Shown here in pieces: positions 1-64,000 of a stretch of DNA of 64,000 nt. The stretch comes from a virus. Every line of letters starts with the position of its first letter. Positions within the stretch are counted from its first letter, which is position 1. The notes below the pieces were generated by a model. It was not told the origin of the DNA. It searched no databases and saw only the letters and a program-made list of their open reading frames with translations. Both the position numbers and the translations under genes were made by a program. The stretch lies in IMG/VR virus record IMGVR_UViG_3300005546_000004, positions 1 through 64,000 of that record; one strand, given 5' to 3'.

Positions 1-632
1 TCCATCTTCTGGGCGACCCACTGGTAGGCGTTCTCGACCTCGCAGGCGTACGGCGCCTGCGCTTGGACCAGCGGCAGGTGGTGGTCCGCCAGTCGGCGCG
101 TCAGCACCGTGTCGAGTCCGCCGTAGAACCAGTAGCCCGGGTAGTCGCACGGAACCGTCGCCCAGGTCCAGCCGTTCTCGGACATGGCCCGCTCGAGTAC
201 GGCCTGGCCGGCGCGAGCCCGCGGATCGACCCAGCGCGCGGCCTGGTTCTTCAGCGCGCGGGACATGTGCGGCTCGAGGATGTGCGAGGCGACGCCGACG
301 TCGCGGATCCGGTGCTGCGGCAGCGCGACGCCGGCCTTTGCGAGGAACGACCAGTCGAACTTCGAGTTCATCATGTCGATCGGACCGTTGAAGATCTTGA
401 TCGCCTCGGCGAACAGGCCGGACCAGCGCTCCCACGGCAGCGACCACCCGAGTTGCGCGTCTCCGATCTGGACGAGTCGGACGTAGTCGCCCGAGTGCCA
501 GTAGAAGCCCGTTCCCTCGGTGTCGATCGCCAACGGCTCGCCGGATTCGGCGTACGAGCGCATCCACGCGGCGAACGCCTCGACGTCGTCGAGGTTGTCG
601 ACGAGCCGGACCTGGACGTCGTCGAGGCTCAC
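1..632 (-). CDS. polA: DNA polymerase I (family A), N-terminal part only (3'-5' exonuclease domain); gene continues beyond the window start
   Basis: Reverse-strand translation from GTG at 632 gives VSLDDVQVRLVDNLDDVEAFAAWMRSYAESGEPLAIDTEGTGFYWHSGDYVRLVQIGD..., a Pol I exo-I type motif. The GTG start overlaps the stop of the downstream deaminase by 4 nt. Not in the ORF table because it runs off the window. Confidence 0.75.
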   Translation of the reverse strand, partial: MSLDDVQVRLVDNLDDVEAFAAWMRSYAESGEPLAIDTEGTGFYWHSGDYVRLVQIGDAQLGWSLPWERWSGLFAEAIKIFNGPIDMMNSKFDWSFLAKAGVALPQHRIRDVGVASHILEPHMSRALKNQAARWVDPRARAGQAVLERAMSENGWTWATVPCDYPGYWFYGGLDTVLTRRLADHHLPLVQAQAPYACEVENAYQWVAQKM

Positions 633-1141
633 TCGGCGGCCTCCGTCACGAACACCTCGAGGCCGCAGTCGCGCAGAAAGTCATACGAACCCTCCGCACG
701 TCGGTGCGCGTGCGCCTTGACGGCGTCGACGCGGACGTACAGCAGTCCCGAGTTGGCGATCAACTTAGCGCACGTAAAGCAGATGTGGCTCGTAACGTAG
801 ATCCAGCCGCCAGACCGTAGCGATCGATCGCTCATCATAAGCGCGTTGGCCTCGGCGTGCAGCGCCGGGCAGTCGACGTAGCCGGGTGAAAGATCTGAAA
901 AACCTTTGACAGCTCCACTGGCGCGTTCACACCATCGATCACACGACAGATCGGAGTGTTGAAAGCCGCGCGGTGGACCGTTGTAGCCCTCGCCGATGAT
1001 CTTTCCCTCGGCGTCGACGATCAGCGCGCCGACTCGGTCGCGGACGCACAGGCTGCGCCGGGCGAGCTCGCGCGCCATCGCGAGCCGCGTTACGTGCCAG
1101 TTGGGTCGCCACTCGCTGTGCTTAGCCGTGGATTGCGTCAT
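629..1141 (-). CDS. dCMP (deoxycytidylate) deaminase
   Basis: HAEANAL...CxxC zinc-binding cytidine/dCMP deaminase signature (SPGYVDCPALHAEANALMM ... ICFTCAKLI). Confidence 0.85.
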   Translation of the reverse strand: MTQSTAKHSEWRPNWHVTRLAMARELARRSLCVRDRVGALIVDAEGKIIGEGYNGPPRGFQHSDLSCDRWCERASGAVKGFSDLSPGYVDCPALHAEANALMMSDRSLRSGGWIYVTSHICFTCAKLIANSGLLYVRVDAVKAHAHRRAEGSYDFLRDCGLEVFVTEAAE

Positions 1142-1892
1142 AGAACCACCCGTCGCCGTCGCGGAGCTCGGACAGCTCCTCCGGAGGTACCTCGCCGTAC
1201 GCGAGCTGTCTGCAGAGTCGCTGGATCGCCGTCAGGTCGTCGCCGAGCCGGCCGATTCCGCCGGGTTCGACCGCCCGCTCGTCGGGGACGTCGGACTCAC
1301 CGCGCGGCGGTTCGACGACGCCGTACGACGCCTCCAGGTCCGAGCGGTATAGGTGCATCGACCAGGCCGTGTGTGTGTATGTACCCGGCAGCAGGTCGAG
1401 GATCGTGCACAGCGTCCACTGCAGCTGCGCGAACTGGAACAGGTCGTACGGCAGTCCGAGCCAGACGTCGTTCGAACGCATGGTTACGCGCATGTTGAGC
1501 TGGTCGAGACCGTAGCGTCCGCCGCGGGAGAAGCCGACCGCGACGGTGCACGGGTAGTCGAGCTTACCCGGTTCGTTGTCCAGCGCCGGGTCCCACAGCG
1601 TGACGACGGCCTGGCGCGTGTCGGGGAACCGGTGTAGCTTATCGACGATTCCGGCGAGCTGGCGACCGTACGACGTCCGCGGGCCGTACGCGCCCCAGAA
1701 CTGGCCGTTCGGTTCGCGGAAGCGCGCGAACTGCGGCGCCAGGTCGACCAGCCACTTCGGATCGGAGAAGCCGCCGATCAGCTGCAGCGCCTCCGCGGCG
1801 GCGATCCGCGAGCTCAGTCCCGGCCGGCAGCCGGCCGGCAGCGCGTAGCTCGGCGACTCGAGCGCTACCGTGACGTCCGGTAGTTCAATCAC
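1122..1892 (-). CDS. Thymidylate-synthase-family pyrimidine C5-(hydroxy)methylase; Asp at the ThyA N177-equivalent position suggests dCMP rather than dUMP specificity (dCMP hydroxymethylase-like)
   Basis: Aligns to ThyA: VVTLWDP..LDYPCTVAVGFS..QLNMRVTMRSNDVWLGLPYDLFQFAQL against SAWNV..[34 protein letters not shown]. Catalytic Cys is present. PYD replaces PFN (N177D). Probable GTG start at 1892 forms a GTGA overlap with the upstream gene stop; the table ORF extends to 2192 with an Arg-rich false N-terminus. Confidence 0.7.
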   Translation of the reverse strand: MIELPDVTVALESPSYALPAGCRPGLSSRIAAAEALQLIGGFSDPKWLVDLAPQFARFREPNGQFWGAYGPRTSYGRQLAGIVDKLHRFPDTRQAVVTLWDPALDNEPGKLDYPCTVAVGFSRGGRYGLDQLNMRVTMRSNDVWLGLPYDLFQFAQLQWTLCTILDLLPGTYTHTAWSMHLYRSDLEASYGVVEPPRGESDVPDERAVEPGGIGRLGDDLTAIQRLCRQLAYGEVPPEELSELRDGDGWFYDAIHG

Positions 1893-2974
1893 CGAGCCGT
1901 TGCGACTGGTACCTTCGCGGCCTCGGCGCCGGACGCGTTCGACGACCTCGACGTACGCTTGGCGCCCCGTAGGAGCTTCGATGAGAGTGGCCACGATCCG
2001 TTGTCTCCTCCGTACGCCGCGGTTGCCCAGATCAACATACCGTACCCGACCTGCATCGAGTGGTGAAACCGCCGGACGTACTGTGGGTGCGGCACCGTCG
2101 CGACTCCGTAGTCGGCCGGGCGCAGCTTGGACCACGCGCGTTGGGCGCTGCGGCCGAGCGTCACAACCGACGGTCGACCGAGTACGTTCCACAGCTGAAG
2201 CGGGTCGTCGACGTCGCAGGCGTTGGCGATCCCAAGCCGCGCGTCGTGCCGAAACTCACTACTGTTCGAGGCGAATAGCGCCGACAGTAGGTAGTGGCCC
2301 GACGTGGCGGGAAACGGCACGAACGCCGGGTCGAGATTCAGCTCGGGGTGAGGATCGTCGCCGAGTCCGTGACGCACCTCGCCGAGCAGCAACACCTCCG
2401 GGTTCGGCGGTCCGAGGTACGTGCGCGCGAAGTCGAGACGCGCCGCGTCGAACTCGGCGGCGCGCGCCGCATCGACGATCCGGAACACGTCGCCGTTGAC
2501 GCCGGACTCCCAGTTGAAGTGCACGACCGGCAGCTGCGTCAGCCCGAGCACCCGGCGGTACAGATTGTCGACCTGCGGCAGTTCGTCCGCCTGCGACTCG
2601 GGCTCGCCTCGGTCGCGGTAGACCTGGCGGTAGCGATCTGGGTACTGCGAACATAGGACGGCGACGGCGCCCTGACGGCGTATATAGGCCTCGATCGCCC
2701 ACCACGCCGGCGGGTCGAGCTGACTCGTCCGGCCGCGGACGATCGGGTAGACGTACTCGCCCCAGTGCCACCGATCCAGAATCCAGTGAATCCCGGTGCC
2801 GGGCCGGTACGGCTCGACCGGACGCAGGTACTCGTCCAGGGGGTGACGCGTCGGCACGCTGGCTTTGATCCGGTGAACCCGACACGCCGGATCGTCGCGC
2901 AGTAGCAGCTCCTCGAGTCCGTCGGCGAGCGACGTCTTGCCCGCCCCGTCGGGGCCCTCGAGTATTATGAACAT
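1889..2974 (-). CDS. dTMP/dNMP kinase (P-loop MFIILEGPDGAGKTS) fused to a roughly 180-aa C-terminal domain of unknown function
   Basis: Canonical thymidylate kinase N-terminus starts at the internal ATG at 2974. An AT-rich start context overlaps the upstream ORF by 10 nt. The product (361 aa) is much longer than a typical TMK. Confidence 0.7.
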   Translation of the reverse strand: MFIILEGPDGAGKTSLADGLEELLLRDDPACRVHRIKASVPTRHPLDEYLRPVEPYRPGTGIHWILDRWHWGEYVYPIVRGRTSQLDPPAWWAIEAYIRRQGAVAVLCSQYPDRYRQVYRDRGEPESQADELPQVDNLYRRVLGLTQLPVVHFNWESGVNGDVFRIVDAARAAEFDAARLDFARTYLGPPNPEVLLLGEVRHGLGDDPHPELNLDPAFVPFPATSGHYLLSALFASNSSEFRHDARLGIANACDVDDPLQLWNVLGRPSVVTLGRSAQRAWSKLRPADYGVATVPHPQYVRRFHHSMQVGYGMLIWATAAYGGDNGSWPLSSKLLRGAKRTSRSSNASGAEAAKVPVATAR

Positions 2975-3486
2975 ATAAATCGGTGCCCGACACGCGGGTG
3001 CAGCGCCTCGTCCTCGGCGCGCAGCACCTCGGACAGCCGGTACAGCCATCCCGTCCAGTAGACGGGTACGGGTAGGTCGTCCTCCCGCAGGTCGACGCCG
3101 GCCCGGTAGTTGCGGTGGTAGGCGCCGGTGACCTCGGCCGTCGAGCGGGCGCGGCCGAACCAGCGCCGCTGGACGTTGTGCCGCCCGCGGTACGTTCGGC
3201 GGCGCTGGGCGTTCTCGAACCGAACGAGCGCCGGAAGCACGCGGCTGAACGCCGACGACGCGCGCGCCCGCGCAGCTGGGAGCGCCGCTCGGACGAACTC
3301 GGTGGCGCGGTTGATCCACTCGTCGCCGTCGGTGGTTACTTGAATGGGTAGCCACGGCTCGACGGGTCCGTAGGTAAACGGCAGTTCGGTGCCGTCCGGT
3401 AGGACGATGAGGCCCCGCTCGACCGGCGGGTCGGACGGGGCCTCATCATGTTCGGCGAAGGGCGGGTCTTGGATCGGTGCGGTCAC
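2965..3486 (-). CDS. hypothetical protein
   Basis: 173-aa ORF in the operon frame, with tight 10-nt overlap coupling to the kinase gene. Confidence 0.5.
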   Translation of the reverse strand: MTAPIQDPPFAEHDEAPSDPPVERGLIVLPDGTELPFTYGPVEPWLPIQVTTDGDEWINRATEFVRAALPAARARASSAFSRVLPALVRFENAQRRRTYRGRHNVQRRWFGRARSTAEVTGAYHRNYRAGVDLREDDLPVPVYWTGWLYRLSEVLRAEDEALHPRVGHRFICS

Positions 3487-3629
3487 GTCGCGTTCTCCCT
3501 GTCGAAGCTTTCGGGTGGCGGGCGCGTCCGGAGGCGTCTTTCCGTCGCCTGGGGAGGCATGCTAACGAAGACGTGATCCCTCCGGACGCGCGTGTGGCTA
3601 GCATACAACAGCTCGAACGGCGAACGGCA

Positions 3630-4616
3630 CTACTGGAACAGTCCCTTCATCGTCTCGCTGAGCGCGTCGAACTTAGCGGCCTTGGCGACCAGTTCGGGAT
3701 CGGGCTTACCCTCGACCTCGACCTCGACCCGGACCTCGCGGACGCCGGGCTCTAGCGTCCGGACGCCGTCGACGATCCCAATGAGCACGTTGCGGACGTC
3801 GACCAACCTGCCGCCGATGTCAAAGATCGCACCGGACAACTCCTCGATTCGCGCGATCAGCAGCTCGCGCTTCGAGTTGAACTCGGTCGCGGCGGCCGCG
3901 GGAACGTTAGTGGCCGCCGGCGTCTCCGTCGGATCGTTGTATGCGTTTACGATCTTCCGTAGGGCCTCCTCGGAGTCCCGGTGACGCCGCGACGTATGAT
4001 TGGAGGTGTGCACCATCAGCCCGTGCGCCGTCTGGAAGATCGCGTGACACGGCTTGGTCTGGTCGACGACGCCGTTGTCGGCGACGCGCCACGAGCCGAG
4101 CTTGGCGCACCGGTAGACGACCCGGCCGTCGGCGAGCAGCAGCTCCTCGCCGCCGTCGAACGGCGCCGGCCGAGGCATGACGGGCGTCTTCACGAACGCC
4201 GGCGCGACCGCGACGATCCGGACGCCGTCGACGTCGCCGAGGTTCGAGCCGTCGACGACGACGTCCGCCGGCGGTGTCGCCGCAGTGGCCGCCGCTACTA
4301 CCTCCGCGGCGCCGTTGGCGCGTTCGAGCCGGGCGTCGTTGACCCGTCGGTCGTCCGCAATGCGCTGCAGCCTGTCGCGCTCGTCGCGCTCGGCGAACTT
4401 CCTCTCGAGGTTCTCTAGGCCGTGCTTGTTCGCTAGGTTGAGCGTGTTGCGCACCGAGGTGGAACTGGACGGCGTCGACGGCATCGTGAAGATTCCGTGG
4501 CGGGTATCGACCTTGAAGTAGTTCTTGCCGGTCTTGACGACCTGCCAGCCGACGTCCTCACACCTCTTTACGAGGTCCAGGATCTCGCGCCGGTGGTCAC
4601 TGTTGGTACTGGCCAA
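3630..4616 (-). CDS. hypothetical protein with a possible C-x-C...H...H zinc-finger and C-terminal coiled coil
   Basis: 328-aa ORF; codon usage is consistent with neighbours; YRCAKLGSW...CHAIFQTAHGLMVH segment. Confidence 0.5.
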   Translation of the reverse strand: MASTNSDHRREILDLVKRCEDVGWQVVKTGKNYFKVDTRHGIFTMPSTPSSSTSVRNTLNLANKHGLENLERKFAERDERDRLQRIADDRRVNDARLERANGAAEVVAAATAATPPADVVVDGSNLGDVDGVRIVAVAPAFVKTPVMPRPAPFDGGEELLLADGRVVYRCAKLGSWRVADNGVVDQTKPCHAIFQTAHGLMVHTSNHTSRRHRDSEEALRKIVNAYNDPTETPAATNVPAAAATEFNSKRELLIARIEELSGAIFDIGGRLVDVRNVLIGIVDGVRTLEPGVREVRVEVEVEGKPDPELVAKAAKFDALSETMKGLFQ

Positions 4617-4692
4617 TCTTCTCAGCCTCCCTCTCTTCTCTCTTTCACTTAAACAAGCCTGGTAGGGATCCTACTACGGGTGAGCTACATCA

Positions 4693-5028
4693 TCAAGGAA
4701 CCACGGGGTCGTCCTCCGCCGGGCGGGACTCGAACCGCCACGACGCGTCGGCCTCGACCAGGTACGCGACGCCGAACGTCAGCGCCAGCGGCTGGTGGGT
4801 TCTGATCGCCGATACGGCGCCGATCGAGATCGGATCCCGGTCCGCGGTCTGCTCGGCGAGCTTCTCGTGCTCGGGCTGCAGCGGCTCACCCGGCGCGTAG
4901 CCGTAGGATTTGCGCACTCGGCCGCGGTACTCGTCCCAGACCCGCAGGTACAGCCGGTAGGACTCGCGGACCTTGGCCAGCGACGTTAGCATGTCGGCGT
5001 GGAGGCCGCGCGCACGTTCGATACTCAT
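4693..5028 (-). CDS. hypothetical protein
   Basis: Internal ATG at 5028 preceded by GGAG; the longer table ORF (to 5157) would run into tRNA-like sequence. Confidence 0.45.
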   Translation of the reverse strand: MSIERARGLHADMLTSLAKVRESYRLYLRVWDEYRGRVRKSYGYAPGEPLQPEHEKLAEQTADRDPISIGAVSAIRTHQPLALTFGVAYLVEADASWRFESRPAEDDPVVP

Positions 5029-5095
5029 CTCGATCTCCCTGTCTAGGGTTAGGTGCCGAGGCGCCCTACCCAAGGCGCCCCGGCGGTTGCATTCG

Positions 5096-5160
5096 ACGCT
5101 CGGACTTGAACCGAGACATCCAGCTTTCCAAGCTGGTGGGCTGCCAAGTTGCCCCACATC
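5096..5160 (-). tRNA. tRNA-like element with intact D-arm, anticodon arm (loop TTGGAAA, anticodon GGA) and T-arm (CTCGG-TTCAAGT-CCGAG), but no obvious acceptor-stem pairing; degenerate tRNA or tRNA pseudogene
   Basis: Folded by eye from the reverse complement. U8, GG in the D-loop and GGTTCAAGTCC T-loop are present; the 7-bp acceptor stem could not be paired. Confidence 0.35.
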
Positions 5161-5248
5161 GGGTTACATTGATCCACCTCTACACGTTTAAGAACCTAGG
5201 TTAGCTTAAGAGCGCCGCGACGCTGCCGTTACGTCCACCGCGCCACGT

Positions 5249-5292
5249 TGGAGGCGCGGGAGGGACTCGAACCCCCACCCGGCGACTACTAC
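5249..5292 (-). tRNA. tRNA 3'-half-like fragment (T-arm GGGGG-TTCGAGT-CCCTC, acceptor 3' strand, encoded CCA) lacking a recognisable 5' half
   Basis: The reverse complement ends ...GGGGGTTCGAGTCCCTCCCGCGCCTCCA. Upstream sequence does not form D or anticodon arms. Confidence 0.3.
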
Positions 5293-5397
5293 CTAGGATC
5301 GTTCGATCCGAGGAGGTCTAGCTTAGCCTGAACTTGAAGCGGTAGTCTGAATCTCGACCGCCGCGGCTGCCTCTGCCGATTGGGCTACCCAGGCACG

Positions 5398-5432
5398 TGG
5401 AGCCCGGGGCAGGAGTCGAACCTGCGCTGTAC
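5398..5432 (-). tRNA. tRNA 3'-half-like fragment (GCAGG-TTCGACT-CCTGC, CCCGGGC, T, CCA) lacking a 5' half; followed by an AT-rich repeat tract
   Basis: The reverse complement ends GCAGGTTCGACTCCTGCCCCGGGCTCCA. No complementary GCCCGGG 5' strand within 120 nt. Confidence 0.3.
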
Positions 5433-5496
5433 CGCGACATTAGTGAACTTGAACTTGAATCTGAACTTGCGCTTCATCCTCCCCTCGCGGGGAAGT

Positions 5497-6249
5497 CTAC
5501 TGTGGAGTAGTAACTCCGTGGAGCAGATAGTCGAAGATCCGGTCGCCCTCCCGGACGTCCTGAACCTCGGTCGAGTTCGCCTGCTCGCGGGCGAACTTAA
5601 CGGCTCGCTGCAGCTTCTCGACGCGCTCGACCAGCGCGGTTACCTCGGTGGCCGGCAGCGCGCCCGAGAACTTGATCGTCTTCCACGTACCGACGGGCAC
5701 GTCCTCGGTGTACATCTGCACCTGCGCCGGGTGACGATCCGTCGCCTCGGCGAGGACGTGGTTCCGCGGTACCTTCTTCGTCCGGACGGTCTCGACCGGC
5801 TCCGAGCGAAACACGCCGGTGTTCGCGTCGAACGTCCACGTCTCGGCCGGATCCAGCGTCGGCAGCTTCGCGAAGAACGTCCGCAGGTCGGTCAGCTGCT
5901 TCTCCAACCACAGCAGGTGGGTCGCCGGAACGGACCGCAGCAGCGTGACCCCGTCGACGACGACGTCCGCCAGCGCCGAGCAGTTGGTCACGTCCCGCGT
6001 CGCGGTCACGTCGAACAGCCGCACCAGCGCCCGGCGGACCTGGTTGAGTACGTCCGTCGTACTGACCTGGACCTTGGTGGACTCGGGTGGCAGCTGCTCG
6101 CCGTCCTCGTCCCTCGGCCGGTACGTCCGCGAGATGCCCGCCAACGGTCCGGTGCGCTGCGCGGCGTGGTGCGCATCGGTCAACAGCGTGAACGCGCCGG
6201 CCTTGACACCCTTCTCGATCGCGATGATCTGGTTGAGCTTCGTCGTCAC
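5497..6249 (-). CDS. hypothetical protein
   Basis: 250-aa ORF with a GGAGA ribosome-binding site upstream of the ATG (MTTKLNQ...). Confidence 0.6.
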   Translation of the reverse strand: MTTKLNQIIAIEKGVKAGAFTLLTDAHHAAQRTGPLAGISRTYRPRDEDGEQLPPESTKVQVSTTDVLNQVRRALVRLFDVTATRDVTNCSALADVVVDGVTLLRSVPATHLLWLEKQLTDLRTFFAKLPTLDPAETWTFDANTGVFRSEPVETVRTKKVPRNHVLAEATDRHPAQVQMYTEDVPVGTWKTIKFSGALPATEVTALVERVEKLQRAVKFAREQANSTEVQDVREGDRIFDYLLHGVTTPQ

Positions 6250-6285
6250 TCTCGGTCTCCATCTCGATTAAGTTAACTTACCTAG

Positions 6286-6358
6286 GTGCGGGAACCGGAT
6301 TCGAACCGGCGACCTCCGGGTTATGAGCCCGGTACGCTACCAACTGCGCCACCCCGCA
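6286..6358 (-). tRNA. tRNA-Met (anticodon CAT)
   Basis: Full cloverleaf by eye: acceptor TGCGGGG/TCCCGCA, D-arm GGCGCAGTTGGTAGCGT, anticodon arm CCGGG-CTCATAA-CCCGG, T-arm GCCGG-TTCGAAT-CCGGT. CCA is not encoded. Confidence 0.85.
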
Positions 6359-6587
6359 CGGCCCGTCCCCGGTAACGACGGAGACGGGCGGATCTTACGC
6401 TACCCCCAAAGTAGCCGCGACACGGAAGTCTACGACTCGGCCCCGGAGGGTTGTCGACAACCGTAGCACATACGTATGTATGAGTAAACAGCTTAGTGCT
6501 GCGACGTGACCGCAATCACGACCAGTATGAGCGAGTTAACTAGGAGAAGGACGGACAGCAGCGTGATGAACGCCGCATCGCTCACGG

Positions 6588-7061
6588 CTACACCACCGCG
6601 CGGTTGATGTACGCGTCCCGGATCCCGTCGTCCCACTGCGCCGCGGCGGCCAGCGCCCGCAGGTGCTGCGGCGGCATGAACACCTCGCCGCGCGGTCCCT
6701 GCCGGCGCACCGTTAGGGCCTCGACGACCTCATACGGACTCGCGGTCTCGACGACCTTCGGCAAGTCGACCTCGCCGGGGACGACGGACCGTCCGACGGT
6801 GTGGACGACGTACGAGTCCGGAACCTCGCCCGGGATCGCCGAGCCGCGATAGATCGTCACCTCGGTCCAGCGGCAGGCGCCGCAGCGCTCGCCGGGCGCC
6901 GCGAACCCGCCGCGGTGAGGCAGGTGGTAGCTGCGCTGGCCGGACGCGAGCCCGAGCACGCGACCCGTGAACTCGAGCCGGTACTCGGGGTCGCCGACGG
7001 CGAACGTCCGCGTTCGCCCGTCCGCGGCCGCGTTAACTAGGTCAAGCCGTTCGGTGTCCAT
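6588..7061 (-). CDS. hypothetical protein
   Basis: 157-aa ORF; first gene of the leftward operon, divergent from the primase gene. Confidence 0.5.
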   Translation of the reverse strand: MDTERLDLVNAAADGRTRTFAVGDPEYRLEFTGRVLGLASGQRSYHLPHRGGFAAPGERCGACRWTEVTIYRGSAIPGEVPDSYVVHTVGRSVVPGEVDLPKVVETASPYEVVEALTVRRQGPRGEVFMPPQHLRALAAAAQWDDGIRDAYINRAVV

Positions 7062-7249
7062 TTCGGTCTCGATTCTCCCTCTCGTCGGCGTTCCTGCGTG
7101 TCGAAGATCCCCGGCGAATCGTGGCTAGAATACGGGATACGTCCAGGTAGTTCGGCGGTTCCGGTACCCGGCCCCGGTCGGGTGGGTCGGGGCCCGGAAC
7201 CGCCGGGAGACCGGGCGTTCCAGCCCCGAAACTACCCCTGGGGATCTCG

Positions 7250-9715
7250 GTGACAACTGTACCACAGCCTACCTGGACTCCGATCGAGCTGGGAAGAGAC
7301 GTCCGGGCGGAGGCGCTGCGGCTCGCCGGCGAGGACGTCCGCGTCTTCCCGGTGTGGGGAATCCGGCGAACCCGAGCGCCGGCGCTGGGCACCGGCGAAC
7401 CGTCCTGGGAGAACCGGTGTGGCTGCGGCAACCCGGCGTGCCCGAACCCGGCGAAGCACCCCGTCGGCGCGCTGGTACCGAACGGACACAACGGCGCCGT
7501 CACGGACGCCGGGATCGTTGAGGCGTGGTTCCGCGTACCGGACGACCCACCCGACTCGTGGGTGCCGTACAACCTGGGCGTCGCGACGGGTCGGGGACTG
7601 CTGGTCGTCGACGCCGACGTCAAGCAGCCCCGCCCGGACCTTCCCACCGGACTCGAGGTCCTAGACGACTGGGAGACGTGGACGCAGGGTACCGGGCTGC
7701 CGCGCCGGACGCGGACGATCCAGACCGGCTCCGGCGGCGCGCACCTGTGGCTGGCGTACGACCCGGCGCTGCGGATACCGGCCCGCAACCGCGTGCTGCC
7801 GGGTATTGACCTGAAGGCCGACGGCGGCTACGTCCTGGCGGCCCCGTCGGTGCACGCCTCCGGCGCCCGCTACCTGGTCCGGGATCCCTCGGCGCCGATC
7901 CTGGACGTTCCGGACGACCTGCGGTCGTGGCTGCTCACCGTGCGGGGCGGCCGCTACGTCACCCGGCGCGCGCGGGATTCGTCCGGTCCGGTACCGGACG
8001 ACTACGACTTTCGGCGGATCGTCGCCGGCACGGGCTGCCCGGCGGGGCACCGGGACTACTTCGTCAACGACCTGTGCTTTCGGCTCAGGCGTAGCGGACT
8101 CGCGGTCGAGGACGCCGCCTCGGCGCTCCGGCGCGAGTGGCTGCGCATGGAGCAGCCGTCGGGCGACGAGTTCCCGTGGGACGCGTGCCTGTACAAGCTG
8201 CGCCGGGTCTGGGACGAGGTTTCCCCGGAGGAGATCGTAGACATTCCGGCGTGGCGGCCGCCGAATCTAGGTACCGTAAACGCTACCGTAAACGTAAACT
8301 CGCAGGTAGACGCCGCACCGGACGGTCTACTGCTCAGCGCCGTCGAGGCGCTGGACCGGCCGGACCTGACGTTTACGCCGTCGGATACCGGCAACGGCAT
8401 CCGGTTCGCCCAGCGGATGCGGGACGTCGTGCGCTGGTGCGTCGGCGAGCAGCGCTGGTACCTGTGGGACGGCTCGCGCTGGGCGCCGGACGAACTCAAC
8501 CGGACGCTGCTGCTGACGGAGGAGGTCATCAAGGACCTGTACGTCGAGGCCGCCCGGCTGAACGGCGAGCGCGACCGGACGAACCTGGAGAACTGGGCCC
8601 GGACGTCGCAGGCCGCCGGCCGGCGGCGGGCGATGCTGGAGCTGGCCTCGGCGCAGCCCGGACTGGCCGTCAGGCCGGACCAGCTGGACGCGGACGCGTG
8701 GCTGCTGGTCGTCGCCAACGGAACCGTCGACCTGCGCGCCGGGACGCTGCGCCCGTCGCAGCCGGAGGACCTCTGTACTCGAAGAGCGGACGTCGCGTTC
8801 GACCCCGGGGCGTCGGCGCCGCTGTGGGAGCGGCACGTCGAGTTCGTCACCGGCGGCGACCGGCTGCTGGCGGACTGGCTGCGCCGGGCCGTCGGCTACA
8901 CGCTCACCGGGCTGACGGACGAGCAGAAGCTGTTCTTCCTGTGGGGCAACGGCGCCAACGGAAAAAGCACGTTCGTCGACGTCGTCGCCGGGGTCCTCGG
9001 GACGTACGCGACGCAGGCGGACGAGAACCTGCTGACCGGTTCGGGGGGCCACCCGACGCAGCTGGCGGACCTGCGCGGCGTCCGGCTGGTCGTCGCGGAC
9101 GAGACCGACCGGGATAAGAAGCTCGCCGAGCAGCGGATCAAGATGCTGACCGGCCGCCGGATCAAGGCCCGCTTCATGCGTCAGGACTTCTTCGAGTACT
9201 CCCCGCGGTTCAAGCTGTGGGTCTCGGGCAACCACAAGCCGGAGATCCGCGGCAACGACCTGGGGATCTGGCGCCGGATGCAGCTCGTCCCGTTCGCCTC
9301 GACGCTGGACGCCGACCGGAAGATCCTCGGCTACGAGGACGTACTGCGCCGCGAGGCGGCCGGGATCCTGAACTGGGCGTTGGTCGGACTGGCGGACTGG
9401 GTCAAGCTCGACGGACTTGGCGAACCGGAGGCCGTCCGGTCGGCGACCCGCGAGTACCGGGAGGAGGAGGACTCGATCGGGCTGTGGCTCGCCGAGGTCG
9501 CCGAGCTGGGCGCCGCGGACTCGGAGGTCGACAACGCGCGGCTGTACGACTCGTACCGGTGGTGGTGCCACGCCAACGGCGTCCAGGACGTCCGGTCGAA
9601 CGTCGTCCTCGGCCGCGAGCTGGCGGCGCGCGGACTGGCGCGCGGGGTGTTACGGATCGGCGGCCGGCAGGTCAGAATCTGGCGCGGAATTCGACTGAAC
9701 ACGGCGGATCTGTAA
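7250..9715 (+). CDS. Bifunctional primase-polymerase (prim-pol N-terminal domain) / SF3 helicase (D5 / P4-type primase C-terminal NTPase)
   Basis: N-terminal RVFPVWGI... prim-pol-like region. Walker A LFFLWGNGANGKSTFVDVVAGVLG with DETD Walker B, typical of P4/D5 family primase-helicases. 821 aa. Confidence 0.85.
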   Translation: MTTVPQPTWTPIELGRDVRAEALRLAGEDVRVFPVWGIRRTRAPALGTGEPSWENRCGCGNPACPNPAKHPVGALVPNGHNGAVTDAGIVEAWFRVPDDPPDSWVPYNLGVATGRGLLVVDADVKQPRPDLPTGLEVLDDWETWTQGTGLPRRTRTIQTGSGGAHLWLAYDPALRIPARNRVLPGIDLKADGGYVLAAPSVHASGARYLVRDPSAPILDVPDDLRSWLLTVRGGRYVTRRARDSSGPVPDDYDFRRIVAGTGCPAGHRDYFVNDLCFRLRRSGLAVEDAASALRREWLRMEQPSGDEFPWDACLYKLRRVWDEVSPEEIVDIPAWRPPNLGTVNATVNVNSQVDAAPDGLLLSAVEALDRPDLTFTPSDTGNGIRFAQRMRDVVRWCVGEQRWYLWDGSRWAPDELNRTLLLTEEVIKDLYVEAARLNGERDRTNLENWARTSQAAGRRRAMLELASAQPGLAVRPDQLDADAWLLVVANGTVDLRAGTLRPSQPEDLCTRRADVAFDPGASAPLWERHVEFVTGGDRLLADWLRRAVGYTLTGLTDEQKLFFLWGNGANGKSTFVDVVAGVLGTYATQADENLLTGSGGHPTQLADLRGVRLVVADETDRDKKLAEQRIKMLTGRRIKARFMRQDFFEYSPRFKLWVSGNHKPEIRGNDLGIWRRMQLVPFASTLDADRKILGYEDVLRREAAGILNWALVGLADWVKLDGLGEPEAVRSATREYREEEDSIGLWLAEVAELGAADSEVDNARLYDSYRWWCHANGVQDVRSNVVLGRELAARGLARGVLRIGGRQVRIWRGIRLNTADL

Positions 9716-10046
9716 TCACGGTGAATACGGATGGGGTGTGTTGTTACGGATGGTGTTACAGATGAGTGTTACAGATGAAGATCGGGAAAACATTAGTGTG
9801 AACGAGTTGGTTGAAGTCTAGTTACTAGTTATTTATTTATTAAGATTAGATCTATCTGTTAACAGATAAACAGATAAACTGTAGTTGTTCGCTAGTAAGG
9901 TAGTTGAAGGGTACTACACGCCTACTAAGGTAGAATGTCCCAACTCACAGTAATCCCTATAGAGTTAACAAAAAAACATCTGTAATCTGTAACATCCGTA
10001 ACAGCACGGAGGTTCGGGGAGGGTTCGGGGAGGAATCGGAGGAGAG
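9716..10046. promoter_or_regulatory. Putative origin of replication and divergent control region: AT-rich core flanked by direct and inverted iterons
   Basis: Direct repeats GTTAC(A/G)GATG at 9743, 9755 and 9768 (about 12-13 bp spacing). Inverted copies at 9978-10002. 14-bp palindrome ATCTGTTAACAGAT at 9854-9867. TTATTTATTTATT tract. GA-rich GGTTCGGGGAGG x2 before the next gene. Lies immediately downstream of the primase-helicase gene. Confidence 0.55.
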
Positions 10047-10832
10047 TTGGGAGGGGGATTTGAAGACCTAATCCCGGTCGAGGACGCGTACGGAGGCGAG
10101 GTTTCGCGCCCGCAGTTCGAGGCGATCCGTCGGGCGCAGGAGCGGTACCGGTTCGGCGACGGCTGGGCGGTCGACGGCGCCGAGGTCACGTGGCCGTCGC
10201 GGGGGCCGGACGTCACGCCGTGCCTTGGTAGGATTAGGACGGGCTGGCGGCGCGGCGACCTGTGCGGACGAACGGCGGGGGCGGGAACCGAGCACGCGGG
10301 CGTCGGCCGGTGCTGGCAGCACGGAGGCAACACGGAGGCGGGACGCCGGGAGGGAGCGTGGATCGTGGCGCACGGATTCGCCCGGGCGCTGGACGTGACG
10401 CCGTGGGAGGCGCTGCTGACGGCGGTTAAGATAGCCGCCGGGCGCGTCGCGTGGATCGAGTCCAAGCTCGCGACGGTAGCGGAGGACCGTCAGCTGGAGC
10501 CGCCGAACAACGACTCGCTCGCTGAGCCGGGCCGGGACTCGGACCACCAGGGAACCAACGTCAACTACTGGGTCAAGCAGGCCGAGGTCTGGCACGAGCG
10601 ACTGGCGCGGGTCTCGAAGCTGGCGATCGACGCCGGAGTGGCCGAGCGACTCGTTAGGCAGCTCGAGCTGGAGGCGGAGCTGATGCTGCGCGCGACGTCG
10701 CTGACGTTCGACGAGCTGGGACTGGACGACGACACGAGGCAGCGGGCGCTTGGTATTATGTCTCGGAACCTACTGGCGCTGGAGGCGCAGGAGGTCGGGA
10801 TAGAGAGGGAGAACGAGAATGATCGAGGTTAA
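10047..10832 (+). CDS. hypothetical protein (Cys/His cluster CGRT...GRCWQHGG; acidic coiled-coil C-terminus)
   Basis: 261-aa ORF with TTG start directly after the GGAGGAGAG ribosome-binding site. Confidence 0.5.
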   Translation: MGGGFEDLIPVEDAYGGEVSRPQFEAIRRAQERYRFGDGWAVDGAEVTWPSRGPDVTPCLGRIRTGWRRGDLCGRTAGAGTEHAGVGRCWQHGGNTEAGRREGAWIVAHGFARALDVTPWEALLTAVKIAAGRVAWIESKLATVAEDRQLEPPNNDSLAEPGRDSDHQGTNVNYWVKQAEVWHERLARVSKLAIDAGVAERLVRQLELEAELMLRATSLTFDELGLDDDTRQRALGIMSRNLLALEAQEVGIERENENDRG

Positions 10833-11229
10833 CCGCGAGCGGGTCCGGCTGCTGGTCGACGCGCTGCGGTCGGGCAGGTTCGAGCAGGGAATCGGCGCGC
10901 TGGAGCGAAACGGAAGGCACTGCTGCCTCGGCGTCGCGTGCGTCGTCGCGCGGGAAAACGGCCTGGCGCTGACGACCGGCACGGACGACGACGCCGTCGT
11001 GTTCGGACTCGGCCCGGTCAACTCGCCGGAGTGGAGCGAGGACTCGGACTTGGCACACCTGCCGCGGTCGGTGATGGAGTGGTACGGCTTCGACGACACG
11101 TGTCCGGACCTGGACGACGGCACCGGCGACTTTGAGTCCGCGGTCGAACTCAACGACCACCTGGGGTGCGACTTCGACCGGATCGCCGACGCGTTCGAGC
11201 GCACGTTCCTCCGTGAGGAGACCGCGTGA
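10819..11229 (+). CDS. hypothetical protein
   Basis: 136-aa ORF overlapping the upstream gene by 14 nt. Confidence 0.5.
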   Translation: MIEVNRERVRLLVDALRSGRFEQGIGALERNGRHCCLGVACVVARENGLALTTGTDDDAVVFGLGPVNSPEWSEDSDLAHLPRSVMEWYGFDDTCPDLDDGTGDFESAVELNDHLGCDFDRIADAFERTFLREETA

Positions 11230-11408
11230 AGGTGTACATCGTGACGCTCGGCTACGTCGAGGACGAGAAGTTCGTGGCATTCCTCGACGTGGAAAACGCG
11301 CGTCGTTACGCGGAGCGAGAGGGTTACGAGGTGCTCGATCCGATCGAGGTCTTGGATGCACCCGTTGGGGACATCACGGTTGTGCCGTGGCCGCGAGATG
11401 TCGAGTAG
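11226..11408 (+). CDS. hypothetical protein
   Basis: 60-aa ORF with ATGA overlap to the upstream gene. Confidence 0.45.
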   Translation: MKVYIVTLGYVEDEKFVAFLDVENARRYAEREGYEVLDPIEVLDAPVGDITVVPWPRDVE

Positions 11409-11446
11409 GATCGAAACGTGGGGACGAGTGAAGGAGAACGAGGTAT

Positions 11447-11810
11447 GACGGACACCAATCTGCCCACCGAACTCGCGGACGAGGTCACGCGACGTAAGGA
11501 CGTCGTCGCGGGGTCGAGACGCGCCGTCGAGGCACGGATGATCGACGTTCGTAGGCAGCTGCCCGCGAACGCGTACATCCGGCCGGGACTCGGGGACCTG
11601 CCGCTGTCGACGCAGCTGCGGGCGGCGTTCCGGCTGCTGAACGAGACGCTGCTGCCGCTGATCGACTCGGTCGAGGCGCAGCAGTCGCAGGTCGTCCAGT
11701 GCTCGGTCTGCTACCGCAACCTCGGCGGCTGGCCGCAGCGAGTCTTGGAGGAGCACTACTTCCAGCACTCGTGGCTGCAGCGAAGGCTCGCGAAGGTGGG
11801 GATCCGCTAG
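11447..11810 (+). CDS. hypothetical protein
   Basis: ATG preceded by GAAGGAGAACGAGGT. Confidence 0.5.
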
Positions 11811-12247
11811 TGGTCGAGCCTATCGTCGACTTCAACGCGTACGCAAGAATTCAGCACACCGTAAATGACATCATGCGCGAGATCCAGCGACGCAGCCGAC
11901 GAATGGAGAGTGAGAACGTGAACCGAGACGAGGTCATCCAGTCACGCATTCGCGAACTCGAAGCCGAACTGGCGCAGCGCCGGCGCTACGGCGCCGATAC
12001 GTACGACGACGGCACCGTGTTGAGTTGGGGGAAGACCTTCTCTAGCTCCGACGCCGTGTTCCACTACGCCGCGGTCAAGGTTGGCGATCGGTGGTACGTT
12101 ACCGGCGCGGCCGGCGGCAAGAACGCAATTACGTGGGACCGTCTGGTCACCGACTACTGGACGACCGCGAACGTCGTCGACGAGGTCCGCGTCGACGACA
12201 CGTGGAAGGTCGTCGGCCAAGGCGAAGAGGAGGCTACGGAGAAGTGA
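11810..12247 (+). CDS. hypothetical protein
   Basis: GTG start overlapping the upstream stop, preceded by AAGGTGGGG. Confidence 0.45.
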   Translation: MVEPIVDFNAYARIQHTVNDIMREIQRRSRRMESENVNRDEVIQSRIRELEAELAQRRRYGADTYDDGTVLSWGKTFSSSDAVFHYAAVKVGDRWYVTGAAGGKNAITWDRLVTDYWTTANVVDEVRVDDTWKVVGQGEEEATEK

Positions 12248-12594
12248 ACCGCTACGAACGACGCGTCCGCGGGGGCGCCGAGTACCTGGATTCGCGGGGC
12301 TCGACCTACGCCGACTGGCGGGATCGTCTCGACCTCGGGACGCTCGACGTCGACGACGACCGTCGGTGCGTCATTGGCCAGCTGCGGCGCAGCTTCAACA
12401 CGTCGCCGGAATTCTGGCGCTCAAACCGGTGGCTGCGCGACCGCGGGTTCGTCGTGTCCGGGGTAAACTGGTTCGGCGTGGTGATCGGCTGGCGCGGAAC
12501 CCGCCGGTTCGATCGACGCAACCTGCGGCTGGCCGAGGCGTGGCGCAGCTACGTGCTCGCGGAGAGGATGAAGGCCCGTGAACAGGTACGTTAA
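12244..12594 (+). CDS. hypothetical protein
   Basis: GTGA overlap start preceded by GAGGAGG. Confidence 0.45.
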   Translation: MNRYERRVRGGAEYLDSRGSTYADWRDRLDLGTLDVDDDRRCVIGQLRRSFNTSPEFWRSNRWLRDRGFVVSGVNWFGVVIGWRGTRRFDRRNLRLAEAWRSYVLAERMKAREQVR

Positions 12595-12716
12595 GCTGAC
12601 CCTGTACGCGCTGGCCGGCAGCGTCGCCGGCTGGCTCGGCTACCAGGTGACCCGCACCGCGCTCGCGCGTCGACGCCAGCAGGCGACGTCGGCGCTCGAC
12701 GGCCCCGAGGCCTAGG
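12579..12716 (+). CDS. small membrane protein (single TM segment LTLYALAGSVAGWLGY)
   Basis: 45-codon GTG-initiated ORF preceded by GAGAGGATGAAGG; not in the table. Confidence 0.3.
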
Positions 12717-12721
12717 AAACC

Positions 12722-12943
12722 TTGGGTGCCACGGTACGGCGGGCTCCGTTCCTCCAATCGCACCTGGTCGAACGGATCCCGCCGTACCACCTGTGGACCT
12801 GGGCGTGCGACGACTGCGCAGCCGGTCCGTGGCGCGACCGGTCGGCTACCGAGGGTGTTGCCCGGCGCTCCGCGCTTCGACACAACCGTACCTTTCACGG
12901 GCGCTACAACCTGGACGACGAGGACGAATACGACGATGATTAG
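12722..12943 (+). CDS. hypothetical small protein
   Basis: 73-aa ORF. Confidence 0.35.
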   Translation: MGATVRRAPFLQSHLVERIPPYHLWTWACDDCAAGPWRDRSATEGVARRSALRHNRTFHGRYNLDDEDEYDDD

Positions 12944-12964
12944 TCGAAGGGAGAGCTGAGAGCA

Positions 12965-13366
12965 ATGAGTCTTACGGTCGATGACCTGATTCCAGCCGTT
13001 AAGCCGGCGTACGGCGCCGCGACGGCGCGCGTGGTGCTCGACATCGTGCGCCGGTTTCCGGAGCACCACCTGCAGAACTACTTCGAGATCGACGCGTCGT
13101 GGCTGTTCAACACGGCGTTGGGCGATAAGTGCGGTACCACGCGCTGCGTCGCCGGGTGGACGACGTTCGTCCACCTCGGTAGGTGGACCGACTCGTGGGA
13201 CGCCCGCCAGATGCTCGGCATCAGCAACGACGACGCCGAACGGCTGTTCTACGAGATGCGCGAGGACGTCGCGGTCGACGCGCTCGAGTACCTGGCGAAG
13301 GGCGAACCGATCGACTGGGAGGCGCTTGACGCGCGGCACGGACCGCTCGTAGTTGCGTTCGAGTGA
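12965..13366 (+). CDS. hypothetical protein
   Basis: 133-aa ORF with GAAGGGAGAG ribosome-binding site. Confidence 0.5.
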   Translation: MSLTVDDLIPAVKPAYGAATARVVLDIVRRFPEHHLQNYFEIDASWLFNTALGDKCGTTRCVAGWTTFVHLGRWTDSWDARQMLGISNDDAERLFYEMREDVAVDALEYLAKGEPIDWEALDARHGPLVVAFE

Positions 13367-13590
13367 AGATCACAGTCATCCCAGACGCCGGCGAGATCCT
13401 CGAGGTGCTGCGGCCCTACCTGTGGGAGGAGATCACCGACGACGAGGTGCGCGACCTGCTGAGCGAGCTGGCGCACTGCGGCTTCGTAATCTCGCACCAG
13501 GTCGACGTTCCGGACGAGTTCGTCGCCCGACTGGAGCGCAGCCTGACCGTTACGCCGATCGCCGGCCGGGGAAGGCCGAAACGTGCCTAG
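13363..13590 (+). CDS. hypothetical protein
   Basis: 75-aa ORF with GTGA overlap coupling. Confidence 0.45.
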   Translation: MKITVIPDAGEILEVLRPYLWEEITDDEVRDLLSELAHCGFVISHQVDVPDEFVARLERSLTVTPIAGRGRPKRA

Positions 13591-13795
13591 GCTGGCGATC
13601 CGGCGCGAGCCGCTCGGCGCGCGCGGGGTCACGGCCAGATCTGGCCGTGGCGGATCTACTGCGACGAGTGCGACGACGTGATCCGGTGTCGCTACGAGGT
13701 CGGCGGCGCCGATACGTTCGCCAACGCGCTGTACGAGGCGCGGCACCACGCGCGCGTCTACCACGAGGTCGCACTGTGACGCGGTTTCGACTACC

Positions 13796-14344
13796 ATGAC
13801 GCGCGTGACTGACTTCTTCGTCTCGGCGCTCGCGCTGCGCTACGACGGCACCAACGCGACGGCGATCTGCAACGCCGTCAATGCGATCAACGCGCAGCTC
13901 GGAACCTTCCTGGGCTGGGATACGCCGACCTGCGTCGAGTCCGCGGGCACGATCACCATCACGACGTCGCCGTACATTCCGCCGAAGGTCGTCGCCAACG
14001 GCCAGTGGATCGCGCTGGAAAACTCGGCGCTGGTCGTCTACGACAACCCCGTGTTCCAGGCGTTGCACAAGCGTAACCAGCCGAACATCACGACCGTCGC
14101 GGTGGCCAACGTGCCCGCGATCGCCGCGCTCGGCTCCGCCAACGTCGACGTGAACCTGCCGCTGGCGTTCTCGGGCACCGCCGGCTACACGGCGACGGCC
14201 AGCCTGGTCGGCGCGTTCGCGGGCCTGAGCGTCGGCGCGATCACGAAGCTGGACGCCGACACGGTGCGGGTGCAGGTCAACGCCGCACTGGTCTACATCG
14301 CCGGCGCGCAGGTTCTCATCGTGGCGACAGGGGGCCCGGCGTAG
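13796..14344 (+). CDS. hypothetical protein (Ala/Thr-rich)
   Basis: 182-aa ORF. Confidence 0.5.
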   Translation: MTRVTDFFVSALALRYDGTNATAICNAVNAINAQLGTFLGWDTPTCVESAGTITITTSPYIPPKVVANGQWIALENSALVVYDNPVFQALHKRNQPNITTVAVANVPAIAALGSANVDVNLPLAFSGTAGYTATASLVGAFAGLSVGAITKLDADTVRVQVNAALVYIAGAQVLIVATGGPA

Positions 14345-14360
14345 GAGGTAGAATCGCTGG

Positions 14361-14657
14361 ATGGCTAGGATGTTAGGCACCTACTACTGCGCGGTGCTCT
14401 ACGACGTCCACGGGCGTCACGATCTGGATAAGATCGTCCGGAGGCGCAACCGGGCGCGCGAGGACGCCGCGTGGAAGGGCGACGTCTTCGCCAACGAACC
14501 GACGTTTCCCGACGCGGACGGTCGCGAGTATTGGGATTCGCTGAACGCGGACGACGCGAACGCTCCGACCGGTGAGGTCTGGCGCGCGTGCGTCGAGAAC
14601 GAGTCTGCGGTAAGCTCGCTGCCGGTCGGCTACGACGGGACCTGGCGCAGTGGCTGA
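14361..14657 (+). CDS. hypothetical protein
   Basis: 98-aa ORF. Confidence 0.45.
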   Translation: MARMLGTYYCAVLYDVHGRHDLDKIVRRRNRAREDAAWKGDVFANEPTFPDADGREYWDSLNADDANAPTGEVWRACVENESAVSSLPVGYDGTWRSG

Positions 14658-14840
14658 GGTCGTTAAGCGGGTCGAGCGGCACGACTGCCGCGAGGAGATC
14701 AGGGAGTCCGGACTGGACGACCTATACTACGGCAGCATCGTCAAGTGCTCGTGCGGACGGCAGTACATTAAGACCAGCGACCAGCGCGAGGGTGCGTGGT
14801 GGGCCGACTACAGGTGGAAACCCTCGTGAGTAGGACGACC

Positions 14841-15131
14841 ATGAAGGGCCGCCAGGTCCGCACCAAGCGTGGCGAGTTGCGCTGCGCCTCGCTCTACTGC
14901 AAGAAGATCATCTACAACACGCAGGCCGAAGCCGAGCGGGAGGCGCGCTACCTGGCGAAGCTGCACGACTCCGAAGCGCGGATGCGCGCCTACCGCGACC
15001 ACGGGTGCTGGCACCTGACGTCGCGGACGAACGACGACATCCGACGCGAGCGACTGGTCAAGCACATCTACTGGCTGCTGTGGCGCGAGGTCCGGCGCCG
15101 TGCGCAGCACCAAGTTACTCACGTAGGATAG
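14841..15131 (+). CDS. small zinc-ribbon-like protein (C-x2-C ... H-x-C-W-H)
   Basis: Internal ATG at 14841 preceded by AGGA. Confidence 0.45.
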   Translation: MKGRQVRTKRGELRCASLYCKKIIYNTQAEAEREARYLAKLHDSEARMRAYRDHGCWHLTSRTNDDIRRERLVKHIYWLLWREVRRRAQHQVTHVG

Positions 15132-15171
15132 GGTAGTCGAGGACCCAAACGACTAGAGAAGGAGAACGAAG

Positions 15172-15423
15172 ATGAACGAAACGATCCTGGACGGCGTCAC
15201 CGCGGAGCAGCGCGCGGCGATCCTCGAGGCCGAGAAGCTGCGCGTGATCGACGTTACGATCCGTCGGGCGCGCGACGAGGGCTACCGCGACGAAACGATC
15301 TACGTGCTGCGCGCAGTCTACCCGGACCACGAGGGCGACTTTCGCGATTCGGACGGGCTGGACTGCAACGGCCGCACCGCAAACCAGCACAAGTGCAGCC
15401 TATGCGGCGTGGTGCATTCGTAG
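15172..15423 (+). CDS. hypothetical protein
   Basis: Strong ribosome-binding site AGAAGGAGAACGAAG before ATG; the same motif recurs at 22184. Confidence 0.55.
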   Translation: MNETILDGVTAEQRAAILEAEKLRVIDVTIRRARDEGYRDETIYVLRAVYPDHEGDFRDSDGLDCNGRTANQHKCSLCGVVHS

Positions 15424-15710
15424 TGTCGCGTAAGTCGCCGCGCGTAACGTGGACTGGCGTCGTCGTCAAGCTGGACGACGGCACGATCCACGCCGTCGAG
15501 TTCGACGGATCGCAGTCGTTCCTGACCGCGGACGTCGTTCTCACGGGCGTAAATGACGGTCCGCCGACGTGGCGACCAGACGTCTCGGCGACGATCCGCG
15601 GCGTCGGACGCTACTGGGTCCAGGGCGCTACGATGGCGCCAGACGAACCGCCGCGCATAGTCGAGGGACGTCGGGCGCTGGATGGGGAGGTGATCGACGG
15701 TGGAAGTTAG
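15393..15710 (+). CDS. hypothetical protein
   Basis: 105-aa ORF. Confidence 0.4.
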   Translation: MQPMRRGAFVVSRKSPRVTWTGVVVKLDDGTIHAVEFDGSQSFLTADVVLTGVNDGPPTWRPDVSATIRGVGRYWVQGATMAPDEPPRIVEGRRALDGEVIDGGS

Positions 15711-15954
15711 GACACACGGAACGGTGAGCGGGTACCGGCGCGGCTGCAGGTGCCGCGCCTGCACCACTGCGAACTCGGACTACGTCCAGCAGGCGCGCGT
15801 CGAACGCGCGGTTCGGCTGCAGCTCGACCCGTCGCTGGTGGTGCACGGCAGCGTGTCGACGTACGACAACTGGATGTGTCGCTGCCCGGACTGCGCGGAG
15901 GCGCAGAAGCTGCGCCTGCGGCGGCTGCGCAACGCGCACCGGGTCGCCGCGTGA
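15700..15954 (+). CDS. Putative DNA-binding protein with duplicated Cys clusters (HGTVSGYRRGCRCRACT ... NWMCRCPDCAE)
   Basis: GYxxGCRCxxC-type motif twice in 84 aa; this motif family is widespread in actinophage early regions. Confidence 0.55.
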   Translation: MEVRTHGTVSGYRRGCRCRACTTANSDYVQQARVERAVRLQLDPSLVVHGSVSTYDNWMCRCPDCAEAQKLRLRRLRNAHRVAA

Positions 15955-16064
15955 AGCCCGCCGAGCTTCGCGGACTGGTCGCCGTCATCGGACTGGTCTT
16001 CATCGGACTGGCGGTGCTGACATTCGTCGGGCTGCTCGGGTTCGTCGAGGGGTGGTGGCCGTGA
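15952..16064 (+). CDS. small membrane protein
   Basis: GTG-initiated 37-codon ORF encoding a single hydrophobic helix (LVAVIGLVFIGLAVLTFVGLLGF). Confidence 0.3.
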
Positions 16065-16414
16065 GGGAGAAGCAGCAGCGCAAGCGCGACGTCCTGCGGA
16101 CGCCGACGCCGTCGGGTCCGAGCGTCGAGGCGCTCTCGGACGACGACCTGACGACGCTCCAGCTGAAGGTCGCGTCGCACGTCGTCGGAGACCCGCTACT
16201 GACGGGTGACGTCGACCGGCGTGCGGCGCTGCGGGAGCTGCTCGACGTCCTCGGCCTGGCGCGCCGGCCCGCGGGCTGGCACCCCGAGCGCGGCACGATC
16301 TTCGGCTACTGGTGGCACGTCCACCGCGACGAGACGCCGTGTAACCCGTGCTGGAACGCGCGGACGGCCGAACTGGAGAAGGTGTGGGGTGGACGGTGCC
16401 CGCTGATTCCGTAG
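16052..16414 (+). CDS. hypothetical protein with GY...PCNPC motif (related to the 15700 gene family)
   Basis: FGYWWHVHRDETPCNPCWNA segment; start possibly GTG at 16061 after GGGGTGG. Confidence 0.45.
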   Translation: MVAVREKQQRKRDVLRTPTPSGPSVEALSDDDLTTLQLKVASHVVGDPLLTGDVDRRAALRELLDVLGLARRPAGWHPERGTIFGYWWHVHRDETPCNPCWNARTAELEKVWGGRCPLIP

Positions 16415-16839
16415 AACCGCGACGAAGCCGGTCGGAGAAGATCGTCGGCGGCCGCGATGACGACGGTCACGACGACACGTGGGCCGCCGCCTACGACGGC
16501 CTGGTCGTCGACGACCTCGAGGAGCCGCGCGCGTACCTCGACGTCGGCGAGGTCACGACCGAGTACGGCGTCTTCAACGACGCCGCGGTCTGGGAGCCGC
16601 TGTTCGCGTCCGGCGAGGTACACGAGTCGCTGCGCGAGGTCCTCGAGCGGCCGCTGTACGCCTCGGAGGTCCTCGAGGCGGCGGCCCGACACGCCCGGCT
16701 CGCCAACGAGGAGCGTGCCCTCGATGTCGCCAAGGTCGACAAGTTCGGCTACGTCGTCGTTAAGACGCGCCGCGTGGTACGGTCGCCGTGGGCGGACGTA
16801 CCGCTGGACGAACAGGCTCGGGCGTTGGGAGAGTTCTAG
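16393..16839 (+). CDS. hypothetical acidic protein
   Basis: Probable GTG start (VPADSVEP...) in the frame of table ORF 16348-16839. Confidence 0.4.
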   Translation, partial: TVPADSVEPRRSRSEKIVGGRDDDGHDDTWAAAYDGLVVDDLEEPRAYLDVGEVTTEYGVFNDAAVWEPLFASGEVHESLREVLERPLYASEVLEAAARHARLANEERALDVAKVDKFGYVVVKTRRVVRSPWADVPLDEQARALGEF

Positions 16840-17048
16840 TGACGTGGATCAGATCGTCGTTCTGCGAGTCCTCCGGCTGCGTCGAGGTTGCGGAGGTGCA
16901 GGGCGTCGATGGCGGCGAATGCGACGTCCTGGTGCGAGACTCGAAGATCGGCGACGACTCGCCGGTCCTGCAGTTCTCACGCGTCGCGTGGCGCGCGTTC
17001 GCCGATGCGATCAAGAACTCCGAGAACTTTATCGACGACATTCCGTGA
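16839..17048 (+). CDS. DUF397 domain protein
   Basis: VTWIRSSFCESSGCVEVAEV matches the DUF397 signature W.KSS.S...G.CVEVA, a Streptomyces-typical small protein family. GTG start overlapping the upstream stop. Confidence 0.6.
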   Translation: MTWIRSSFCESSGCVEVAEVQGVDGGECDVLVRDSKIGDDSPVLQFSRVAWRAFADAIKNSENFIDDIP

Positions 17049-17080
17049 TCAATTTGACACGTGTAGTACGTTTACTCACG

Positions 17081-17191
17081 TGAGGAAGTCGTCGCCGGTG
17101 CGGCTCTGGCTGCAGATCTTGATCATTTTAGGTTTGCTGCTGATCGGTGCCGCGTACTGGCGCGACAACCTAGGCTACCCAAACCGCTAGA
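17081..17191 (+). CDS. small membrane protein
   Basis: 36-codon GTG ORF (LWLQILIILGLLLIGAAYW); not in the table as a separate ORF. Confidence 0.25.
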
Positions 17192-17215
17192 AGATGGAGA
17201 GAAGGAGAGGGACAA

Positions 17216-18100
17216 GTGTTCATTACCGTTTTGATCGTTGTACTGTTCGTCCTCGCGATCGGTTGCCTGTTCAAGGGCACCGTCCGGCTCGACGGCGATC
17301 CGTTTCGGATTCGCTGGATCGGCGTCGTGCTACTCGGCGTCGGCTTTCTCGTCCTCGGACTCGCCACGATCGTCGTCGTCCCGACGAAGAACGAGGGCGT
17401 CGTCATCGCGTTTGGCAAGCCCGTCGACACGATCCACAACGGCATCCACGTGGTCGCGCCCTGGGAGGACGTCGCCGACTACGACGCGACGGTTCAGACG
17501 CTGGATATGTCCGGCAACGACGAGACGCCGACGCTGCACGTCCGGATGCTCGCCGGCCGGGCGACCGCCGACGTCAACGTCACGCTCAACTGGCGCCTCG
17601 AGGGCGACATTCAGCAGCTGCACAAGGACTGGCGCGAGTTCTCGCACATCCAGAAGTTCGTCGTCATTCCCCGGCTGCAGGACGCGCTCAACAAGGAGTT
17701 CACGGACTACGATCCGCTCGTCGCGCTGAAGAACGCCGACGCGAAGCCGGTGACGATGTCCGAGATGGAGATCCGCGTCGCCGAGCGGCTGCAGCGTAAC
17801 CTGCCCGCCGGCGTGTTCATCGACCACCTGCAGATTCCCCTGGTTATCTACCCGCCGGTCATCCAGGACGCGTTGAACGCGTACCAGAAGGAGCTCGCCA
17901 ACACGCAGGTGGCATTGCAGCAGAAGTCCACCGCGCAGGCGCAGAAGGACGCGCTGGACATCCTGGCGCAGGCTAGGATGTCGCCCGAGGCGTTCCAGCA
18001 GCAGTGCCTGATCATGACCGAGCGGCTGGCGCAGCAGGGTAAGCAGATTTCGCTGACGTGGTCGTGCGTCGCCGGCGGCGCCGGAGTCGTCGCCAAGTAG
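17216..18100 (+). CDS. SPFH / band-7 (stomatin-prohibitin-HflK/C-like) membrane protein
   Basis: N-terminal TM helix followed by VVPTKNEGVVIAFGKPVDTIHNGIHVVAPWEDV...TVQTLDMSGNDETPTLHV..., matching the SPFH core pattern. GTG start after AGAAGGAGAGGGAC. Confidence 0.7.
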   Translation: MFITVLIVVLFVLAIGCLFKGTVRLDGDPFRIRWIGVVLLGVGFLVLGLATIVVVPTKNEGVVIAFGKPVDTIHNGIHVVAPWEDVADYDATVQTLDMSGNDETPTLHVRMLAGRATADVNVTLNWRLEGDIQQLHKDWREFSHIQKFVVIPRLQDALNKEFTDYDPLVALKNADAKPVTMSEMEIRVAERLQRNLPAGVFIDHLQIPLVIYPPVIQDALNAYQKELANTQVALQQKSTAQAQKDALDILAQARMSPEAFQQQCLIMTERLAQQGKQISLTWSCVAGGAGVVAK

Positions 18101-18201
18101 AACCTCCCTCTTCCATGAGGGTTGGATGGGGTGGTAAGAGAGGCCGGAGCCGCCGCGGAGGTTCCGGCCTCGCCCTAGGCGCGAGCGAGAGTGAGGAAGA
18201 G

Positions 18202-18666
18202 ATGAGCGACGTCATTCAACTGCGCTCCGAGTACATGCGGGCCGCGTTCGGCGACCTGGACTACGTCGCCGAGGAGCTGCGCCACCGGCTGGACGCGGAC
18301 TTTCGCGAACCGATCGTCGTCGACACGCTCGTCGGCACGGGACTGTCCGGCGCGCTGGTCGTACCCGGCGTCGCACGGATCCTGAAGCTGAACTGGGTCG
18401 TCGTCCGGAAGCCGAACGAGGCCAGCCACGCGTCGTACCCGTTCGAGGGAACGCTCGGCCGACGCTGGCTGTTCGTCGACGACCGGGTCGAGACCGGCGC
18501 GACGCTGCGCCGGGTCCGCGAGGCGATCGACGACGGCGCGCGCCGGTACGGACCGATCGACGACACGGTCTTCAGCGTCTACGGCGGACGCCGGCAGCTG
18601 TTCGCGACGACGTTCGTCGGCTACTACGTCTACATGTACGCGCGCCTGAGCCTGCACGAGGATTGA
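18202..18666 (+). CDS. Type I phosphoribosyltransferase (PRTase) domain protein
   Basis: PRPP-binding motif WLFVDDRVETGATL (consensus hhhhDDhhTTGgT). 155 aa. ATG after AGTGAGGAAGAG. Confidence 0.65.
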   Translation: MSDVIQLRSEYMRAAFGDLDYVAEELRHRLDADFREPIVVDTLVGTGLSGALVVPGVARILKLNWVVVRKPNEASHASYPFEGTLGRRWLFVDDRVETGATLRRVREAIDDGARRYGPIDDTVFSVYGGRRQLFATTFVGYYVYMYARLSLHED

Positions 18667-18685
18667 GTAGGTATATGATCGTCCC

Positions 18686-20200
18686 GTGCAGACCAAGACG
18701 CGGGCGCAGCTGTTCGCCGAGCTCGCGGATCCGCCCGAGCGCCGGTGGCGCAACGACCCGATCCGGTGGGCGATCGAGCGCGCCCGGATCGAGATCTGGT
18801 CGAAGCAGCGCGAGATCCTCGAGGCCGTCCGGGACCACCCGCGGGTAGCGATCCCGTCGTGCCACTCCGCGGGTAAGTCGTTCACCATGGGCTGCCTAAC
18901 GTGCTGGTGGCTGGACGTTCACCCGATCGGCGAGGCCCGGGTAATCAGCACGGCGCCGACCTCGAAGCAGGTCGACGCCGTGCTGTGGAATGAGATCAAC
19001 CAGCACCACGCGCGCATCGGCCTGCGCGGCCGCACGAACAAGAACGAGTGGTACTTCGGCCGGTTCATGGCCGGGCTGGGGCGTAAGCCGCCGGACCACG
19101 TCGAGGCCGCCTTCCAGGGACTGCACGCGCTCTACCTGCTGGTGATCTTCGACGAGGCGTACGGCATCCCGAAGCACCTGTGGGACGAAGGCTCGTCGCT
19201 GGCGTCGAACCGCAACGCGCGGATGGTCGCCGTCGGCAACCCGGACGGACCCGGCGAGTTCGCCGAGATCTGCAGGCCGGGCTCCGGTTGGCACGTCATT
19301 CCGATCTCGTACCGGGACACGCCGAACTACACCGGTGAGCAGGTATCGGACCGGCTGCGGGACATGCTGATCTCGCTGGACTGGGTCGAGGACCGCCGCC
19401 GGAAGTGGGGTGAACAGTCGGCGCTGTTCCAGTCCAAGTGTGAGGGCAGGTTTCCGGCCGAGGGTTCGCCGTGGGACGTCATTCCGCACGCGTGGATCGC
19501 CCGGTGCCGTTCGCTGGAGCTGGTCGCCGACGGACCGATCGAGGCCGGCGTCGACGTCGCGGCCGGCAACGACCGCACGGTGGTCACGGTGCGGCGCGGT
19601 CCGGCGGTGCTGCACGTCGAGTGGTTCGTCGACGCGGACCCGATGAAGACCGTCGGCCAGGTCGCCAACGCCCTGCGCGACTGGAAGGTAACCAGCACGA
19701 AGGTCGACTCGATCGGCGTCGGCTGGGGCATCTACGGCCGGCTCAGGGAACTGTCCCGCCGGGTCAGTCCAGACGGCGGGGTGCACGACTCAGACGTGGT
19801 GCCGATCAACGTGTCGCTGGCGCCGACGCCCGGCAACGAGGAGCGGTTCTTGAACCGGCGCGCCGAGATGTGGTGGCTCGGACGGGAGCTGTCGCGCCTG
19901 CAGCGCTGGGACCTGTCGCGGCTGCCGGAGGACCTGCAGGACGACGTCATTCACGAGCTGGCGGCCCCGCGCTACGAGATCCTCGACTCGAAGGGCCGCG
20001 TGAAGATCGAGCCGAAGGACGACATCATTAAGCGACTCGGGGTCTCGCCCGACCTGGCGGAGTCGCTGCTGCTCGCGTTCGTTCCGGCCAACTGGACGGC
20101 CGAGACCAACACGCAGGCGCTGGTCGACGCGCCGAGCCTGCTGGAGTCGCTGTCCGCGTTCGACCAGGTCCACGCCGGCTCGTGGTGGCTGCGCCGGTAG
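18686..20200 (+). CDS. terL: Terminase large subunit
   Basis: ATPase Walker A-like CHSAGKSF; C-terminal nuclease domain (DSIGVGWGIYGRL). 504 aa. A GGGACC-GGAA-GGTCCC hairpin follows the stop. Confidence 0.85.
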   Translation: MQTKTRAQLFAELADPPERRWRNDPIRWAIERARIEIWSKQREILEAVRDHPRVAIPSCHSAGKSFTMGCLTCWWLDVHPIGEARVISTAPTSKQVDAVLWNEINQHHARIGLRGRTNKNEWYFGRFMAGLGRKPPDHVEAAFQGLHALYLLVIFDEAYGIPKHLWDEGSSLASNRNARMVAVGNPDGPGEFAEICRPGSGWHVIPISYRDTPNYTGEQVSDRLRDMLISLDWVEDRRRKWGEQSALFQSKCEGRFPAEGSPWDVIPHAWIARCRSLELVADGPIEAGVDVAAGNDRTVVTVRRGPAVLHVEWFVDADPMKTVGQVANALRDWKVTSTKVDSIGVGWGIYGRLRELSRRVSPDGGVHDSDVVPINVSLAPTPGNEERFLNRRAEMWWLGRELSRLQRWDLSRLPEDLQDDVIHELAAPRYEILDSKGRVKIEPKDDIIKRLGVSPDLAESLLLAFVPANWTAETNTQALVDAPSLLESLSAFDQVHAGSWWLRR

Positions 20201-20253
20201 TCAAACATTTGTCTAGGGGGACCGGAAGGTCCCGCGAAGAGAGGGAGATCGAG

Positions 20254-20463
20254 ATGAGTTGGATCGTGGAAACCGCAGAGCTGAAACCCGGAATGGTCAT
20301 TCGAATGGACGAGGGAGACTTCGAGGTTATCGCGCTAGATCGCGAGAACGCCTACGACAAGTACCTTCCCTGGACAGGGCGAAACGTAGCTACCCGAGCG
20401 ACCGTTACCTTCGCCGAGGCCCGCTACTACGGCGACAACGAGGTTCTTGGTTACGCAGTTTGA
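20254..20463 (+). CDS. hypothetical protein
   Basis: ATG after GAGGGAGATCGAG; followed immediately by hammerhead ribozyme 1. Confidence 0.5.
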   Translation: MSWIVETAELKPGMVIRMDEGDFEVIALDRENAYDKYLPWTGRNVATRATVTFAEARYYGDNEVLGYAV

Positions 20464-20467
20464 AAAA

Positions 20468-20517
20468 GATCGAAACGCCGGGAGGCGTCCACGGTTCAAG
20501 ACCGTGCTGATGAGATC
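20468..20517 (+). ncRNA. Hammerhead ribozyme, type II topology (copy 1)
   Basis: GAUC-GAA-A-[helix III ACGCC-GGGA-GGCGU]-C17-[helix I CACGG-UUCAAGA-CCGUG]-CUGAUGA-GAUC. Conserved core CUGAUGA and GAAA. GUC cleavage triplet. Helix II formed by the terminal GAUC/GAUC. Confidence 0.75.
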
Positions 20518-20536
20518 AAAAGAGACGGAGATCGAG

Positions 20537-20815
20537 ATGAGCTACGACAGAGACGACGTCGAACTGACCGAACTACTCGAGTCGCAGATCGGCGAGGTGC
20601 CCGACACGGGCTCGCCCGAGGTTAGGTACCCGAACGTCACGGTAAAACTGGTCGGCGAGGACGGCAACGCGTTCAACCTGATTGGAGTGGTAGCCCGAAG
20701 GATACGCGTCGCGATCGGCCGCGAGGCTGAGAAGGCGTTTACGACCGAGGCCTTCGACTGCGACTCGTACGACGAGCTGCTCGCCTTCATTCAGCGAACC
20801 GTGATCGTCGAGTAG
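20537..20815 (+). CDS. hypothetical protein
   Basis: ATG after GACGGAGATCGAG; lies between the two hammerhead motifs. Confidence 0.5.
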   Translation: MSYDRDDVELTELLESQIGEVPDTGSPEVRYPNVTVKLVGEDGNAFNLIGVVARRIRVAIGREAEKAFTTEAFDCDSYDELLAFIQRTVIVE

Positions 20816-20822
20816 CAAGACA

Positions 20823-20886
20823 GATCGAAACTCCGATCGCCGGGAGGCAGAGCGGGGTCCACGGCTTGCGGCCGTGCTGACGAGAT
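20823..20886 (+). ncRNA. Hammerhead ribozyme, type II topology (copy 2)
   Basis: GAUC-GAA-A-[extended helix III ACUCC...GCC-GGGA-GGC...GGGGU]-C17-[helix I CACGGC-UUGCG-GCCGUG]-CUGACGA-GAUC. N7 varies (U to C). Helix I is lengthened by a compensatory base pair relative to copy 1. Confidence 0.7.
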
Positions 20887-20908
20887 CGTGAGAGGAGAGT
20901 GAGAGGAG

Positions 20909-21166
20909 ATGCGCGACGGTACGTACTTCCTGATCGAGGCGCTGAGGCGTAACGAGACCGGCACCGTAGAGTGGGCGCTCGTCGCCGGCGACACGCCCGG
21001 CGTTCCGCTCCGACTGACGGACCGGGACGAGGCGATCGTCCGGTGGCGCCGGGCGCGCGGCGACTACCGCGACGTCCGGATCGTTCGGATCGAGATCCGC
21101 GCCGGCGAGCTGGTCGACGAGCGAGTGGTCGACCTGGACGAGCCGCAGTTTAAACTGATCGACTAG
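20909..21166 (+). CDS. hypothetical protein
   Basis: ATG after GAGAGGAGAGTGAGAGGAG. Confidence 0.5.
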   Translation: MRDGTYFLIEALRRNETGTVEWALVAGDTPGVPLRLTDRDEAIVRWRRARGDYRDVRIVRIEIRAGELVDERVVDLDEPQFKLID

Positions 21167-21167
21167 T

Positions 21168-21196
21168 TGCACATAACTCACATGTGAGTTAGAGTA
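21168..21196 (+). promoter_or_regulatory. Sigma-70-like promoter TTGCAC-N17-TAGAGT with a 16-bp perfect palindrome (AACTCACATGTGAGTT) in the spacer (operator candidate)
   Basis: Read directly from sequence: -35 at 21168-21173, -10 at 21191-21196, palindrome at 21176-21191. Confidence 0.5.
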
Positions 21197-21363
21197 GTTC
21201 CTATAAGTGAATGCGCATCGTCAAAATCTACCGACCAGAGGGTCCGCACTGTGCATTCACTTTCTTCGCGCGTCGAAGTTTCTCCGCGCAGATCTCCTCA
21301 GTTTCACCGGTCCGCCACGGGGGCGTCGACCGGCGACGCATCCCAAGCCTGAGGAGGCAAATC

Positions 21364-22089
21364 ATGGAACACCGGACGCAGTCCGCGATATTCCGCACCG
21401 AGTGGGCGAAGAACGCGGCTCGTACCATGCTCGACGTAATCAAGGCGATCACCAAGCGCTCAAAGCTCATCACGGGCCTCGCGCTCGGCGCCTCGACCCC
21501 GCACCAGATGCTCTACCTGATCGCGGCGTGCATCCCTCACATGCACCTAGACAGCTTGCAGGGCAAGCTGGACGCGCTCGGAATGGTACTGATCGCCGTG
21601 GTGGTACCCATCGTGGCGGACCTGACGATCTACACGTGCATCGACACGCTCGGCGCGCAGGCTGCGTCCCGATCGTCCAAGCTCAGGGCACTCCTGTTCA
21701 TGATCATTCCGCTCGGGGCGAGCGGCTACGTCAACTTCCTCGCCCCCGCGCCGATGCTCCTCAAGGGGCTGGCGGCCTTCCTGGTAGCTATGATCATGAT
21801 CGCGCAGGGGCTTCGATTCATCGAGGCCGACTGGCAGCAGCTCGAGGACTTCGAGACTAGGAACGTCGTGATCGAAGACGTACTGGACGAACCCGCGCGG
21901 CCGAAGCGCCCGCCGGTCACGGAGCGAGAGAAGCGGGCCCGCCGGAGGGACTTTTACGACGCGATGACCAACACCGAGAGGTACAAGTGGCGGACCGCGT
22001 GGCGAATCAAGGAGACGGCGCGCCTGGCGCGCGAGGTCGAGGACTCCGTACCGGTCAGCCCGGCACCCGCCGGACTGAGCGTCGAGTAG
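21364..22089 (+). CDS. Polytopic membrane protein with charged C-terminal tail
   Basis: ATG after GAGGAGG. At least 4 hydrophobic helices (LITGLALGA, MVLIAVVVPIVADLTIY, ALLFMIIPLGASGYV, LAAFLVAMIMIAQGL). Confidence 0.55.
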   Translation: MEHRTQSAIFRTEWAKNAARTMLDVIKAITKRSKLITGLALGASTPHQMLYLIAACIPHMHLDSLQGKLDALGMVLIAVVVPIVADLTIYTCIDTLGAQAASRSSKLRALLFMIIPLGASGYVNFLAPAPMLLKGLAAFLVAMIMIAQGLRFIEADWQQLEDFETRNVVIEDVLDEPARPKRPPVTEREKRARRRDFYDAMTNTERYKWRTAWRIKETARLAREVEDSVPVSPAPAGLSVE

Positions 22090-22197
22090 AAGATCGTAGG
22101 GCCCGGGCTTCGGCTCGGGCCCTTCGGCGTTTACGGGCGTGAACGCCTGTGATATAGTAGGTTCTAGGTGGAACAACCGCAGATAGGGAGAACGAAG

Positions 22198-22365
22198 ATG
22201 AGGGACCTCGAGGACCGCTGGGGACGCTGCGACCGTCACGGCGGACTGATCGACGAGTGTGAGTTGCTGTACCGGCCGGCCGCGGACGAGCTGATCTGCG
22301 ACGACTGCGCGGCGGACGAGATCGCCGAGCTCAACGAGCTCGCGCGGCGGGCGGTGAGGTCGTGA
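22198..22365 (+). CDS. small zinc-ribbon protein
   Basis: ATG after GGGAGAACGAAG. C..H..C...C..C pattern in 55 aa. Confidence 0.45.
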   Translation: MRDLEDRWGRCDRHGGLIDECELLYRPAADELICDDCAADEIAELNELARRAVRS

Positions 22366-22820
22366 ACCGGGTGATCGGCCTCCACGGAACCGCGCTGGTG
22401 ACGTGCCCGCAAATGCACTCGCACGGTCTAGTGCCGCTGGACGTCGCGTACGACGCCGAAGAGCCGCTGACGATCGCCCTGGTCGTCACCGACGCGGCGA
22501 ACAAGACCTACGCGTGGCAGCTGTCGCGCAACCTACTGCTCGAGGCAGTCGTCGACGGCGATAAGAACGACTGCGCGGTCGTCGGCCTCGGCGACGTGAC
22601 GTTGAAGGTCCGAACGTCGGATCCGTGCGCGATCACACTGCGGCTGCGGGTCGCCGATCCGAGCCGTCCGCAGCTGCGTAGCTTCGTCTACCTGATCGTC
22701 GATCGCGACCAGCTGCGCAGGTTTGTCCTCGACACGTACGAGGTCGTACCGGCGCACCTCGAGGTCGACCACCTGCCGCTGGACGACGTCGACCGGCTAG
22801 TCGAGGAGGAGTGGAAGTGA
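22362..22820 (+). CDS. SsgA-like protein (SALP; SsgB-like sporulation-specific cell-division protein family)
   Basis: Pattern VAYDAEEPLTIALVV...YAWQLSRNLLLEAV...GDVTLKV...AITLRL..FVYLIVDRDQLRRFVLDTYEVVPAHLE parallels SsgB (YDTADPYAVHATF..WVFARDLLAEGL..GDVRVWP..VALSSP..LESFLKRTDAAVPPGTE). 152 aa. Confidence 0.6.
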   Translation: MNRVIGLHGTALVTCPQMHSHGLVPLDVAYDAEEPLTIALVVTDAANKTYAWQLSRNLLLEAVVDGDKNDCAVVGLGDVTLKVRTSDPCAITLRLRVADPSRPQLRSFVYLIVDRDQLRRFVLDTYEVVPAHLEVDHLPLDDVDRLVEEEWK

Positions 22821-23005
22821 GCCAGCCCCGGGAGTGGCGAGACGCGGCGCTGCGGGTGCACCTCAGCCGCCTGCGGCACCTGCTGCGCATGCTGGCCGTC
22901 GGCGCCTACGACGACTGCGACCCGGCGCTGCTGGAGGAACTCGACGGCTGCGCCGGCGATCTGGTCACCACCGTCCAGGTCGCGCGCAAGGTGATTGGAG
23001 CGTAG
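22817..23005 (+). CDS. hypothetical small protein
   Basis: GTG start overlapping the upstream stop. Confidence 0.35.
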   Translation: MSQPREWRDAALRVHLSRLRHLLRMLAVGAYDDCDPALLEELDGCAGDLVTTVQVARKVIGA

Positions 23006-23034
23006 AAACTTAAAGTAGGCGAGGGAACCGCCAG

Positions 23035-23068
23035 GCCCGCTCGGGTCTGGCGGTTTTTCTTTAGCACC
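23035..23068 (+). terminator. Rho-independent terminator (CCGCCAG-loop-CTGGCGG followed by TTTTTCTTT)
   Basis: Perfect 7-bp GC stem plus U-tract, located between the early/auxiliary block and the morphogenesis block. Confidence 0.7.
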
Positions 23069-23084
23069 GTAGTACGATCTCTCT

Positions 23085-23510
23085 GTGTTGGAAACCCTCC
23101 CGACCTGGCTGCGGCTGCCCCTGCTGCTCGCCCTGCTCGCCGGCGGAACCTACCGGGCAACGCGGATCGTCACGCGCGACAAGCTGCCGTTGATCTGCGT
23201 GCCGCGCGAGTGGTTCGTTCAGCGCTGGGGCGCCTACGAGGACGACCCGACGGCGACGTGGGAGACGCGCCGCGGCCAGCGCCGGGTCTCGATCGGCGGG
23301 TTCAGGACCAACGCGTTTGCGGCGTCGCTCGCGTACCTGTGGGAGTGCGACTGGTGCCTGTCGATCTGGATCGGTTCCGGGCTGACGTACCTAACGTGGC
23401 GCTGGTCCGAAACGATGCTGTGGATGCTCGCGGCGCTGGTCACGTCCGGGTTCACCGGGTTCGCGACGAAGATCGAGACGTACCTCGATAAGAAGACCGA
23501 GTCGAGGTAG
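23085..23510 (+). CDS. membrane protein (Trp/Cys-rich WECDWCLSIWIG motif)
   Basis: 141-aa ORF with hydrophobic N- and C-terminal helices. Confidence 0.5.
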   Translation: MLETLPTWLRLPLLLALLAGGTYRATRIVTRDKLPLICVPREWFVQRWGAYEDDPTATWETRRGQRRVSIGGFRTNAFAASLAYLWECDWCLSIWIGSGLTYLTWRWSETMLWMLAALVTSGFTGFATKIETYLDKKTESR

Positions 23511-23517
23511 GTGACGC

Positions 23518-25143
23518 GTGACCGATCGCATCGGACGCAGCCGCCCGCGCGGCGAGCTGGCGCTGTCCGGCGAAATTCTGCCCGCGGACGTCGTCACCGC
23601 GTCGGCGCAGCTACTGTTCGGCACGGCCCGCGAGTCGTACGCCACCCAGTACCGCACGTGGCAGGACGAACTGTGGAACTACGCCAAGTCCGTCGGCGAG
23701 TACGGCAGCGTCATGGACTGGTTCGCCGCCGGCTGCTCGCGCATGCATCTGGTCGCGGCGCTCCAGCGGCCCGGCCTGCGGGAACCCGAGCCGATCACCG
23801 ACCCGGCGGATCCGGCCGCGCGGCTCATGCACCGGCTGACGATCAACGCCCGCGGCGGCGAAACCCAGTACCTGTACAAGTGGGGCCGGCACCTGGGCAC
23901 GCCCGGCGTCGGCTACTTCGTCGCGTACACGCGCGACGAGGACAACGTCGAGGTGTTCGACGTCAAGTCCGCCAAGCAAATCCGGCGCTCGACGCAGCCG
24001 TTCACCGACCCACGGACCGGCCGCGACGTCCAGGGACGCGACGGCCGCGTCCTGCTCGGCTACGACGTCATGGTCGGCCAGAACGAGTGGCTTAAGCTGC
24101 CCTACTCGCAGCTCGTCGGCCGGATCTACCGCCCCGACGACGAACTGGACTACGAACCGACGTCGTGGTCCCGCGCCGCGCTGACGACGCTGCGCGAGAT
24201 CGACCTGCTGAACCGGCACATCGTCGCGACGCTGCTGTCCCGGCTCGTCTTCAACGGCATCCTGTTCATACCCGACGAGGTCACGTTTCCCGTCAACCCG
24301 CAGTTCAAGGACGCCCCGGATCCGTTCATCGCGGAGCTGCTCGCCGTCGCCTCGCGCGGCATCCGCGACCCGGGTTCGCCCGCCAGCGCGATCCCGTTCC
24401 CGCTGCGCGTCAAGTCCGAATTCATCGAAAAGTTCAAGCACCTGATCATCGCCACCGGCATCGACCCGAAGATCATCGAGGCGCGCGCGGCGGCGATCAC
24501 CAACCTGTCGAAGCAGCTGCCGGCGCCGCCCGAGGCCATGCAGGGCAAGGGCGATCTGAACCACTGGAACGCGTGGAAGGACTCCGAGGACAACGTTAAG
24601 ATGTACTTCGGTCCGACCCTGGAGATCCTCGCCGGCGGGCACACGGACGTCTACCTGCACCCGATGCTGCGCGCCGCCGGCCAGCCGATCGACCGGCCGG
24701 AGGGCCGGGTCATCTGCTGGTACGACGACTCGGACCTGGTCGTCAAGCCCGACAACTCGGAGAACGCCAAGTCCGCCCGCGAGGTCGTCGCCATCCGAAC
24801 GGACGCGTACCTGGAGCAGCTCGGCCTCGACAAGGCCGACAGGCCGTCCAAGTCCGAGCGCCGCGAACTTATCCTGACCGACCTGGCGCGACAGGGACTG
24901 CCGACGCCGGACTCGTACTACCTGCTGTACCCCGAGGACAAGCCGGATCCCGTCGACGTAGCGACCGACGCCGCCGCCCGGGCCGGCCAGCTAGATCCGG
25001 CGACCGGGCGTCCCGCGATTCCCGCTGGCCCCGGGCAGCAGCCGGGACGCCCGGGCGCCGACCAGTCCAACGTCCGCGAGCAGGCGCCGTCGACGGGCCG
25101 AGGCACGCCGTCGCGGCCGCCGCAGCCTCCCCGAGGAGGTTAG
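23518..25143 (+). CDS. Portal protein
   Basis: 541-aa protein placed between terminase and head-morphogenesis genes; acidic Pro/Gln-rich C-terminal tail typical of actinophage portals. Confidence 0.75.
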   Translation: MTDRIGRSRPRGELALSGEILPADVVTASAQLLFGTARESYATQYRTWQDELWNYAKSVGEYGSVMDWFAAGCSRMHLVAALQRPGLREPEPITDPADPAARLMHRLTINARGGETQYLYKWGRHLGTPGVGYFVAYTRDEDNVEVFDVKSAKQIRRSTQPFTDPRTGRDVQGRDGRVLLGYDVMVGQNEWLKLPYSQLVGRIYRPDDELDYEPTSWSRAALTTLREIDLLNRHIVATLLSRLVFNGILFIPDEVTFPVNPQFKDAPDPFIAELLAVASRGIRDPGSPASAIPFPLRVKSEFIEKFKHLIIATGIDPKIIEARAAAITNLSKQLPAPPEAMQGKGDLNHWNAWKDSEDNVKMYFGPTLEILAGGHTDVYLHPMLRAAGQPIDRPEGRVICWYDDSDLVVKPDNSENAKSAREVVAIRTDAYLEQLGLDKADRPSKSERRELILTDLARQGLPTPDSYYLLYPEDKPDPVDVATDAAARAGQLDPATGRPAIPAGPGQQPGRPGADQSNVREQAPSTGRGTPSRPPQPPRGG

Positions 25144-25145
25144 AC

Positions 25146-26705
25146 GTGGCCGCCCCGCGGATCGTCCGCGGCTGGGACGAACACGACATCCGGCGGCGCG
25201 AGGCCGTCTTCGATGGCCTGGTCACCAAGGCCGTCCGCATGTCGCTGCGTGCGCTGACGGCCGACCTGCGGCCGATCGTCGCCGCGTACAGGCCGCAGCT
25301 GACGCTCGGCGAATCCGGCACCGTTGCCGCGACGTGGCAGGCCTACGTCGCCGGCGAGCTGTACCCGTACCTGGTCCAGACGTTCGTCGACGCCGCCGGT
25401 GACGTCGCCGAGAACACCGAGGCCGCGACTGGCGCGACGCTGCCGGCCGTCGGCTACTCGTACGCCGCGGACTACCTAGCCTCGGCGACCAATCGACTGT
25501 GGAACCTCGGCGACCAGGTCTGGAACCAGGTCCGTGACCAGCTCGCCGTCGGCTACGACTCCGGCGAGTCGATGACCCAGCTCGCCGCGCGGATCCGGGA
25601 TGTCTCGAACCTGACGGAGGCCAAGGCGCTGGCCGTCGCCCGGACCGAGGTCGCGTCCGCCGCCAACCAGGGCACGCTGTACCAGATGCTGGTCGCCGGC
25701 TTCACCGACCAGGAGTGCGAAAAGGGCTGGCTGGCGACCGAGGACGAACGCACCCGACCGGCGCACGTCGCCGCGGACGGGCAGTGGGTCGGCATCCTGC
25801 AGCCGTTTAACGTTGGTGGCGAGGGCCTGCAGTGCCCCGGCGACCCGACCGGGCGGCCGGACAACATCATCAACTGCCGGTGCACGCTGCAGTTTCGCTT
25901 TCCCGACGACAACGACGAACCGCAAACCGCCGCCGGCCAGCCGCGCGACGCCTACGGTCGCTTCATCCGGGCGTCCGCGGCTCCCGCCGGCCTCGACCAG
26001 TTCCGCTGGGTCGAGGACGAGCACCCGCGCCTACCGGACGGCGAGTTCACCGACAAGTTCGACTGGCTGTCGTTCGCCGACGCCGACAAGATGCACGACG
26101 ACATGCAGCGCGGCAGGCCGTGGAGCGGCGCGCAGTTCGACGCGCTGACCGAGTACTCCCGCAGCGCGTACGCGCCGATCAACATGTACCTACGCGGACA
26201 GACGCACCCGGACGACGACGCATCGGCGCGAACGCTCGCGCACATCGACGACATTCGAGCCGCGATGCGGCCGATGACGCGCGACCTGAAGGTCCAACGC
26301 GGCCTATACGCCGACGCGTTCGAGGGCGTCAAGACCGCCGGCGACCTGGAGAAGATGATCGGCCGCACGTTCGAGGAGCGCGGCTTCCTGTCGACGACGA
26401 TCGATCCGAGGTTCCTGCGACACACGAAGACCGCGCGCACCGATCAGATCGTGACGCTGGAACTGGACGTGCCGGCCGGTACGCCCGCGGCGTACCTAGC
26501 CGCCGGCCAGTCGCACCAGCACCCCGGCCTCGCCGGCGAGCGCGAGCTGCTGCTCGACGCCGGAGCCCGGTTCGTCATCACCGGCGTCGAGGAGCGCACC
26601 GTCGACGGACGCGACCGGTTCATCGTCCTCGCGCGCGTCGTACCGCCACCCGCTAGAACCTGGCGGAAGCTTCACCTGCCGTGGACGAAGGGAGGCTCCG
26701 CGTGA
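25146..26705 (+). CDS. MuF-like head morphogenesis protein fused to a C-terminal R-S-E ADP-ribosyltransferase toxin domain
   Basis: MuF/SPP1-gp7 hallmarks TRPAH and INCRC. C-terminal ART motifs: YSRSAYAPINMYLRG (aromatic-x-IN-xx-LR), FLSTTID (STS), GERELLLDAG (ExE). Confidence 0.8.
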   Translation: MAAPRIVRGWDEHDIRRREAVFDGLVTKAVRMSLRALTADLRPIVAAYRPQLTLGESGTVAATWQAYVAGELYPYLVQTFVDAAGDVAENTEAATGATLPAVGYSYAADYLASATNRLWNLGDQVWNQVRDQLAVGYDSGESMTQLAARIRDVSNLTEAKALAVARTEVASAANQGTLYQMLVAGFTDQECEKGWLATEDERTRPAHVAADGQWVGILQPFNVGGEGLQCPGDPTGRPDNIINCRCTLQFRFPDDNDEPQTAAGQPRDAYGRFIRASAAPAGLDQFRWVEDEHPRLPDGEFTDKFDWLSFADADKMHDDMQRGRPWSGAQFDALTEYSRSAYAPINMYLRGQTHPDDDASARTLAHIDDIRAAMRPMTRDLKVQRGLYADAFEGVKTAGDLEKMIGRTFEERGFLSTTIDPRFLRHTKTARTDQIVTLELDVPAGTPAAYLAAGQSHQHPGLAGERELLLDAGARFVITGVEERTVDGRDRFIVLARVVPPPARTWRKLHLPWTKGGSA

Positions 26706-29700
26706 CCGCGCTGACCGATCCGCGCAACGCGCTGCTCCGCGTCGTCGACGGCGACGGCAAACCGCTGACGGCCGCCAAGCACGCGCACGCTCCGTCCGCC
26801 ACCAAGTGGAAGGAGTGGCTGCACCCGCGCGATCCGATCGGACAGTTCACCCAGAAGGGTGGATCCGGCGCGACGCCCGGCAAGGCGATCAAGATTAACA
26901 CGACGGTCGTCTACAAGACCAGCTACCAGCACGGCCAGGTCGTCGCCGTCCAGAAGACCCCGTTCGGCGCCAGGCGCGAACTGCGCTGGAACGCGCACGA
27001 CGCGATGCCCGGCTCCGGCGTCGCCGGCCGATTCGAGATCTGGAGCGACTACGGCGCGCCCGACCAGGGGATGACGCAGGCGCAGGTCCTCGGTAAGGGC
27101 GGTACGTACTCCAGTTTGAAGAACGACCCGGGCTGGTTCGCGCCGCAGAAGCCGACGATCGTCACGTCCGAGGAATTACCGCACGTCAAGATAACCTCGC
27201 CCGCGGACGACACACTCTACGACGACCTGATCGGAAACTACGACGACGGAACGCCGCAGACCTCGGAGGATGCGATCGCCGCGATCCAGGACATGAATGG
27301 TCCTGAGTTCGCGCAGTTTATGAACGATCACTTCGACGAGCTGCAGGCCGGCGTCTGGGTCGACCTGTCCGACCCGGAGAAGAAGGCCCTCGCCGACAAG
27401 GCCAAGAGCCTGCAGGTCGATCCCGCGGGAAAGGGCTTCTCGCCCGACGATGTCAATGGCTTCGTGTACCTGGAGCCGTTCAATCAGATCTACGAGCTGC
27501 AGCAGGGTAAGACCGCGCTACCTCAGTTCCACGAGATGAACGTGGCTGAGCTCAACGACTGGTTCGACGCGCTGACGGTCGAGGACTACCAGGCGCTCAG
27601 CGTAGACGACCAGGACAAGCTCGCCCAGGTCGCCGACGAGGCGTACGGCACCTACGGCAACGGCCATCCCCTCGATCAACTCAACGAGATCATCGAGCTA
27701 CATAACAAGCACAGCCTACCTAGTGATGATCCTAGTGATTATGACCACCAACAACTGGTCGCTCAAGAGATCGATCACCTCGGTAAGAGTGATTTTCAGA
27801 CGTGGCTCTACGATAACATTTACCCGGAGAGCTGGAACAGCCTACATGTAAGTGCGCAGGAGCACATCGCGGGTAAGGCTGGTGACCTAGATCTAACTCA
27901 CGTGCTCGACGACCTGATCTCGGGCGGCACCGGCATGGTCAGCGACGACGTGCCCCATACCGGCGGCCTCGAAAACCTAAGTAAGGCCGACTTTCAGGAA
28001 TGGATCGACACGTACGTCGACTCGGCGATGTGGCAGACCGGCTTCGACGCGACCACGAAGAAAAAGATCCTCGACACCGCGCTCGGTCACGGCCTCTACG
28101 GTCACCTAACGCAGCTGACCAACGACGTGATACCCGAAACGTCACTCGCCGGTCCGTCCGGTCCTGCGCCGTCCGTCGTCGAAAAACCCGACGTAAAGAA
28201 ACTACAGTTCACCGGCCTGGCGCTCGGAACGCACGGCGCGCAGGTGATGTACCTACGCGGAAGCGCGACGCACGCGGACTACGGTCAAACGTACCTGTTT
28301 AAGCCGACGCCGAAGAGCCTCGACTTTACGGTCGAGGCCGACGTCGCCGTCTCGAAGCTGCAGCAGAAGTTCGGCATCGCGGCGCCCGAGCTGTGGGCCG
28401 TCACGCTGCCCGACGGCACGTACGGCTCGCTGCAGCGCATGATCAAATCCGAGCCGGCGTTTCCCGGAAAGTTCGACGCGAAGAGTCTTACACCTAGCCA
28501 GGTCAACAGCCTGGTCAGGCACCAGGCGTTCGACTGGCTGGTCAGCAACCACGATAGCCACGCCGGCAACTTCATCACCGACTCGGATACCGCCGAACTG
28601 ATCGCCGTCGACAAGACCCAGGCGTTTAAGTTCTTCCCCTACGACCAGCTGTCCAGCACGTACCACCCGAACACCGTCGAGCAGCCGCCCGTCTACAACA
28701 AGCTGTGGCAGGCGTTCGAAAAGGGCGATGTCGACATAGCGCCGCCGCAACACGGCCTCTACGGCATCGGCATGGACCTGCTCGCGATGACGCAGATCTC
28801 CGACGCCGAGCTGCGCGACGTCCTGCGGCCGTACGCCGAGGCCGCCGCGAAGCGCGGCAAGCTCATGACGGTTCACCCGCCCGGCGTCACCGTCGACGCG
28901 CAGGGTCTCCAGGTTCATCCGAACAGCGTCGAGGAGTTCCTCAACCGTGCCGTTAGCCGCAAGAACAGCCTCTTCGAGGACTTCGACAAGTTCTACGTGG
29001 ACGAGCTCGCCAAGCGCAACAAGCACCTCGGCCTACCGCCTGGGACGCCGGGCGCGTCGTCGATCAAGCAGGTCGCGGCGCCGGCGGCGAACGTCGTCGC
29101 GCCGAACCCTCCCAACGGCGGCATCGGCACCAGCGTTCCGATCAAGCTCAACACCAAGACGGTCCACACCGCCAAGTACCAGCACGGCGAGATCGTCGCC
29201 GTCCGCGAGGTCGGCGCCAGCGAAATTCAGCAGCTCTTCTGGGACGAGGGCAAGAAGAAGTTCGGCGTCCGAATCGGCTACGCGGGCGGATCGTGGACGA
29301 ATACGCACTACGCGTCGAAGAAGATCATCTACGACGCCTACAAGGGCGACACGAACTGGCGGGCGCCGCAGCCCGGCTCGACGATTCAGGACGAAAAGTA
29401 CGGACCGAGCTCCGGAACGACGAAGACGTCGCCGTCGACGCAGAAGATTGTCAAGCTGACGGCGAAGGACATTCAAAATCAGTACGGCACTGTACCGACG
29501 CAGTTGCCGGACGACGAAGCCTGGGGTCTAGCCAAGAACGTCAAGAACTACAGTCCCCTGAAGACGGTCAGCCTCACTACCACGTCGCCGACGATCTTTA
29601 AGGCGCTCGCGTGGGCCGTCGCCAAGCACAACCACGACTACCCGAACTCGCCGCAGCTCAACCTGCTGCAGGGCGTCAAGGTGCTCGACGCGAAGTCCGT

Positions 29701-30448
29701 GCCCTACGGCGGTCAAAACGCGGGTCTCTACGAGAAGAAGGTCGTCGACTGGCTGCAGACCGCCTCCGGAAAGAAGAACGGTCAGTCGTTCGTCGAATGG
29801 GCGCAGGCCGAGGTCGCCAAGGGACCGGCGCCCGCGGCGCAGCCGACCGCCGTCGCGTTTAAGAACGCCTACGAGCTCGGAGTGCCGAACTCGAAGGTCA
29901 CTAAGTTCGGCAACATCACGCCGTACGACGCGCAGGCTATGAACGTTGTCATGCGCGCGAAGCACGGCGACTGGACCTCCGAGCAGTTCAGCGCGATCCA
30001 TAGCTACACGGGTGGTGGCTACCACTCGATCAACGGGTCGCTGCGCAAGGGCGCTCCGAACCACTACGCCGCCGTGCTGCAGAGCGCGATGGCGCCCGTC
30101 TCGAGCAGCTTCACCGTGCACCGGGGCACCGACGGCGTCGGCGACCTGATCAAGAACACGATGACCGAGGAGCAGCTGCAGGCGCTGGTCGGTAAGACGA
30201 TTACGGACCCGGCGTTTCTGTCGTCCAGCGTCGGCGGATCGGCGGCGTTTAGCGGGAGAAAGTTTACGCTGCACGTCGACGTCCCGGAGGGTACACCCGG
30301 CGCGTACGTCGCCAACCACAGTTCGGTTGGTCCCGGAGAGCGTGAGTTTCTGCTCGCCGCCGGCCTCAAGTACCGGATAGTTTCGATCGACAAGAACGCG
30401 AGCTCCGTATCGACCAAGTACCGGATACACCTGAAGGTGGTGAACTAA
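26681..30448 (+). CDS. 1255-aa multi-domain virion protein: duplicated YQHG-containing domain, possible kinase-like domain, C-terminal R-S-E ADP-ribosyltransferase
   Basis: Repeats KINTTVVYKTSYQHGQVVAVQK (26891-26957) and KLNTKTVHTAKYQHGEIVAVRE (29141-29210). SNHDSHAGNF...AVDKTQAF (D-x-H-x-x-N catalytic-loop-like motif, about 28540). C-terminal ART motifs YTGGGYHSINGSLR, FLSSSVG, GEREFLL (29940-30445). Confidence 0.7.
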   Translation: MDEGRLRVTALTDPRNALLRVVDGDGKPLTAAKHAHAPSATKWKEWLHPRDPIGQFTQKGGSGATPGKAIKINTTVVYKTSYQHGQVVAVQKTPFGARRELRWNAHDAMPGSGVAGRFEIWSDYGAPDQGMTQAQVLGKGGTYSSLKNDPGWFAPQKPTIVTSEELPHVKITSPADDTLYDDLIGNYDDGTPQTSEDAIAAIQDMNGPEFAQFMNDHFDELQAGVWVDLSDPEKKALADKAKSLQVDPAGKGFSPDDVNGFVYLEPFNQIYELQQGKTALPQFHEMNVAELNDWFDALTVEDYQALSVDDQDKLAQVADEAYGTYGNGHPLDQLNEIIELHNKHSLPSDDPSDYDHQQLVAQEIDHLGKSDFQTWLYDNIYPESWNSLHVSAQEHIAGKAGDLDLTHVLDDLISGGTGMVSDDVPHTGGLENLSKADFQEWIDTYVDSAMWQTGFDATTKKKILDTALGHGLYGHLTQLTNDVIPETSLAGPSGPAPSVVEKPDVKKLQFTGLALGTHGAQVMYLRGSATHADYGQTYLFKPTPKSLDFTVEADVAVSKLQQKFGIAAPELWAVTLPDGTYGSLQRMIKSEPAFPGKFDAKSLTPSQVNSLVRHQAFDWLVSNHDSHAGNFITDSDTAELIAVDKTQAFKFFPYDQLSSTYHPNTVEQPPVYNKLWQAFEKGDVDIAPPQHGLYGIGMDLLAMTQISDAELRDVLRPYAEAAAKRGKLMTVHPPGVTVDAQGLQVHPNSVEEFLNRAVSRKNSLFEDFDKFYVDELAKRNKHLGLPPGTPGASSIKQVAAPAANVVAPNPPNGGIGTSVPIKLNTKTVHTAKYQHGEIVAVREVGASEIQQLFWDEGKKKFGVRIGYAGGSWTNTHYASKKIIYDAYKGDTNWRAPQPGSTIQDEKYGPSSGTTKTSPSTQKIVKLTAKDIQNQYGTVPTQLPDDEAWGLAKNVKNYSPLKTVSLTTTSPTIFKALAWAVAKHNHDYPNSPQLNLLQGVKVLDAKSVPYGGQNAGLYEKKVVDWLQTASGKKNGQSFVEWAQAEVAKGPAPAAQPTAVAFKNAYELGVPNSKVTKFGNITPYDAQAMNVVMRAKHGDWTSEQFSAIHSYTGGGYHSINGSLRKGAPNHYAAVLQSAMAPVSSSFTVHRGTDGVGDLIKNTMTEEQLQALVGKTITDPAFLSSSVGGSAAFSGRKFTLHVDVPEGTPGAYVANHSSVGPGEREFLLAAGLKYRIVSIDKNASSVSTKYRIHLKVVN

Positions 30449-31156
30449 TTGGGGGCGCTGACTGACAACGAGTCGCTCGAGTTCACGGTCGTACCTGACG
30501 GTGAACTGATCGGCTACACCGAGGACGAGGCCTACGCGTTCCTGGCCGGCGTCGGCCCCGAGACGTCGACGACGAAGCTGCCGCCGTTCGTTGCCGCGGC
30601 CGACGGTGCGCGGACCGGCGCGATGATCGGGCTGGTGCCCTCCGAGGCGGATGCGGACCGACTTGCGGTCGACGGCGGCGAGCCTGCGGACGAGCTTCAC
30701 CTGACGCTGCTCTACCTCGGCGATGCGGTGGATGTTTCCGACGAGGCGCGCGCCGCGATCGAGGTCGCTGTACGGCGCTACGCCGGCGAACCGATCACGG
30801 CGGAGGCGTTCTCCGTCAACATGTTCAACCCCAATAGCGACGACGGGGACATGGCGGTCGTCCTCGGCGTCGGCAACGACGGCGGACCTGCGCTGCACCG
30901 GCTGCACACCGACGTCGGCGCAGCGGTCCGTGGGACCGGCGGCTTCGAGCTGCCCGAACAGCACGAACCGTGGGTGCCGCACGTCACCTTGGCGTACACG
31001 GACGACCTGAACCTCGCGGCGACCGTCGTCGACCGCGTCGGACCGATCACGTTCGACCGGATCCGGCTCGCGTTCGCCGACCATGTCGTCGACATTCCGC
31101 TCAGCTCCGCGAGTTCACAGCCCGGTGCTAGCGTTAGCCACGCGGGCGGGAGGTAA
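30449..31156 (+). CDS. 2H phosphoesterase superfamily protein (LigT / CPDase / Acb1-like fold)
   Basis: Two H-x-T-x motifs: HLTLLYLGD (30697) and HVTLAYTDD (30978). TTG start after AAGGTGG. Confidence 0.65.
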   Translation: MGALTDNESLEFTVVPDGELIGYTEDEAYAFLAGVGPETSTTKLPPFVAAADGARTGAMIGLVPSEADADRLAVDGGEPADELHLTLLYLGDAVDVSDEARAAIEVAVRRYAGEPITAEAFSVNMFNPNSDDGDMAVVLGVGNDGGPALHRLHTDVGAAVRGTGGFELPEQHEPWVPHVTLAYTDDLNLAATVVDRVGPITFDRIRLAFADHVVDIPLSSASSQPGASVSHAGGR

Positions 31157-31160
31157 CGCG

Positions 31161-33251
31161 ATGCCCTGGAAGGTTAAGCGACGCGGCGTCAAGTTCTGCG
31201 TCGTAAAGATCGCCGACGGGAGCACCGTGGCGTGTCACGGCTCCGAGGATCAGGCGCAGGCGCAGCTGCGCGCGCTGTACGCCTCCGAACCGGACGCGCG
31301 CGAGCTCGCGCTCGCGGTCGAGTACCAGGCCGCCGTTGACGAGCTCGAGCGCGCCCAGCTGATGGAGCTGGCCCGCGAGGGTGACGTCAACCTGCCCGGC
31401 GCCAGCCACAACCTGCGCGACTACTGGGTGCATGGCGAGGGCGCCGTTAAGATTCGCTGGAACACGGAGGGCGACGGCACGCGCTGCATCAGGCACTTGC
31501 GGAAGTACGTCCGCGACCCGGGCGGCCTGTGTCAGGAGTATCACCGGCTCGCGACCGGTAAGAGTATGCACCCCCACCCGGGTCGGCTGACGGAGGCTGG
31601 AGAGATGAACGAATTCGCCGACAACCCCGACGAGCCGTACGGCGACGTCAAGTACGCCGACCCGGGCTACCAGGCCGACGGCCGCAAGCGCTACCCGATC
31701 GATACGCCCGAGCACATCCGCGCGGCGTGGTCGTACATCAACATGCCGAAGAACTCGGCGAAGTACTCGGCCGACCAGCTTAAGTCGATCAGGAACAAGA
31801 TCAAGAAGGCGCTGACGGGGATCGGCGCCGAGGTCGCGGCCACGGTCACCGTCGTTACCGCCGCGCGCAAACCGAAGCCCGCGCCGACCGCGGACGACGT
31901 TGAGGACTGCGGACCGAATCAGCACCGGATGCCCGACGGCAACTGCACGGACGACGCGGAGATGCCGTCGCGCGAGTACGCCGACGAACCGTGGGAGGGC
32001 GTCCTGACCGTCGAGGGTGTCGAGTCCGGCGACGGACGCATGTTCTCGCTCGGCTCGCTGGACTGGGCGGAGCTGCCGCTGCCGCTGATGTACCAGCCCG
32101 CCAACGTCGGCGGCCACAACGGCTCGGTTATGGTCGGCGAGATCACGCGCGCCGCGCGCCGCGGCAACGAGATCTACGGCTGGGGCCGCGTCTTCGGCCC
32201 GGAGCTCGCCGGAGAGCACGGCGACGGCATCCGGGCGACGATCGAGACCGGCGGGGTCTCCGTCGACGTCGACAAGGTCAAGGACGCCGACGTCGAAATG
32301 GTCTACGCCGACGGCGACGACGGCGGCTTTACGTCCAAGCCCGAGATGACGATCTTCCACCGGGGCCGGGTCCGCGGCGCGACGCTCGTTGCGTTCCCGG
32401 CGTTCGTCGAGGCGAAGCTGCGCTTCACCAACCAGGTAGAAACCGCGTCGTACGCCGCGAGCGACGACACCGAGGGTGCGACTGCCGACTGCGGCTGCGG
32501 CGACGCGCCGCTGACCGCCGCCGGATCGCACACGATCACGCTACCGGACCTGCCGCCGAAGTCGTGGTTCGATAGGCCGAGCGACGTCAAGATACACGGC
32601 GCGCTGACGATCACCGACGAGGGACGCGTCTACGGCCGCCTGGCGCCGGCCGGAGTCACGCACCGCAATCGGCCGCGGCGCGTACCGATGGGCAACGTCG
32701 ACTACTCGAACTGGATGAAGGGCGAGACCATCGTCGAGGGAGGCGAACGCGTCGTCACCGGCGTCATCACCGGCGACTGCGGACACGCCGACGAGCAGAA
32801 CTACGGGACGCTCGCCAACCGCAAGAAGCACTACGACAACTCGTGCTCCGTCTTCGCCAACGTCTGCATCGGCGAGGACGCCGACGGCGTCTGGGTCGCC
32901 GGCGCGCTGCGGCACGGCGTCACCGGCGAGCAGGTCGCGACCGCGCTCGGCTGCAGCCTGTCCGGCGACTGGCAGCCGCACCAGGATCGCCCCGGCGTCA
33001 ACGAGTTCATCGCGGCGCTGCTCGTACCGGTACCCGGCTTCCCAATGGCCCGGACGCAGCCGTCCGTCACCTACAACGACGGCCTGGTCACGGCGTCGGC
33101 CGTGCCGATCCGGTTCGGCCTACCCGAACCGCCGTCGATCGAGGAGCAGGCCCGCCAGGCGCTGCGCACCGCCAAGGCGACGCTGCTGACGCGCGTCGGC
33201 ATGGATCCGTACAGTCGAAAGCGAGAGATCATGTCCCAGGTAGGAGGCTAA
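31161..33251 (+). CDS. Putative capsid maturation protease / scaffold-region protein
   Basis: ATG after GGGAGG. About 696 aa. Position between MuF/ejection proteins and the major capsid protein. Acidic, coiled-coil-prone segments. Confidence 0.5.
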   Translation: MPWKVKRRGVKFCVVKIADGSTVACHGSEDQAQAQLRALYASEPDARELALAVEYQAAVDELERAQLMELAREGDVNLPGASHNLRDYWVHGEGAVKIRWNTEGDGTRCIRHLRKYVRDPGGLCQEYHRLATGKSMHPHPGRLTEAGEMNEFADNPDEPYGDVKYADPGYQADGRKRYPIDTPEHIRAAWSYINMPKNSAKYSADQLKSIRNKIKKALTGIGAEVAATVTVVTAARKPKPAPTADDVEDCGPNQHRMPDGNCTDDAEMPSREYADEPWEGVLTVEGVESGDGRMFSLGSLDWAELPLPLMYQPANVGGHNGSVMVGEITRAARRGNEIYGWGRVFGPELAGEHGDGIRATIETGGVSVDVDKVKDADVEMVYADGDDGGFTSKPEMTIFHRGRVRGATLVAFPAFVEAKLRFTNQVETASYAASDDTEGATADCGCGDAPLTAAGSHTITLPDLPPKSWFDRPSDVKIHGALTITDEGRVYGRLAPAGVTHRNRPRRVPMGNVDYSNWMKGETIVEGGERVVTGVITGDCGHADEQNYGTLANRKKHYDNSCSVFANVCIGEDADGVWVAGALRHGVTGEQVATALGCSLSGDWQPHQDRPGVNEFIAALLVPVPGFPMARTQPSVTYNDGLVTASAVPIRFGLPEPPSIEEQARQALRTAKATLLTRVGMDPYSRKREIMSQVGG

Positions 33252-33252
33252 C

Positions 33253-33420
33253 GTGTGCGCGTGCGGACACAAGCGACCCGAGGTCGTTACCACCGTTCAG
33301 GCCGAGCAGGAGTTCGCGGATCGGGCGGCGCTGGTCGCCGAGCTCGAGCGCCAGGCCGTCCGCGAGGCCGAGGTCTACGCCCGATCGGCCGCCAACGCCG
33401 TCGGCAACGCGAACTCGTAG
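33253..33420 (+). CDS. small hypothetical protein
   Basis: GTG after strong GTAGGAGG. 55 codons; high coding-like composition. Confidence 0.4.
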   Translation: MCACGHKRPEVVTTVQAEQEFADRAALVAELERQAVREAEVYARSAANAVGNANS

Positions 33421-33537
33421 CGGACGCCGACGCGGTTCACGGCACCGAGTCATTTGCATCGCGACTCGGTGCCGTGTAGTATCTCGATCTAGACGGGCCA
33501 GGTCTGCTTACTTCACGGTACCCACGAGAGGGTTATC

Positions 33538-35238
33538 ATGGCGGACAAGCCCGAGTTCGAGCTGAGCCTCCCCGAGGACATCACGACCCTCGGCGTGGAG
33601 GACCTGGACAAGTTCGTAGTCGCCGCGCGTAAGCGCGTCCGGCAGCTGTACGACAGCGAAACCGTCGAGCTGTCGGCCCAGACGGCCGAGGCCGACGAGA
33701 TGGCCGAGCTCGCCGACGCGATCGAGAAGGTCAAGCTCGAGAAGGCGCGCCGCGACAACGTCGCCGCCGCCAACACCGACAAGCGCGCCAAGGCCAAGGC
33801 CGCGCTCGAACTCGCCGATGAACCGGACGGCGCCGACGCCGACGTCGACGCGGCGGACGACGTCGACGACGAACCGATCGCCGCGTCCGGCAGACCGAAC
33901 GGCGGCGCTAAGACGCGTCCGCGCAGCGAAACGGCCAACTTTCGCAACCCGTCGCTCGCCGACGCGCAGCGCCAGGCCGCGCAGCCGCCCGCGCCGCGCC
34001 GCGACAGCGTCCTAACGGCGTCGGCCGACATCCCGAACATCGCGGCCGGCTCCAAGCTCGACGACATGGACGCGCTGGTCGGCGCGATGACGTCCCGCGC
34101 CCGCATGCTGCCGATCGGCGCCAAGGGTGACGATGCGCAGCGCTATCCGATCGCATCGCTGGTACGCGACTTCCGGTACACGCTCGGCCTCGACTCGACG
34201 CCCGCTCAGGTCAACGAGGTCCTGACCGCCGCGACCAACCCGGAGATCCTAACCGCGGCCGGCGGCTGGTGCTCCCCGTCGGAGATCTCGTACGACTTCT
34301 ACAACATCGTCTGCGAGGACGGCACGCTCGACCTGCCGACCGTCGGCATCAACCGCGGCGGCATTCGGTGGCCCACCTCGCCGAGCTTCGCCGACGTCGT
34401 CCTCGGCGGTGCCCTGTGGTCCTGGAACGAGACGCAGGACATCGCGGCCGTCACCGGCACCGCGCAGTCCGGCACTAAGACCTGCGGCCGCGTCCCGTGC
34501 CCCGCCTTCAATGAGGCCCGCCTACACTGCGACGGTATCTGCCTGACAGTCGGCAACCTGACCGAGGACGCCTACCCCGAGGTCATCGCCAACCACACCA
34601 AGCTCGTCATGGCGTCGCACTACCACAAGCTCAACCGGGCGCGCATCAACGAGGTCCGCACCTTGTCCGCGGCGTTCACCGTCACCAACGGCAGCGCCGG
34701 CGCCGGCGTCGTCGCCAATGTCCTCGGCGCGCTCGAGCTGCAGGCCACGGACTACCGTGAGAAGTACGCCATGTGCAAGGATGCCGTCCTCGAGGTCGTC
34801 GCGCCGCGCTGGCTGCGCGGGCCAATGCGCTCCGACTTGCGCCGGCGCATGGGCTCGCCGACGGACCAGCTGTCTGCCAGCGACGCGATGCTCATGGCGC
34901 TGTTCGACTCGATCAACGTCCGCATCCAGTGGGTCAACGACTACCAGGTCCGCACGACCGGCTTCCCCGGCGTACCCGGCACGCTGCCGACGGCGTGGCC
35001 GCTGACCGTCGAGTTCATGATGTGGGCGCCCGGCACCGTCGTCATGGGCCAGGGCCTACGCCTCGACCTCGGCATCATCCGCGACTCGGTGCTCAACGCG
35101 ACCAACGACCACACCGCCACTTGGATGGAGGAGTGCTGGTTGATCTTCCAGCCGGGGCACGAGGTCCGACGGCTCACCGTCAACATCTGTCCCGACGGCA
35201 CGACCGGCGCGGCCGACCTGACCGAGTGCGGCGTCTAA
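33538..35238 (+). CDS. Major capsid protein (HK97 fold) with N-terminal scaffold-like (delta-type) domain
   Basis: 566 aa. N-terminal charged/coiled region (ADKPEFELSLPEDI...EKVKLEKARRD) then capsid core. Position after protease; highest expression-type codon bias. Confidence 0.75.
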   Translation: MADKPEFELSLPEDITTLGVEDLDKFVVAARKRVRQLYDSETVELSAQTAEADEMAELADAIEKVKLEKARRDNVAAANTDKRAKAKAALELADEPDGADADVDAADDVDDEPIAASGRPNGGAKTRPRSETANFRNPSLADAQRQAAQPPAPRRDSVLTASADIPNIAAGSKLDDMDALVGAMTSRARMLPIGAKGDDAQRYPIASLVRDFRYTLGLDSTPAQVNEVLTAATNPEILTAAGGWCSPSEISYDFYNIVCEDGTLDLPTVGINRGGIRWPTSPSFADVVLGGALWSWNETQDIAAVTGTAQSGTKTCGRVPCPAFNEARLHCDGICLTVGNLTEDAYPEVIANHTKLVMASHYHKLNRARINEVRTLSAAFTVTNGSAGAGVVANVLGALELQATDYREKYAMCKDAVLEVVAPRWLRGPMRSDLRRRMGSPTDQLSASDAMLMALFDSINVRIQWVNDYQVRTTGFPGVPGTLPTAWPLTVEFMMWAPGTVVMGQGLRLDLGIIRDSVLNATNDHTATWMEECWLIFQPGHEVRRLTVNICPDGTTGAADLTECGV

Positions 35239-35287
35239 GCCTTGCCGATCACACAGAACGACGTCGACGCTGGAGAGGAGGTCTTAG

Positions 35288-36187
35288 GTGGTCAGCCAAC
35301 GCGACTGGACGACACCGCCTAAGTTCGAACCTCTCCAGTACCGGCTACTCGACGCCGTCGACGGACCGTACCCGTTTCCGGGGCACACCAAGCTCGGCGC
35401 GACATACACGGCCGATACGTGCACGTTCCCGCTCGAGACGTCGACGATCTGCGCCTCCGGCGTCGGCGCCGTCAAGACGACGACCGGCAGCATCCCCAGC
35501 CGCGCCACCGACCCGTTCGCGATCTACACGTGGCTCGACTGCCCGCTGATCGGCTCCAATCCCGACGAACTGATGGACCGCGTCCGGCAGGGACACGCCA
35601 ACAACGCGCCGACGGTCGTCGAGCGCATCTTCTGGACCGGCGGCGCCCTGCCGACGTCGCAGCACCTGGCCGAGGACGTCGCGATCACCGATGTCGTCGG
35701 CGGTTCGACGGTCACGCTGCAGACCGCCGCGATCCAGATCACCGGCACCTTCGACGTCGTTGAGGCGATCGGCTTGCTCGAGGAGGCCATGGCCGGCTGC
35801 TACGGCGGTACGCCGCTGATCCACGTACCGCGCCGGGCGACGGCGCACCTGGTCACCAACCACCTGATCAAGGAGAAGGGAAGCCGGCTCTACACCGTCG
35901 GCAACAACTCGGTCGTCGTACCGGCGCCCGGCTACGCCCGCACCGGACCGGACGGTACGACGCCCGCCGCGGGCCTGGCGTGGTTCTACGCGACCGGCTC
36001 GGTCAAGGCCTGGCGCACCGACGTGCAGATCTTCACTGGCCAACCGAGCCAGTACGTCGACCGCGCGATCAACGATCCCACGCTCATCGCGGAGCAGCGG
36101 TTCATGCTCGGCTGGGACTGCTGCCACTTCGCGATCCTCGTCAATCTAGGCGGCGTCATCACCGGCGCGGTCGGATCCGCAACGTAG
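35288..36187 (+). CDS. virion structural protein (head-tail joining region; possibly major tail or decoration protein)
   Basis: 299-aa ORF directly after the major capsid protein. Confidence 0.45.
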   Translation: MVSQRDWTTPPKFEPLQYRLLDAVDGPYPFPGHTKLGATYTADTCTFPLETSTICASGVGAVKTTTGSIPSRATDPFAIYTWLDCPLIGSNPDELMDRVRQGHANNAPTVVERIFWTGGALPTSQHLAEDVAITDVVGGSTVTLQTAAIQITGTFDVVEAIGLLEEAMAGCYGGTPLIHVPRRATAHLVTNHLIKEKGSRLYTVGNNSVVVPAPGYARTGPDGTTPAAGLAWFYATGSVKAWRTDVQIFTGQPSQYVDRAINDPTLIAEQRFMLGWDCCHFAILVNLGGVITGAVGSAT

Positions 36188-36196
36188 GAGATCACC

Positions 36197-36880
36197 ATGG
36201 TTGCTCAGTGCGGCGCCGCGGTCCAGGGTACCGTCCTGCGCGTGGTCAAGCTCGACACGTGCGGCGCCCCCGTCACCGGAGCCTCATCCGCCGTCGTGGT
36301 CACCGACGGCTACATTAGCGTCCAGTCCGAACCGCAGTACGAGGACGGCGACACGTTTCGCACCAAGAAGGCCAACGGCCAGCTGTGCATCAACAAGGTC
36401 GGCCCGAACGTCTACGGAAACTCGAACTTGACCGTCATGATGTGCGTCATGGACCCGGACGCCAGCACCCTCATCTCCGGCTCCCGGCTCATCACCACCG
36501 GTGCCGCGACCGGAACCGGCGCCGCGTACGGCTACAACAACTCGGCGGCGCACTTCTCGCTCGAAACGTGGCAGCCGATCTCCGGCCGGGGCGCGTGTGA
36601 CCCGGCGACCGGCCTGCAGCGCTACCTGTACTGGGCGTGGATGCACGCGTTCAACGCGAAGATCCAGTCGTTCACCATCGAGAACGGACCGCTCGAGTTT
36701 GGCTTCGAGGCCATGACCGACTACCCGTCGCCGCTGTGGGGCGACGGACCCGGCACCGGCACGTCGTGGCTGCCCGCGGTCATCGACACGACGACGTTCT
36801 TCGACGACTACCTGTGGAACATCACCACGACGCCGCCGCCGACCCCGCCGACCGTATGCGGCGCATTCCTGCTCACCTAG
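36197..36880 (+). CDS. virion structural protein (Thr/Gly/Pro-rich; candidate tail tube or connector protein)
   Basis: 227-aa ORF with RBS-proximal ATG; C-terminal TTTPPPTPPT tract. Confidence 0.45.
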   Translation: MVAQCGAAVQGTVLRVVKLDTCGAPVTGASSAVVVTDGYISVQSEPQYEDGDTFRTKKANGQLCINKVGPNVYGNSNLTVMMCVMDPDASTLISGSRLITTGAATGTGAAYGYNNSAAHFSLETWQPISGRGACDPATGLQRYLYWAWMHAFNAKIQSFTIENGPLEFGFEAMTDYPSPLWGDGPGTGTSWLPAVIDTTTFFDDYLWNITTTPPPTPPTVCGAFLLT

Positions 36881-36889
36881 GAGGTACAC

Positions 36890-37708
36890 GTGGTCGACGT
36901 CTACACGTTCGGCCCGTGCGCCCCGTGGGACCCGATCTGGCAGCAGGGCGACGACTGCAACGTGCTGCTGCTCACCGGCGCCGGCGCCGTCACCGGCACC
37001 GCGGTCGAGGTCGCGTCCGAGGTTCTCTACCACCTGACCGCGCAGCGCTTCGGCACCTGCGAGGTTAAACTGCGTCCCTGCCGCCAGTCCTGCTACGGCA
37101 ACTTTCCGTGGTGGTCCTGGTGGCAGTTCGGCACGTATCCGCAGCCCTACTGGTGGAACGGCACGTGGTACAACCTGGCCTGCAACCAGTGCCCGACCAA
37201 CTCGTGCTCGTGCGTCGCGCTGGACGAAACCGTACTGCCCGGACCGGTCTTCCAAATCGGCGAGGTCAAGCTCGACGGCACCGTCCTGGTCCAGAACGTC
37301 GACTACCGGATCGACGACTACCGCAAGCTCGTACGTCTCGGCGGAAACCTGTGGCCGTTCTGCCAGGACATGACGCTCGCCGACACGGAGGTCGGCACGT
37401 GGTCCGTCACCGCTAGGTACGGCGAACCCGTACCGGCGCTCGGACAGCTCGCCGTCGGCGAGCTCGCCGCCGAGTTCGTCAAGTACCTGCTCTGCCAGGA
37501 CTGCCAGCTGCCGCAGGGCGTCGTCGACATCAGCCGCCAAGGCATCTCGATGACCATCAACAACGTCGCCGAGCTGTTCAAGACCGGCTTCATCAACCTA
37601 CGCATTTGCGACCTGTTCATCAAGACCGCCAACCCGAACCACCTGCAGGCGCGCTCCGCGGTCTACGACCTAGACTCGCCGGAGTACCGGGCGTGGGGAA
37701 CGACGTGA
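36890..37708 (+). CDS. Cys/Trp-rich virion structural protein
   Basis: 272 aa; NFPWWSWWQFGTYPQPYWWNGTWY plus CNQCPTNSCSC cluster. Confidence 0.45.
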   Translation: MVDVYTFGPCAPWDPIWQQGDDCNVLLLTGAGAVTGTAVEVASEVLYHLTAQRFGTCEVKLRPCRQSCYGNFPWWSWWQFGTYPQPYWWNGTWYNLACNQCPTNSCSCVALDETVLPGPVFQIGEVKLDGTVLVQNVDYRIDDYRKLVRLGGNLWPFCQDMTLADTEVGTWSVTARYGEPVPALGQLAVGELAAEFVKYLLCQDCQLPQGVVDISRQGISMTINNVAELFKTGFINLRICDLFIKTANPNHLQARSAVYDLDSPEYRAWGTT

Positions 37709-38241
37709 CCGTCGACGCGCTGACCGCCGCGGTCGTCGTCACCGGCGTCGGCCTGTGCATCACCAACGCGCTCGCCGACGAACCGACGTCCGGCGGCGTA
37801 CCGAAGCGCGTCTGCCTGCTCGTACCGGGCAACATTGCGTGGGACGCCTGCGACTGCGACGGCCAGCTCGCGCTGACGATCCAGCGCATCTACCCGACAC
37901 GAACGTTCCCCACCGACGCCTCCAACGAGCAGCTCACCGGCGGCTGCCTCGGCCGACCGCTCGCCGTCCAGGCGCTCGCGTCGCTGGTCAGGTGCGTACC
38001 GTCGCTCAGGGCCGGCAGCACCAGCGGCGTCGTCATACCGTCGTGCGACGCGCTGTACGACGCCGCGCTGCGTCAGCAGGGCGACGCGTTCGCGCTGCGC
38101 CGCGGCGTCGAGTGCTGCCTCGACGACATGAAGCGCTACCAAAGATTGATCTTTGACTTCCGCGTCGGCGGCACCAGCTTCGTCGGGCCCGAGGGCGGCT
38201 GCGGCGGCGTCGAGCTGCCGTTCACGTTCCAGTTGCTATAG
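37690..38241 (+). CDS. Cys-rich virion structural protein
   Basis: Probable GTG start overlapping the upstream gene; 12 Cys in about 180 aa. Confidence 0.4.
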   Translation, partial: GVGNDVTVDALTAAVVVTGVGLCITNALADEPTSGGVPKRVCLLVPGNIAWDACDCDGQLALTIQRIYPTRTFPTDASNEQLTGGCLGRPLAVQALASLVRCVPSLRAGSTSGVVIPSCDALYDAALRQQGDAFALRRGVECCLDDMKRYQRLIFDFRVGGTSFVGPEGGCGGVELPFTFQLL

Positions 38242-38251
38242 GAGGCCGACC

Positions 38252-38728
38252 GTGTCTCGTAACCGGAACGTCGACGTCCACGTCACGAACGTCTTCAACC
38301 ACGCCAAGCTGCAGTTCATCATGCGCAGCCCGGCCGGTCCGATCGCCAAGGACCTGCTGAAGCGCGCTGCCCGCGTCGAATCCCGCGCCAAGCGCAACCT
38401 GTCCGGTATCACCGGCTCCGGTCCGCGCCGGATCGATACCGGACTGCTGCGCAACAGCATCACCAGCCAGCTCTTCGTCATCCCCGAGGGATTTCTCGCG
38501 CGTATCGGCACCAACGTCTTCTACGCGCGCTACGTCCACGACGGCACGGGCCTATACGGCCCGAAGCACGCGCTGATCTACCCCCAGACCGCTAAGGTCC
38601 TCGTATTCCGGTCGAAGATCTACGGCGCGAAGCGCGGCCGCTTCCGCGGCAAGGTCGTCGCCCGCTACGTCCGCGGCATGCGGCCGAACCCGTTCCTCAA
38701 GGACGCGCTGCCGACGTTCCGCACCTAG
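38252..38728 (+). CDS. HK97 gp10-like tail-component protein (tail completion / terminator family)
   Basis: GTG after GGAGG. C-terminal FYARYVHDGTG resembles the gp10 family YAxYVExGT motif. Confidence 0.5.
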   Translation: MSRNRNVDVHVTNVFNHAKLQFIMRSPAGPIAKDLLKRAARVESRAKRNLSGITGSGPRRIDTGLLRNSITSQLFVIPEGFLARIGTNVFYARYVHDGTGLYGPKHALIYPQTAKVLVFRSKIYGAKRGRFRGKVVARYVRGMRPNPFLKDALPTFRT

Positions 38729-38799
38729 GATTCGATCCCCGCACAGGACCGCGGAAAACCGTAGTACCGTCGGCACCAGGCCAACGACGGGAGAACTCC

Positions 38800-39219
38800 G
38801 TGACGGAGCAGCAGGCACGATTTCGCGACTTCACGCGTAGGCGGTCGCCGATCTACTTCACTGTCGGCGACGACCGATTCGACTGCGTCAAGGCGCTGTC
38901 GCCCGTCAAGCTGCAGGAGTTCGTCAACGCGTCGCGCGGCGGCGCAACCGACGAAACCAACGCGATCGACCGCGTCGTCAACGCGATGCGGTTCATCGTC
39001 ATCAATGACCAGTTCCCGCGCTTTCTTGAACTGCTGAGCGACGACGACGATCCCCTGGACATCGAGCAGCTGATGGAGATCATGTCCTGGGCGGTGGAGA
39101 CGTACGGGGTCCGCCCTACCGAAGCGTCGTCGAACTCGTCGACAATGTCGGCGAACGACGACGCTGGCACCTCTTCGACGGCTGGTGTGCCGGCCGCGGA
39201 GTCGATCCCCTCGCCCTAG
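38800..39219 (+). CDS. Tail assembly chaperone (gpG-like)
   Basis: Acidic 139-aa protein immediately upstream of the tape measure. The -1 frame stays open from 39030 to 39475, which is the G/T arrangement. Confidence 0.7.
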   Translation: MTEQQARFRDFTRRRSPIYFTVGDDRFDCVKALSPVKLQEFVNASRGGATDETNAIDRVVNAMRFIVINDQFPRFLELLSDDDDPLDIEQLMEIMSWAVETYGVRPTEASSNSSTMSANDDAGTSSTAGVPAAESIPSP

Positions 39220-39475
39220 AAACGCCGAGGTTCCTCGACCTCGTTCACCACTGGTTAACATACGAGTTCATTACCTACGAGAGCGGCGACGACCGGTACG
39301 TCAACCGGCGACGTCAGCTCGACGAACGATTCATCGGTTACCTCGAGTTCGCCGAGGGCCAACCGGCCGAACCGGCCGTGCGCGGCATACCGCGACCGGC
39401 GTGGTTCCGCGGCAGAACGACGCTCGGCGACGTCGAGCTCGCGGTAGGAAGCATGCGCGGAAGGTGACCACTTGA
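38800..39475 (+). CDS. Tail assembly chaperone G-T fusion produced by programmed -1 frameshift
   Basis: The -1 frame (frame 0) overlapping the 3' end of G encodes ...ALETPRFLDLVHHWLTYEFITYESGDDRYVNRRRQLDERFIGYLEF... and ends at TGA 39473-39475, 3 nt into the tape measure start. The exact slip site was not identified. Confidence 0.5.
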
Positions 39476-41721
39476 CCGAACCGATCGACATCGCGTTCGT
39501 CGAGGTCGTCGTCCGCGACCAGGACCTCGAGAGGCTGCCCAAGGACGTCGACAAGGCCGCCCGCAGGGCCGAGCGCAACTTCGAGCAGGAGTTCACCGAT
39601 AAGATCGACAAGCACTTCGGCTCGACGATGAAGAAGATGGAGAGGGACGTCGATCACTTCGTCGACGCGGGCAGGAAGGACTTCGAGCGGCTCGACAACG
39701 CGACGCATACGTCGTTTACGCACATCGAACGCGACTTCGACCGGACGACGCGCGGCATGCGCCGCCGCGTAGGCGAGCTCGTCGACGACTTCGAGCACCT
39801 CGGCGACAACGTCGACAACCGGTTTGGCGCGCGCCTGCGGCGCGGCCTAAGCCAGATCTCAACCAGCTTCGGCGCCGTGGTCCAGAACGTTGGACAGCTG
39901 CTCGGAACCCTCGGCGGCGGACTTGCTAAGAACCCATTCGCCGCGCTGATCGTCGCGCTGATACCGCCGATCATCGCGCTGTCCGGCGTCATCGCGCAGC
40001 TCATCGGCCTGGTCGGCCTGCTGCCGTCCGGCTTGGTCGTCCTCGCCGCGACGATCGCGCCGCTGGTCATCGCCTTCCACAACTTCGGCGACGCCGTCAG
40101 CGCGCTCGCCAGCGGCGATCTGGAAAAGATCAACGAGGCGCTGAAGAAGCTCGCGCCATCCGCGCGTGTCGTCGCCCGCGAGGTTGCCAACCTACTCGAA
40201 CCGCTGCGGGCGCTGCAGCGCGCCGTCCAGGAGGCCTTCTTCGCGCCGCTGATCGGCGGATTCGCGCAGCTGAACAATACCCTCGTTCCGGCGCTGTCGA
40301 TCGGGCTCAGCCGCGTCGCCGGCCAGCTCGGCGTCGTCCTGCGCCGGATCCTGGACTTCCTGGCCCTGCCTGAGCAGGTCGCGTTCTTCGACAAGCTGTT
40401 CGGCGCCGTCGAGCGGCTCGTCGCCCGGTTCGGGCCCAATCTGATCTCGTTCTTCGAGGGCTTCCTCAACGTCGCCGGCGCCGCGCTGCCGATCTTCGAG
40501 CGGCTCAGCAACGTCATGGTCGACGCGCTCGGCCGGTTCGGGCAGTTCATGACCGAGCAGGCCGCGAACGGCGGCCTCAACGACTTCATTGAGAACGCGG
40601 TCACCGCGGCGAAGGAGCTCGGCCACCTCCTCGGCGCACTAGTGCACCTGTTTCACACGCTGTTCGAGGGAACGCGCCAGTCGGGGCACGACCTCCTGAA
40701 CACGCTAACCGACATAATCGAGCGACTGGACGAGTTCCTACAGACGCCCGCCGGCCAGGACGCGCTCAAGGAACTCGTCATAGTGATCAAGGCCTTCGGC
40801 TTTATACTCGGCACAACGGTCGATCTGCTCATCTTCTCGCAGCAGATCTTCACCAACTTCCTGCGGGCGCTGGAAAAGATCGGACGCGGCGCCAAGGCGA
40901 CCGTCGGGTTCATCGGCGACGTCGTGCCGAAGGCGTTCGGTCAGATCATTGACTTCATCGACGGGATTCCCGCGCTACTCGGCACCACGCTGCGGAACGC
41001 GTTCGACTCGGCACTCGTGCAGTTCGGCATTGCTATCGGCCTCATTCTCTTCGAGGTTAAAAACCTACCCGACCTGATCGTCGGCTTCATCGCCTCGATC
41101 CCGCAGCGCATCACGAACGCCCTCGGCGGCGTCGGACCGTCCGTCGGCGGCATCTTCAGAGACATGGTCACCAACGCCCGGGACTTCGTCGTCAACGGCT
41201 TCAACGACCTGGTCGCGTTCATCGAGTCGGTGCCCGACCGGATCAAGGCCCTCGGACCGTTGCTACTAGACGCCGGACGTCACATCATCGAGGCGTTTAT
41301 GAACGGCCTACGCCGCGTCGGCAGCTTCATCGGCGACGTCGCGGGTGACATCTTCGGCGCCGTCAGGGGCTTCCTCAACAAGGCGATCGATAAGATAAAC
41401 GTCGGCATCGCGAAGATCGACGAGATCCTGCCGGGGGATCTGCCGCGCATTCCGCGACTCGCCGAGGGTGCCCTCGTCAAGCACCGACCCGGCGGCACGC
41501 TGGTCGTTGCCGGTGAGGGAAACGAGGACGAGGTCGTCGCTCCGCTGTCTAAGCTCGAACAGGGTGCGTCGATAACCTTCGGCCCGGGTTCGATCAACGT
41601 CAACTTCTCCGGCGCCGTACCGACGACGCAGGAGGCCGCCGACGTTGGCCGCGCCGTCGGTACCGGAATCATCAGCATTCTCACGCGACGTAACATCCGC
41701 GCGCAGGTTAGGTCGATCTAG
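39472..41721 (+). CDS. Tape measure protein
   Basis: 749 aa, alpha-helical, with hydrophobic central segment (LIVALIPPIIALSGVIAQLIGLVGLLPSGLVVLAATIAPLVIAF). Follows G/T. Confidence 0.85.
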   Translation: MTEPIDIAFVEVVVRDQDLERLPKDVDKAARRAERNFEQEFTDKIDKHFGSTMKKMERDVDHFVDAGRKDFERLDNATHTSFTHIERDFDRTTRGMRRRVGELVDDFEHLGDNVDNRFGARLRRGLSQISTSFGAVVQNVGQLLGTLGGGLAKNPFAALIVALIPPIIALSGVIAQLIGLVGLLPSGLVVLAATIAPLVIAFHNFGDAVSALASGDLEKINEALKKLAPSARVVAREVANLLEPLRALQRAVQEAFFAPLIGGFAQLNNTLVPALSIGLSRVAGQLGVVLRRILDFLALPEQVAFFDKLFGAVERLVARFGPNLISFFEGFLNVAGAALPIFERLSNVMVDALGRFGQFMTEQAANGGLNDFIENAVTAAKELGHLLGALVHLFHTLFEGTRQSGHDLLNTLTDIIERLDEFLQTPAGQDALKELVIVIKAFGFILGTTVDLLIFSQQIFTNFLRALEKIGRGAKATVGFIGDVVPKAFGQIIDFIDGIPALLGTTLRNAFDSALVQFGIAIGLILFEVKNLPDLIVGFIASIPQRITNALGGVGPSVGGIFRDMVTNARDFVVNGFNDLVAFIESVPDRIKALGPLLLDAGRHIIEAFMNGLRRVGSFIGDVAGDIFGAVRGFLNKAIDKINVGIAKIDEILPGDLPRIPRLAEGALVKHRPGGTLVVAGEGNEDEVVAPLSKLEQGASITFGPGSINVNFSGAVPTTQEAADVGRAVGTGIISILTRRNIRAQVRSI

Positions 41722-41723
41722 GC

Positions 41724-44204
41724 ATGGGAAACTACAATCCACACGCGCCGTACATCCTCGGCCAGGAATGGGTGCCGATCCGCGACGCGCGCTACACACC
41801 GGACGACGTCGTCGAGCGCGGCTACACGTGGTACAACAACAACACGGTTATTCCCGCGTCCGGTGCCTACTACGTCGCCGAAAATCCAACGACGCGCGCT
41901 AGCCAGGCCTGCGATCTGATGGCGGTCTACCCGGCGGGCACCGAGGATCAGACCGGACCGATCAAGGTACTACACATTCCCGTCTCATCGATCTCTGCGA
42001 CCGGCAACACGGATACGGCGGCCACGTTTACCGCGCTCAACAACGTCAGCGACGACAAGAGCCTCAAGTTTACCGTACCGGGCTCGGGTCAGATCGCACT
42101 CAGCTTCGATACAGTGGGATACTCGCAGCAGCTGTTCGGAAAACGCATCCTCGACGTACGACTTCGCTACTCCCTGGCCGGAACAACGCAGACCGATCTA
42201 GCCGGTATGAACTTCTACCTCGGCTTCGCCAAGGACCTGGCGACGAACGTCCTCTACCTGGTCGGCGCCGACGGAACGATAACCGGAACGCAGAATAAGA
42301 TCTCAACGCTGTCATTTACCGACCTCAACCCGTTCTGGGACGCGACGGCGAACGTCAACCTGCAACGCGACATCTACCCGTGGCGCTACCCCGAGCTCAA
42401 CCGGTTCGCATTCACTGAACCGCCAGCCAGCCGCATGGTCGTCCTAATGCAGGCGCCGGCGCTGCCGACGACCAGCGGCAGCATATTCTTCTACTTCGCC
42501 GACCTCGAGGTCGTCTACTGCGAGGAGCAGCGCGTCCGCTACGGCGGCCGGCGAACCTGCAACATGAACGTCGGCACCTGCTCCAACGACACATACGACC
42601 TCGGCGCGCAGTTCGTCCGACTGGTCGATACCAACTTCGCCAGCGGCACGTCGCTCGCGCCCGGCCGCTACACGACCACCGTCGTGCACAACGAGCTGGG
42701 CATCAACATCGGCATCGAGGGTGCGCCGAAGCTCAGCGCGCTGCGCGAGCTCTACCAGCTGCAGCACCAGCAGGGGATCCGCGTCGACCAGTCGCTGATC
42801 GAGGACGACACGTTCGTCGTCGAAGCCGACGACGTGCTGGCGCACCTGACGCTGCATACCGCGGCCGGCATCGTTACCGGCTCACACGCGTACGGCACCC
42901 AGGACGAGATCCCGATCTACGGAGCCACCACCGCCATCCAGGAGATCGAGGACGACCCGGTTCCGGCCGCGGCGCTGTTCCCGCAGGTTCGGTTCTACGC
43001 CCGCCGGTTCGGCGACACGACGGTTGCCCTGCGGTTGATCGACGTAGCAACCGGCCTGTCGACGGCGTCCATTTCGGTGGCGGACTTCGACGCGCTGCCG
43101 GAGATCGTCGACGGCTGGAAGGAAGTGACGCTGCGCCTGTCCGCGGCGCCGTCGTTCGCGGCCACCGGCGGCGACATCGACTGGCGCTGGGATGCCGTCG
43201 GCGAAACCGCCGGCAACCAGTGGCAGGTACTCGGCGCCGACGGGCCGTCCGCGGCCGGCACACAGGCCACTGGCGTCGCGACGTACTACGCGCCGCAGGG
43301 TGACACAGTCACGCTCACTTGGCAGTCGCCGCCAATCTCCGGAACCGCCAACGACACGCTCTCCGACGCCGTCCTGATCTTCTCGCAGGATCCACTGCCC
43401 GTCTCCGGGTTCGCGATCAGCCTCGCGTCGCAAGTCGTCACCGGCATCGGCCTCGACTGCGGAACCCCGCCGGGCTGCATCCCGACCGGAATCGGCTACG
43501 TCAACCTGACCTGGACGGCGCAGGTGCCGCTGCCGGTCACCGGCTTCGGAGCCTACGAGCTCGAAAGGCTCGATGCGACGACCGGCACGTGGCAGCAGAT
43601 TATGAACGCGACGACGCCGTCGGTCACCGGATTCGCCGACTTCGAGGCCCGCGTCGGCCAGACGTCCTGGTACCGAATCCGGACGTGTAACGTCCTCGAC
43701 TTCTGCGGACCGTGGGTCACCGGCTCCGCGACGCCGACGGCGCCCGGCGTCGCCATCCTAGGAGGTGACGGAAATTCGGTGCTGATCTTTACGTCGAATA
43801 AGTCACCCGGCGGCAACCTCGCCTACGTCATGCAGTGGGAGGGTGAACCGATCGAAACGTTCATCTTCCCCGAGGCGTCGGCAGTTCAGCTGCGGGAGCT
43901 CTACGGCAAGGACTTCTTCACCGCGTTCCACCCGCTTGAGCGCGGCGGCGAACAGTTTGCTCGATCGATATTAGTCAACGCCGCGGCGGTGACGCCGCCA
44001 TCGCTGGCGAACTTTAAGCGCCTACGCGACCTCGGCTGGGCAAGTCTACCCTACGTGTGCGTTCGCGACGAGCTCGGCAACCGCTGGTACGCCAACGTCC
44101 GCGTACCCGACGGCACCGTCCGCATGAACCGGACCGTCTACGTCGCGCAGATCCAGGTCGCCGAGGTAACGTCGACGCCGTTCCCCGTTGATCCGGGGGT
44201 GTAG
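41724..44204 (+). CDS. Minor tail protein (large; contains fibronectin-III-like segment)
   Basis: 826 aa immediately after the tape measure; Fn3-like TGFGAYELERLDATTGTWQQIMNATTPSVTGFADFEARVGQTSWYRIRTCN. Confidence 0.7.
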   Translation: MGNYNPHAPYILGQEWVPIRDARYTPDDVVERGYTWYNNNTVIPASGAYYVAENPTTRASQACDLMAVYPAGTEDQTGPIKVLHIPVSSISATGNTDTAATFTALNNVSDDKSLKFTVPGSGQIALSFDTVGYSQQLFGKRILDVRLRYSLAGTTQTDLAGMNFYLGFAKDLATNVLYLVGADGTITGTQNKISTLSFTDLNPFWDATANVNLQRDIYPWRYPELNRFAFTEPPASRMVVLMQAPALPTTSGSIFFYFADLEVVYCEEQRVRYGGRRTCNMNVGTCSNDTYDLGAQFVRLVDTNFASGTSLAPGRYTTTVVHNELGINIGIEGAPKLSALRELYQLQHQQGIRVDQSLIEDDTFVVEADDVLAHLTLHTAAGIVTGSHAYGTQDEIPIYGATTAIQEIEDDPVPAAALFPQVRFYARRFGDTTVALRLIDVATGLSTASISVADFDALPEIVDGWKEVTLRLSAAPSFAATGGDIDWRWDAVGETAGNQWQVLGADGPSAAGTQATGVATYYAPQGDTVTLTWQSPPISGTANDTLSDAVLIFSQDPLPVSGFAISLASQVVTGIGLDCGTPPGCIPTGIGYVNLTWTAQVPLPVTGFGAYELERLDATTGTWQQIMNATTPSVTGFADFEARVGQTSWYRIRTCNVLDFCGPWVTGSATPTAPGVAILGGDGNSVLIFTSNKSPGGNLAYVMQWEGEPIETFIFPEASAVQLRELYGKDFFTAFHPLERGGEQFARSILVNAAAVTPPSLANFKRLRDLGWASLPYVCVRDELGNRWYANVRVPDGTVRMNRTVYVAQIQVAEVTSTPFPVDPGV

Positions 44205-44210
44205 ATCGAG

Positions 44211-45323
44211 ATGCCCAGCAGCTTCGCGCGAACGTTCACGACGCAGGTTCCCGTTCCGGTACTCGACTTGGATGATTCGATCGGCCAGCGCCGGGCGACG
44301 TTCCGCTTTGACCTGGTCGACACGATCACCGGCTACCGGACGCCGATCTATCCGCGTCGCGACACGGTACCGACGCTGACGCACAACACGAGCCGCAGCA
44401 TCGTTAGGCAGCTGACTGGGCTCAACTTCGACGTCGACGACACGTCCCTGCTCGACGTCATCACGAGCCGCGTCGAACCGTTCATGGTCGTCGACGGCGA
44501 CGCGGCGTACCCGACCGGACGGCCGCTCGGCCGCTACATGTTCAATAGCAAGCTCGACTTCGAGTTCACGTCCGGTACGATCTCCACCACGATGCTGTAC
44601 GACGAGGGCTTCGATGTCGATCAGCAGCTCGACGTCAGCTTCGGCGCCCAGTCTACCGTCGGCATCGCGGCGCGCTGTCAGACGTTGCTTCTCAAGCTGC
44701 TCGACCCACTGCCGATTGAGGTTGAGATCGAGACGTCGCCGTACACGGCGACCACCGCCGGCTGGCGCGCCGGAACGTCGCGCGGCTTTGTCGTTCAGCA
44801 ACTCGCGCTGGACGGCGACTGGTTCTCACCGTGGTTCGGCAACGACGGTAAGATGCACTTCATCCGCGCGTTCGACCCGGCGACGGCACTCGTCACGTTC
44901 GACCTCGACGCCGGAAACCGCGTTATCCGCAACAAGGTCGTCCGAACCAGCGACCTAATCGAGGCCCCCAACCGGTTCATCGTCATCTCCAACTCGGCGA
45001 ACGCCGTCGCCGACGACATCACCGGATCGTACGACGTACCATCGTCGGCGCCGCACTCGATCCAAAACCGCGGCTTCGTCATACCTAAGATCGAGGACCG
45101 GCAGGTCGACGACGCCGCCCAGGCCAAGGCCGTCGCCCGCAACCTAGGACTCCGCCAGACGATCGTCGAGCAGCTGGAGATCTCGACGCCGCCGGATCCG
45201 CGCCACGACTCGTACGACGTCCTACGCTGGCGTGGCGACAACTGGCTCGAGATCGCGTGGTCGCTGCCGCTGGTCGAGGGTTCCGAGATGCAGCACACGG
45301 CGCGTAAGGCGTACGAACTGTGA
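44211..45323 (+). CDS. Minor tail protein
   Basis: 370 aa, tail-tip region. Confidence 0.6.
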   Translation: MPSSFARTFTTQVPVPVLDLDDSIGQRRATFRFDLVDTITGYRTPIYPRRDTVPTLTHNTSRSIVRQLTGLNFDVDDTSLLDVITSRVEPFMVVDGDAAYPTGRPLGRYMFNSKLDFEFTSGTISTTMLYDEGFDVDQQLDVSFGAQSTVGIAARCQTLLLKLLDPLPIEVEIETSPYTATTAGWRAGTSRGFVVQQLALDGDWFSPWFGNDGKMHFIRAFDPATALVTFDLDAGNRVIRNKVVRTSDLIEAPNRFIVISNSANAVADDITGSYDVPSSAPHSIQNRGFVIPKIEDRQVDDAAQAKAVARNLGLRQTIVEQLEISTPPDPRHDSYDVLRWRGDNWLEIAWSLPLVEGSEMQHTARKAYEL

Positions 45324-46012
45324 CTGCCGAGCCAATTTCACCCGTCGCCGTTGAGGTAGCCGCCGCTGCGCAGGAATCGATGCAGGCCGCCGAGCGGCTC
45401 GGCGCGCGCTGGGGCCTGCGCTACGGAACGATCACGCAGGTCAACAGCGGTACCAGCTGTCTCGGCGTCCTCGACGGCGATACGAACGCGACGCCGATTC
45501 CGCTGATCTCGCTGATCGGCACGCTAACTGCTACGCTCCGCGTCGCCGTCATTACGATACCACCGAGCGGCAACTACGTCATCGCCGCGGCCGGCGCGCT
45601 CGGCCGCGTCGCCAACGCGAACGCGCAGGTCTCCGCGAACGGCAGCACCACGTCCGCGGCATTCGCGAACTATCCGAGCCCGTACACGGTCACGCTGACG
45701 AAGCTGCAGACCGCGACGAGTATTCTAGTTCGGTGGGCGCAGACGTTCTTTACCGACAATGCGGCGACCGGACCCGAGTTCGGCGTCCAAGTCACCGTCG
45801 GCAGCACGAGCACCGACTACGTGACGCACAATCTGCCCGGCACGCTGCCGGTCAGCACGCGCGTCTCGACGTTCGGCGAGCGTAAGATCTCGGGTATCGC
45901 CGCGGGTGCGCTGACGATCACCGGACGCTGGCGTCGATTCGCCGGCGCCGGAACGATCTCGGTCATCAGCGGCGCCGACTACGCGAGCCTGACTGTCGAG
46001 GAGGTACTGTAG
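45320..46012 (+). CDS. Minor tail protein / tail fibre-like (Ala/Thr/Gly-rich)
   Basis: 230 aa with ATGA overlap. Confidence 0.5.
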   Translation: MTAEPISPVAVEVAAAAQESMQAAERLGARWGLRYGTITQVNSGTSCLGVLDGDTNATPIPLISLIGTLTATLRVAVITIPPSGNYVIAAAGALGRVANANAQVSANGSTTSAAFANYPSPYTVTLTKLQTATSILVRWAQTFFTDNAATGPEFGVQVTVGSTSTDYVTHNLPGTLPVSTRVSTFGERKISGIAAGALTITGRWRRFAGAGTISVISGADYASLTVEEVL

Positions 46013-46692
46013 TGGTTGCCCGCTACGCGGTGATCCCGACGCACAATCGACCCGACCAGCTGATCACACTGGTTAAGATGCTCGATGCGCAGGGCTGCGA
46101 CCATATAATCATCATCGACAACGCGTCCGATCCGCCGATCGGAAAGCTGTGGCTGCAGGTTCAGACTGGACGATCGACCCAGGTAATACGCGACGATGAG
46201 CAACCGCCGCACCTGTACCGCATGTGGAATCGCGGCTTCGCACTCGTCGAAATGACGGCGCGCATCATGCGCGAAGACGAGTGGCACGTCGTCGTTCTCA
46301 ACGACGATACCAAGCTGCCCAACGGCTGGCTCGACTACGTCACCGCCGGCATGCGTCAAACCTCGGCCGCCGTCACGTGCACCGATCCGTACGGGACGCT
46401 GCAGCAGGCGCTGCTCAAGACGCAGCCGGACGGCAACATCCAGACACGCATGTGTCCGTGGGCGTTCGTCGTCCGCGGGGAGCTCGGCCTGCGCGCCGAC
46501 GAGTCGCTGCGCTGGTGGTGGGGCGATACGGACTTCGACTGGCAGGCTTGCAACGCCGGCGGCGTCCTGCTGCTGCCTGGATACACGACGCGGAACACGG
46601 GCGCCAACTCGACGACGCACGGCGCGCTCGCCGAACAGGCCGGCCGCGACGGCCTGACGTTTCAGCAAAAGTGGGGCTGGCGGCCGTGGTAG
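46012..46692 (+). CDS. Glycosyltransferase family 2
   Basis: VIPTHNRPDQL ... IIIDNASDP (DxD) GT-A motifs. Confidence 0.75.
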   Translation: MVARYAVIPTHNRPDQLITLVKMLDAQGCDHIIIIDNASDPPIGKLWLQVQTGRSTQVIRDDEQPPHLYRMWNRGFALVEMTARIMREDEWHVVVLNDDTKLPNGWLDYVTAGMRQTSAAVTCTDPYGTLQQALLKTQPDGNIQTRMCPWAFVVRGELGLRADESLRWWWGDTDFDWQACNAGGVLLLPGYTTRNTGANSTTHGALAEQAGRDGLTFQQKWGWRPW

Positions 46693-47312
46693 TCGCATAC
46701 GGCTGCTGCGTCGGCTCGCGGGAACGCTACCAGCGCTACGTCGAACCGCGTATACCGAAGAATAGTCAGTACGTCTATATGATCGAGCAAACATCGATCG
46801 CCGAGTGCTACAACGCGATTCTCGACGCCCTCTACTGTGAGTGCGGGCTGGATGCCGTCGTATTGCTCCACGACGATCTAGAGATCACCGATCCGAACGC
46901 AGAAGTCAAGTTCCTCGCGGCGTTGGCCACGGATCCAGAGATCGCACTGGTCGGCGTCGCCGGCGGCTACGGCGTCGGCTCGCTCGCGTGGTGGAACGCG
47001 AACACCGTTGGCCACCAGCAGATTGAATCTGGACTGCTCGATTTCGGTCCGCGCACCGGCTACGTCGACATACTGGAAGGCAGCATCTTGGTCTTTGGAC
47101 CGTGGGCGATCGAGAACCTACGATTCGACACGCGGTTTGCGGGATTCCACGGCTACGACGACGTCGCAATGATCGCGCACTCGTACGGTAAGAACGTCTA
47201 TGTTGCCGACGTCGATACGTTTCACCACGTTCAGCTCGGCTTCAAGTCGCAGGAGAGCGCCGAGGCGTGGGCCGTCGCCGACGCGCAGTTTCGAGAGAAG
47301 TGGGGATTCTAG
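46686..47312 (+). CDS. hypothetical protein of the glycosylation cluster (possible GT-A-like)
   Basis: GTG start overlapping the upstream stop; VVLLHDDLEITDP acidic motif. Confidence 0.45.
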   Translation: MVVAYGCCVGSRERYQRYVEPRIPKNSQYVYMIEQTSIAECYNAILDALYCECGLDAVVLLHDDLEITDPNAEVKFLAALATDPEIALVGVAGGYGVGSLAWWNANTVGHQQIESGLLDFGPRTGYVDILEGSILVFGPWAIENLRFDTRFAGFHGYDDVAMIAHSYGKNVYVADVDTFHHVQLGFKSQESAEAWAVADAQFREKWGF

Positions 47313-47313
47313 G

Positions 47314-48513
47314 ATGCGCCGAACCAACTGCAGCGCCTGCGGCTACGACGACTTACACATGTTTCTCGACTTGGGACTGTCGCCGATCGCTGATGCGTAT
47401 ACCGCGACACGCGACGAGCAAGTCGAGATGCATCCGCTGCAGCTCGCCGTGTGCACCGGCTGTTGGCTCGTTCAGCTACTGGAGGTCGTCGATCCGAAGA
47501 CGCTGTTCGGCACCGGCTACAGCTTCTACTCGTCGGCGTCGAAGCCGTTGTCCGACTACCACGCGGCGTATGCCGATGATATATCACTTCGCTACCCCGA
47601 ACTGGCCACGCGCCTGACGGTCGAAATTGGCTGCAACGACGGCGACATGCTGCGCTGGTTCCGGGGTAGTCCTCACGTCGGCGTTGACCCGGCGACCGGT
47701 CCGATCGGCGTTGCGCGCCGGCGCGACCTCAACGTACTCGAGGGAGAATTTACATTTGACGTCGCCGAGCAAATTCGCTCCGAATACGGGCTCGCGGGAA
47801 TCGTCGTGGCCAACCACGTACTGGCGCACGTTGCCGACGTGGCGGACGTCATACGTGGCGTCGCGGCGCTACTGGCCCCGGACGGCGTCGCATTCGTCGA
47901 GGTTCAGTATCTACCGGACCTGCTGACGGCGAATGCCTTCGACCTGGTGTACCACGAACATCGGAACTTCTTCTCGCTCGCCAGCCTCGAGAAGGCTGCG
48001 CAGCGGTGGGGCCTTCACGTTGTCGACGCGCAGCTGACCAACCGGCAGGGCGGCTCGCTGCGCGTCGAGCTGCGGCGTACGCGCGCGGCCTCCAGCCGCA
48101 TCGACGGCCTGCGCGCGTCCGAGGGCTGGTTGACACAACGGGGCGCGTACGACGGGTTCCAGGGGCGGATCGAGCGCGTCCGGACGCGGCTGCGCGACCT
48201 GCTGATCACATCGGTTACCGGCTACGTGGCCGGCTACGGCGCGCCGGCGAAGGCGACGACGCTGCTGAACTTCTGCAACGTCGACGCCGAGCAGGTTAGC
48301 TTCACGATCGATACGACCGAGGCTAAGCAGGGCCGCTACGTCCCGGGCACCGGCATCCCGATTCGATCGCCCGATGTCATCGAGACGCGGCGGGTAGATA
48401 CGTTTCTACTACTGGCGTGGAACTACGCGCCGGAGATCATGCGCCGTGAGGTCGAGTTCACCCGCAACGGCGGACGCTGGATCGTGCCGATCCCGGTACC
48501 GACGCTGTTCTAG
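47314..48513 (+). CDS. SAM-dependent methyltransferase of the sugar C-/O-methyltransferase type with N-terminal zinc-binding domain
   Basis: CSACGYDDLHMFLDLGLSPIADAY ... CTGCWLVQL zinc ribbon followed by Rossmann MT core (VEIGCNDGDML) and C-terminal domain. Confidence 0.65.
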   Translation: MRRTNCSACGYDDLHMFLDLGLSPIADAYTATRDEQVEMHPLQLAVCTGCWLVQLLEVVDPKTLFGTGYSFYSSASKPLSDYHAAYADDISLRYPELATRLTVEIGCNDGDMLRWFRGSPHVGVDPATGPIGVARRRDLNVLEGEFTFDVAEQIRSEYGLAGIVVANHVLAHVADVADVIRGVAALLAPDGVAFVEVQYLPDLLTANAFDLVYHEHRNFFSLASLEKAAQRWGLHVVDAQLTNRQGGSLRVELRRTRAASSRIDGLRASEGWLTQRGAYDGFQGRIERVRTRLRDLLITSVTGYVAGYGAPAKATTLLNFCNVDAEQVSFTIDTTEAKQGRYVPGTGIPIRSPDVIETRRVDTFLLLAWNYAPEIMRREVEFTRNGGRWIVPIPVPTLF

Positions 48514-48523
48514 GAGGCCGTCG

Positions 48524-49033
48524 TTGAAGCTCAACCTGGGCTGCGGGGAGCAGTACGCCGACGGCTGGACCAACGTCGACCACGCCGGCAGCCCGCACCG
48601 CAAGGACCTCGAGGTCGACCTGACCGGCGAGCTGCCGTGGCCCGAGGAGAGCGTCGACATGATCTACGCGGGTCACCTTCTAGAGCACCTAACGCTCGAC
48701 CAGTGTCACGAACTGCTGACGAAGCTCTACTGGTGCACGAAGCCCGGCGGGGGACTCATGGTCGTCGGCCCGGACGTCAACGTCGCGGCGCGACTGCAGG
48801 ACGAGGGACACGTCCTCGAGGTACCGCTCGACCAGCTGCGCTTCGGCGCCGGACGCTGGCACGGCGACGTGCACCGGTGGGAGTGCACCCACCCACGGCT
48901 CGTCACCCTCGTCGCGGACGCCGGCTGGAACAACGTCCGGGCGCTGAACATCGAGGACGTACCGCCGGTGTGGCCCGTCGCGTTCCGCGGACCGCGCTGG
49001 CAGGTCGCCGTTTACGCGGGAGGCCTAGGATGA
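48524..49033 (+). CDS. Class I SAM-dependent methyltransferase (Methyltransf_11-like)
   Basis: TTG after AGGAGG; LNLGCGEQYADGWTNVD motif I. Confidence 0.6.
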   Translation: MKLNLGCGEQYADGWTNVDHAGSPHRKDLEVDLTGELPWPEESVDMIYAGHLLEHLTLDQCHELLTKLYWCTKPGGGLMVVGPDVNVAARLQDEGHVLEVPLDQLRFGAGRWHGDVHRWECTHPRLVTLVADAGWNNVRALNIEDVPPVWPVAFRGPRWQVAVYAGGLG

Positions 49034-49605
49034 AGACCGACGTGACCATCGCCACCGCGACCATACCGCCGCGTACCGGACCTGGAGGTCTGCTGGAGCA
49101 GGCCGTCAACAGCGTCTGGGCGCAGACGCTGCAGCCGGCCGGCGGCATCTCGTGCGCCCTCGACGTCGGAAAGAACGGCGCCTCGATCACGCGCCAGCGC
49201 GCGTTGGACGCGGTCCGAACCGCGTGGGTAGCGTTCCTCGACGACGACGACTTCCTCTATCCGAACCACCTGGCGACGCTGGTCGAGCTCGCCGACGGCG
49301 CCGGAGCCGACTTCGTGTACTCGTGGTTCGACGGCAATAACCCGTTTCCGATGCACCGCGGCCGTCAGTTCAACCCCGCGGAGCCGCACCACACGACGAT
49401 GACCGTCATGGTCCGGACCGAGCTCGCGCAGGCCGCCGGCTTCATACTGCCCAACGGTCCGCTTCACCAGGACTGGATGGGCGAGGACTGGATGTTCATC
49501 CTGCGCTGCGCCGAGGCCGGTGCGAAGTTCGCCGGCACCGGCGAAATCACGTGGCATTACCGACTCCACTCAAATAATACAAGTGGACTTCCAACGAAAT
49601 GGTGA
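49030..49605 (+). CDS. Glycosyltransferase family 2 (short form)
   Basis: TIATATIPPRTGP ... FLDDDD motifs; paralogue of the next gene. Confidence 0.7.
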   Translation: MKTDVTIATATIPPRTGPGGLLEQAVNSVWAQTLQPAGGISCALDVGKNGASITRQRALDAVRTAWVAFLDDDDFLYPNHLATLVELADGAGADFVYSWFDGNNPFPMHRGRQFNPAEPHHTTMTVMVRTELAQAAGFILPNGPLHQDWMGEDWMFILRCAEAGAKFAGTGEITWHYRLHSNNTSGLPTKW

Positions 49606-49648
49606 TACGTGGTGTGGTGTAAGCAACGTGACAAAAGCAGGTGAATGA

Positions 49649-50239
49649 ATGTCTGCTTCTGACAGCGTAGCAGTCGTCATTCCACACATCCCAACCCGGG
49701 TTGCCGAGCTGCAGCGCGCGCTCGCCAGCGTCTGGAACCAGACGCTGCAACCCGATGTCGTCGTCGTCGCGATCGACAACGGGCGCACTGGATCGGCGGC
49801 GACGCGCAATCGGGGACTGTGGTACGCCGCGACGGAGTGGATCGCGTTTCTTGACGACGATGACGAATTGCTGCCGAATCACCTCGAGGTGCTGCTTAGA
49901 GCCGCGATCGACGCGAACGCAGGCGTCGTCTACCCGGGCTGCCGCGTCGTCGACCCGGCCGGCAACGAGGTACCCCAGCGCGACGAGTGGGGACGCTTCG
50001 GCCAGCAGTTCGACCCAGAGCTGCTGCGTCAAAGATCGTACATACCGGTCACCAGCCTCGTGCACCGCTACGCGGCGCAGGTATCGCACTTCGGCGCGCC
50101 GCCGGGCTCGGACTACGACGACTGGGGCTTCTACCTGCGGGTTCTCGACGCCGGCGTTAAGTTCGTGCACGTACCCGAGGTTACCTGGGTCTGGCACCAC
50201 CACGGTGCTAACACGAGCGGACGGGCGGATCGCTGGTGA
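49649..50239 (+). CDS. Glycosyltransferase family 2 (short form)
   Basis: VVIPHIPTR ... FLDDDDELLPNHLEVLL; similar to the 49030 gene. Confidence 0.7.
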   Translation: MSASDSVAVVIPHIPTRVAELQRALASVWNQTLQPDVVVVAIDNGRTGSAATRNRGLWYAATEWIAFLDDDDELLPNHLEVLLRAAIDANAGVVYPGCRVVDPAGNEVPQRDEWGRFGQQFDPELLRQRSYIPVTSLVHRYAAQVSHFGAPPGSDYDDWGFYLRVLDAGVKFVHVPEVTWVWHHHGANTSGRADRW

Positions 50240-51315
50240 AGACATACGTCTTCCCGGCTGACGTCAGCGGCTGCGGCTACTACCGGTTAATCTGGCCCAG
50301 CGAGGTACTGCGGCGCGCCGGGTACGACGTCGAGGTCGTTACACCCAACAAGCGCAACAACAAGCTCAGCGGCGTCATGCACGGCGACACCATGACCGAG
50401 GTCAAGATTCCCGACGACGCCGACGTCATAGTTCTGCAGCGGGTAACGCACCGCCACCTCGTCCAGGCGATGCACCTGATGCGCCGCCGCGGCGTCGCCG
50501 TGGTCGTTGACTTCGACGACGACCTGACGTGCATCCATCCGGCGAACCCGGCGTTCACGATGCTGCACCCACACCAGGGAATGCGTGACCACAGCTGGGA
50601 GAACACGCTCCGCGCGGCCGACGCCGCGACGCTGGTCACCGTCTCGACGCCGGCGTTGACGCAGCGCTACGGACGCCGCGACCACGCGCGCGTACTCTTC
50701 AACATGGTGCCGAAGCGTATGCTCGACGTACCGCGCAGCGACTCGGACGTCGTCGGCTGGGCCGGCTCGGTCCACAGTCACCCGACGGACCTGCAGGCGC
50801 TGGGGCCGTCGATCGCGCAGCACCTACAAAGCGGCGGCCGGTTCAGGGTCGCCGGGCCCGAGGTCGGCGTCCGCGACGCCCTCGGTCTACTCGCGACGAC
50901 GCGGCTGGAGGCTACCGGCGTCATCGCGGACCTCGACGCGTGGCCGCTCGCCGTAGCCAGCCTTGGGATCGGCGTCGCGCCGCTCGCCGACACGAAGTTC
51001 AACGCCGCGAAGTCGTGGCTGAAGCTGGCCGAGTACGCCGCATGTGGCGTGCCGTGCGTCGGCTCGCCGCGCTCCGAGTACGTGCGCATCAACAAGCTCG
51101 GCGTCGGGCAGCTGGCGAAGAACCCCGGCGAGTGGAAGAGCCGCATCGCCCGCCTAGTGGACGACGCGGCTCTACGGGAGGAACTGTCGCAGCGCGGCCG
51201 CGACGTCATGCGCGACTACACGATCGAGGGAAACGCGTGGCGCTGGTACGAGGTCTGGACCGAGGCGCTGCGGCTCCAGCGCGCCAACGTTAACCCGCTG
51301 GCGCGCGTGGTCTAG
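50236..51315 (+). CDS. Glycosyltransferase GT-B fold (GT1/GT4-like)
   Basis: C-terminal KLAEYAACGVPCVGS (E-x7-E region) typical of GT4 retaining glycosyltransferases. Confidence 0.65.
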   Translation: MKTYVFPADVSGCGYYRLIWPSEVLRRAGYDVEVVTPNKRNNKLSGVMHGDTMTEVKIPDDADVIVLQRVTHRHLVQAMHLMRRRGVAVVVDFDDDLTCIHPANPAFTMLHPHQGMRDHSWENTLRAADAATLVTVSTPALTQRYGRRDHARVLFNMVPKRMLDVPRSDSDVVGWAGSVHSHPTDLQALGPSIAQHLQSGGRFRVAGPEVGVRDALGLLATTRLEATGVIADLDAWPLAVASLGIGVAPLADTKFNAAKSWLKLAEYAACGVPCVGSPRSEYVRINKLGVGQLAKNPGEWKSRIARLVDDAALREELSQRGRDVMRDYTIEGNAWRWYEVWTEALRLQRANVNPLARVV

Positions 51316-51743
51316 GTAAGCCACGACAGGCCGCAGGCGATGCAGATCTGCGCGACGCCGTCCGAGAACAGCGCGTCCGCCTGGCAGCCCGGGCACGACG
51401 CTCGGGCGCCGCCGCGCTTCAGCGCGCGGCGCTCGGCGTCCGTCGTGCCGCCCCAGACGCCCTCCTCGTTGCGGCCCAGCGCCCACTCGAGGCAGTCCAC
51501 GGCGACGGAGCAGCGCTGGCAGTAAGCCTTCGCGGTTACCTCGTGTCCGTCGTCGTGGAAGATGTCCGGGTTGGCACCCCTGCAGTACGCCCTGCGCATC
51601 CAGTGGGGAGAACTCGTCTCAAACACACCGATCTCCCCGACCCTTCTCTTACGCGTTGGAAAGCAGTAGACCGGCGATCCGGTTGATGCGCTTATGCGTC
51701 TGACCCTCCAGCGCGCCGATGAACCGCGACTCGGGCGTGCCAC
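51312..51743 (-). CDS. whiB: WhiB-family (Wbl) transcription factor with C-terminal zinc-ribbon extension
   Basis: Four Cys (C-x27-C-x2-C-x5-C: YCRG...YCQRCSVAVDC) plus GVWGG turn; true start may be the internal ATG near 51602. Confidence 0.8.
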   Translation of the reverse strand: MARPSRGSSARWRVRRISASTGSPVYCFPTRKRRVGEIGVFETSSPHWMRRAYCRGANPDIFHDDGHEVTAKAYCQRCSVAVDCLEWALGRNEEGVWGGTTDAERRALKRGGARASCPGCQADALFSDGVAQICIACGLSWLT

Positions 51744-52590
51744 CCGCGCGGTACCAGTCGAAGTACTCCGAAACCGCGTTGACCAGGCCCCAGCCGGTGC
51801 CGGCGTAGCCGCACGTCGGCGACGTGGACCACAGGTTCAGGATCGCCTGAAGACGATCACGGTACTGCTCCTCGGTGCGGGTCGTCTTACCGTTCGGCAT
51901 CGGAATGGTGATCTTCAGGAGCTGGCGGGCCTTCGCCTCGTTGACCTGGCGATCGGCGAGCTTGGTCACCAGCTCCTCGTAGCGGACGGCGTACGCGCCG
52001 AGCTTCTTAAGCGACGTCTGCGCCTCGGCGAGTCGCGCCGCCTGGGTGCTGGTGTGCTTGATTGACCAGCGGTGCTGGATCCCGGCCGAGAAGCTGCGCA
52101 GCGTCAGCTGATTCATGCACCGGTCGCGCAGCGGCATTACCGATACCTCCGTCGCCCGCGAACAGTCGTGGCTCGTCCGCAGTACGACAAACAGCTCGTG
52201 CGCGTCCTCGCCGAGCGGGTTGAGCTTCACCTCGGGCCTGACGACCATGAAGCCCTGTCGGCGGCCGCGCAGCGTCCCGGCGGCGACGTAGTCGGGCGAG
52301 ATCGCGTCCATGAAGCTGAATGCTTCGCCGTAGTTCAGCGTCCGGTACGCGGTCGACGACGTGATGCCCATAAAGCTGCCGTCGTCGTCGCAGACGACGG
52401 CGCGCCGGTTGGCGATCCGCGTGAGCTTGCGGTCGTCTACCCAGGCAAGCTCCTTGAGTGACACGGTGAAGTCGAGCCCGCCGAGCTTCGCGGCCTCCTG
52501 GGCGGTGACCGCCCGTTCCTCGAGTCGGCCGAGCTTGAGCCACGGCACCTCGCGTGAGCTGAACATCTGATCTGTCGTCATCTCTCTCAC
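51649..52590 (-). CDS. hypothetical protein (313 aa)
   Basis: Long ORF with good coding composition. Confidence 0.5.
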   Translation of the reverse strand: MREMTTDQMFSSREVPWLKLGRLEERAVTAQEAAKLGGLDFTVSLKELAWVDDRKLTRIANRRAVVCDDDGSFMGITSSTAYRTLNYGEAFSFMDAISPDYVAAGTLRGRRQGFMVVRPEVKLNPLGEDAHELFVVLRTSHDCSRATEVSVMPLRDRCMNQLTLRSFSAGIQHRWSIKHTSTQAARLAEAQTSLKKLGAYAVRYEELVTKLADRQVNEAKARQLLKITIPMPNGKTTRTEEQYRDRLQAILNLWSTSPTCGYAGTGWGLVNAVSEYFDWYRAGGTPESRFIGALEGQTHKRINRIAGLLLSNA

Positions 52591-52847
52591 TCTCCTACCT
52601 GGATCGTCGCGCGCAGGTGATCCCGCTGGATGTCGCGCATCAAGTTTTCGATCCGGATCGCGCTGACGGCGCTAAAGATTTCGCGCGAGCCGTCCTCGTC
52701 GCGATGGTCGACGTCGCGCATGTGGTCGTCGAGCTCGGCGTACGCGCTCAGCCAGATCCAGGCGTGGACGCGGTTCGGCACTAGGTAGCGCTGGACGAAG
52801 TATGCGATCTTGGATCGGAGCGGGTAGTTGTAGTGTCGGGTCGTCAT
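52587..52847 (-). CDS. hypothetical protein
   Basis: 86-aa ORF with ATGA overlap. Confidence 0.4.
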   Translation of the reverse strand: MTTRHYNYPLRSKIAYFVQRYLVPNRVHAWIWLSAYAELDDHMRDVDHRDEDGSREIFSAVSAIRIENLMRDIQRDHLRATIQVGE

Positions 52848-52864
52848 CTCGATCTCTCACTCTC

Positions 52865-53062
52865 CTAGAGTGGTACGTGCTCGGGGCAGTAGAAACACGT
52901 GATGCCGTCGACGGGCACGGCGATCGTGCCCGGCTGACGGCAGTCATGGCAGCGGGGAGGAAGCGCGTTGCGCTGCGCGGCGCGGCCGGTCTTCTCGGCG
53001 TGCTGCGCGCGGAAGGTCCCCTTCCGGCGGTACGTAGTGACGGCGTTGCGCTGTGCGGTCAT
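52865..53062 (-). CDS. small zinc-ribbon protein
   Basis: Internal ATG preceded by GAGAGGGAGATCGACG; CHDC...CFYCPEH. Confidence 0.45.
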   Translation of the reverse strand: MTAQRNAVTTYRRKGTFRAQHAEKTGRAAQRNALPPRCHDCRQPGTIAVPVDGITCFYCPEHVPL

Positions 53063-53176
53063 CGTCGATCTCCCTCTCCGCGTCTTACGTGATAAATCTA
53101 CAACACGGAGGCGGGGAAGGTAAAACGGTTCGCCCAAGATTTTTAGGCGAACCGCTTTACGGTGTTACTTAAATCT

Positions 53177-53389
53177 CTACCGGGCGTTCTTGAGCGCCTT
53201 GCGCATCGTCGTCATCGAGTCGGGAGTCTGCCAGACGCCGTAGCCGGCCCCGATCGCCGCGGCCGCGATCGTCAGCCACTCGATCCGGTCGATCACGCCG
53301 TCGCCGACGAGCGCGGTCGTCGCCGCGGCGATGCCCGACAGGGCGCCGCCGCTGAGGGCCTTGGCGATCTCCTTGACCCACCTCGGCAT
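53177..53389 (-). CDS. Holin-like membrane protein (two TM segments)
   Basis: ATG 2 nt after the endolysin stop with GGAGG ribosome-binding site; MPRWVKEIAKALSGGALSGIAAATTALVG...LTIAAAAIGAGYGVW. Confidence 0.6.
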   Translation of the reverse strand: MPRWVKEIAKALSGGALSGIAAATTALVGDGVIDRIEWLTIAAAAIGAGYGVWQTPDSMTTMRKALKNAR

Positions 53390-53390
53390 C

Positions 53391-54353
53391 CTACTCAACC
53401 TCCACGACGTCGGCTTCGAGCTCGATCCGAACCTTCGTCGGGGTCTTACCCGGCGCGCCGGGAGGACCGGGCGGGCCCGGCTCGCCGGCGCCGCCGAAGA
53501 CCTGGTCGTACAGCGCGGCGTACTGGTCGGGTCCGTACCAGTCACCGTTGAGCCCCGTCGCCTGGACGAGCGCCGCCGACGTCAGCGGGCCGTGACCGCC
53601 GTCGGGGTTTACCTTCGGCGTCACCGCGGGTACGCGGTTGACCAGCTTCTGCATCAGGACGACCTGCGCGCCCTTCGACGGGTACACCTCACCGGTCGCC
53701 GGGTCGGGGGCCGTCACCTTGGAGTTTTGACTGAACATGACTCGTGTTCCTCCCGCTCCTCCGACGGTCCACTGGCCGAAGTCGCCCGGGATCGCGCGGT
53801 TCAGGTCGCAGTCCGCGCCGGCGAGGACGACGCCGTTGCGGTACTGTTCGATGTGATTGCCGGCGGCCCACTGGCCGCCGGACCAGGCGTACGTCTGCCA
53901 GAACCAGCGCGCGGCGTCGTCGCGGCGGGCCCAGCGCATCGCGTTGAAGTGGCCGTACAGCCCGACGCGGTCGAGGCCGACGACCGAGGCGCAGCCGCGC
54001 AGGCCCTCGCGCGCGGCCGGCCACTGCGCGCTCGTGCAGTTCACGTCGAGCGAGAAGTAGATCGGCCGACCGGACGGCATGCCGCACAGCTTGAACCGCG
54101 CCTCGGCCGACCGGGCCCACGATACACCGACGTTGAACCCGCTAAGCAGACCGTCCGCCGAGCCCTCCGCGTTGGCGACGATGCCGAGGCCGAGCCGGGT
54201 CGCCTCGGCGGCCTCGGCGGGATCGAGCTGCTTGTCTAGCGAGCCCGGTCCGCCGTAGCGGACGATGAACTGCTTACCGAGCCTGCGCAGTTCGGCCAAA
54301 TCCGGACGCGGCGGAAACGCGTAGTCGACACCTTCCAGCCCGCCGGTGATCAC
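53391..54353 (-). CDS. Endolysin (lysin A): Rv2525c-like/GH25-like glycoside hydrolase domain with collagen-like Gly-Pro C-terminus
   Basis: N-terminal MITGGLEGVDYAFPPRPDLAELRRLGKQFIVRYGG; C-terminal GEPGPPGPPGAPGK repeats; adjacent holin. Confidence 0.7.
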   Translation of the reverse strand: MITGGLEGVDYAFPPRPDLAELRRLGKQFIVRYGGPGSLDKQLDPAEAAEATRLGLGIVANAEGSADGLLSGFNVGVSWARSAEARFKLCGMPSGRPIYFSLDVNCTSAQWPAAREGLRGCASVVGLDRVGLYGHFNAMRWARRDDAARWFWQTYAWSGGQWAAGNHIEQYRNGVVLAGADCDLNRAIPGDFGQWTVGGAGGTRVMFSQNSKVTAPDPATGEVYPSKGAQVVLMQKLVNRVPAVTPKVNPDGGHGPLTSAALVQATGLNGDWYGPDQYAALYDQVFGGAGEPGPPGPPGAPGKTPTKVRIELEADVVEVE

Positions 54354-54553
54354 TAGTCTTCCCCGGTCTCTTCGTAGAACTCGCGTCCTACCAGCGGTTC
54401 GTCCGGTTCGTCGTAGTGAACGTCGTCGTCGACGAGAACGAACTGCGGCTGGTCGTCGTCCCGCGATCCCTCGATACCGTCTCGATCGTCGGCGGCGTCC
54501 AGCTCCTCCACCGTCACGGGAGGAACGTCGTCATCGGGCCAATTTATACTCAC
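54353..54553 (-). CDS. small acidic protein
   Basis: 66-aa ORF with overlap coupling. Confidence 0.4.
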   Translation of the reverse strand: MSINWPDDDVPPVTVEELDAADDRDGIEGSRDDDQPQFVLVDDDVHYDEPDEPLVGREFYEETGED

Positions 54554-54900
54554 GTTGATCCCCTCTCGGGTTTCGGCGGCAGCCGCAGACTCCGATCCGT
54601 CGGCACCGCAACGCCGGCGGAGTTGAGCGCGTTCACGAGGTCCTCGTTGTAGCGCAGCATGTCCGTACGCTGCTGGTTGACCATCGTGTGAACCTCGGCG
54701 ACGTTGGCGACCGCCTGGCGGGTGGCGCGCAGCGTCGGAATGAGTACGCTGACCGCGAGGACGAGACCACCCACGGCGGTGATCGCGGTCGCGACCGCGG
54801 TGATGACGACCGCGAATTCGGCGGGCACGACTGCGTCCCCGTTTGAACTTTTAGCCGTCGCTCGGCGCGGTCTGCGCCCACACGTGCGCGCCGTTCTCAC
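54550..54900 (-). CDS. membrane protein (possible second holin or lysis-associated protein)
   Basis: Hydrophobic core VVPAEFAVVITAVATAITAVGGLVLAVSVLIPTL. Confidence 0.4.
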   Translation of the reverse strand: MRTARTCGRRPRRATAKSSNGDAVVPAEFAVVITAVATAITAVGGLVLAVSVLIPTLRATRQAVANVAEVHTMVNQQRTDMLRYNEDLVNALNSAGVAVPTDRSLRLPPKPERGST

Positions 54901-56362
54901 GGCGCCTCTCGACCAAGCCGTCCCGGCGCAGCCGGTACAGGCTCAGGTAGACGAGCTTCGGATCGATGCCCGTCTTCTGGACGAGCGCCTCGCGGGTTGC
55001 GGGCTCGGGGCCGATCGCGGCGAGAACCTGCGCATCCCGGTCCTGGGTTTCCTGCGGCCGCGGACGGCCGCGCCGTGGAGTCGCCTCGATTGTCGGTGCT
55101 TCAGTCACGATTGTTCTCCTCGTTACCTTTACTTCACTATGTTCTACGGTATCACACCGGGTGAGCGCGGTCTTCCAGTCGTTCGTGACGTCGATCAGCC
55201 ACTCGTCGTCGCTGATCGGATCGCCGACGTACGAGCCGGGATCGCCCGACAGGGCGCGCGACGCCCACGTGGCGATCCACCGGCCGCAGTCGACGGTGAT
55301 GCCCTTTCCCCAGGTCATGAACAGGCCCGAGACGCGGCGCAGCGGCTCGATTTTCCAGTCGTCGGGGAAGCCGAGGATCCGCGCGGCCTCGCGGTGCGTG
55401 AATGTTCGGCGCAGCTGCCAGTGGACGCCGTTCAGCATGCCGGCGCCGGTGATGACGCGCGCCGGGCCGTCCGGGTTCCACATCGTTGGGGTGTTGTACC
55501 CCTGGAAGAAGTCCTGTCCCTTCAGCTTGTCGACCAGGTGCGACCACGACGACGGCAGGTCGCCGTGCAGGTCGAAGTACCGGCGCGTTACCTTCTGCGC
55601 GTGCTCGCCCGGGTGCCAGTCGATTTCGTTAAGCAGTTCGCGCGTCCGGCGCGTGTTCGGATTGTTCAGCGCGACGTGCCCGTCGACGCGCCCGATGGGC
55701 GAGCGTAGCTGTTCAGCGTACCACGACGGCTTCGAGTCCCAGTACAGCTGCGGCGCCCAGCACGGCTCGTCGAGCGTGGCTAGGTCGCCGATTACGTCGC
55801 GCAGGACCGGCAGCCGGTCGGGCTGCGGCCGCTCGACGCCGAACGGCACGCGGGAGGCGACCCAGAAGTAGCGCCGGCGCTGGGCGGGACCGCCGACGGA
55901 GTACGCGTTGTGGAGCACGTGGTGGAGTGCCCACTTGTCGCCGGTCAGCTCCTCGAGCCGCGCGCGCAGCGCCTGCATCAGCGAGCGGCCCTGCGTGAAC
56001 GCTAGCTGGACGGACTCGAAGATCGCGATCTGGGGTCGGACGCGCGCCGCGTACTCGGCGAACGCCCACATGCAGGTGTTGATCTTTGAGTCGACGCCGC
56101 GGAACTGCTTCGACGACAGCACGGAGAAGCCCGAGCACGGCGGGTTGCCGAACACCAGGTCCGCGTTCGGCGCCGACCACGCCTCCGGTTCGACGGTCTC
56201 CGACGACCAGTCGTCGCCGAGTAGGTGACGGTTGGCCTCGCAGTTGGCGACGCCGAAGCCACCCCTCATCTCGCGCTTACCGATCAGTTGAAAGCCGGCC
56301 TGCACCACGCCGAGTGTAAAGCCGCCCGCGAATCCCTGGCAATCGACGGCAGTATATATCAC
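54851..56362 (-). CDS. DNA (cytosine-5)-methyltransferase with C-terminal winged-helix domain
   Basis: Motif I-like VDCQGFAGGF, motif IV FGNPPCSGFS, ENV-like region; 503 aa. Confidence 0.8.
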   Translation of the reverse strand: MIYTAVDCQGFAGGFTLGVVQAGFQLIGKREMRGGFGVANCEANRHLLGDDWSSETVEPEAWSAPNADLVFGNPPCSGFSVLSSKQFRGVDSKINTCMWAFAEYAARVRPQIAIFESVQLAFTQGRSLMQALRARLEELTGDKWALHHVLHNAYSVGGPAQRRRYFWVASRVPFGVERPQPDRLPVLRDVIGDLATLDEPCWAPQLYWDSKPSWYAEQLRSPIGRVDGHVALNNPNTRRTRELLNEIDWHPGEHAQKVTRRYFDLHGDLPSSWSHLVDKLKGQDFFQGYNTPTMWNPDGPARVITGAGMLNGVHWQLRRTFTHREAARILGFPDDWKIEPLRRVSGLFMTWGKGITVDCGRWIATWASRALSGDPGSYVGDPISDDEWLIDVTNDWKTALTRCDTVEHSEVKVTRRTIVTEAPTIEATPRRGRPRPQETQDRDAQVLAAIGPEPATREALVQKTGIDPKLVYLSLYRLRRDGLVERRRENGAHVWAQTAPSDG

Positions 56363-56366
56363 CAGG

Positions 56367-56951
56367 TTACTGTATCACGATTCGTTCAAGTTGGTCTTCG
56401 GGTACGATCGTTATTCGACGATCGATTTTACCCGAATCACCGACCGTCGTGATCCAGTAGTAGAACTTCTGCTCTTGTTCACACCAACCGTCGACGGTCG
56501 GATGTGGCGGTTTATCAATGCGTGTGGTGTTACACCTTACCGCCGGGTCATCTAGGACACGTTTACACCGTGGACACTTCGTCGAGACCGCGTCATATCC
56601 CTCGGCGGCGCGTCGTTCGTTGACGCCGCGCTTGGTCAGGTAGCCCTCGTACAGCCGATCCGCGGCCGCCTCGGGCGTAAGGCCGGTGGCGAGCAGTAGG
56701 TTCATTAGGAAGTGCCACGCGTCGACCAGCTCGCCGACGTACGCATCGACATTGATCCGGTTGGAACCCAGCGCCCACGGCTTCCACTGGGTTTCGTCCA
56801 GCGCCTCGCCGAGCTCGACCGTCGCGGCAAGCACCATGTCCTTGACGTACTGAATCCGCTCCCCGGGTAGCATACGCTGCGGCACGCGGCCGTACGACTG
56901 GAACTGCAGCTTCGACTGCAGCTCGAACATCTCGGCGAGACGGTCGTTCAT
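56367..56951 (-). CDS. MazG-like nucleoside-triphosphate pyrophosphohydrolase with C-terminal zinc ribbon
   Basis: All-alpha NTP-PPase motif VKDMVLAATVELGEALDETQWKPW (EExxE/D). CPRCKR...C. The start ATG overlaps (ATGA) an upstream small membrane ORF. Confidence 0.65.
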   Translation of the reverse strand: MNDRLAEMFELQSKLQFQSYGRVPQRMLPGERIQYVKDMVLAATVELGEALDETQWKPWALGSNRINVDAYVGELVDAWHFLMNLLLATGLTPEAAADRLYEGYLTKRGVNERRAAEGYDAVSTKCPRCKRVLDDPAVRCNTTRIDKPPHPTVDGWCEQEQKFYYWITTVGDSGKIDRRITIVPEDQLERIVIQ

Positions 56952-57091
56952 CGGGTATTCACCACCATCCACGCGCCGGCCCAGCACACGCCGATGACGA
57001 CGGCCGCGACCACGACGAAGAACGCGATCAACGCGACTACGCCGGCGGCGCCGGATCCGGATGCCTCAAACACTTTTCGCGGTTCACTCAC
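56950..57091 (-). CDS. small membrane protein
   Basis: GTG-initiated 46-codon ORF (ALIAFFVVVAAVVIGVCWAGAW) coupled by GTGA/ATGA overlaps to both neighbours; not in the table. Confidence 0.3.
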
Positions 57092-57790
57092 TTAGTCACT
57101 CCCTGGTAGGCCTCGACGGTTCCGACGTCGTACGACGACACGGGCACCGTCACGTTCTTCTCGTCGAGCATAAACATGTTCAGGTACGGACCGATCAGCA
57201 GCTCGCCGAGGTTCGGATCGAAGTCGTCCAGTAGATTTTGCAGAACAGTCTCCATGCGGGGACGCCAGCCGACGAACGGCCCGACCCAGCAGGTAACGGT
57301 CTCGGTCGTCCGGTTGAGGTACGGCCGACGATCCTTGCTCTCGATCCACCTCGGCTGAACCGCGCCGTCGACGAGCCATGTAAATCGCAGCGCGTCGTCG
57401 CGGTTGAACTCCTTGACGCCGACGGCCGTCTCGTGCGCCGATACCGCGAGCACGTCCTCGACGGTCGACACGTTGTCGCTGAGGAGCACCAGCACGCGCT
57501 TCGATCGACCGGATACCCGCAGGCCGAGCGCGAGCGCGTGCCCGGGTCCGTACGGCTGTCGCTGGACGATCAGCGTCGCATCGCGGTTCGGGCCGAGCGC
57601 CGCGTCGATCGCGGCCGCGTTCTCGGGCGCGACGACGACCACCGGTTCGGCGACGTTGACCTCGCGCGCCAGGTCGTACGCCCGGCAGACCAGCGGAATG
57701 CCGTCGATCGGCAGCAGCGACTTAAAGAACGGCGGCGCCAGCTCGCCGACCCGGGTGCCGCGTCCCGCGGCGAGGATTACAGCATCCACG
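57088..57790 (-). CDS. Sugar-phosphate nucleotidyltransferase (MobA/GlmU-like NTP-transferase fold)
   Basis: GTG after GGAGGAG; VDAVILAAGRGTRVG signature. The table ORF is extended by an Arg-rich false N-terminus. Confidence 0.65.
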
Positions 57791-58622
57791 TGTTCAGCTC
57801 CTCCAGCAGCACACCGGTCGCCACCGAGATCATCGTCGCTTGGTCGTCCGCGTCCCGGCAGGTGCGCGCGCCGCGCAGCATGTGAATCACCGAGTAAAAC
57901 AGCGACGCCCGGACCTGGTCGACGTTGAAGCCCGAGTACGGATCGCCCTGGGCGATCCAGTTCAGCACCGTCGATATCCGATCGACGATCACGTCCCGCT
58001 TCGGCGCCGCGCCCGCGTACCGGATCTGTTCGTACCCGGCGGCGGACTGGATGAACCGGCCGAAGTCGACCACGTCGAGGCTCGGCAGCGCCGGACACGG
58101 CGGAATCGCGTCGACGAACACGACGTGACCCCCGTCGTCGCGCATGACGTTGTCGAGGATCGGATCGCCGTGCGTCCACACCAGCTGCACCGGCCAGACG
58201 ACCTCCGAACGGAGCTCGTGCAGCCGCGTCAGCGCGGCGTACGCGCCGAGTGGCAGGCACAGGTCGACGACGTACCGGTCGAGGACGCGCTCGTTCAGCG
58301 CGACGAACGGGTTGCGGGCCCACTGGCGGTGCGGCGTCTGAAGCGAGTGACTGATCTTACGGTAGATCCGCCAGCACTCCTCGAGCAGGTGCATCGGGTC
58401 GTCCAGAAACTCGGACAGGTCGACGTCGTGGAGCCGGTTCATCTCGTAACCGCCCGAGGTGACGTGCTTGACCTGCGGCAGGTGGTTGTTCGGGTAGTCG
58501 CGTAGCCACAGGCCCTGCTGGCGGACGCGGGTACCGGTTGCCGCCGTGTCCAGCTTGGTCACCTTGTCGTCCTCGATAACGATCACCGCAGCCGAGGCGC
58601 CGCGCGGCACGTTGCTCACAGT
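57777..58622 (-). CDS. APH/ChoK-family kinase (anomeric sugar kinase / aminoglycoside phosphotransferase-like)
   Basis: GTG after GAGGAGAGG; catalytic HGDPILDNV (HGDxxxxN) and DFG-like VDFGRF. Confidence 0.6.
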   Translation of the reverse strand, partial: TVSNVPRGASAAVIVIEDDKVTKLDTAATGTRVRQQGLWLRDYPNNHLPQVKHVTSGGYEMNRLHDVDLSEFLDDPMHLLEECWRIYRKISHSLQTPHRQWARNPFVALNERVLDRYVVDLCLPLGAYAALTRLHELRSEVVWPVQLVWTHGDPILDNVMRDDGGHVVFVDAIPPCPALPSLDVVDFGRFIQSAAGYEQIRYAGAAPKRDVIVDRISTVLNWIAQGDPYSGFNVDQVRASLFYSVIHMLRGARTCRDADDQATMISVATGVLLEELNTWML

Positions 58623-59962
58623 CCGAGCCTCTCCTCGATCAGCTTCAGGTAGCGCAGCTCCTCCACCGCGCGCTCGAAGTGCGCGCGCTGCAGGTTGACG
58701 ACCCACCGCCAGGTTTCCTCGTCTCGAGTCGCCGTCGCCAGGCGTCGCTGAAGCTCCTGCGGCGTTCGAACGCGCAGGAAGTCGCGCAGCTCCGCCGGCG
58801 CGTCGCCGAGAACGTGGTTCTGGTCGTCGTAGTCTGGGTGGAAGAAGCAGACGACGCCGGCGGCGAACGCCTCCCACGGCTTCGCGGTGGCCCAGCCGGA
58901 ACCCGACGCCGGCAGCGTGATCGTCGCCCGGACGCGGTGCAGCAGCCGCGGGTACTCGGCGATCGGAATCGGGTCGATCCGGCGGCCCAGGACGCCGATC
59001 GAGTCGGCCGACCAGTGGCCGTAGACGAAGTCCGGATCCAGCGGCAGCACCCACTTCTTGAGCACGTTGACGCGGGCCTTCGCCGGGTTGACCTGGCGGC
59101 GCGTCTCATTGACGACGACCCCGAAGTTGTACGGCCGGTTGAAGTCGTCGCTGAACTTGACCGTATCGCCGAACGGCGTACCCGGCACCAGCGACGAGAC
59201 TTCCAATCGGGCGTAGATGCTGCGCGACTTGGCGGTCCAGACGTTGCCGTGTTCGATCCAGCCCATATTTTCGGCAACTTTAAGGTCTTCGTCAGTCGCA
59301 AACCGCTTAAAAGCTTCGTGATTTGGATCGCCGCCACGTTCGTGCTTGACGTTGTTCCACTGGTTGTACTGCGCGAGCACCGGGTGCCGCCACGGCCACT
59401 TACCGTCGCGGTACTTGACGTAGTTGCGGGCGTCGGCGTTGAGCAGCACCTCCTCCCGCGCGATGGGATCTGCGTCGCGCCACCGGTTGATGCCCCGCAG
59501 CAGGTACGAACCGTACAGGTTCGCCCAGTCGTACGGCTTGGTTAGCTTCGACCGATCCTTAATCGACAGAAGTGGCGAGTTGGTCGTGCCGTGTTGGCCG
59601 AGCCACATGACGATTCCGTCCAGGTCCGCGATCGTGTCACCCGTCACTGCGTCCAGTAGGTCGCGCAGCTTCAGGTGATCCTCGATCGTTAGGTTTTGGT
59701 AGTTCAGTCCGCGCTCGTTGATCCGACGGCGAACCTCGGGTGCCCACGATGTCCACGGATTGACGACGTTGTCGGGCAGTCCGACGTCCGCGCGGTGCTC
59801 GCCGGAGTTGCGACCGATCAGCACGAAGTCGACGTCCGGGTGCCGCTCAGCGAGCAGCTTCAGCGTCGGCACCATCTCGGTGTCGCCGCCGAGGCTGCCG
59901 CAGTTCTCCAGTCTCAGCGGCATCGAACGGCCGAGCTTCGCGTAACCTATACGTTTTCGCAC
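58616..59962 (-). CDS. hypothetical 448-aa protein; possible GT-B-like glycosyltransferase (candidate DNA or protein glycosyltransferase)
   Basis: GTG after GAGGGAG. C-terminal TLPASGSGWATAKPWEAFAAGVVCFFHP resembles the GT-B donor-binding E/G-rich motif. Weak call. Confidence 0.3.
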   Translation of the reverse strand: MRKRIGYAKLGRSMPLRLENCGSLGGDTEMVPTLKLLAERHPDVDFVLIGRNSGEHRADVGLPDNVVNPWTSWAPEVRRRINERGLNYQNLTIEDHLKLRDLLDAVTGDTIADLDGIVMWLGQHGTTNSPLLSIKDRSKLTKPYDWANLYGSYLLRGINRWRDADPIAREEVLLNADARNYVKYRDGKWPWRHPVLAQYNQWNNVKHERGGDPNHEAFKRFATDEDLKVAENMGWIEHGNVWTAKSRSIYARLEVSSLVPGTPFGDTVKFSDDFNRPYNFGVVVNETRRQVNPAKARVNVLKKWVLPLDPDFVYGHWSADSIGVLGRRIDPIPIAEYPRLLHRVRATITLPASGSGWATAKPWEAFAAGVVCFFHPDYDDQNHVLGDAPAELRDFLRVRTPQELQRRLATATRDEETWRWVVNLQRAHFERAVEELRYLKLIEERLGL

Positions 59963-60032
59963 TCGATCTCCCTCGCGATATGGCGGGACCTACGCCCGCC
60001 ATCCTACTACGTTCCCGGTATCTTGCCCAGCT

Positions 60033-60560
60033 CTAGGCGAACGGATCTGCGGGCGCGGGCGTCGACGGCTGGACGGCGACGGGTTCCCGCACGGCGGCCT
60101 GGGGCGTAGCTGTCGGACCGGTTGAAAACCCGCCGAGCGCTCCTTGGCCGCCTCCGCCGGGGCCGCCGACCGCGGGCTTCCAGTTCTCGATCTGCTCCCG
60201 GTCGGTGCCCTGCCACTGGCGGCTGCCGACGGTGACGACCGCCCGGCGGCCGACCAGCGCCGCGGCAACCTGCTCCAGCGTCGGGTTGGAGTTCCAGAAC
60301 GCCGTGTTGAGGCCGAGCACGGACATCTGGCCGAAGAAGATGCGCATCGCCGACGGGTTGTCGGCCGTCACGTTGAAGTTGTTGAACAACGTTCGGCCGG
60401 CGAACGTACCCGACTCGATCTTCAGCGTGGCCTTGATCATGGGTTTACCGGTTGACGACTGTGAGGCGGTCGCGGAGGTGACGACGACCGGGAAGTCGCC
60501 CGTGAGAACGGTGATGGCGTCCTTGTGAAGATCGGACCAGTTGATGATGCTGTCGGACAC
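60033..60560 (-). CDS. DUF669-like phage ssDNA-binding protein with Gly/Pro-rich C-terminal tail
   Basis: 175 aa; sits immediately downstream of a Sak4-like ATPase (the conserved Sak4/DUF669 pair); acidic/GGG tail. Confidence 0.5.
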   Translation of the reverse strand: MSDSIINWSDLHKDAITVLTGDFPVVVTSATASQSSTGKPMIKATLKIESGTFAGRTLFNNFNVTADNPSAMRIFFGQMSVLGLNTAFWNSNPTLEQVAAALVGRRAVVTVGSRQWQGTDREQIENWKPAVGGPGGGGQGALGGFSTGPTATPQAAVREPVAVQPSTPAPADPFA

Positions 60561-60569
60561 GTGCGGCTC

Positions 60570-61328
60570 CTAGCGGTTCGGCGGGTAGATCTGTTCTAGC
60601 ATCCTCGAGATGTTGGGATCTTCTACGGTGTCGGGTAGGCGGCCGCCGACGCGCTCGCCGGCCTCGTACTGCGGGTGGGGGCCGATCAGCAGTCGCTTCT
60701 GCTTCTCGGTGACGGCACCCGTCGTCGGGTCGGTAACGAACTCGGTGTACAGGTAGCCGCAGACGTCAACCCAGTACGGCAGCGTGTCGCGGATCTGGCC
60801 CTGCATGTACGGGCGCCACTTGCCGTCCTTCATCGCCATCTCCGACACGAAGACGACGCACCGGATCGTGTTCGGCAGCAGCGTCAGATCCCGGTAGCCG
60901 CGGATCAGTCCGTCCATCTGGTCGAGCAGCTGGCCCCAGTGCTGCTGCTGCATCTGGGTCGACGCGGGCGCGATGTTGCGCTTACAGCGCCGCTGCACCT
61001 CGGTGATCGAGTCGAGCACCAGCGACGCGAACCGGTGCTCCTGCTGCGTCAGGGCGACGTAGCACTGCTGCATCGCCAGCCACGACGTGACCTTGACGTG
61101 GAGGACGTCCCACGTGCCGTCGTAGTCCGGCAGCGGCTCCTGGTTCGGATCCCAGGCGCGCTTACGCAGCTTGACGCCGGAGCGGAACCCAGCCTCGTCG
61201 ATGAACTTCCACGAACCCTCCGCGTCCATCACCATCGCCGGCAGCGGCACGGTGCTCGTCAGCGTCGACTTGCCGGCCTTCGACGAGCCGTACACCAGCA
61301 TCGACAGCGTGTCGTCACTCGTGGTCAA
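60570..61328 (-). CDS. Sak4-like RecA-fold ATPase (AAA_24 phage recombination protein)
   Basis: TTG after GGGAGG. Walker A VYGSSKAGKST; Walker B LVLDSITE. Confidence 0.65.
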   Translation of the reverse strand: MTTSDDTLSMLVYGSSKAGKSTLTSTVPLPAMVMDAEGSWKFIDEAGFRSGVKLRKRAWDPNQEPLPDYDGTWDVLHVKVTSWLAMQQCYVALTQQEHRFASLVLDSITEVQRRCKRNIAPASTQMQQQHWGQLLDQMDGLIRGYRDLTLLPNTIRCVVFVSEMAMKDGKWRPYMQGQIRDTLPYWVDVCGYLYTEFVTDPTTGAVTEKQKRLLIGPHPQYEAGERVGGRLPDTVEDPNISRMLEQIYPPNR

Positions 61329-62328
61329 TGATGTGCCTCCCACCGTAGTAGCTGAGCGGATCCCGCTTCTCGTACAGCGCCTCGACCGCGTCCTCGACCC
61401 GGGAGCCGTCGTCGAACATGCGGCATACCTTGAAGAACTGACACTTCCAGACACAGTCGCGTGACGGTCGCGGTGGTACGACGTAATGATGATCTTCTCC
61501 TCGTTCCATGTCGACCTCCGCAAAGTCGACCTGCCACAGGAAGTGACGCATACGCGCGATGTGCGACTCAAGCTCGTGAATGTTGTGATCGATCGGCGTG
61601 CGGTTGTAGAAGGGTGGTCGAGCGGCGCGGGTGCGCTTTACCTTACGCAGCATGTTGTACAGCGCGCCGTCGCAGCGAGCTTCACCTTCCTCGGTATTGA
61701 GCCACTCGATGACCTGATAGTGGATCATCTGCTGGTTGAGTCCGAGCATCGGGTCAATTAGCGAGCCGACGGTTTTATGATCAATGAACTTACGACGTCC
61801 GGTGGTGCGGCTTCGTACGCGCGCATCGAGCTTACCGATCAACTTAACGTGTCCACCGAATGCGCTATCCTCAAACAGGGTTGCCTCGACGTAGGCCTCG
61901 GGCGCGATGACCTCGATGTCCTCGTCGGCGCCGCTCTCGGCGAGCCACTGCACGTAGCCCTCGATCATAGCGTGTTCCAGATCGAACTGGGACTGCAACG
62001 CCGACCGTTCGAGCTCGTAGACCTTCTCGCTGCCCGGCCACCAGCCGTCCTCGGTGAACTGCGTCGGAATCTGCGTCTCGAACGCCGCCAGGTCCTCGCG
62101 TTGCACGCGGTCCAGCGTCTGCAGCGGATCCGCCGGGGCCTCGCCCTCCGGCACGTAGTAGGAGGCCAGGGCGACGTGGATGCGGGTACCCGTCGCCGCT
62201 GGTGACTTCACGTCGGCCGTCCGCGGGGTGAGGCCGCGGTACCACGCGAGCCACCAGCGACGCGGGCAGTCCCTGAAGGTTTGGACCTCCGAGTTGGAGA
62301 CCAGTCGTACGCCGTCGACGATCGTCAC
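61315..62328 (-). CDS. Cas4/RecB-family PD-(D/E)XK exonuclease with Fe-S cysteine cluster
   Basis: N-terminal FRDCPRRWWL and C-terminal CVWKCQFFKVC cysteines. Internal KLIGKLD...DHKT nuclease motifs. Confidence 0.65.
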   Translation of the reverse strand: MTIVDGVRLVSNSEVQTFRDCPRRWWLAWYRGLTPRTADVKSPAATGTRIHVALASYYVPEGEAPADPLQTLDRVQREDLAAFETQIPTQFTEDGWWPGSEKVYELERSALQSQFDLEHAMIEGYVQWLAESGADEDIEVIAPEAYVEATLFEDSAFGGHVKLIGKLDARVRSRTTGRRKFIDHKTVGSLIDPMLGLNQQMIHYQVIEWLNTEEGEARCDGALYNMLRKVKRTRAARPPFYNRTPIDHNIHELESHIARMRHFLWQVDFAEVDMERGEDHHYVVPPRPSRDCVWKCQFFKVCRMFDDGSRVEDAVEALYEKRDPLSYYGGRHIIDHE

Positions 62329-62594
62329 TCATCGACCACACAGACGTTATCGAACTTCTTATAGGCGTCGATGTATGATTCACGACGGTCACCGTTGTAT
62401 GTGACCTCGTAGTACATGCCATCCGGAAGTGTGGTGGAGATAAGTGCCTTCCAGTTCTGCAGCGTCTTGCAGAACCAGACGATGTATACCTCGTCCTGTG
62501 CGAATGTTACGTGCTTATCGGTCTTTTCGAGCCGCGTCTTGATGTACTCGAACACCAGTCGACACGCCTTGATCTTGTAGTCTTCGTCGTTCAC
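62325..62594 (-). CDS. small hypothetical protein encoded by an atypically low-GC (about 50%) gene
   Basis: 89 aa, Lys/Tyr/Asn-rich (MNDEDYKIKACRLVFEYIKTRLEKTDKHVTF...). Composition is clearly different from the flanking 65% GC genes. Confidence 0.5.
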   Translation of the reverse strand: MNDEDYKIKACRLVFEYIKTRLEKTDKHVTFAQDEVYIVWFCKTLQNWKALISTTLPDGMYYEVTYNGDRRESYIDAYKKFDNVCVVDE

Positions 62595-64000
62595 GCTGCA
62601 TCTCCTAGGTTGCTGGTAAGTATCTGCTCGGCCTCGAGGTCGAGCTCGGCCGTGGACAGTCCGGCCGCGGCGAGTCGCTGCCGGTCGCGGGTGATCTCGT
62701 CGAGCCGCAGCGACTTCTCGACCAGTCGCTCAACCTGGTCCTCCTCGACGGTGCCGTGGGCGATCAGGTGAACGACCTGGATGGACTCGTGGATCTCGGA
62801 GCCGATACGGTGCACGCGGTCCTCGGCCTGCCGGTTGTCGATCATCGACCAAGATCTCTGAAGGAAAACTATCAGGTCCGAGGCGGTCATCGTCAACCCG
62901 GTACCGCCCGCCTTCAGGGTGAACAGCAGCACGTCGAGCTTGCCGTTCTGGAAATCGTTCAGGATCGAGTCGCGCTCCCAGGGTTGCTGGCCGCCGGTGA
63001 TCCGGCCGTACGAGATCTTCAACTTGTCGAAGCGCTGCGCCGCCAGGTCGACCAGCTGGCGGTGCTCGGCGCAGGCGACGAACGGTCGGCCGCCGCGTTC
63101 CTCCCAGATCTCGACCAGCGCGTCGACCTTCGGCGACGGGTCGCACATGCGGAACCCGTCCGGGGTCGACTGCATCGTGGCCGAGGAGAACTGCAGCAGC
63201 CGGGTCTGCGCGACCAGGTCGTCCTTGGCGACCATCAGGCTGCCGTCCGGCAGGCGGGTCACCAGCGTATCGGCGATCTCGCGGTAGGCCTTGGCCTGCT
63301 TCGGCGTCAGGTCGACCTGGCGGGTCGTGTAGACCTTCGGCGGCAGCTGCGGCAGTACGAGCGCCTTCGGCATCCGGCGGAACCGCGGGTCGAAGATCTT
63401 ATAGAACTCCTCGCGGTGCTCCGGGTTGATGCCCTTGACGTCGATGCCGCCGTACGTGCCCCACGCGAGTAGGCAGTACCGGTCGACGAATGCCGACTTG
63501 CGGGGATACTCGTCCGGCCAGACGAAGTGCATGATCGACCACAGGTCCGACGGGTCGTTGGCGATCGGCGTGCCGGTCAGCGCGTAACGAATCTGGACGT
63601 GCGCGCCCTGGCCGATCGCCCAACATGCGCGGGTCTGCTTAGCGTGTGGGTCCTTGATCCGGTGAGCCTCGTCGACGATCACCGTCCGGAACGGGATCGT
63701 GTTGAGTTCCCGCGGGTGGGCCTCACAGCGGTTTGGCGTCGTCCGCGGGTCGCGGCCGCCGCAGTCCGGGCACGCCGCCAGGCGGACGGAGCCGAACCCG
63801 GCCAGCCGCGAGTGCGATCGAGCGGCCTCGATGTTGATGATCACCAGCGCCGATGGGTCGTCCGCGGCCTGCTTCAAGATCTTCACGCGGTTGGCGGCCG
63901 AGCCGTCGACGACGTACGGCGTAGCCCACGGTAGCCAGGTGGCGGCCTCACGGGCCCAGTTAAACTTCGTAGAGTTGGGACAGATAATGACGGCCGGTAA
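62591..64000 (-). CDS. SNF2-family helicase (C-terminal two-thirds; N-terminus beyond the window end)
   Basis: DEAH box VIVDEAHRIK; helicase C motifs LLFTLKAGGTGLTMT and QAEDRVHRIGS. The ORF remains open to position 64000. Confidence 0.8.
   Translation of the reverse strand, partial: LPAVIICPNSTKFNWAREAATWLPWATPYVVDGSAANRVKILKQAADDPSALVIINIEAARSHSRLAGFGSVRLAACPDCGGRDPRTTPNRCEAHPRELNTIPFRTVIVDEAHRIKDPHAKQTRACWAIGQGAHVQIRYALTGTPIANDPSDLWSIMHFVWPDEYPRKSAFVDRYCLLAWGTYGGIDVKGINPEHREEFYKIFDPRFRRMPKALVLPQLPPKVYTTRQVDLTPKQAKAYREIADTLVTRLPDGSLMVAKDDLVAQTRLLQFSSATMQSTPDGFRMCDPSPKVDALVEIWEERGGRPFVACAEHRQLVDLAAQRFDKLKISYGRITGGQQPWERDSILNDFQNGKLDVLLFTLKAGGTGLTMTASDLIVFLQRSWSMIDNRQAEDRVHRIGSEIHESIQVVHLIAHGTVEEDQVERLVEKSLRLDEITRDRQRLAAAGLSTAELDLEAEQILTSNLGDAA

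Follow-up and report, generated by a model that had tools for sequence, protein, structure and literature searches.

A predicted T4-like pathway for glycosylated 5-hydroxymethylcytosine, with a kinase-UDG fusion, in an uncultured clade of high-GC phages

The replacement of cytosine at the nucleotide level, with a sugar attached afterwards, is known in detail chiefly from the T4-like phages of Proteobacteria and from a few others. In the T-even version of this pathway, 5-hydroxymethylcytosine (5hmC) is made and glucosylated by the T4 dCTPase gp56, the dCMP hydroxymethylase gp42, the dNMP kinase gp1, the deaminase Cd, and alpha- and beta-glucosyltransferases. Thymidine hypermodification, as in phages M6, ViI, PhiW-14 and SP10, instead involves 5-HMUDK together with aGPT-Pplase/AADT. 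More recently, arabinosyl-5-hydroxycytosine clusters were described in RB69 and DLP3, and a hexosyl-5-hydroxycytosine (5hoC) cluster in RL38J1 (Lee et al., NAR 2026, PMC13326640).

We analysed a window of 64,000 nucleotides from a virus genome (positions 1 to 64,000 of IMG/VR record IMGVR_UViG_3300005546_000004). Because the genome is circular, all of the modification modules lie on one contiguous arm, and every gene of this arm discussed below is on the minus strand. We consider it rather probable, judging from gene content, that the cytosine of this phage's DNA is replaced at the nucleotide level by 5hmC and that a sugar is then attached on the DNA, yielding glycosylated 5hmC. The first-pass annotation had proposed a T-even-like reading of this kind, and as a prediction it is supported by the signature of the ThyA homologue, the make-up of the sugar kinase and nucleotidyltransferase genes, and co-occurrence in relatives. 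The parallel that it drew also holds for the gene set: besides a ThyA homologue with the gp42 pattern, the window encodes, like the T-even pathway, an all-alpha NTP pyrophosphatase, a dNMP kinase, a dCMP deaminase and a beta-GT-like GT-B enzyme. In contrast to T4, the kinase resembles TMK/YorR instead of gp1 and carries a fused UDG-fold domain, the NDP-sugar appears to be made by the phage itself whereas T4 uses host UDP-glucose, a conserved C5 methylase is present, and the host is probably a high-GC actinomycete, the virus being unrelated to Straboviridae.

The ThyA-family gene (1122..1994, 290 aa) encodes a predicted dCMP 5-hydroxymethylase, as judged by its match to PF00303, the thymidylate synthase superfamily (E 1.8e-18, 67.1 bits versus a gathering score of 24.3), and by its active-site pattern. 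It had first been placed at 1122-1892; the end at 1122 stands, and the start is most likely GTG 1994 instead. The 290-aa version is covered over 100% of its length by homologues of 278-283 aa, GTG 1994 is preceded at 10 nt by a GGAGGAG ribosome-binding site, and a start at 1892 would remove the conserved phosphate-binding Arg (the Arg21 equivalent). With the start at GTG 1994, the gene therefore overlaps the 3' tail of the kinase gene by 106 nt.

Pairwise and multiple alignments against E. coli ThyA, T4 gp42 (its sequence checked against PDB 1b49), M6 gp58 and RB69 gp48 bore out what had been read from the letters alone, namely that the nucleophile Cys146 is retained (in YPCT) and that GLPYD stands opposite the G(L/V)PFN of ThyA, so that Asn177 is replaced by Asp; Asp169 is kept. 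The same combination of Cys146, Asp at the Leu143 position, Asp169 and Asp at the Asn177 position was found in 120/120 of the closest database homologues, and Asp at position 177 also in 37/37 ThyA matches from related IMG/VR loci whose motif could be read. Since all of these share it, the Asp, invariant across more than 150 homologues, is not a chance substitution. Residues L143, D169 and N177 have been used as diagnostics of product type (PMC13326640 and PMC8670742), the rules for L143 and D169 being correlations from a limited set of tested enzymes. At these three positions E. coli ThyA reads L/D/N, M6 gp58 D/D/N and RB69 gp48 E/N/D, and among the characterised enzymes aligned only T4 gp42, which makes 5hm-dCMP, shares the pattern of the window's protein. 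The window's protein has LDYPC and MRSNDVWLGLPYD where T4 gp42 has SDFMC and MRSNDVVFGFRND, and its MRSND motif is identical in T4 gp42. The residues expected of a T4-type enzyme (Cys, Asp at N177, Asp or Glu at L143, and Asp169) are all present, and the ThyA homologue is predicted to be a dCMP hydroxymethylase of the T4 gp42 type. In line with the 5hmC reading, the window encodes no second ThyA, no ThyX and no second nucleotide kinase. A dUMP hydroxymethylase was rejected as an identity, since M6 gp58 keeps Asn at 177 where the window's protein has Asp.

A kinase, a ThyA homologue and a deaminase are also the textbook gene triad of the dTMP pathway. Read as ordinary dTTP supply, the deaminase would yield dUMP, the ThyA homologue dTMP and the kinase dTDP, with glycosyltransferases serving the virion or envelope and the DNA canonical except for Dcm methylation. 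All public annotations say thymidylate synthase and thymidylate kinase, no further ThyA or ThyX is encoded within the 64,000-nt window, and the conservation of the Dcm gene and the presence of a separate late glycosyltransferase cluster would both fit. Nevertheless, we regard dTTP supply as very improbable. The invariant change at position 177 is one that switches ThyA from dUMP to dCMP (PMC8670742), the water-excluding Leu143 is likewise replaced by Asp, and the best NCBIfam thymidylate synthase score, 58.6 bits, falls far short of its cut-off (174.55), the other dTMP synthase equivalog models having cut-offs of 108-427; on these grounds a canonical dTMP synthase was rejected. In addition, the glycosyltransferase encoded beside the replication genes is nearer to T4 beta-GT than to any envelope glycosyltransferase, and no homologue of its family was found in 185,579 bacterial and archaeal species genomes.

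Another reading accepts dCMP as the substrate and supposes a different C5 product, either the 5-methyl-dCMP of XP12 or the 5-hydroxy-dCMP of RB69, in which case base and sugar linkage would differ. The N177D change alone turns a mutant ThyA into a dCMP methylase (PMC8670742), some ThyA homologues are unexpectedly flavin-dependent hydroxylases (PMC13326640), and the NDP-sugar modules here resemble those of 5hoC arabinosylation clusters. We think this reading quite unlikely, as the Asp at the Leu143 position is that of the hydroxymethylases T4 gp42, M6 gp58 and MilA, and the MRSND motif is shared with the first of these. Asn at position 169 is found in all tested 5hoC synthases (RB69 gp48 reads RSQN in this region), and D169N has been proposed as their diagnostic (PMC13326640). 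The window's protein and all 120 homologues have Asp there; a 5-hydroxy-dCMP synthase of the RB69 gp48 / DLP3 gp80 type was thus rejected, and a hydroxymethyl handle, not a hydroxyl, is therefore predicted.

Nevertheless, the locus has much in common with the RB69, DLP3 and RL38J1 clusters. In both, an N177D ThyA homologue adjoins a TMK/YorR-like "nucleotide kinase", and a dCTPase (a candidate here), an APH-like sugar kinase with a MurU/LicC-like nucleotidyltransferase, and GT-B transferases are found. In its composition, the pair of kinase and nucleotidyltransferase equals the cytosine-glycosylation NDP-sugar module of RB69 and DLP3, and some relatives of the window phage further share a fused transferase-kinase and a SIS isomerase with these clusters. 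In contrast, the glycosyltransferase here is nearest T4 beta-GT, whereas the reported top matches of their transferases are bacterial glycosyltransferases. Similar to the thymidine hypermodification systems, the window has a ThyA-family hydroxymethylase (predicted) with Asp at the Leu143 position and a P-loop kinase nearby; unlike here, the M6 enzyme has dUMP as its substrate and retains Asn177. The comparison with these systems turned up no aGPT-Pplase, PLP or radical-SAM genes.

The kinase gene (1889..2974) encodes a 361-aa protein consisting of a P-loop kinase, a UDG-fold domain and a disordered tail. A TMK-like kinase with an extra 180-aa domain had been noted at first, and about 150-180 additional C-terminal residues are indeed present. 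Residues 1-175 (nt 2450-2974) form the TMK/YorR-like nucleotide kinase domain, which has the P-loop fold of TMK-like NMP kinases, a Walker A motif and a DR(Y/W/F) motif. The kinase was rejected as a 5-HMUDK, as only 19 P-loop columns of its family profile align with M6 gp54 (hhalign, probability 66%), and it thus shares just the P-loop with that enzyme. Residues 331-361 are the disordered tail that overlaps the ThyA-like gene. The domain between them (residues about 180-330, nt 1985-2437), whose nature the first-pass annotation had not seen, has the alpha/beta fold of UDGs.

This UDG-fold domain has the motif-A acidic residue of family-4 UDGs, a stacking Phe, a base-reading Asn and a motif-B His. 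Its G-[ED], PF region, N251 and H296-P align with the UDGs of Tth (1ui0, sequence verified) and Tma, the motif equivalences resting on MAFFT and the fold. Across 67 sequences R201, F218, N251 and H296 are invariant and G198 is nearly so. In contrast to family-4 UDGs and UdgX, motif A reads G-[DE]-x-R rather than GE(A/G)PG, two invariant acidic residues (Asp254 and Asp256) come after the base-reading Asn, and the 4Fe-4S cysteines are lacking, with neither an N-terminal CxxC nor a conserved four-Cys set in the alignment of the domain. Its residues suggest that it has most likely remained able to flip a uracil-type base (U or 5hmU) out of DNA and excise it. Since some members of the clade carry the kinase without the UDG domain, we take the domain to be accessory rather than a core step. 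UDG domains have been found fused to phage family-A DNA polymerases in SPO1-like and SP-15-like cases (bioRxiv 10.1101/2025.03.26.645540), whereas the partner here is a nucleotide kinase. Another member of the superfamily, Brig1, is similarly tied to glucosyl-hmC DNA; compared by description, Brig1 acts in host defence by destroying modified phage DNA, whereas the domain here is phage-encoded and fused to a kinase.

We would like to note a further reading of the fusion, which we hold to be quite unlikely, as a new bifunctional enzyme that works on DNA and not just on the nucleotide pool, its UDG domain flipping a pyrimidine for excision or for phosphorylation. The base flipped would be unmodified C or U, or else 5hmC or 5hmU. 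Under one branch of this doubtful reading, excision would police base composition or attack cytosine-containing host DNA. Under the other, and with the same doubt, the hydroxymethyl group would be presented to the P-loop domain for phosphorylation, and by analogy the conserved enzyme of the C5-methylase fold, with its thiolate attack on C6, could carry out group transfer like 5-HMUDK and AADT do, on cytosine. If true, this would add an enzymatic step new to cytosine hypermodification, and the clade may be a natural target of actinobacterial Brig1-type defences. No function has been described for the protein family of the fusion, which is large (1462 clusters at 50% identity).

Downstream, the dCMP deaminase gene (629..1141, 170 aa; HAE and C-x-x-C zinc motifs) was confirmed by PF00383 (E 1.1e-12) and phrog_174 (E 1.6e-29), and it stays positioned after the ThyA-like gene in relatives. 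The ThyA-like gene had been described as coupled to both neighbours by GTGA overlaps; a GTGA does lie at 1889-1892, and the junction with the deaminase is a 20-nt overlap instead (ATG 1141, stop 1122-1124). A further GTGA overlap was found between the deaminase and a family-A DNA polymerase (629-632). The polymerase, which we include as context outside the modification set, is cut by the window start so that only its N-terminal part is present (3..632); in Logan and ENA assemblies of the same genome it is complete at 591 aa with PF00476.

At the other end of the window, a gene at 56367..56987 (start possibly ATG 56951) encodes the NTP pyrophosphatase expected from the first reading. It is of the all-alpha, dimeric dUTPase/dCTPase family (dUTPase_2, PF08761, E 4.7e-12, 46.9 bits versus a threshold of 22.9; phrog_18650, E 4e-31) and is a candidate dCTPase or dUTPase; close homologues carry a dUTPase annotation, and the sequence does not separate dCTP from dUTP specificity. 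Next to it, the Dcm-type methyltransferase noted at first (54851..56362, 503 aa) is confirmed as a C5-cytosine DNA methyltransferase by PF00145 (E 1.2e-19) and by the motifs FAGGF, PPCSGFS, FESV and QRRRY, assigned by eye as motifs I, IV (PC), VI and VIII; a winged-helix domain (DprA_WH, 1e-4) follows at its C-terminus. What had been missed is that this gene is a conserved member of the neighbourhood, present in 48/50 related loci. A conserved and apparently intact C5 methylase is hard to square with complete replacement of cytosine. It probably methylates cytosines that escape replacement, and it is the least explained component of the set.

The possible GT-B protein of the first-pass annotation is confirmed at 58616..59962 (448 aa) and is a predicted DNA 5-hmC glycosyltransferase, closest by fold to T4 DNA beta-glucosyltransferase. 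The anomeric-kinase and nucleotidyltransferase pair was likewise recovered. The first is an APH/choline-kinase-like phosphotransferase (57777..58610, 277 aa; PF01636, E 2e-4) with visible HGD...N and D-x-x motifs and weak similarity to the kinase half of RB69 gp52, a predicted sugar 1-kinase. The second is a sugar-1-phosphate nucleotidyltransferase (57088..57789, 233 aa; PF12804, E 5e-16; PF00483, E 4e-9) with best NCBIfam similarities to GlmU N-terminal, AglF and RmlA-type enzymes; its start at GTG 57789 gives a 13-nt overlap with the kinase gene, likewise in relatives.

It could be that the phage carries plain, unglycosylated 5hmC, possibly with partial cytosine replacement, and that the beta-GT-like protein and NDP-sugar enzymes serve a non-DNA acceptor. 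The sequence match of the glycosyltransferase family profile to T4 beta-GT (E 0.17 over 76 residues) is not significant alone, GT-B folds are very common, and cultured Gordonia phages carry ThyA(Asp) and kinase genes without the window's glycosyltransferase. Further glycosyltransferases are encoded by the phage, as they are by actinophages with glycosylated virions; a second cluster after the tail genes (46012-51315; GT2, GT4, sugar C-methyltransferase) could use NDP-sugar for virion or envelope glycosylation. We nevertheless judge plain 5hmC to be unlikely. T4 beta-GT ranks above every other GT-B in the PDB by fold and is the sole PDB sequence matched by the profile. The gene lies between recombination genes and nucleotide-pool genes, and in three rearranged distant genomes (L069, L078 and L079) it is 1-4 kb from the kinase and ThyA(Asp) genes. 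Finally, in the slot between the glycosyltransferase and dUTPase_2 genes, NDP-sugar genes are swapped among relatives (RGP-like mutase, epimerase, SIS isomerase, HAD phosphatase, and an NTP-transferase-kinase fusion like RB69 gp52:53), varying as DNA-sugar systems do. The swapping, which the first-pass annotation had not seen, suggests a variety of sugars on cytosine, and the beta-GT-like family may offer enzymes able to label 5hmC with sugars other than glucose.

The glycosylated-5hmC pathway that we propose would begin with the all-alpha pyrophosphatase reducing dCTP/dUTP and giving dCMP. The ThyA homologue, by its T4-type signature, would hydroxymethylate dCMP at C5 with methylene-tetrahydrofolate as donor, the TMK/YorR-like kinase domain would phosphorylate 5hm-dCMP, host NDP kinase would finish 5hm-dCTP, and the phage family-A polymerase would incorporate it. 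Meanwhile, the deaminase would send part of the dCMP to dUMP and host dTMP synthesis, draining the dCTP pool, and the kinase-UDG fusion would link the supply of precursors with the policing of bases at the replication fork. After replication, the T4-beta-GT-like enzyme would move a sugar onto the hydroxymethyl group, from an NDP-sugar presumably made by the phage's own sugar-1-kinase and nucleotidyltransferase.

Co-occurrence was assessed in 72 related IMG/VR loci or contigs of about 55-105 kb. ThyA was found in 37/44 and the deaminase in 39/44 of the loci with enough upstream flank, and dUTPase_2 in 45/50 of those with enough downstream flank, on which the Dcm count given above is also based. 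Most of the loci are syntenic relatives, so part of this co-occurrence is due to common descent. The clade, high-GC and entirely uncultured, counts hundreds of relatives or protein clusters along with these 72 contigs; it would extend the predicted T4-like logic to a large group of such phages. Gene content suggests actinomycete hosts, with SsgA encoded in the window and WhiB and DUF397 in related contigs. Most homologues of Brig1-type glucosyl-hmC glycosylases come from Actinobacteria (PMC11078745), and if our prediction is true, glycosyl-hmC phages would give them a natural target. The dCMP-type signature is also present in the "thymidylate synthase" genes of the cultured Gordonia phages GMA2, Forza and GodonK and of Pseudoxanthomonas phage PW916, which are probably misnamed.

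The thymidylate-synthase-family gene at the left end of the window encodes a protein of solid ThyA-family membership (PF00303, E 1.8e-18), which scores far under every curated thymidylate synthase cut-off. The first-pass annotation had described this protein as keeping the catalytic Cys and carrying Asp in place of Asn177 (E. coli ThyA numbering here and below), and both observations held. Pairwise HMMER comparison aligned its GLPYD to GVPFN of a bacterial ThyA and to GAVSD of the CMP hydroxymethylase MilA, and in a MAFFT alignment of 123 sequences, including E. coli ThyA and T4 gp42 (the gp42 sequence was confirmed identical to PDB 1b49), Cys146, Asp169, and Asp at position 177 were found in the window protein and in 120/120 nearest homologues. 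The equivalent of Leu143, three residues before the catalytic Cys, is Asp in all 120 homologues as well, and Asp at 177 recurs in 37/37 ThyA matches with a readable motif among the related IMG/VR loci.

Exchanging Asn177 for Asp changes the substrate from dUMP to dCMP, and contigs whose modified cytosine was demonstrated experimentally are enriched for Asp177 combined with a residue other than His at 147 (PMC8670742). A methyl product is associated with a bulky Leu at position 143 and a hydroxymethyl product with Asp or Glu there; Asn in place of Asp169 marks flavin-dependent 5-hydroxy-dCMP synthases (PMC13326640). An alignment with characterised enzymes gave, at positions 143, 169, and 177, Leu, Asp, and Asn for E. 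coli ThyA (product dTMP), Asp, Asp, and Asn for M6 gp58 (5hm-dUMP), Glu, Asn, and Asp for RB69 gp48 (5ho-dCMP), and Asp at all three for T4 gp42 (5hm-dCMP); the window protein, with Asp at all three, matches T4 gp42 only and would be expected to make 5hm-dCMP. The MRSND motif and the Thr following the Cys are also common to the window protein and T4 gp42. No other ThyA or ThyX is encoded in the window. Based on the gp42-type residues, the sub-cut-off scores, and the absence of another ThyA or ThyX in the window, we predict that the ThyA homologue is a dCMP 5-hydroxymethylase. Because the residue rules are correlations, the enzyme could give another C5 product, either methyl or hydroxyl; we regard this as unlikely, and the protein lacks D169N, which marks the hydroxylases. 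The ordinary reading of a deaminase, a dTMP synthase, and a dTMP kinase as a triad supplying dTTP agrees with how the genes are ordered and publicly annotated, yet it does not fit the invariant Asp177 and Asp143 or the sub-threshold thymidylate synthase scores.

The genes annotated as thymidylate synthases in the cultured Gordonia phages GMA2, Forza, and GodonK, as well as a gene of Pseudoxanthomonas phage PW916 annotated as a deoxyuridylate hydroxymethyltransferase, likewise encode Asp at the L143 and N177 positions. Since both positions are Asp, the predicted substrate of all four enzymes is dCMP rather than dUMP, and their annotations are probably wrong. The paper describing GMA2 contains no data on DNA modification.

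The ThyA-like gene had been placed at 1122-1892. Its end at 1122 stands, while 1892 can almost certainly be discarded as the start, as homologues of 278-283 aa align along the entire 290-aa product read from a GTG at 1994, a GGAGGAG site lies 10 nt upstream of that GTG, and the product from 1892 lacks the conserved Arg matching the phosphate-binding Arg21. With the start at 1994, the ThyA-like gene shares its first 106 nt (1889-1994) with the 3' end of the kinase gene, which is read in another frame. The part of the kinase encoded there (residues 331-361) is of low complexity and poor conservation, the structural model shows it as disordered (pLDDT ~50), and many homologues of the kinase protein stop earlier, at a conserved W-x-x motif. 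The GTGA overlap described at the junction of the ThyA-like and deaminase genes was not found; this junction is instead a 20-nt overlap.

These genes form a tight left-end operon on the minus strand, consisting of an unknown ORF of 173 aa (2965-3486), a P-loop protein of 361 aa (1889-2974), the ThyA-like gene, a dCMP deaminase (629-1141), and the start of a family-A DNA polymerase gene (3-632). The metagenomic phage genome is ~67 kb (contigs of 66,881 and 66,992 bp), and nearly all of it lies in the window. A second assembly of the same genome carries the operon uninterrupted through the polymerase, an SNF2 helicase, a PD-(D/E)XK nuclease, an AAA_24 recombinase, and a DUF669 protein into the window's right-end genes, and the genome is thus circular or circularly permuted. 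All genes named in the first-pass annotation lie on one minus-strand arm. A primase-polymerase/D5-helicase fusion of 821 aa (7250-9715), a protein matching DUF7873 very strongly (5497-6249, E 3e-110), and a DUF932 protein (51649-52590) flank this arm. No near-identical DNA was found among GenBank phages.

The P-loop protein had been described as a kinase carrying an extra domain, and both halves are indeed conserved in its family, which counts at least 390 members from metagenomes. An AlphaFold2 model of the 361-aa protein built from 67 sequences was confident (pLDDT 89.6, pTM 0.86). The relationship of the extra domain to uracil-DNA glycosylases (UDGs) is hardly visible by sequence: the Pfam UDG match is weak, a profile search of PDB sequences with the domain returned no match, and hhalign against Tth UDG gave a probability of 0.4%. 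MAFFT alignment with two family-4 UDGs did align five motifs, namely motif A (G-[ED]), a loop containing a Phe, the Asn that reads the base (N251, with Asp254 and Asp256 invariant after it), LGxxA, and the motif B His-Pro; the Fe-S cysteines of family-4 UDGs are absent from the kinase-fused domain. We assign the domain as UDG-fold on the basis of the predicted fold and this motif alignment. It keeps the base-flipping residues and probably those for catalysis, and the most likely role, though a weak assignment, is that of a U or 5hmU glycosylase that is tied, at the replication fork, to the kinase supplying precursors. In phages with modified DNA, fusions of UDG domains to polymerases would be a parallel.

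A profile of the UDG-fold domain retrieved 1462 cluster representatives among 1.84 billion proteins. Almost all of the best 150 of these are 305-365 aa long with the domain at ~175-320, and this UDG subfamily therefore occurs almost exclusively as a kinase fusion. Some members of the same clade (L022, L073) have no space for the UDG domain, making it an accessory. The only GenBank record of the fused kinase is the metagenome-assembled DSL-LC01, whose paper leaves these genes undiscussed, and we found no description of a kinase-UDG fusion in the literature, of which our coverage was incomplete. In a Foldseek search of BFVD, Bacillus phage G gp315 (331 aa) and two uncultured-phage proteins (285 and 330 aa) matched both domains of the model (m3b17f1b95876; E 5e-15 to 8e-12), and the fusion architecture may thus occur outside the clade of the window phage.

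The kinase half is homologous to the stand-alone "thymidylate kinase" adjoining the ThyA(Asp) gene of Gordonia phage GMA2; Gordonia phages Forza and GodonK likewise encode a homologous kinase. In DLP3, RB69, and RL38J1, too, the clusters for cytosine glycosylation have a TMK/YorR-like kinase adjoining the ThyA homologue, and there is no second nucleotide kinase in the window; for these two reasons the kinase domain is a candidate 5hm-dCMP kinase. We also considered a DNA kinase for 5-hmU (5-HMUDK) and rejected it, as only the P-loop is shared with the enzyme of this type, M6 gp54.

On the same arm, the predicted glycosyltransferase (GT) gene (58616-59962, minus strand, 448 aa) has only a sub-threshold Pfam match and is strongly conserved, with 616 homologues at 50-80% identity. 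When its profile was searched against all PDB sequences, T4 DNA beta-glucosyltransferase (beta-GT) was the sole match, at E 0.17. GenBank phages yielded one partial match only, and 185,579 bacterial and archaeal species genomes yielded no relatives and so no prophage or host clue. Downstream, also on the minus strand, lie an APH-like kinase (57777-58610), a sugar-1-phosphate nucleotidyltransferase (57088-57789), a dimeric-dUTPase/dCTPase-family pyrophosphatase (56367-56987), and a C5 DNA methylase with a winged-helix tail (54851-56362), so that the kinase and nucleotidyltransferase pair, NTP pyrophosphatase, and Dcm-type methyltransferase reported earlier are all present within 54851-58610. 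The pair has the same make-up as the module proposed for UDP-arabinose synthesis in RB69 and DLP3; BLAST of the window's kinase, sugar kinase, and nucleotidyltransferase against RB69 gp45, gp52, and gp53 gave weak scores of 29-32 bits, which are consistent with this at most. The catalytic motifs of the methylase all look intact, despite the DNA being predicted to carry 5-substituted cytosine. The methylase may act on cytosines that escape replacement, in which case replacement would be incomplete. A route from 5mC to 5hmC on DNA by the methylase, a TET enzyme, and the GT is without support, as no Tet_JBP domain was detected in the scanned ORFs of 200 aa or more.

We searched 72 IMG/VR loci, retrieved via the GT alignment, with the window's proteins. 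Where the upstream flank was at least 9.5 kb, the ThyA-like protein was found in 37/44 loci, the dCMP deaminase in 39/44, the kinase domain in 26/44, and the UDG domain in 23/44; the misses probably reflect mostly the flank limit. Where the downstream flank was at least 4.5 kb, the pyrophosphatase was found in 45/50 loci and the methylase, adjoining the pyrophosphatase gene, in 48/50 (L008-L081). Most loci are syntenic relatives, and co-occurrence therefore partly reflects shared ancestry. Where genomes are distant and rearranged (GT identity 30-37%), the GT has the kinase and ThyA(Asp) genes within 1-4 kb, and this proximity, together with the swapping of sugar genes, goes beyond shared ancestry. 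The slot between the GT and pyrophosphatase genes ranges from 65 bp to 2.4 kb, and its NDP-sugar genes differ among phages: an RGP-like mutase in 20 loci, an NAD-dependent epimerase in 18, a nucleotidyltransferase in 5, an SIS sugar-phosphate isomerase in 5, an APH-like kinase in 4, a fused transferase-kinase like RB69 gp52:53 in 4, and a HAD phosphatase in 1. The window's kinase and nucleotidyltransferase are replaced in loci L006 (20862-20966), L009 (11656-13655), L063 (11293-13394), and L024 (11355-13418), the replacement sets being an RGP-like (UDP-arabinopyranose-mutase-family) protein with an epimerase, a 502-aa nucleotidyltransferase-kinase fusion with an SIS isomerase, or a kinase with a HAD phosphatase and a nucleotidyltransferase. 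Judging by these gene contents, different phages may use different sugars. Keeping the transferase while exchanging the supply of donor sugar is the expectation for a DNA-sugar system under selection by host defences.

The overall picture that we infer at every step, and consider more probable than not, is that 5hm-dCMP is made at the nucleotide level and incorporated, and 5hmC is then glycosylated on DNA. The pyrophosphatase would lower dCTP and dUTP and produce dCMP, which the ThyA homologue would hydroxymethylate; the kinase domain would form 5hm-dCDP, a host NDP kinase the triphosphate, and the phage polymerase would incorporate 5hm-dCTP. The deaminase would convert part of the dCMP to dUMP for host dTMP synthesis, and the beta-GT-like enzyme would glycosylate 5hmC on DNA using an NDP-sugar from the phage's own kinase and nucleotidyltransferase.

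The GT and sugar genes might alternatively serve a non-DNA acceptor. A second, late cluster following the tail genes (46012-51315, plus strand) resembles a virion or envelope glycosylation set. It comprises, all on the plus strand, two GT2 genes (46012-46692 and 48637-49605), a GT4 gene (50236-51315), and a sugar-type C-methyltransferase (47200-48513) whose Methyltransf_13, _23, and _14 domains we take to be an NDP-sugar C-methyltransferase architecture. This cluster may act in virion or envelope glycosylation and be an alternative user of the phage-made NDP-sugar.

The proposed route to glycosylated 5hmC follows the same logic as the T-even pathway, and its sugar supply is similar to that of the RB69 and DLP3 clusters. 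Five points of difference are the kinase type, the fusion of the kinase to a UDG domain, a C5 methylase that is conserved, a sugar cassette that varies, and the viral lineage and probable host. Within our incomplete coverage of the literature, we found no report of hmC or glycosyl-hmC in actinophages. Brig1, which belongs to the UDG superfamily and was cloned from soil DNA of probable actinobacterial origin, excises alpha-glucosyl-hmC, and its homologues are mostly in Actinobacteria (PMC11078745); the clade of the window phage is a plausible natural target of Brig1. The pathway logic will not surprise a specialist, and the weight lies in how large the clade is, in the so far uncharacterised family of fusions, and in predictions that can be tested at once, among them that the "thymidylate synthases" of cultured Gordonia phages are mis-annotated.

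Actinomycete hosts are indicated by an SsgA homologue in the window (22362-22820; PF04686, E 6e-10; a Streptomyces sporulation and cell division protein according to Pfam), the WhiB and DUF397 genes carried by related contigs, and the G+C content of ~67%. The SsgA homologue also suggests possible manipulation of host division. Elsewhere in the window, an SPFH/Band-7 protein (17216-18100) and a phosphoribosyltransferase-like protein (18058-18666; phrog_2068, E 3e-27) are encoded just upstream of a 504-aa ORF (18686-20200). In the virion region, ADP-ribosyltransferase exoenzyme domains (PF03496, E 7e-19 and 3.5e-18) end two consecutive genes, encoding a MuF-like head protein (25146-26705) and a 1255-aa protein (26681-30448), which look like MuF-type polymorphic toxin cargo. 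Directly after them lies a 2'-5' RNA ligase/LigT-like phosphoesterase (30449-31156; PF13563, E 6e-14).

Follow-up and report, generated by a model that had tools for sequence, protein, structure and literature searches.

Arrays of type II hammerhead ribozymes flanking single genes in prophages were described by Perreault et al. in 2011 (PMC3088659), together with a model in which self-cleavage splits the long phage transcript into single-gene mRNAs. Type II hammerheads flanking prophage genes cleave both in vitro and in E. coli, active members with a stem II of 1-2 bp are documented, and the majority of the type II members, though not all, have a pseudoknot of at least 4 bp that joins loop I to the 3' tail of stem II (PMC3088659). 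Cleavage in vivo has been reported for type II hammerheads near phage-like genes of Desulfovibrio vulgaris (PMC8782182). The published consensus, as in the Rfam family RF02276 (Hammerhead_II), has a stem II of 2-3 bp and a longer loop I (GUGG...), which forms a pseudoknot with the 3' tail (AGCCA).

Here we consider two elements found in a 64,000-nucleotide stretch of viral DNA (positions 1 to 64,000 of IMG/VR record IMGVR_UViG_3300005546_000004, hereafter the window). With the class described by RF02276 and by Perreault et al. they share the catalytic core, the permutation, the intergenic habitat in phages or prophages and the occurrence of several copies flanking varied single genes. They differ from the RF02276 consensus in having a 4-bp stem II, a UNNNG pentaloop on a 6-bp stem I, an adenine at position -1, A(-1), and no pseudoknot with the 3' tail. 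The 2011 paper (PMC3088659) already covers the ribozyme class, its permutation, its phage setting and the arrays around genes, and the pair in the window provides further examples. Taking all the evidence together, we hold with good confidence that both elements are functional self-cleaving type II hammerheads, located in the plus-strand message that runs from the large terminase subunit gene (terL) to the portal gene of an uncultured, probably actinomycete-infecting tailed phage.

Sequence and structure of the two motifs

Copy 1 occupies positions 20468-20517 and copy 2 positions 20823-20887, both on the plus strand; each was recognised from its sequence, by a structural descriptor, and by a covariance model built here (R1), and RF02276 is the top Rfam family for each, at a score below its threshold. 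Copy 1 reads GAUC-GAA-ACGCC(GGGA)GGCGU-C-CACGGU(UCAAG)ACCGUG-CUGAUGA-GAUC. Its stem II pairs 20468-71 with 20514-17, and G12A13A14 follows the first strand at 20472-74; stem III spans 20475-88 with a GGGA loop at 20480-83, C17 is nucleotide 20489, stem I covers 20490-20506 with a UCAAG loop at 20496-20500, and C3-A9 (CUGAUGA) lies at 20507-13. Copy 2, GAUC-GAA-ACUCCG[AUC GCC(GGGA)GGC AGAG]CGGGGU-C-CACGGC(UUGCG)GCCGUG-CUGACGA-GAUC, pairs 20823-26 with 20884-87 in stem II and has GAA at 20827-29. Its stem III (20830-58) is made of 6 bp, an internal loop AUC/AGAG and the hairpin GCC-GGGA-GGC; C17 is nucleotide 20859, stem I covers 20860-76 with a UUGCG loop at 20866-70, and C3-A9 (CUGACGA) lies at 20877-83. 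Copy 2 is distinguished from copy 1 by the longer stem III, by the stem-loop I CACGGC(UUGCG)GCCGUG and by a C at N7.

In both copies stems I and III are capped by loops and stem II is open, which is the type II permutation, and the order of elements is II(3' strand)-GAA-III-H17-I-CUGANGA-II(5' strand). All 13 of the 13 conserved core positions are intact in each (CUGAUGA or CUGACGA, GAA, A15.1-U16.1 and C17), the pairs abutting the core (G10.1-C11.1, A15.1-U16.1 and C1.1-G2.1) are the standard ones, and the cleavage triplet is a canonical GUC. Stem II has 4 bp, stem I has 6 bp and a 5-nt loop, and stem III has 5 bp in copy 1 and 6+3 bp in copy 2. As judged from these sequences, both motifs are almost certainly genuine type II hammerheads, and both copies are very probably active in self-cleavage. 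On the basis of the H17 position in the core and of hammerhead chemistry, cleavage is predicted on the plus strand between C20489 (C17) and C20490 (N1.1) in copy 1 and between C20859 and C20860 in copy 2.

A previous, sequence-only reading of this DNA had proposed two complete type II hammerheads in these spacers, and this proposal is borne out by the sequence, the descriptor, the R1 scores and the conservation and covariation among relatives. It had also correctly placed the C17 of copy 1 at 20489, described a canonical core and GUC triplet in both copies, and noted that N7 is U in one copy and C in the other and that stem III is extended in copy 2. Some details have to be amended: copy 2 ends at 20887, not 20886, and its scissile bond follows C20859, not C20858. 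Stem I, which had been thought to grow from 5 to 6 bp, has 6 bp in both copies, and it is the sixth pair that changes from U-A to C-G, a case of covariation.

Folded on its own, copy 1 (56 nt, 20465-20520) has exactly the three-stem structure of a monomer as its minimum-free-energy fold. With more flanking sequence included, the minimum-free-energy fold keeps stems I and III and loses the weak 4-bp stem II, as would be unsurprising for a motif dependent on tertiary contacts.

Statistical support and covariance models

The descriptor was composed of CUGANGA, GAAA, U16.1, H17, a stem II and a stem I of at least 4 bp each and a stem III of at least 3 bp. Applied to both strands of the 64-kb window it returned two sites, exactly copies 1 and 2, while in 300 dinucleotide-preserving shuffles, again on both strands, a single site was found; the two observed sites thus stand against about 0.003 expected.

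Rfam 15 gave no hammerhead match, either in the whole window at gathering thresholds or in 581 nt at E<=10. When each copy was searched alone, RF02276 was the top family, its alignment spanning model positions 1-66, with scores of 21.4 bits (copy 1) and 18.7 bits (copy 2) that lie 15-18 bits under the gathering threshold of 37 bits. We evaluated this model on other hammerheads. It performs well on the IMG/VR loci L084 and L102 and on Streptomyces phage Paedore (NC_054671, identical in sequence to L102); the hammerheads of L084 and L102 are of the pseudoknot type, with a stem II of 2-3 bp and a loop I GUGG pairing with the 3' tail AGCCA. It recovered none of seven hammerheads in L086, none of three in L106, one of six in L141 and none of eight in Streptomyces phage Yara (MH019215), and it missed a copy in L001, although the missed hammerheads of L086, L106, L141 and L001 have perfect cores. 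Since RF02276 misses most of the clear members of the same sub-type elsewhere, its low score for our copies reflects the seed alignment of the model and not the sequence of the copies.

A broader collection was obtained by scanning IMG/VR with the pattern GAAA N0-12 GCCGGGAGGC N15-45 CUGANGA followed by the descriptor. It comprises 70 different type II hammerheads, and 4-8 of them often occur on one contig. Model R1 was built from an alignment (A1) of 28 hammerheads with a stem II of 4-5 bp and a short stem-loop I, none of them from the window. With filters off, it scored copy 1 at 71.4 bits (E=4e-17) and copy 2 at 55.0 bits (E=1e-12). The covariance-model search suggested by the sequence-only reading therefore had a divided outcome: with RF02276 it fell below threshold, a failure that reflects the seed, and with the independent R1 it gave strong scores. 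The next-best R1 match in the 64 kb, at 16.4 bits, falls within a coding region (25226-25265). We considered it as a third, degenerate copy and rejected it: stem III and half of the core are missing.

A sub-type with a 4-bp stem II and a pentaloop

From the IMG/VR matches we defined a sub-type with a 4-bp stem II, a 17-nt stem-loop I (6 bp plus UNNNG) and A(-1); both copies in the window carry every one of these hallmarks. Among its 33 unique members, A(-1) is present in 31 of 31, the first nucleotide of loop I is U in 32 of 33 and the fifth is G in 29 of 33. A stem II of 4 bp is also the commonest state in the whole collection (36 of the 70 descriptor matches), and the family consensus of this stem is GGNC/GNCC, mostly non-palindromic, e.g. 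GGAC/GUCC and GGUC/GACC. A stop triplet occurs within 15 nt upstream in 30 of the 33 members (background 35%), and a motif resembling a Shine-Dalgarno sequence within 30 nt downstream in 27 of the 33 (background 30%).

No excess complementarity indicative of a pseudoknot between the 3' tail and loop I was detected in the sub-type (mean 3.42 against 3.42 in permuted data). This absence does not exclude type II membership, because about 60% of all hammerheads lack such a pseudoknot (PMC3088659). A candidate pseudoknot with the 5' tail was seen in the same register in both copies of the window (UUGAA 20460-64 with UUCAA 20495-99, and GCAAG 20815-19 with CUUGC 20865-69). It was discarded as a family feature, the 33 members giving 3.73 against 3.57 in permuted data with 75 of 500 permutations as high, and it is missing from the counterpart of copy 1 at 8535 in L001 despite the same UCAAG loop. 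In the window the pairing may be a coincidence helped by the stop codon. As the pseudoknot is missing, we infer from the conservation of A(-1) and of the U and G of the loop that these unpaired nucleotides may take the place of the contact, loop-loop or pseudoknot, by which other hammerheads keep stems I and II parallel.

Gene setting

The genome is GC-rich (66%) and belongs to a tailed phage; the two copies are found in the spacers between genes of a plus-strand series. Upstream, the variable region is anchored by terL (18686-20200, plus strand; phrog_2, E=8.5e-35), and downstream by the portal gene (23518-25143, plus strand; phrog_776, E=2.3e-76). Between terL and copy 1 the ORF list contains p69, a plus-strand ORF of 69 aa (20254-20463) with a stop codon at 20461-63, 4 nt before the ribozyme. 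It is less certain to be coding: its GC3 is only 0.67 and family searches gave no match. A Shine-Dalgarno sequence of good quality (GGGAG) is present. The gene between the ribozymes, p92, encodes 92 aa (20537-20815, plus strand) and has a GC3 of 0.83 and a match to phrog_1933 (E=2e-17), a family of unknown function. Copy 2 is followed by p85, a plus-strand ORF of 85 aa (20909-21166) with a GC3 of 0.89 and the Shine-Dalgarno sequence GAGGAG, which starts 21 nt past the ribozyme.

Copy 1 is separated by 4 nt from the preceding stop codon and by 19 nt from the start codon that follows it; for copy 2 these distances are 7 nt and 21 nt, respectively. The ORF list and the phrog matches agree with the earlier placement of both elements between small ORFs downstream of terL and in the sense orientation. 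No consensus promoter or plus-strand terminator was found from terL to 22130, the consensus being a weak guide for an actinomycete host. Gene orientation and this lack of consensus signals hint at co-transcription of the ribozymes with their neighbours. As for the host, the phage carries an SsgA-like gene (PF04686), and the nearest TerL found in a genome is that of a prophage of Acrocarpospora catenulata (44% identity); from these two sequence matches, the phage probably infects an actinomycete.

Conservation in related phages

No close relative emerged among isolated phages: a megablast search of 50,697 phage records with this region gave no match, and the best TerL identity is 42% overall and 37% to Streptomyces phages. 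The relatives found in IMG/VR reach 52-71%. The three closest (L001, L002 and L003, 68-71%) all carry hammerheads of the same sub-type in the same terL-portal slot: L001 at 8535-8601 and 9025-9092, L002 at 8704-8768 and 9447-9515, and L003 at 8670-8733, 9417-9473 and 10081-10147. Copy 2 has a counterpart with the stem III internal loop and GCC-GGGA-GGC, and this extended stem III is found in L001 9025-9092, L002 9447-9515 and L003 10081-10147. The UCAAG loop of copy 1 recurs in its L001 counterpart. On the other hand, the bracketed gene is different in each, and where the window has GAUC in stem II the relatives have GGUC/GACC or GGCC. No hammerhead was found in the region in L004 and L006-L010 (TerL identity 52-64% for L004 and L006-L009), and L005 was left out, having too little sequence downstream of terL. 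Because these more distant relatives do without hammerheads, the elements must be dispensable.

In the clade alignment (A2, nine sequences) 100% of the cells are paired, and 8 of the 15 pairs have changed on both sides. The covariation score is 0.59 against 0.22 for shuffled alignments and at most 0.11 for slid partners, although the use of a structure-aware model to pick and align the rows biases the result towards pairing. In the core, GAAA and C17 are invariant, N7 varies, and CUGANGA is invariant except for a change of U4 to C. Over the hammerheads of the relatives, this U4 to C change is found in three, and an extra U after A9 also in three.

The hammerheads are the sole DNA conserved with the relatives from about 20150 to 22300, barring 60 nt (20552-20611, corresponding to L002 9347-9406). 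The sequence-only reading had regarded a decayed core within conserved flanks as evidence against ribozymes; the relatives present the reverse, with the core kept and the flanking DNA mostly not. The bracketed genes, of 92, 130, 211 and 201 aa in the window and its relatives, are unrelated and share no family. We also considered whether the ribozymes travel with the p92 gene and discarded this idea: 67 viral loci encoding p92 relatives gave 2 weak model matches. Given that p92 homologues elsewhere are not flanked by ribozymes, the ribozymes are tied to the genomic slot rather than to the cargo gene. Being the conserved DNA around a swapped gene, they offer a clean natural system for studying intercistronic self-cleavage of a cargo gene in a structural operon.

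Proposed mechanism and alternative explanations

In the mechanism that we propose, of which we infer the cleavage, the co-transcription and the physiological benefit, each copy would adopt its fold during transcription, with three stems surrounding the canonical core. Internal transesterification after C17 would then cut at C20489|C20490 and C20859|C20860, so that the polycistronic RNA would be resolved into a terL-p69 piece, a monocistronic p92 RNA of 370 nt (20490-20859) and a piece from p85 onwards. The upstream products would have the stem III hairpin at their 3' end and carry a 2',3'-cyclic phosphate there; the downstream products would have a 5'-OH and the stem I hairpin at their start, with the Shine-Dalgarno sequence following after about 20 nt. 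The likely benefit would be an insulator acting at the RNA level, by which the stability and the translation of a small and often exchanged cargo gene would no longer be coupled to the neighbouring structural genes. A comparable device is RiboJ, a synthetic insulator derived from a type III satellite hammerhead and placed downstream of the promoter, just before the ribosome binding site, where it trims the upstream RNA context, leaves a 5' hairpin and standardises the expression of the downstream gene. The working model for the elements of the window is alike, but these are natural, of type II and intercistronic. The single-gene-mRNA model that Perreault et al. put forward for prophage arrays is the best supported for the pair.

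It could be argued that the elements derive from hammerheads and are now non-catalytic or mainly structural. On this view they would cleave themselves hardly or not at all and would serve as intergenic hairpins, either stabilising the ends of mRNAs or causing ribosomes or RNases to pause. The Rfam score under threshold, the lack of a recognisable pseudoknot as tertiary contact, the tolerance of U4 to C and of an extra U after A9 in relatives and the existence of distant relatives without hammerheads would all fit this interpretation. We nevertheless consider it unlikely, as the 13 core positions are intact in both copies and variation is confined to the stems, where it is compensatory, indicating selection on the ribozyme fold and not on a single hairpin; moreover, a viroid hammerhead with the U4C change is reported to stay biologically active in vivo (PMC3088659). 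Self-cleavage by monomers is also questioned by the palindromic GAUC, self-complementary and only 4 bp long, from which the sequence-only reading had drawn a possible need for dimerisation. On an obligate-dimer interpretation the monomers would be inactive and two copies or two transcripts would pair, as in the dimeric hammerheads of Penelope-like elements. This we regard as extremely unlikely: a stem II of 4 bp is the norm of the sub-type and the commonest length in the collected phage hammerheads, most of these stems (GGAC/GUCC, GGUC/GACC) are not palindromic, type II hammerheads with a stem II of 1-2 bp are active (PMC3088659), and the isolated 56-nt copy 1 folds as a three-stem monomer. 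A further match suggested that copy 1 might be an intrinsic terminator of the minus strand (20490-20473), in which the stem III hairpin is read in reverse and followed by a T-run. Its probability is negligible: the scan found 2 sites of this kind in the region where chance alone would give 2.8, and the neighbouring genes are all on the plus strand, which in effect refutes this interpretation. It would also leave the core nucleotides and copy 2 unexplained.

Other interpretations accept cleavage and add a ligation step. The p92 RNA of 370 nt might be circularised, by reversal of the hammerhead reaction or by a host ligase of the RtcB type, or its flanks might be spliced together, a possibility raised by Perreault et al. 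(PMC3088659). A complete hammerhead could be rebuilt from the 3' half of copy 1 and the 5' half of copy 2, which have the palindromic GAUC stem II in common. A chimeric stem II could form in L001-L003 as well (GGCC with GGUC, including one G-U pair), and the 5'-OH and 2',3'-cyclic phosphate ends are RtcB substrates by established chemistry. Such excision and ligation is decidedly unlikely in our view, given that a shared stem II is to be expected anyway from paralogy within the genome and from the consensus GGNC/GNCC, and that p92, with a normal stop codon and a Shine-Dalgarno sequence of its own, does not need circularity for its expression. Furthermore, the search of Perreault et al. found no circular or spliced products from a bacterial locus with three hammerheads (PMC3088659). 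A bolder version, which we rate as very unlikely, sees the hammerhead pair as a conserved 'expression socket' within the late operon of the lineage, in which the ribozymes stay in place, the bracketed gene is replaced and the 370-nt RNA rebuilds the chimeric hammerhead and is circularised, by reversal or by RtcB, to a stable circular mRNA. If true, it would represent a natural circular mRNA of a DNA phage, made in the way viroid monomers are made.

Hammerheads in isolated Streptomyces phages

The sequence-only reading had taken self-cleaving RNAs of this kind to be rare and not described for actinophages. Prophage arrays were already described in 2011 (PMC3088659), and Paedore and Yara provide 11 and 8 matches, respectively, so that this claim does not hold. 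In the literature collection searched, no paper on actinophage hammerheads was found; what these phages lack is a description and an annotation of the ribozymes, not the ribozymes themselves. In Paedore the 11 matches are above the RF02276 threshold and lie within 11 kb, while the 8 matches of Yara were found by R1 (E<1e-9). The hammerheads of both phages are in sense to the genes. Those of Yara belong to the 4-bp-stem-II sub-type and lie between small hypothetical genes. Both phages have actinomycete hosts, as is likely also for the phage of the window. The arrays of Yara and Paedore are situated among small non-structural genes in the right arm, whereas the window has two copies in the terL-portal interval, and the phages themselves are unrelated to that of the window at the DNA level, with a TerL identity of at most 37%.

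RF02276 misses the sub-type with a 4-bp stem II, a UNNNG loop and no pseudoknot, including every Yara copy; routine annotation therefore under-counts phage ribozymes, a defect that a supplementary model would fix. Near-full-length hammerhead matches were also found in the phages Loofah, phiELB20, Wentworth and phiRKBJ001, and in the isolated Streptomyces phages the matches all fall in unannotated spacers. Since these phages carry many unannotated ribozymes, the biology proposed here is testable in cultivable phage-host pairs.

Core variants and tail-loop complementarity

Among the IMG/VR relatives of the window, three hammerheads, one in L002 (9447-9515) and two in L003 (8670-8733 and 10081-10147), have core position 4 occupied by C rather than U (CCGANGA), and their structure is perfect apart from this position; the change may represent a core variant that is naturally tolerated or attenuated. 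A recurring variant is the addition of one nucleotide, mostly U, between A9 and G10.1 (CUGANGA-U-GGCC), found in these relatives at L001 8535-8601, L002 8704-8768 and L003 9417-9473, and also in the IMG/VR loci L094, L104, L119, L124 and L145. Since this insertion form is common enough among the IMG/VR matches, it looks, from sequence, like a stable sub-variant.

In both window copies 5 nt of the 5' tail are complementary to loop I (20460-20464 with 20495-20499 in copy 1, 20815-20819 with 20865-20869 in copy 2), in the same register and 3-4 nt ahead of stem II. This complementarity is probably coincidental, because it is kept neither in the counterpart at L001 8535 nor across the sub-type.

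Hammerhead arrays in isolated phages

Dense arrays of type II hammerheads were found in two isolated, cultivable Streptomyces phages, Paedore (13 copies, 41650-52743) and Yara (8 copies, 45853-63897), where they are located between small hypothetical genes. None of these hammerheads is marked in the GenBank annotation of either phage, and all 8 of Yara are missed by Rfam.

Genes flanking the window copies

A 60-nt stretch with 78% identity is common to the window (20552-20611) and L002 (9347-9406). In the window it falls close to the 5' end of p92, and in L002 at the 3' end of the hammerhead-bracketed gene, which is unrelated to p92; the stretch may be a recombination scar left by cargo exchange.

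Concerning the 69-aa ORF (p69, 20254-20463), its GC3 is only 0.67, versus 0.83-0.93 in neighbouring genes, and no family match was obtained for it, raising the possibility that this ORF is not a true gene; in that case copy 1 would lie inside a 336-nt spacer between terL and p92.

The 69-aa and 92-aa ORFs share an identical 15-nt translation-start region, GGAGATCGAGATGAG, which runs from upstream of each ORF into its beginning (20244-20258 and 20527-20541, respectively). A hairpin in the terL-p69 spacer (20218-20233, GGGACC-GGAA-GGTCCC) consists of a 6-bp stem and a GGAA tetraloop; it lacks a T-run and does not form a hammerhead.

Other genes of the window

Between terL and portal, the phage encodes an SsgA-like protein (22362-22820; Pfam PF04686, E=6e-10), of a family of actinomycete sporulation and cell-division proteins; this gives a hint of what the host is and that the phage may manipulate it. 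Directly upstream of terL, 17216-18100 encodes an SPFH/Band 7 protein and 18058-18666 a phosphoribosyltransferase-like protein. Two tRNA genes are found on the minus strand at 5091-5163 and 6286-6358 (Rfam tRNA, 49 and 65 bits, respectively).

Follow-up and report, generated by a model that had tools for sequence, protein, structure and literature searches.

A divergent SsgA-like protein gene in a putative moron-like cassette of an uncultivated tailed actinobacteriophage

Little is settled about how a phage deals with a host whose hyphae are multicellular and form spores. A small gene that bears on this lies in the DNA analysed here, a stretch of 64,000 nucleotides (positions 1 to 64,000 of the IMG/VR virus record IMGVR_UViG_3300005546_000004; hereafter the window). 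The gene was proposed in a preliminary description to encode an SsgA-like protein (SALP), a member of a family of positive regulators that place FtsZ in Streptomyces. SALPs mark the sites of septation and wall remodelling, with SsgB recruiting FtsZ (PMC4255298, PMC8061694). Host development is known to limit the spread of Streptomyces phages (PMC10117723), and phages carry homologues of whiB, ftsK, parB and ssgA that may manipulate that development (Luthe et al. 2023; PMC10117723). Phage-borne SALPs as such are already known, and the novelty that the preliminary description had implied for one does not hold; an ssgA homologue of Streptomyces phage Dagobah was published by Hardy et al. 2020 (PMC7650747), about 38 further Streptomyces phage records carry such a gene, and manipulation of host development by a phage SALP has already been proposed for Dagobah (PMC7650747, PMC10117723). 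A literature search found no functional study of any phage SALP. What is new is a phage-only branch of the family with a C-x3-H-x-H motif, a zinc-ribbon partner gene, its own promoter and terminator, and a fixed locus. The features of that locus are as follows.

22098–22123, plus strand: GC-rich stem-loop (11-bp stem, TTCG loop) just past the stop of an upstream 292-aa ORF.
22130–22158, plus strand: sigma-70-type promoter-like site (−35 TTTACG at 22130–22135, 17-nt spacer, −10 TATAGT at 22153–22158).
22198–22365, plus strand: zinc-ribbon-like ORF, 55 aa from an ATG at 22198 with an AGGGAG Shine-Dalgarno sequence; alternative GTG start at 22168.
22362–22820, plus strand: SALP gene, GTG start at 22362, TGA stop at 22818–22820, 152 aa.
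22811–23005, plus strand: third small ORF (orf64), 64 aa, GC3 0.91.
23021–23063, plus strand: intrinsic terminator (13-bp GC-rich stem, GCTC loop, T-run; MFE −31.5 kcal/mol, z −2.9).
23085–23510, plus strand: gene for a DUF1360 membrane protein (Pfam PF07098, 25.7 bits; phrog_781, E 1.7e-13).

The SALP reading frame lies exactly where it had been placed, and its codon-position composition is strongly coding (GC3 0.88 and GC2 0.37, in a window of 66% GC). Membership in the SsgA family had been given a refuting test beforehand, an HMM search with Pfam PF04686, and that search returned 39.3 bits against a gathering cut-off of 25 bits (E 6.2e-10), with residues 24–134 aligned to profile positions 1–98 of 98. 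When the window protein and its three close relatives served as the query of a library-wide HMMER search, 24 proteins were recovered, and of the 24 sequences aligned from it 18 pass Pfam SsgA on their own. The profile of this alignment, searched against the PDB, found SsgB of S. coelicolor (6slc, E 1.2e-15) and SsgB of T. fusca (3cm1, E 2.4e-11), and no other match below E 0.4. P450 matches from a PDB search with the single sequence were spurious, and a profile search was needed to reach SsgB. The protein is also acidic (pI 4.9), as are cellular SALPs.

Structure prediction points the same way. With an alignment of four sequences AF2 reached a pLDDT of 37.7, and with one of 27 sequences a pLDDT of 84.8 and a pTM of 0.78; in a Foldseek search with the AF2 model, 6slc, 6suj and 3cm1 were top-ranked (E 6e-8, TM 0.80) and the next match lay above E 2e-3, a fold match that is not fully independent of homology because the 27-sequence alignment included cellular SALPs. 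The window protein is thus predicted to be a small, single-domain protein with the α+β whirly-like fold of SsgB and a C-terminal α3 helix. Since sequence, profile and fold evidence agree, membership in the family is well backed, and we regard it as very nearly certain that the gene encodes a phage-borne SALP, one that is genuine but highly divergent.

How far it has diverged can be seen by mapping its residues onto S. coelicolor SsgB, using the relatives' profile alignment and the residue roles reported in PMC8061694. Equivalents are kept for R55 (R56, invariant) and E120 (E134, nearly invariant), whose salt bridge fixes helix α3 in SsgB (PMC8061694), and for L57 (L58), V115 (V129) and P116 (P130). 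Equivalents are lost for Y35 (L36) and G118 (H132); G118 persists in the cellular-type sequences aligned in A10 and has mostly disappeared from the phage clade. In SsgB itself, Y35H is non-sporulating and G118V produces tilted septa, with self-interaction and normal localisation dynamics reported as retained, and the E120G and E120A variants still bind FtsZ (PMC8061694). H132 was considered as the fourth ligand of a metal site with C15, H19 and H21 and was rejected, as it is not conserved in the clade.

The preliminary description had called the protein SsgB-like, which overstates the resemblance. The two share a Pfam family, size, predicted fold, acidity, the R55–E120 pair and the L57, V115 and P116 equivalents, but the window SALP is only 18–21% identical to the SsgB structures (6SLC/6SUJ, 3CM1), as against 46% between the S. 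coelicolor and T. fusca SsgB proteins themselves (PMC8061694). Moreover, unlike SsgB, it is without Y35 and G118 equivalents, adds the C-x3-H-x-H motif, has a longer hypervariable loop at residues 94–108, is encoded by a phage and has a zinc-ribbon partner gene. The only SALP equivalog model of NCBIfam that matches at all is SsgD, with 25.8 bits against an equivalog cut-off of 185 bits. Together with its place in a separate clade, these comparisons argue that the window SALP is not an SsgB orthologue. It likewise belongs to the same family as SsgA and the SsgC–G paralogues but is without an equivalog-level match to them; those paralogues, with the exception of SsgB essentially restricted to the Streptomycetaceae, have diversified to govern different steps, among them septum-site choice, synthesis of the spore wall and the separation of spores (PMC4255298), so that a divergent member with an altered role would be within the known behaviour of the family.

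In a neighbour-joining tree the window SALP falls in a clade apart from SsgB and the cellular SALPs. Its close relatives comprise only three metagenomic proteins (72–95% identity), and the remoter ones (22–48% identity) are from metagenomes as well. The motif C-x3-H-x-H, which in the window protein reads C15-x3-H19-x-H21-G22 and lies in the predicted β1–β2 loop, is present in 21 of 26 members of the branch and in none of 21 other SALPs. The window SALP belongs to a separate, deep, phage-only branch of the family, found on at least 11 metagenomic phage contigs. Pattern scans of 185,579 GTDB species genomes found neither the SALP branch nor this DUF1360, and thus no prophage or host match by either gene; a scan of IMG/VR with SALP alignment A5 found no relatives. 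A tblastn search of the window SALP against 50,697 phage records gave no match at E<=1e-3; at E<=10 it gave weak matches to large Streptomyces phages, which Pfam then showed to be SALPs.

Two groups of isolate-phage SALPs offer a comparison. Dagobah gp31 (MT711977), annotated "SsgA family sporulation/cell division regulator", is like the window protein a phage SALP associated with a sporulating-actinomycete host, but it scores 74.7 bits with Pfam, is closer to the cellular SALPs and groups with them, and has no detectable BLASTP similarity to the window SALP (E 1.2). It also lies among replication genes on the other strand, with no zinc-ribbon neighbour and no C-x3-H-x-H motif. Large Streptomyces phages (Blueeyedbeauty gp209, Annadreamy, TunaTartare, Faust and BillNye, among others) also carry PF04686 proteins; Blueeyedbeauty gp209 scores 51.9 bits with Pfam SsgA and has relatives in 38 records, all from Streptomyces phages, BFVD names a BillNye protein SsgA family, and these proteins are the best structural matches of the window SALP in a viral structure library. 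Unlike the window SALP, they are very acidic proteins of 123–129 aa, encoded close to an Lsr2-like gene, in a region that is early or accessory, and annotated as hypothetical in the records listed here; identity to the window SALP is about 23–25%, with non-significant E-values, and Blueeyedbeauty gp209 is without a zinc-ribbon partner.

The carrier is a tailed actinobacteriophage, uncultivated, and nothing in it points to lysogeny. That the surrounding DNA is of phage origin, as had been assumed, is confirmed by its phage genes and by a syntenic 65-kb relative. TerL (18686–20200; phrog_2, E 8.5e-35) and the portal gene (23518–25143; phrog_776) flank the region of interest, and the window also encodes a PrimPol/D5 primase, a Band_7 protein, a MuF–ADP-ribosyltransferase fusion, a major capsid protein, a tape-measure protein and a 1255-aa protein with a C-terminal ADP-ribosyltransferase domain. 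Further genes encode a thymidylate-synthase homologue, DUF7873, glycosyltransferases, DUF932, a lysin-like glycoside hydrolase, a C5 methylase, AAA_24, an SNF2 helicase, a dCMP deaminase, a 2'-5' RNA ligase-like protein, a sugar C-methyltransferase, a nucleotidyl transferase and a PD-(D/E)XK nuclease; among the roughly 48 window ORFs scanned against Pfam there is no integrase. Megablast of positions 20000–25000 against the 50,697 phage records gave no isolate-phage match at E<=1e-3, and the nearest isolate phages, of Streptomyces and Gordonia, share about 33% identity in the capsid and about 28% in the portal protein.

Three indirect hints favour a host resembling Streptomyces. Streptomyces is the host in all 39 isolate phage records that have a SALP, the window phage also carries a DUF397 (BldB-family) gene (PMC10294661), and one relative comes from a contig labelled farmland. 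The preliminary description confined SALPs to sporulating actinomycetes. This holds approximately, yet SsgB-type proteins occur in Cellulomonas and Kineococcus as well (PMC4255298), and for that reason the constraint on host range that was drawn from the SALP is suggestive rather than proven.

Within the phage genome the gene occupies a fixed place. In every SALP-bearing long contig examined, namely L003 (65 kb), L004 (57 kb), L006 (104 kb), L009 and L010, the order is TerL, cargo, SALP, DUF1360, portal and MuF/ADP-ribosyltransferase, so that the cassette sits at the 3′ end of a variable TerL-to-portal cargo region and is conserved there across the phage lineage. Directly upstream of the SALP gene in ten loci (the window, L003, L029, L030, L004, L006, L009, L010, L016 and L019) stands a homologue of the zinc-ribbon ORF, 45–55 aa in length, in which C11, C34 and C37 are invariant. 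The window copy is acidic (pI 4.4), has the motif C-x2-H ... C-x2-C and a GC3 of 0.86, and gives only weak, generic zinc-ribbon matches in Pfam; its stop codon overlaps the SALP start (GTGA), and the two genes are translationally coupled. The third small ORF, orf64, has an in-frame alternative GTG at 22817 that would create a similar GTGA overlap with the SALP stop. L003 has a copy with 83% identity, and L004 and L006 have weakly similar ones; between SALP and terminator in L009, L010, L011, L013 and L016 the ORF is missing, and it is therefore optional. Searches of Pfam, PHROGs and NCBIfam found no family for orf64, and PHROGs had none for the SALP or the zinc-ribbon ORF either.

In the preliminary description the SALP gene was part of the TerL transcription unit, together with small genes separated by hammerhead ribozymes. 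The evidence runs against both points. Nowhere in the window did Rfam give a ribozyme that reached gathering score, hammerheads included, and at E<=1 in positions 20000–23600 it again gave none, the only match there being a sub-threshold sRNA model on the stem-loop region. As for the TerL unit, two conserved stem-loops and a promoter conserved in eight phages lie directly upstream of the cassette. The first stem-loop (22098–22123) is identical in the related phage L003 and is probably a terminator or attenuator of the upstream unit; the RNA of 22086–22200 folds with an MFE of −47.7 kcal/mol (z −3.4), and none of 200 shuffles folds as well. The second (22131–22152) lies inside the promoter spacer and is kept in L003 by a G-U to G-C change.

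The promoter-like site was found by a consensus scan; TG stands before the −10 hexamer, in an extended −10 element (TGA at 22150–22152). The same architecture stands upstream of the zinc-ribbon gene in eight phages whose SALPs are only 25–30% identical: TTGCAC (TTTACG in the window), then 17 nt ending in TGTGA, then TAnnnT. The sequence TGTGATANNNT occurs twice in the window, against 0.22 occurrences expected. In six of the eight phages the start codon lies 6–7 nt past the −10 hexamer, which implies a leaderless mRNA; in the window and L003, by contrast, about 40 nt of leader precede the gene and contain an AGGGAG ribosome-binding site. At the other end, the terminator that had been placed near 23035–23068 is real, at about 23021–23063, and an equivalent strong hairpin and T-run separates the SALP cassette from DUF1360 in L003, L006, L009, L010, L011, L013 and L016, which makes eight phages in all. 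Genome-wide promoter and terminator scans were at chance level apart from the cassette sites. Promoter and terminator are read from sequence consensus and conservation, and the overlapping stem-loops could mean something else. On this reading, expression of the SALP gene is unlikely to depend chiefly on co-transcription with TerL, upstream read-through may occur, and the cassette is best read as an autonomous, moron-like unit running from promoter to terminator, an arrangement that fits the definition of a moron.

The DUF1360 gene, a conserved neighbour, lies outside this cassette and begins a separate unit. It directly precedes the portal gene, its product is 56–89% identical across phages, and it has a −10-like TAGTAC 6 nt before its GTG, with a conserved upstream motif (TAGTAT/TAGTAC) and a leaderless start. 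A TAGTASGWTCT motif shared by the sequences in front of both units was rejected as not significantly enriched (1.04 matches would be expected and 4 were seen, a number that 3 of 100 shuffles also reached). A search of IMG/VR with DUF1360 recovered 18 loci, in eight of which a SALP gene stands directly upstream; the remaining ten are those with the more divergent DUF1360.

The cassette adjoins the portal operon without exception in the SALP-bearing loci, and it is conceivable that the protein serves the phage itself, its whirly-like fold having been turned, with the zinc-ribbon protein and perhaps DUF1360, to building virions or packaging DNA. Such a role would explain the fixed site between terminase and portal; MRP1/2, PBF-2, Why2 and Pur-alpha, which bind nucleic acids, have a related fold, and a zinc-ribbon partner is not known for cellular SALPs. 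Several observations nevertheless make it a decidedly improbable explanation. Both SALP and partner are acidic, against nucleic-acid binding, and sister phages with the same DUF1360–portal–MuF module are without a SALP. An own host-type promoter and terminator are a hallmark of accessory genes, and in this phage group the gap between TerL and portal takes up cargo in general, as it does in Gordonia phage Clown and Streptomyces phage BabyGotBac. Rates of evolution add to the case against a structural role, as the dN/dS of the SALP gene between the window and L003 (0.60) is 5–6 times that of portal (0.12) and TerL (0.09); the other values are 0.70 for the zinc-ribbon ORF, 0.37 for orf64 and 0.26 for DUF1360.

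The dN/dS values of 0.3–0.7 are relatively high and point to only weak constraint, and with the outright replacement of loop residues 94–108, the missing PHROG family and the lack of an isolate-phage match at E<=1e-3, they might suggest a host SALP gained by chance and now functionless, or even a Pfam match due to chance or to resemblance of fold alone. The conservation data largely refute this, and we give it hardly any weight. The frame is intact with a strong coding bias, and the gene has been kept at the same locus with its promoter, terminator and partner although copies have diverged to 22–30% identity. Outside the loop dN/dS is below 1, and all seven differences between the window SALP and a 95%-identical copy fall in residues 7–23, in the midst of which C15, H19, H21 and G22 are fixed. 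The agreement of sequence, profile and fold evidence speaks against a chance match as well. As judged from these substitution patterns, the evolution of the SALP fits a host-interaction accessory protein rather than a structural component or a dead passenger.

That the protein manipulates host development, as the preliminary description had suggested, is reasonable to infer, and on balance some manipulation of the host SALP/FtsZ system, by interference or by activation, is somewhat favoured as its function. Within this, interference with host septation is our committed guess, a tentative one, and faithful activation is considered less likely. Unmodified host RNA polymerase would transcribe the cassette independently of the late operon, and the SALP, probably with the zinc-ribbon protein, would mimic host SALPs (SsgB/SsgA) or compete with them inside the infected hypha. 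FtsZ-dependent septation and cell-wall remodelling would thereby be uncoupled from host positional control, sporulation septa and cross-walls would be blocked or misplaced, and the infected compartment would stay productive, with no escape into spores. Competition with host SALPs or FtsZ seems the most plausible form of such interference because the fold and the α3 clamp are kept while the SsgB positions that misdirect septa when substituted are changed.

The same conserved core can be read in the opposite direction. Over-expression of SsgA alone causes hyper-septation and fragmentation in Streptomyces, and the phage SALP might act like over-expressed SsgA or SsgB, causing extra septation or fragmentation of infected hyphae; variants of this are that it may wall off the infected compartment for the benefit of the phage or may mark wall-remodelling sites for lysis. 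The R55–E120 equivalents and the core that holds helix α3 are intact, the cassette has a strong host-type promoter, ssgA has been cited as a determinant of mycelial morphology (PMC11302927), and the neighbouring DUF1360 membrane protein could in principle anchor the SALP, as SepG does SsgB. We consider activation unlikely all the same. The equivalents of Y35 and G118, where substitutions abolish or misdirect SsgB function, are not conserved, and subdividing its own compartment is of no obvious benefit to a lytic phage. A functional coupling of SALP and DUF1360 was downgraded as doubtful, since the two genes are parted by a conserved terminator and a promoter of DUF1360's own, and 10 of 18 related phages have DUF1360 but no SALP.

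An analogy to septation interference, in the way of working only, comes from small accessory proteins with which phages target FtsZ or the control of septation and so keep the infected cell undivided. Lambda Kil and T7 Gp0.4 are phage-encoded inhibitors of host cell division, and the actinophage WhiB-like regulator WhiBTM4 belongs beside them as a protein that, as cited in PMC7650747, hinders septation in mycobacteria. Their folds and families are unrelated to those of the window protein, and the block to division is experimentally shown for them, whereas for the window SALP it is a prediction.

A more specific form of this idea, speculative and in our view rather doubtful, is that the SALP and its zinc-ribbon partner work as a pair that evolved in phages and has no cellular counterpart, in which the C-x3-H-x-H motif docks the partner, possibly through a shared metal site, and the complex captures FtsZ or host SsgA, SsgB or SepG. 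The motif lies in the β1–β2 loop, and in SsgB this loop and the α2–α3 loop, which sets the angle of the division plane, both contribute to one "lid" surface. If so, a lineage of soil actinophages would directly control where and whether hyphae divide. The branch is in any case a natural set of variants, comprising at least 11 phage versions of 22–95% identity with a conserved partner gene, promoter and terminator, and these variants differ from SsgB exactly where point mutations misplace septa. Should the proteins interfere with division or redirect it, they would be probes of the SsgA–SsgB–FtsZ pathway and candidates for the control of mycelial morphology in industrial strains; should they have no effect on division, the SALP fold would have a second use.

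The SALP of the window (22362-22820, plus strand) is preceded by a conserved small ORF and a structured gap, and it is followed by the gene for a membrane protein:

22098-22152, plus strand: two tandem stem-loops, in the gap preceding the SALP cassette
22198-22365, plus strand: zinc-ribbon-like ORF, conserved
23085-23510, plus strand: DUF1360 membrane protein, also found in 18 IMG/VR loci (L011-L028)

The zinc-ribbon-like ORF, which encodes an acidic product of 45-55 aa across phages with the motif G-R-C-E-x-C/H-G ... C-x2-C, is conserved in the window and in the related metagenomic loci L003, L004, L006, L009, L010, L016, and L019, and no known family could be assigned to it. From the sequence, the ORF and the downstream SALP gene are predicted to be translationally coupled. 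Unlike the window SALP, the SALPs of Streptomyces phages Dagobah and Blueeyedbeauty have no adjoining ORF of this kind.

The second of the stem-loops lies inside the promoter spacer and is preserved in L003, a 65-kb syntenic relative in which a G-C pair replaces the G-U pair and UUCG replaces the UGAA loop. In distant relatives the -35 hexamer is enclosed by an inverted repeat. The stem-loops could serve as a terminator or an operator. A sub-threshold match to the Rfam family BjrC68, found at the same site on the minus strand, is probably meaningless. Further upstream, the preliminary description had placed hammerhead ribozymes between the small genes following TerL (20200-22100), a proposal that found no backing in Rfam, where that region gave no hammerhead match at gathering score or E<=1.

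Variation in the SALP itself clusters in two stretches, residues 7-23 and 94-108. All seven differences from a 95%-identical copy fall within β1 or the loop joining it to β2, surrounding invariant C/H/H/G residues, and the 94-108 loop is replaced and carries an insertion in L003, with a local dN/dS of about 2. Such clustering may reflect diversifying selection, although the sample is too small to bear much weight.

In this phage group, the DUF1360 gene is always directly 5' of the portal gene. Its product contains an invariant YLWECDWC motif, with 56-89% identity between phages. A conserved element resembling CCGTTGTAGTAT lies upstream of the gene, which appears to be leaderless.

Further genes lie in the head module and in the region upstream of the terminase:

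16788-17048, plus strand: small protein of the BldB family (DUF397; Pfam score 58.4 bits)
17216-18100, plus strand: Band_7/SPFH protein, upstream of the terminase
25146-26705, plus strand: MuF-ADPRT fusion, head-associated, with an ADP-ribosyltransferase domain (PF03496)
26681-30448, plus strand: 1255-aa head-associated protein with a C-terminal PF03496 domain
30449-31156, plus strand: 2'-5' RNA ligase superfamily (LigT-like) gene, within the head module

The arrangement of two ADP-ribosyltransferases is kept in relatives (1313-1844 aa), and both proteins may be virion-delivered toxins or effectors. The LigT-like and Band_7/SPFH genes are each kept in relatives as well. With the DUF397 protein, the phage has a second gene product homologous to a family of developmental regulators from Streptomyces; L003 likewise possesses a DUF397 gene, together with a GerE/LuxR-type gene.

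Elsewhere in the window are found:

629-2192 (minus), 47200-48513 (plus), 50236-51315 (plus), and 57088-59962 (minus): putative DNA hypermodification/sugar genes
5089-5164 and 6285-6358, minus strand: tRNA-Ser(GGA) and tRNA-Met, on either side of the DUF7873 gene
5497-6249, minus strand: DUF7873 gene (368 bits), very strongly conserved

The first group encodes a dCMP deaminase, a homologue of thymidylate synthase that is extended at its N-terminus, a nucleotidyl transferase, a sugar C-methyltransferase (Methyltransf_13/14), and two glycosyltransferase-like proteins; taken as a set, these genes resemble a pathway for DNA hypermodification or for sugars. DUF7873 is also encoded by L006, a 104-kb relative.
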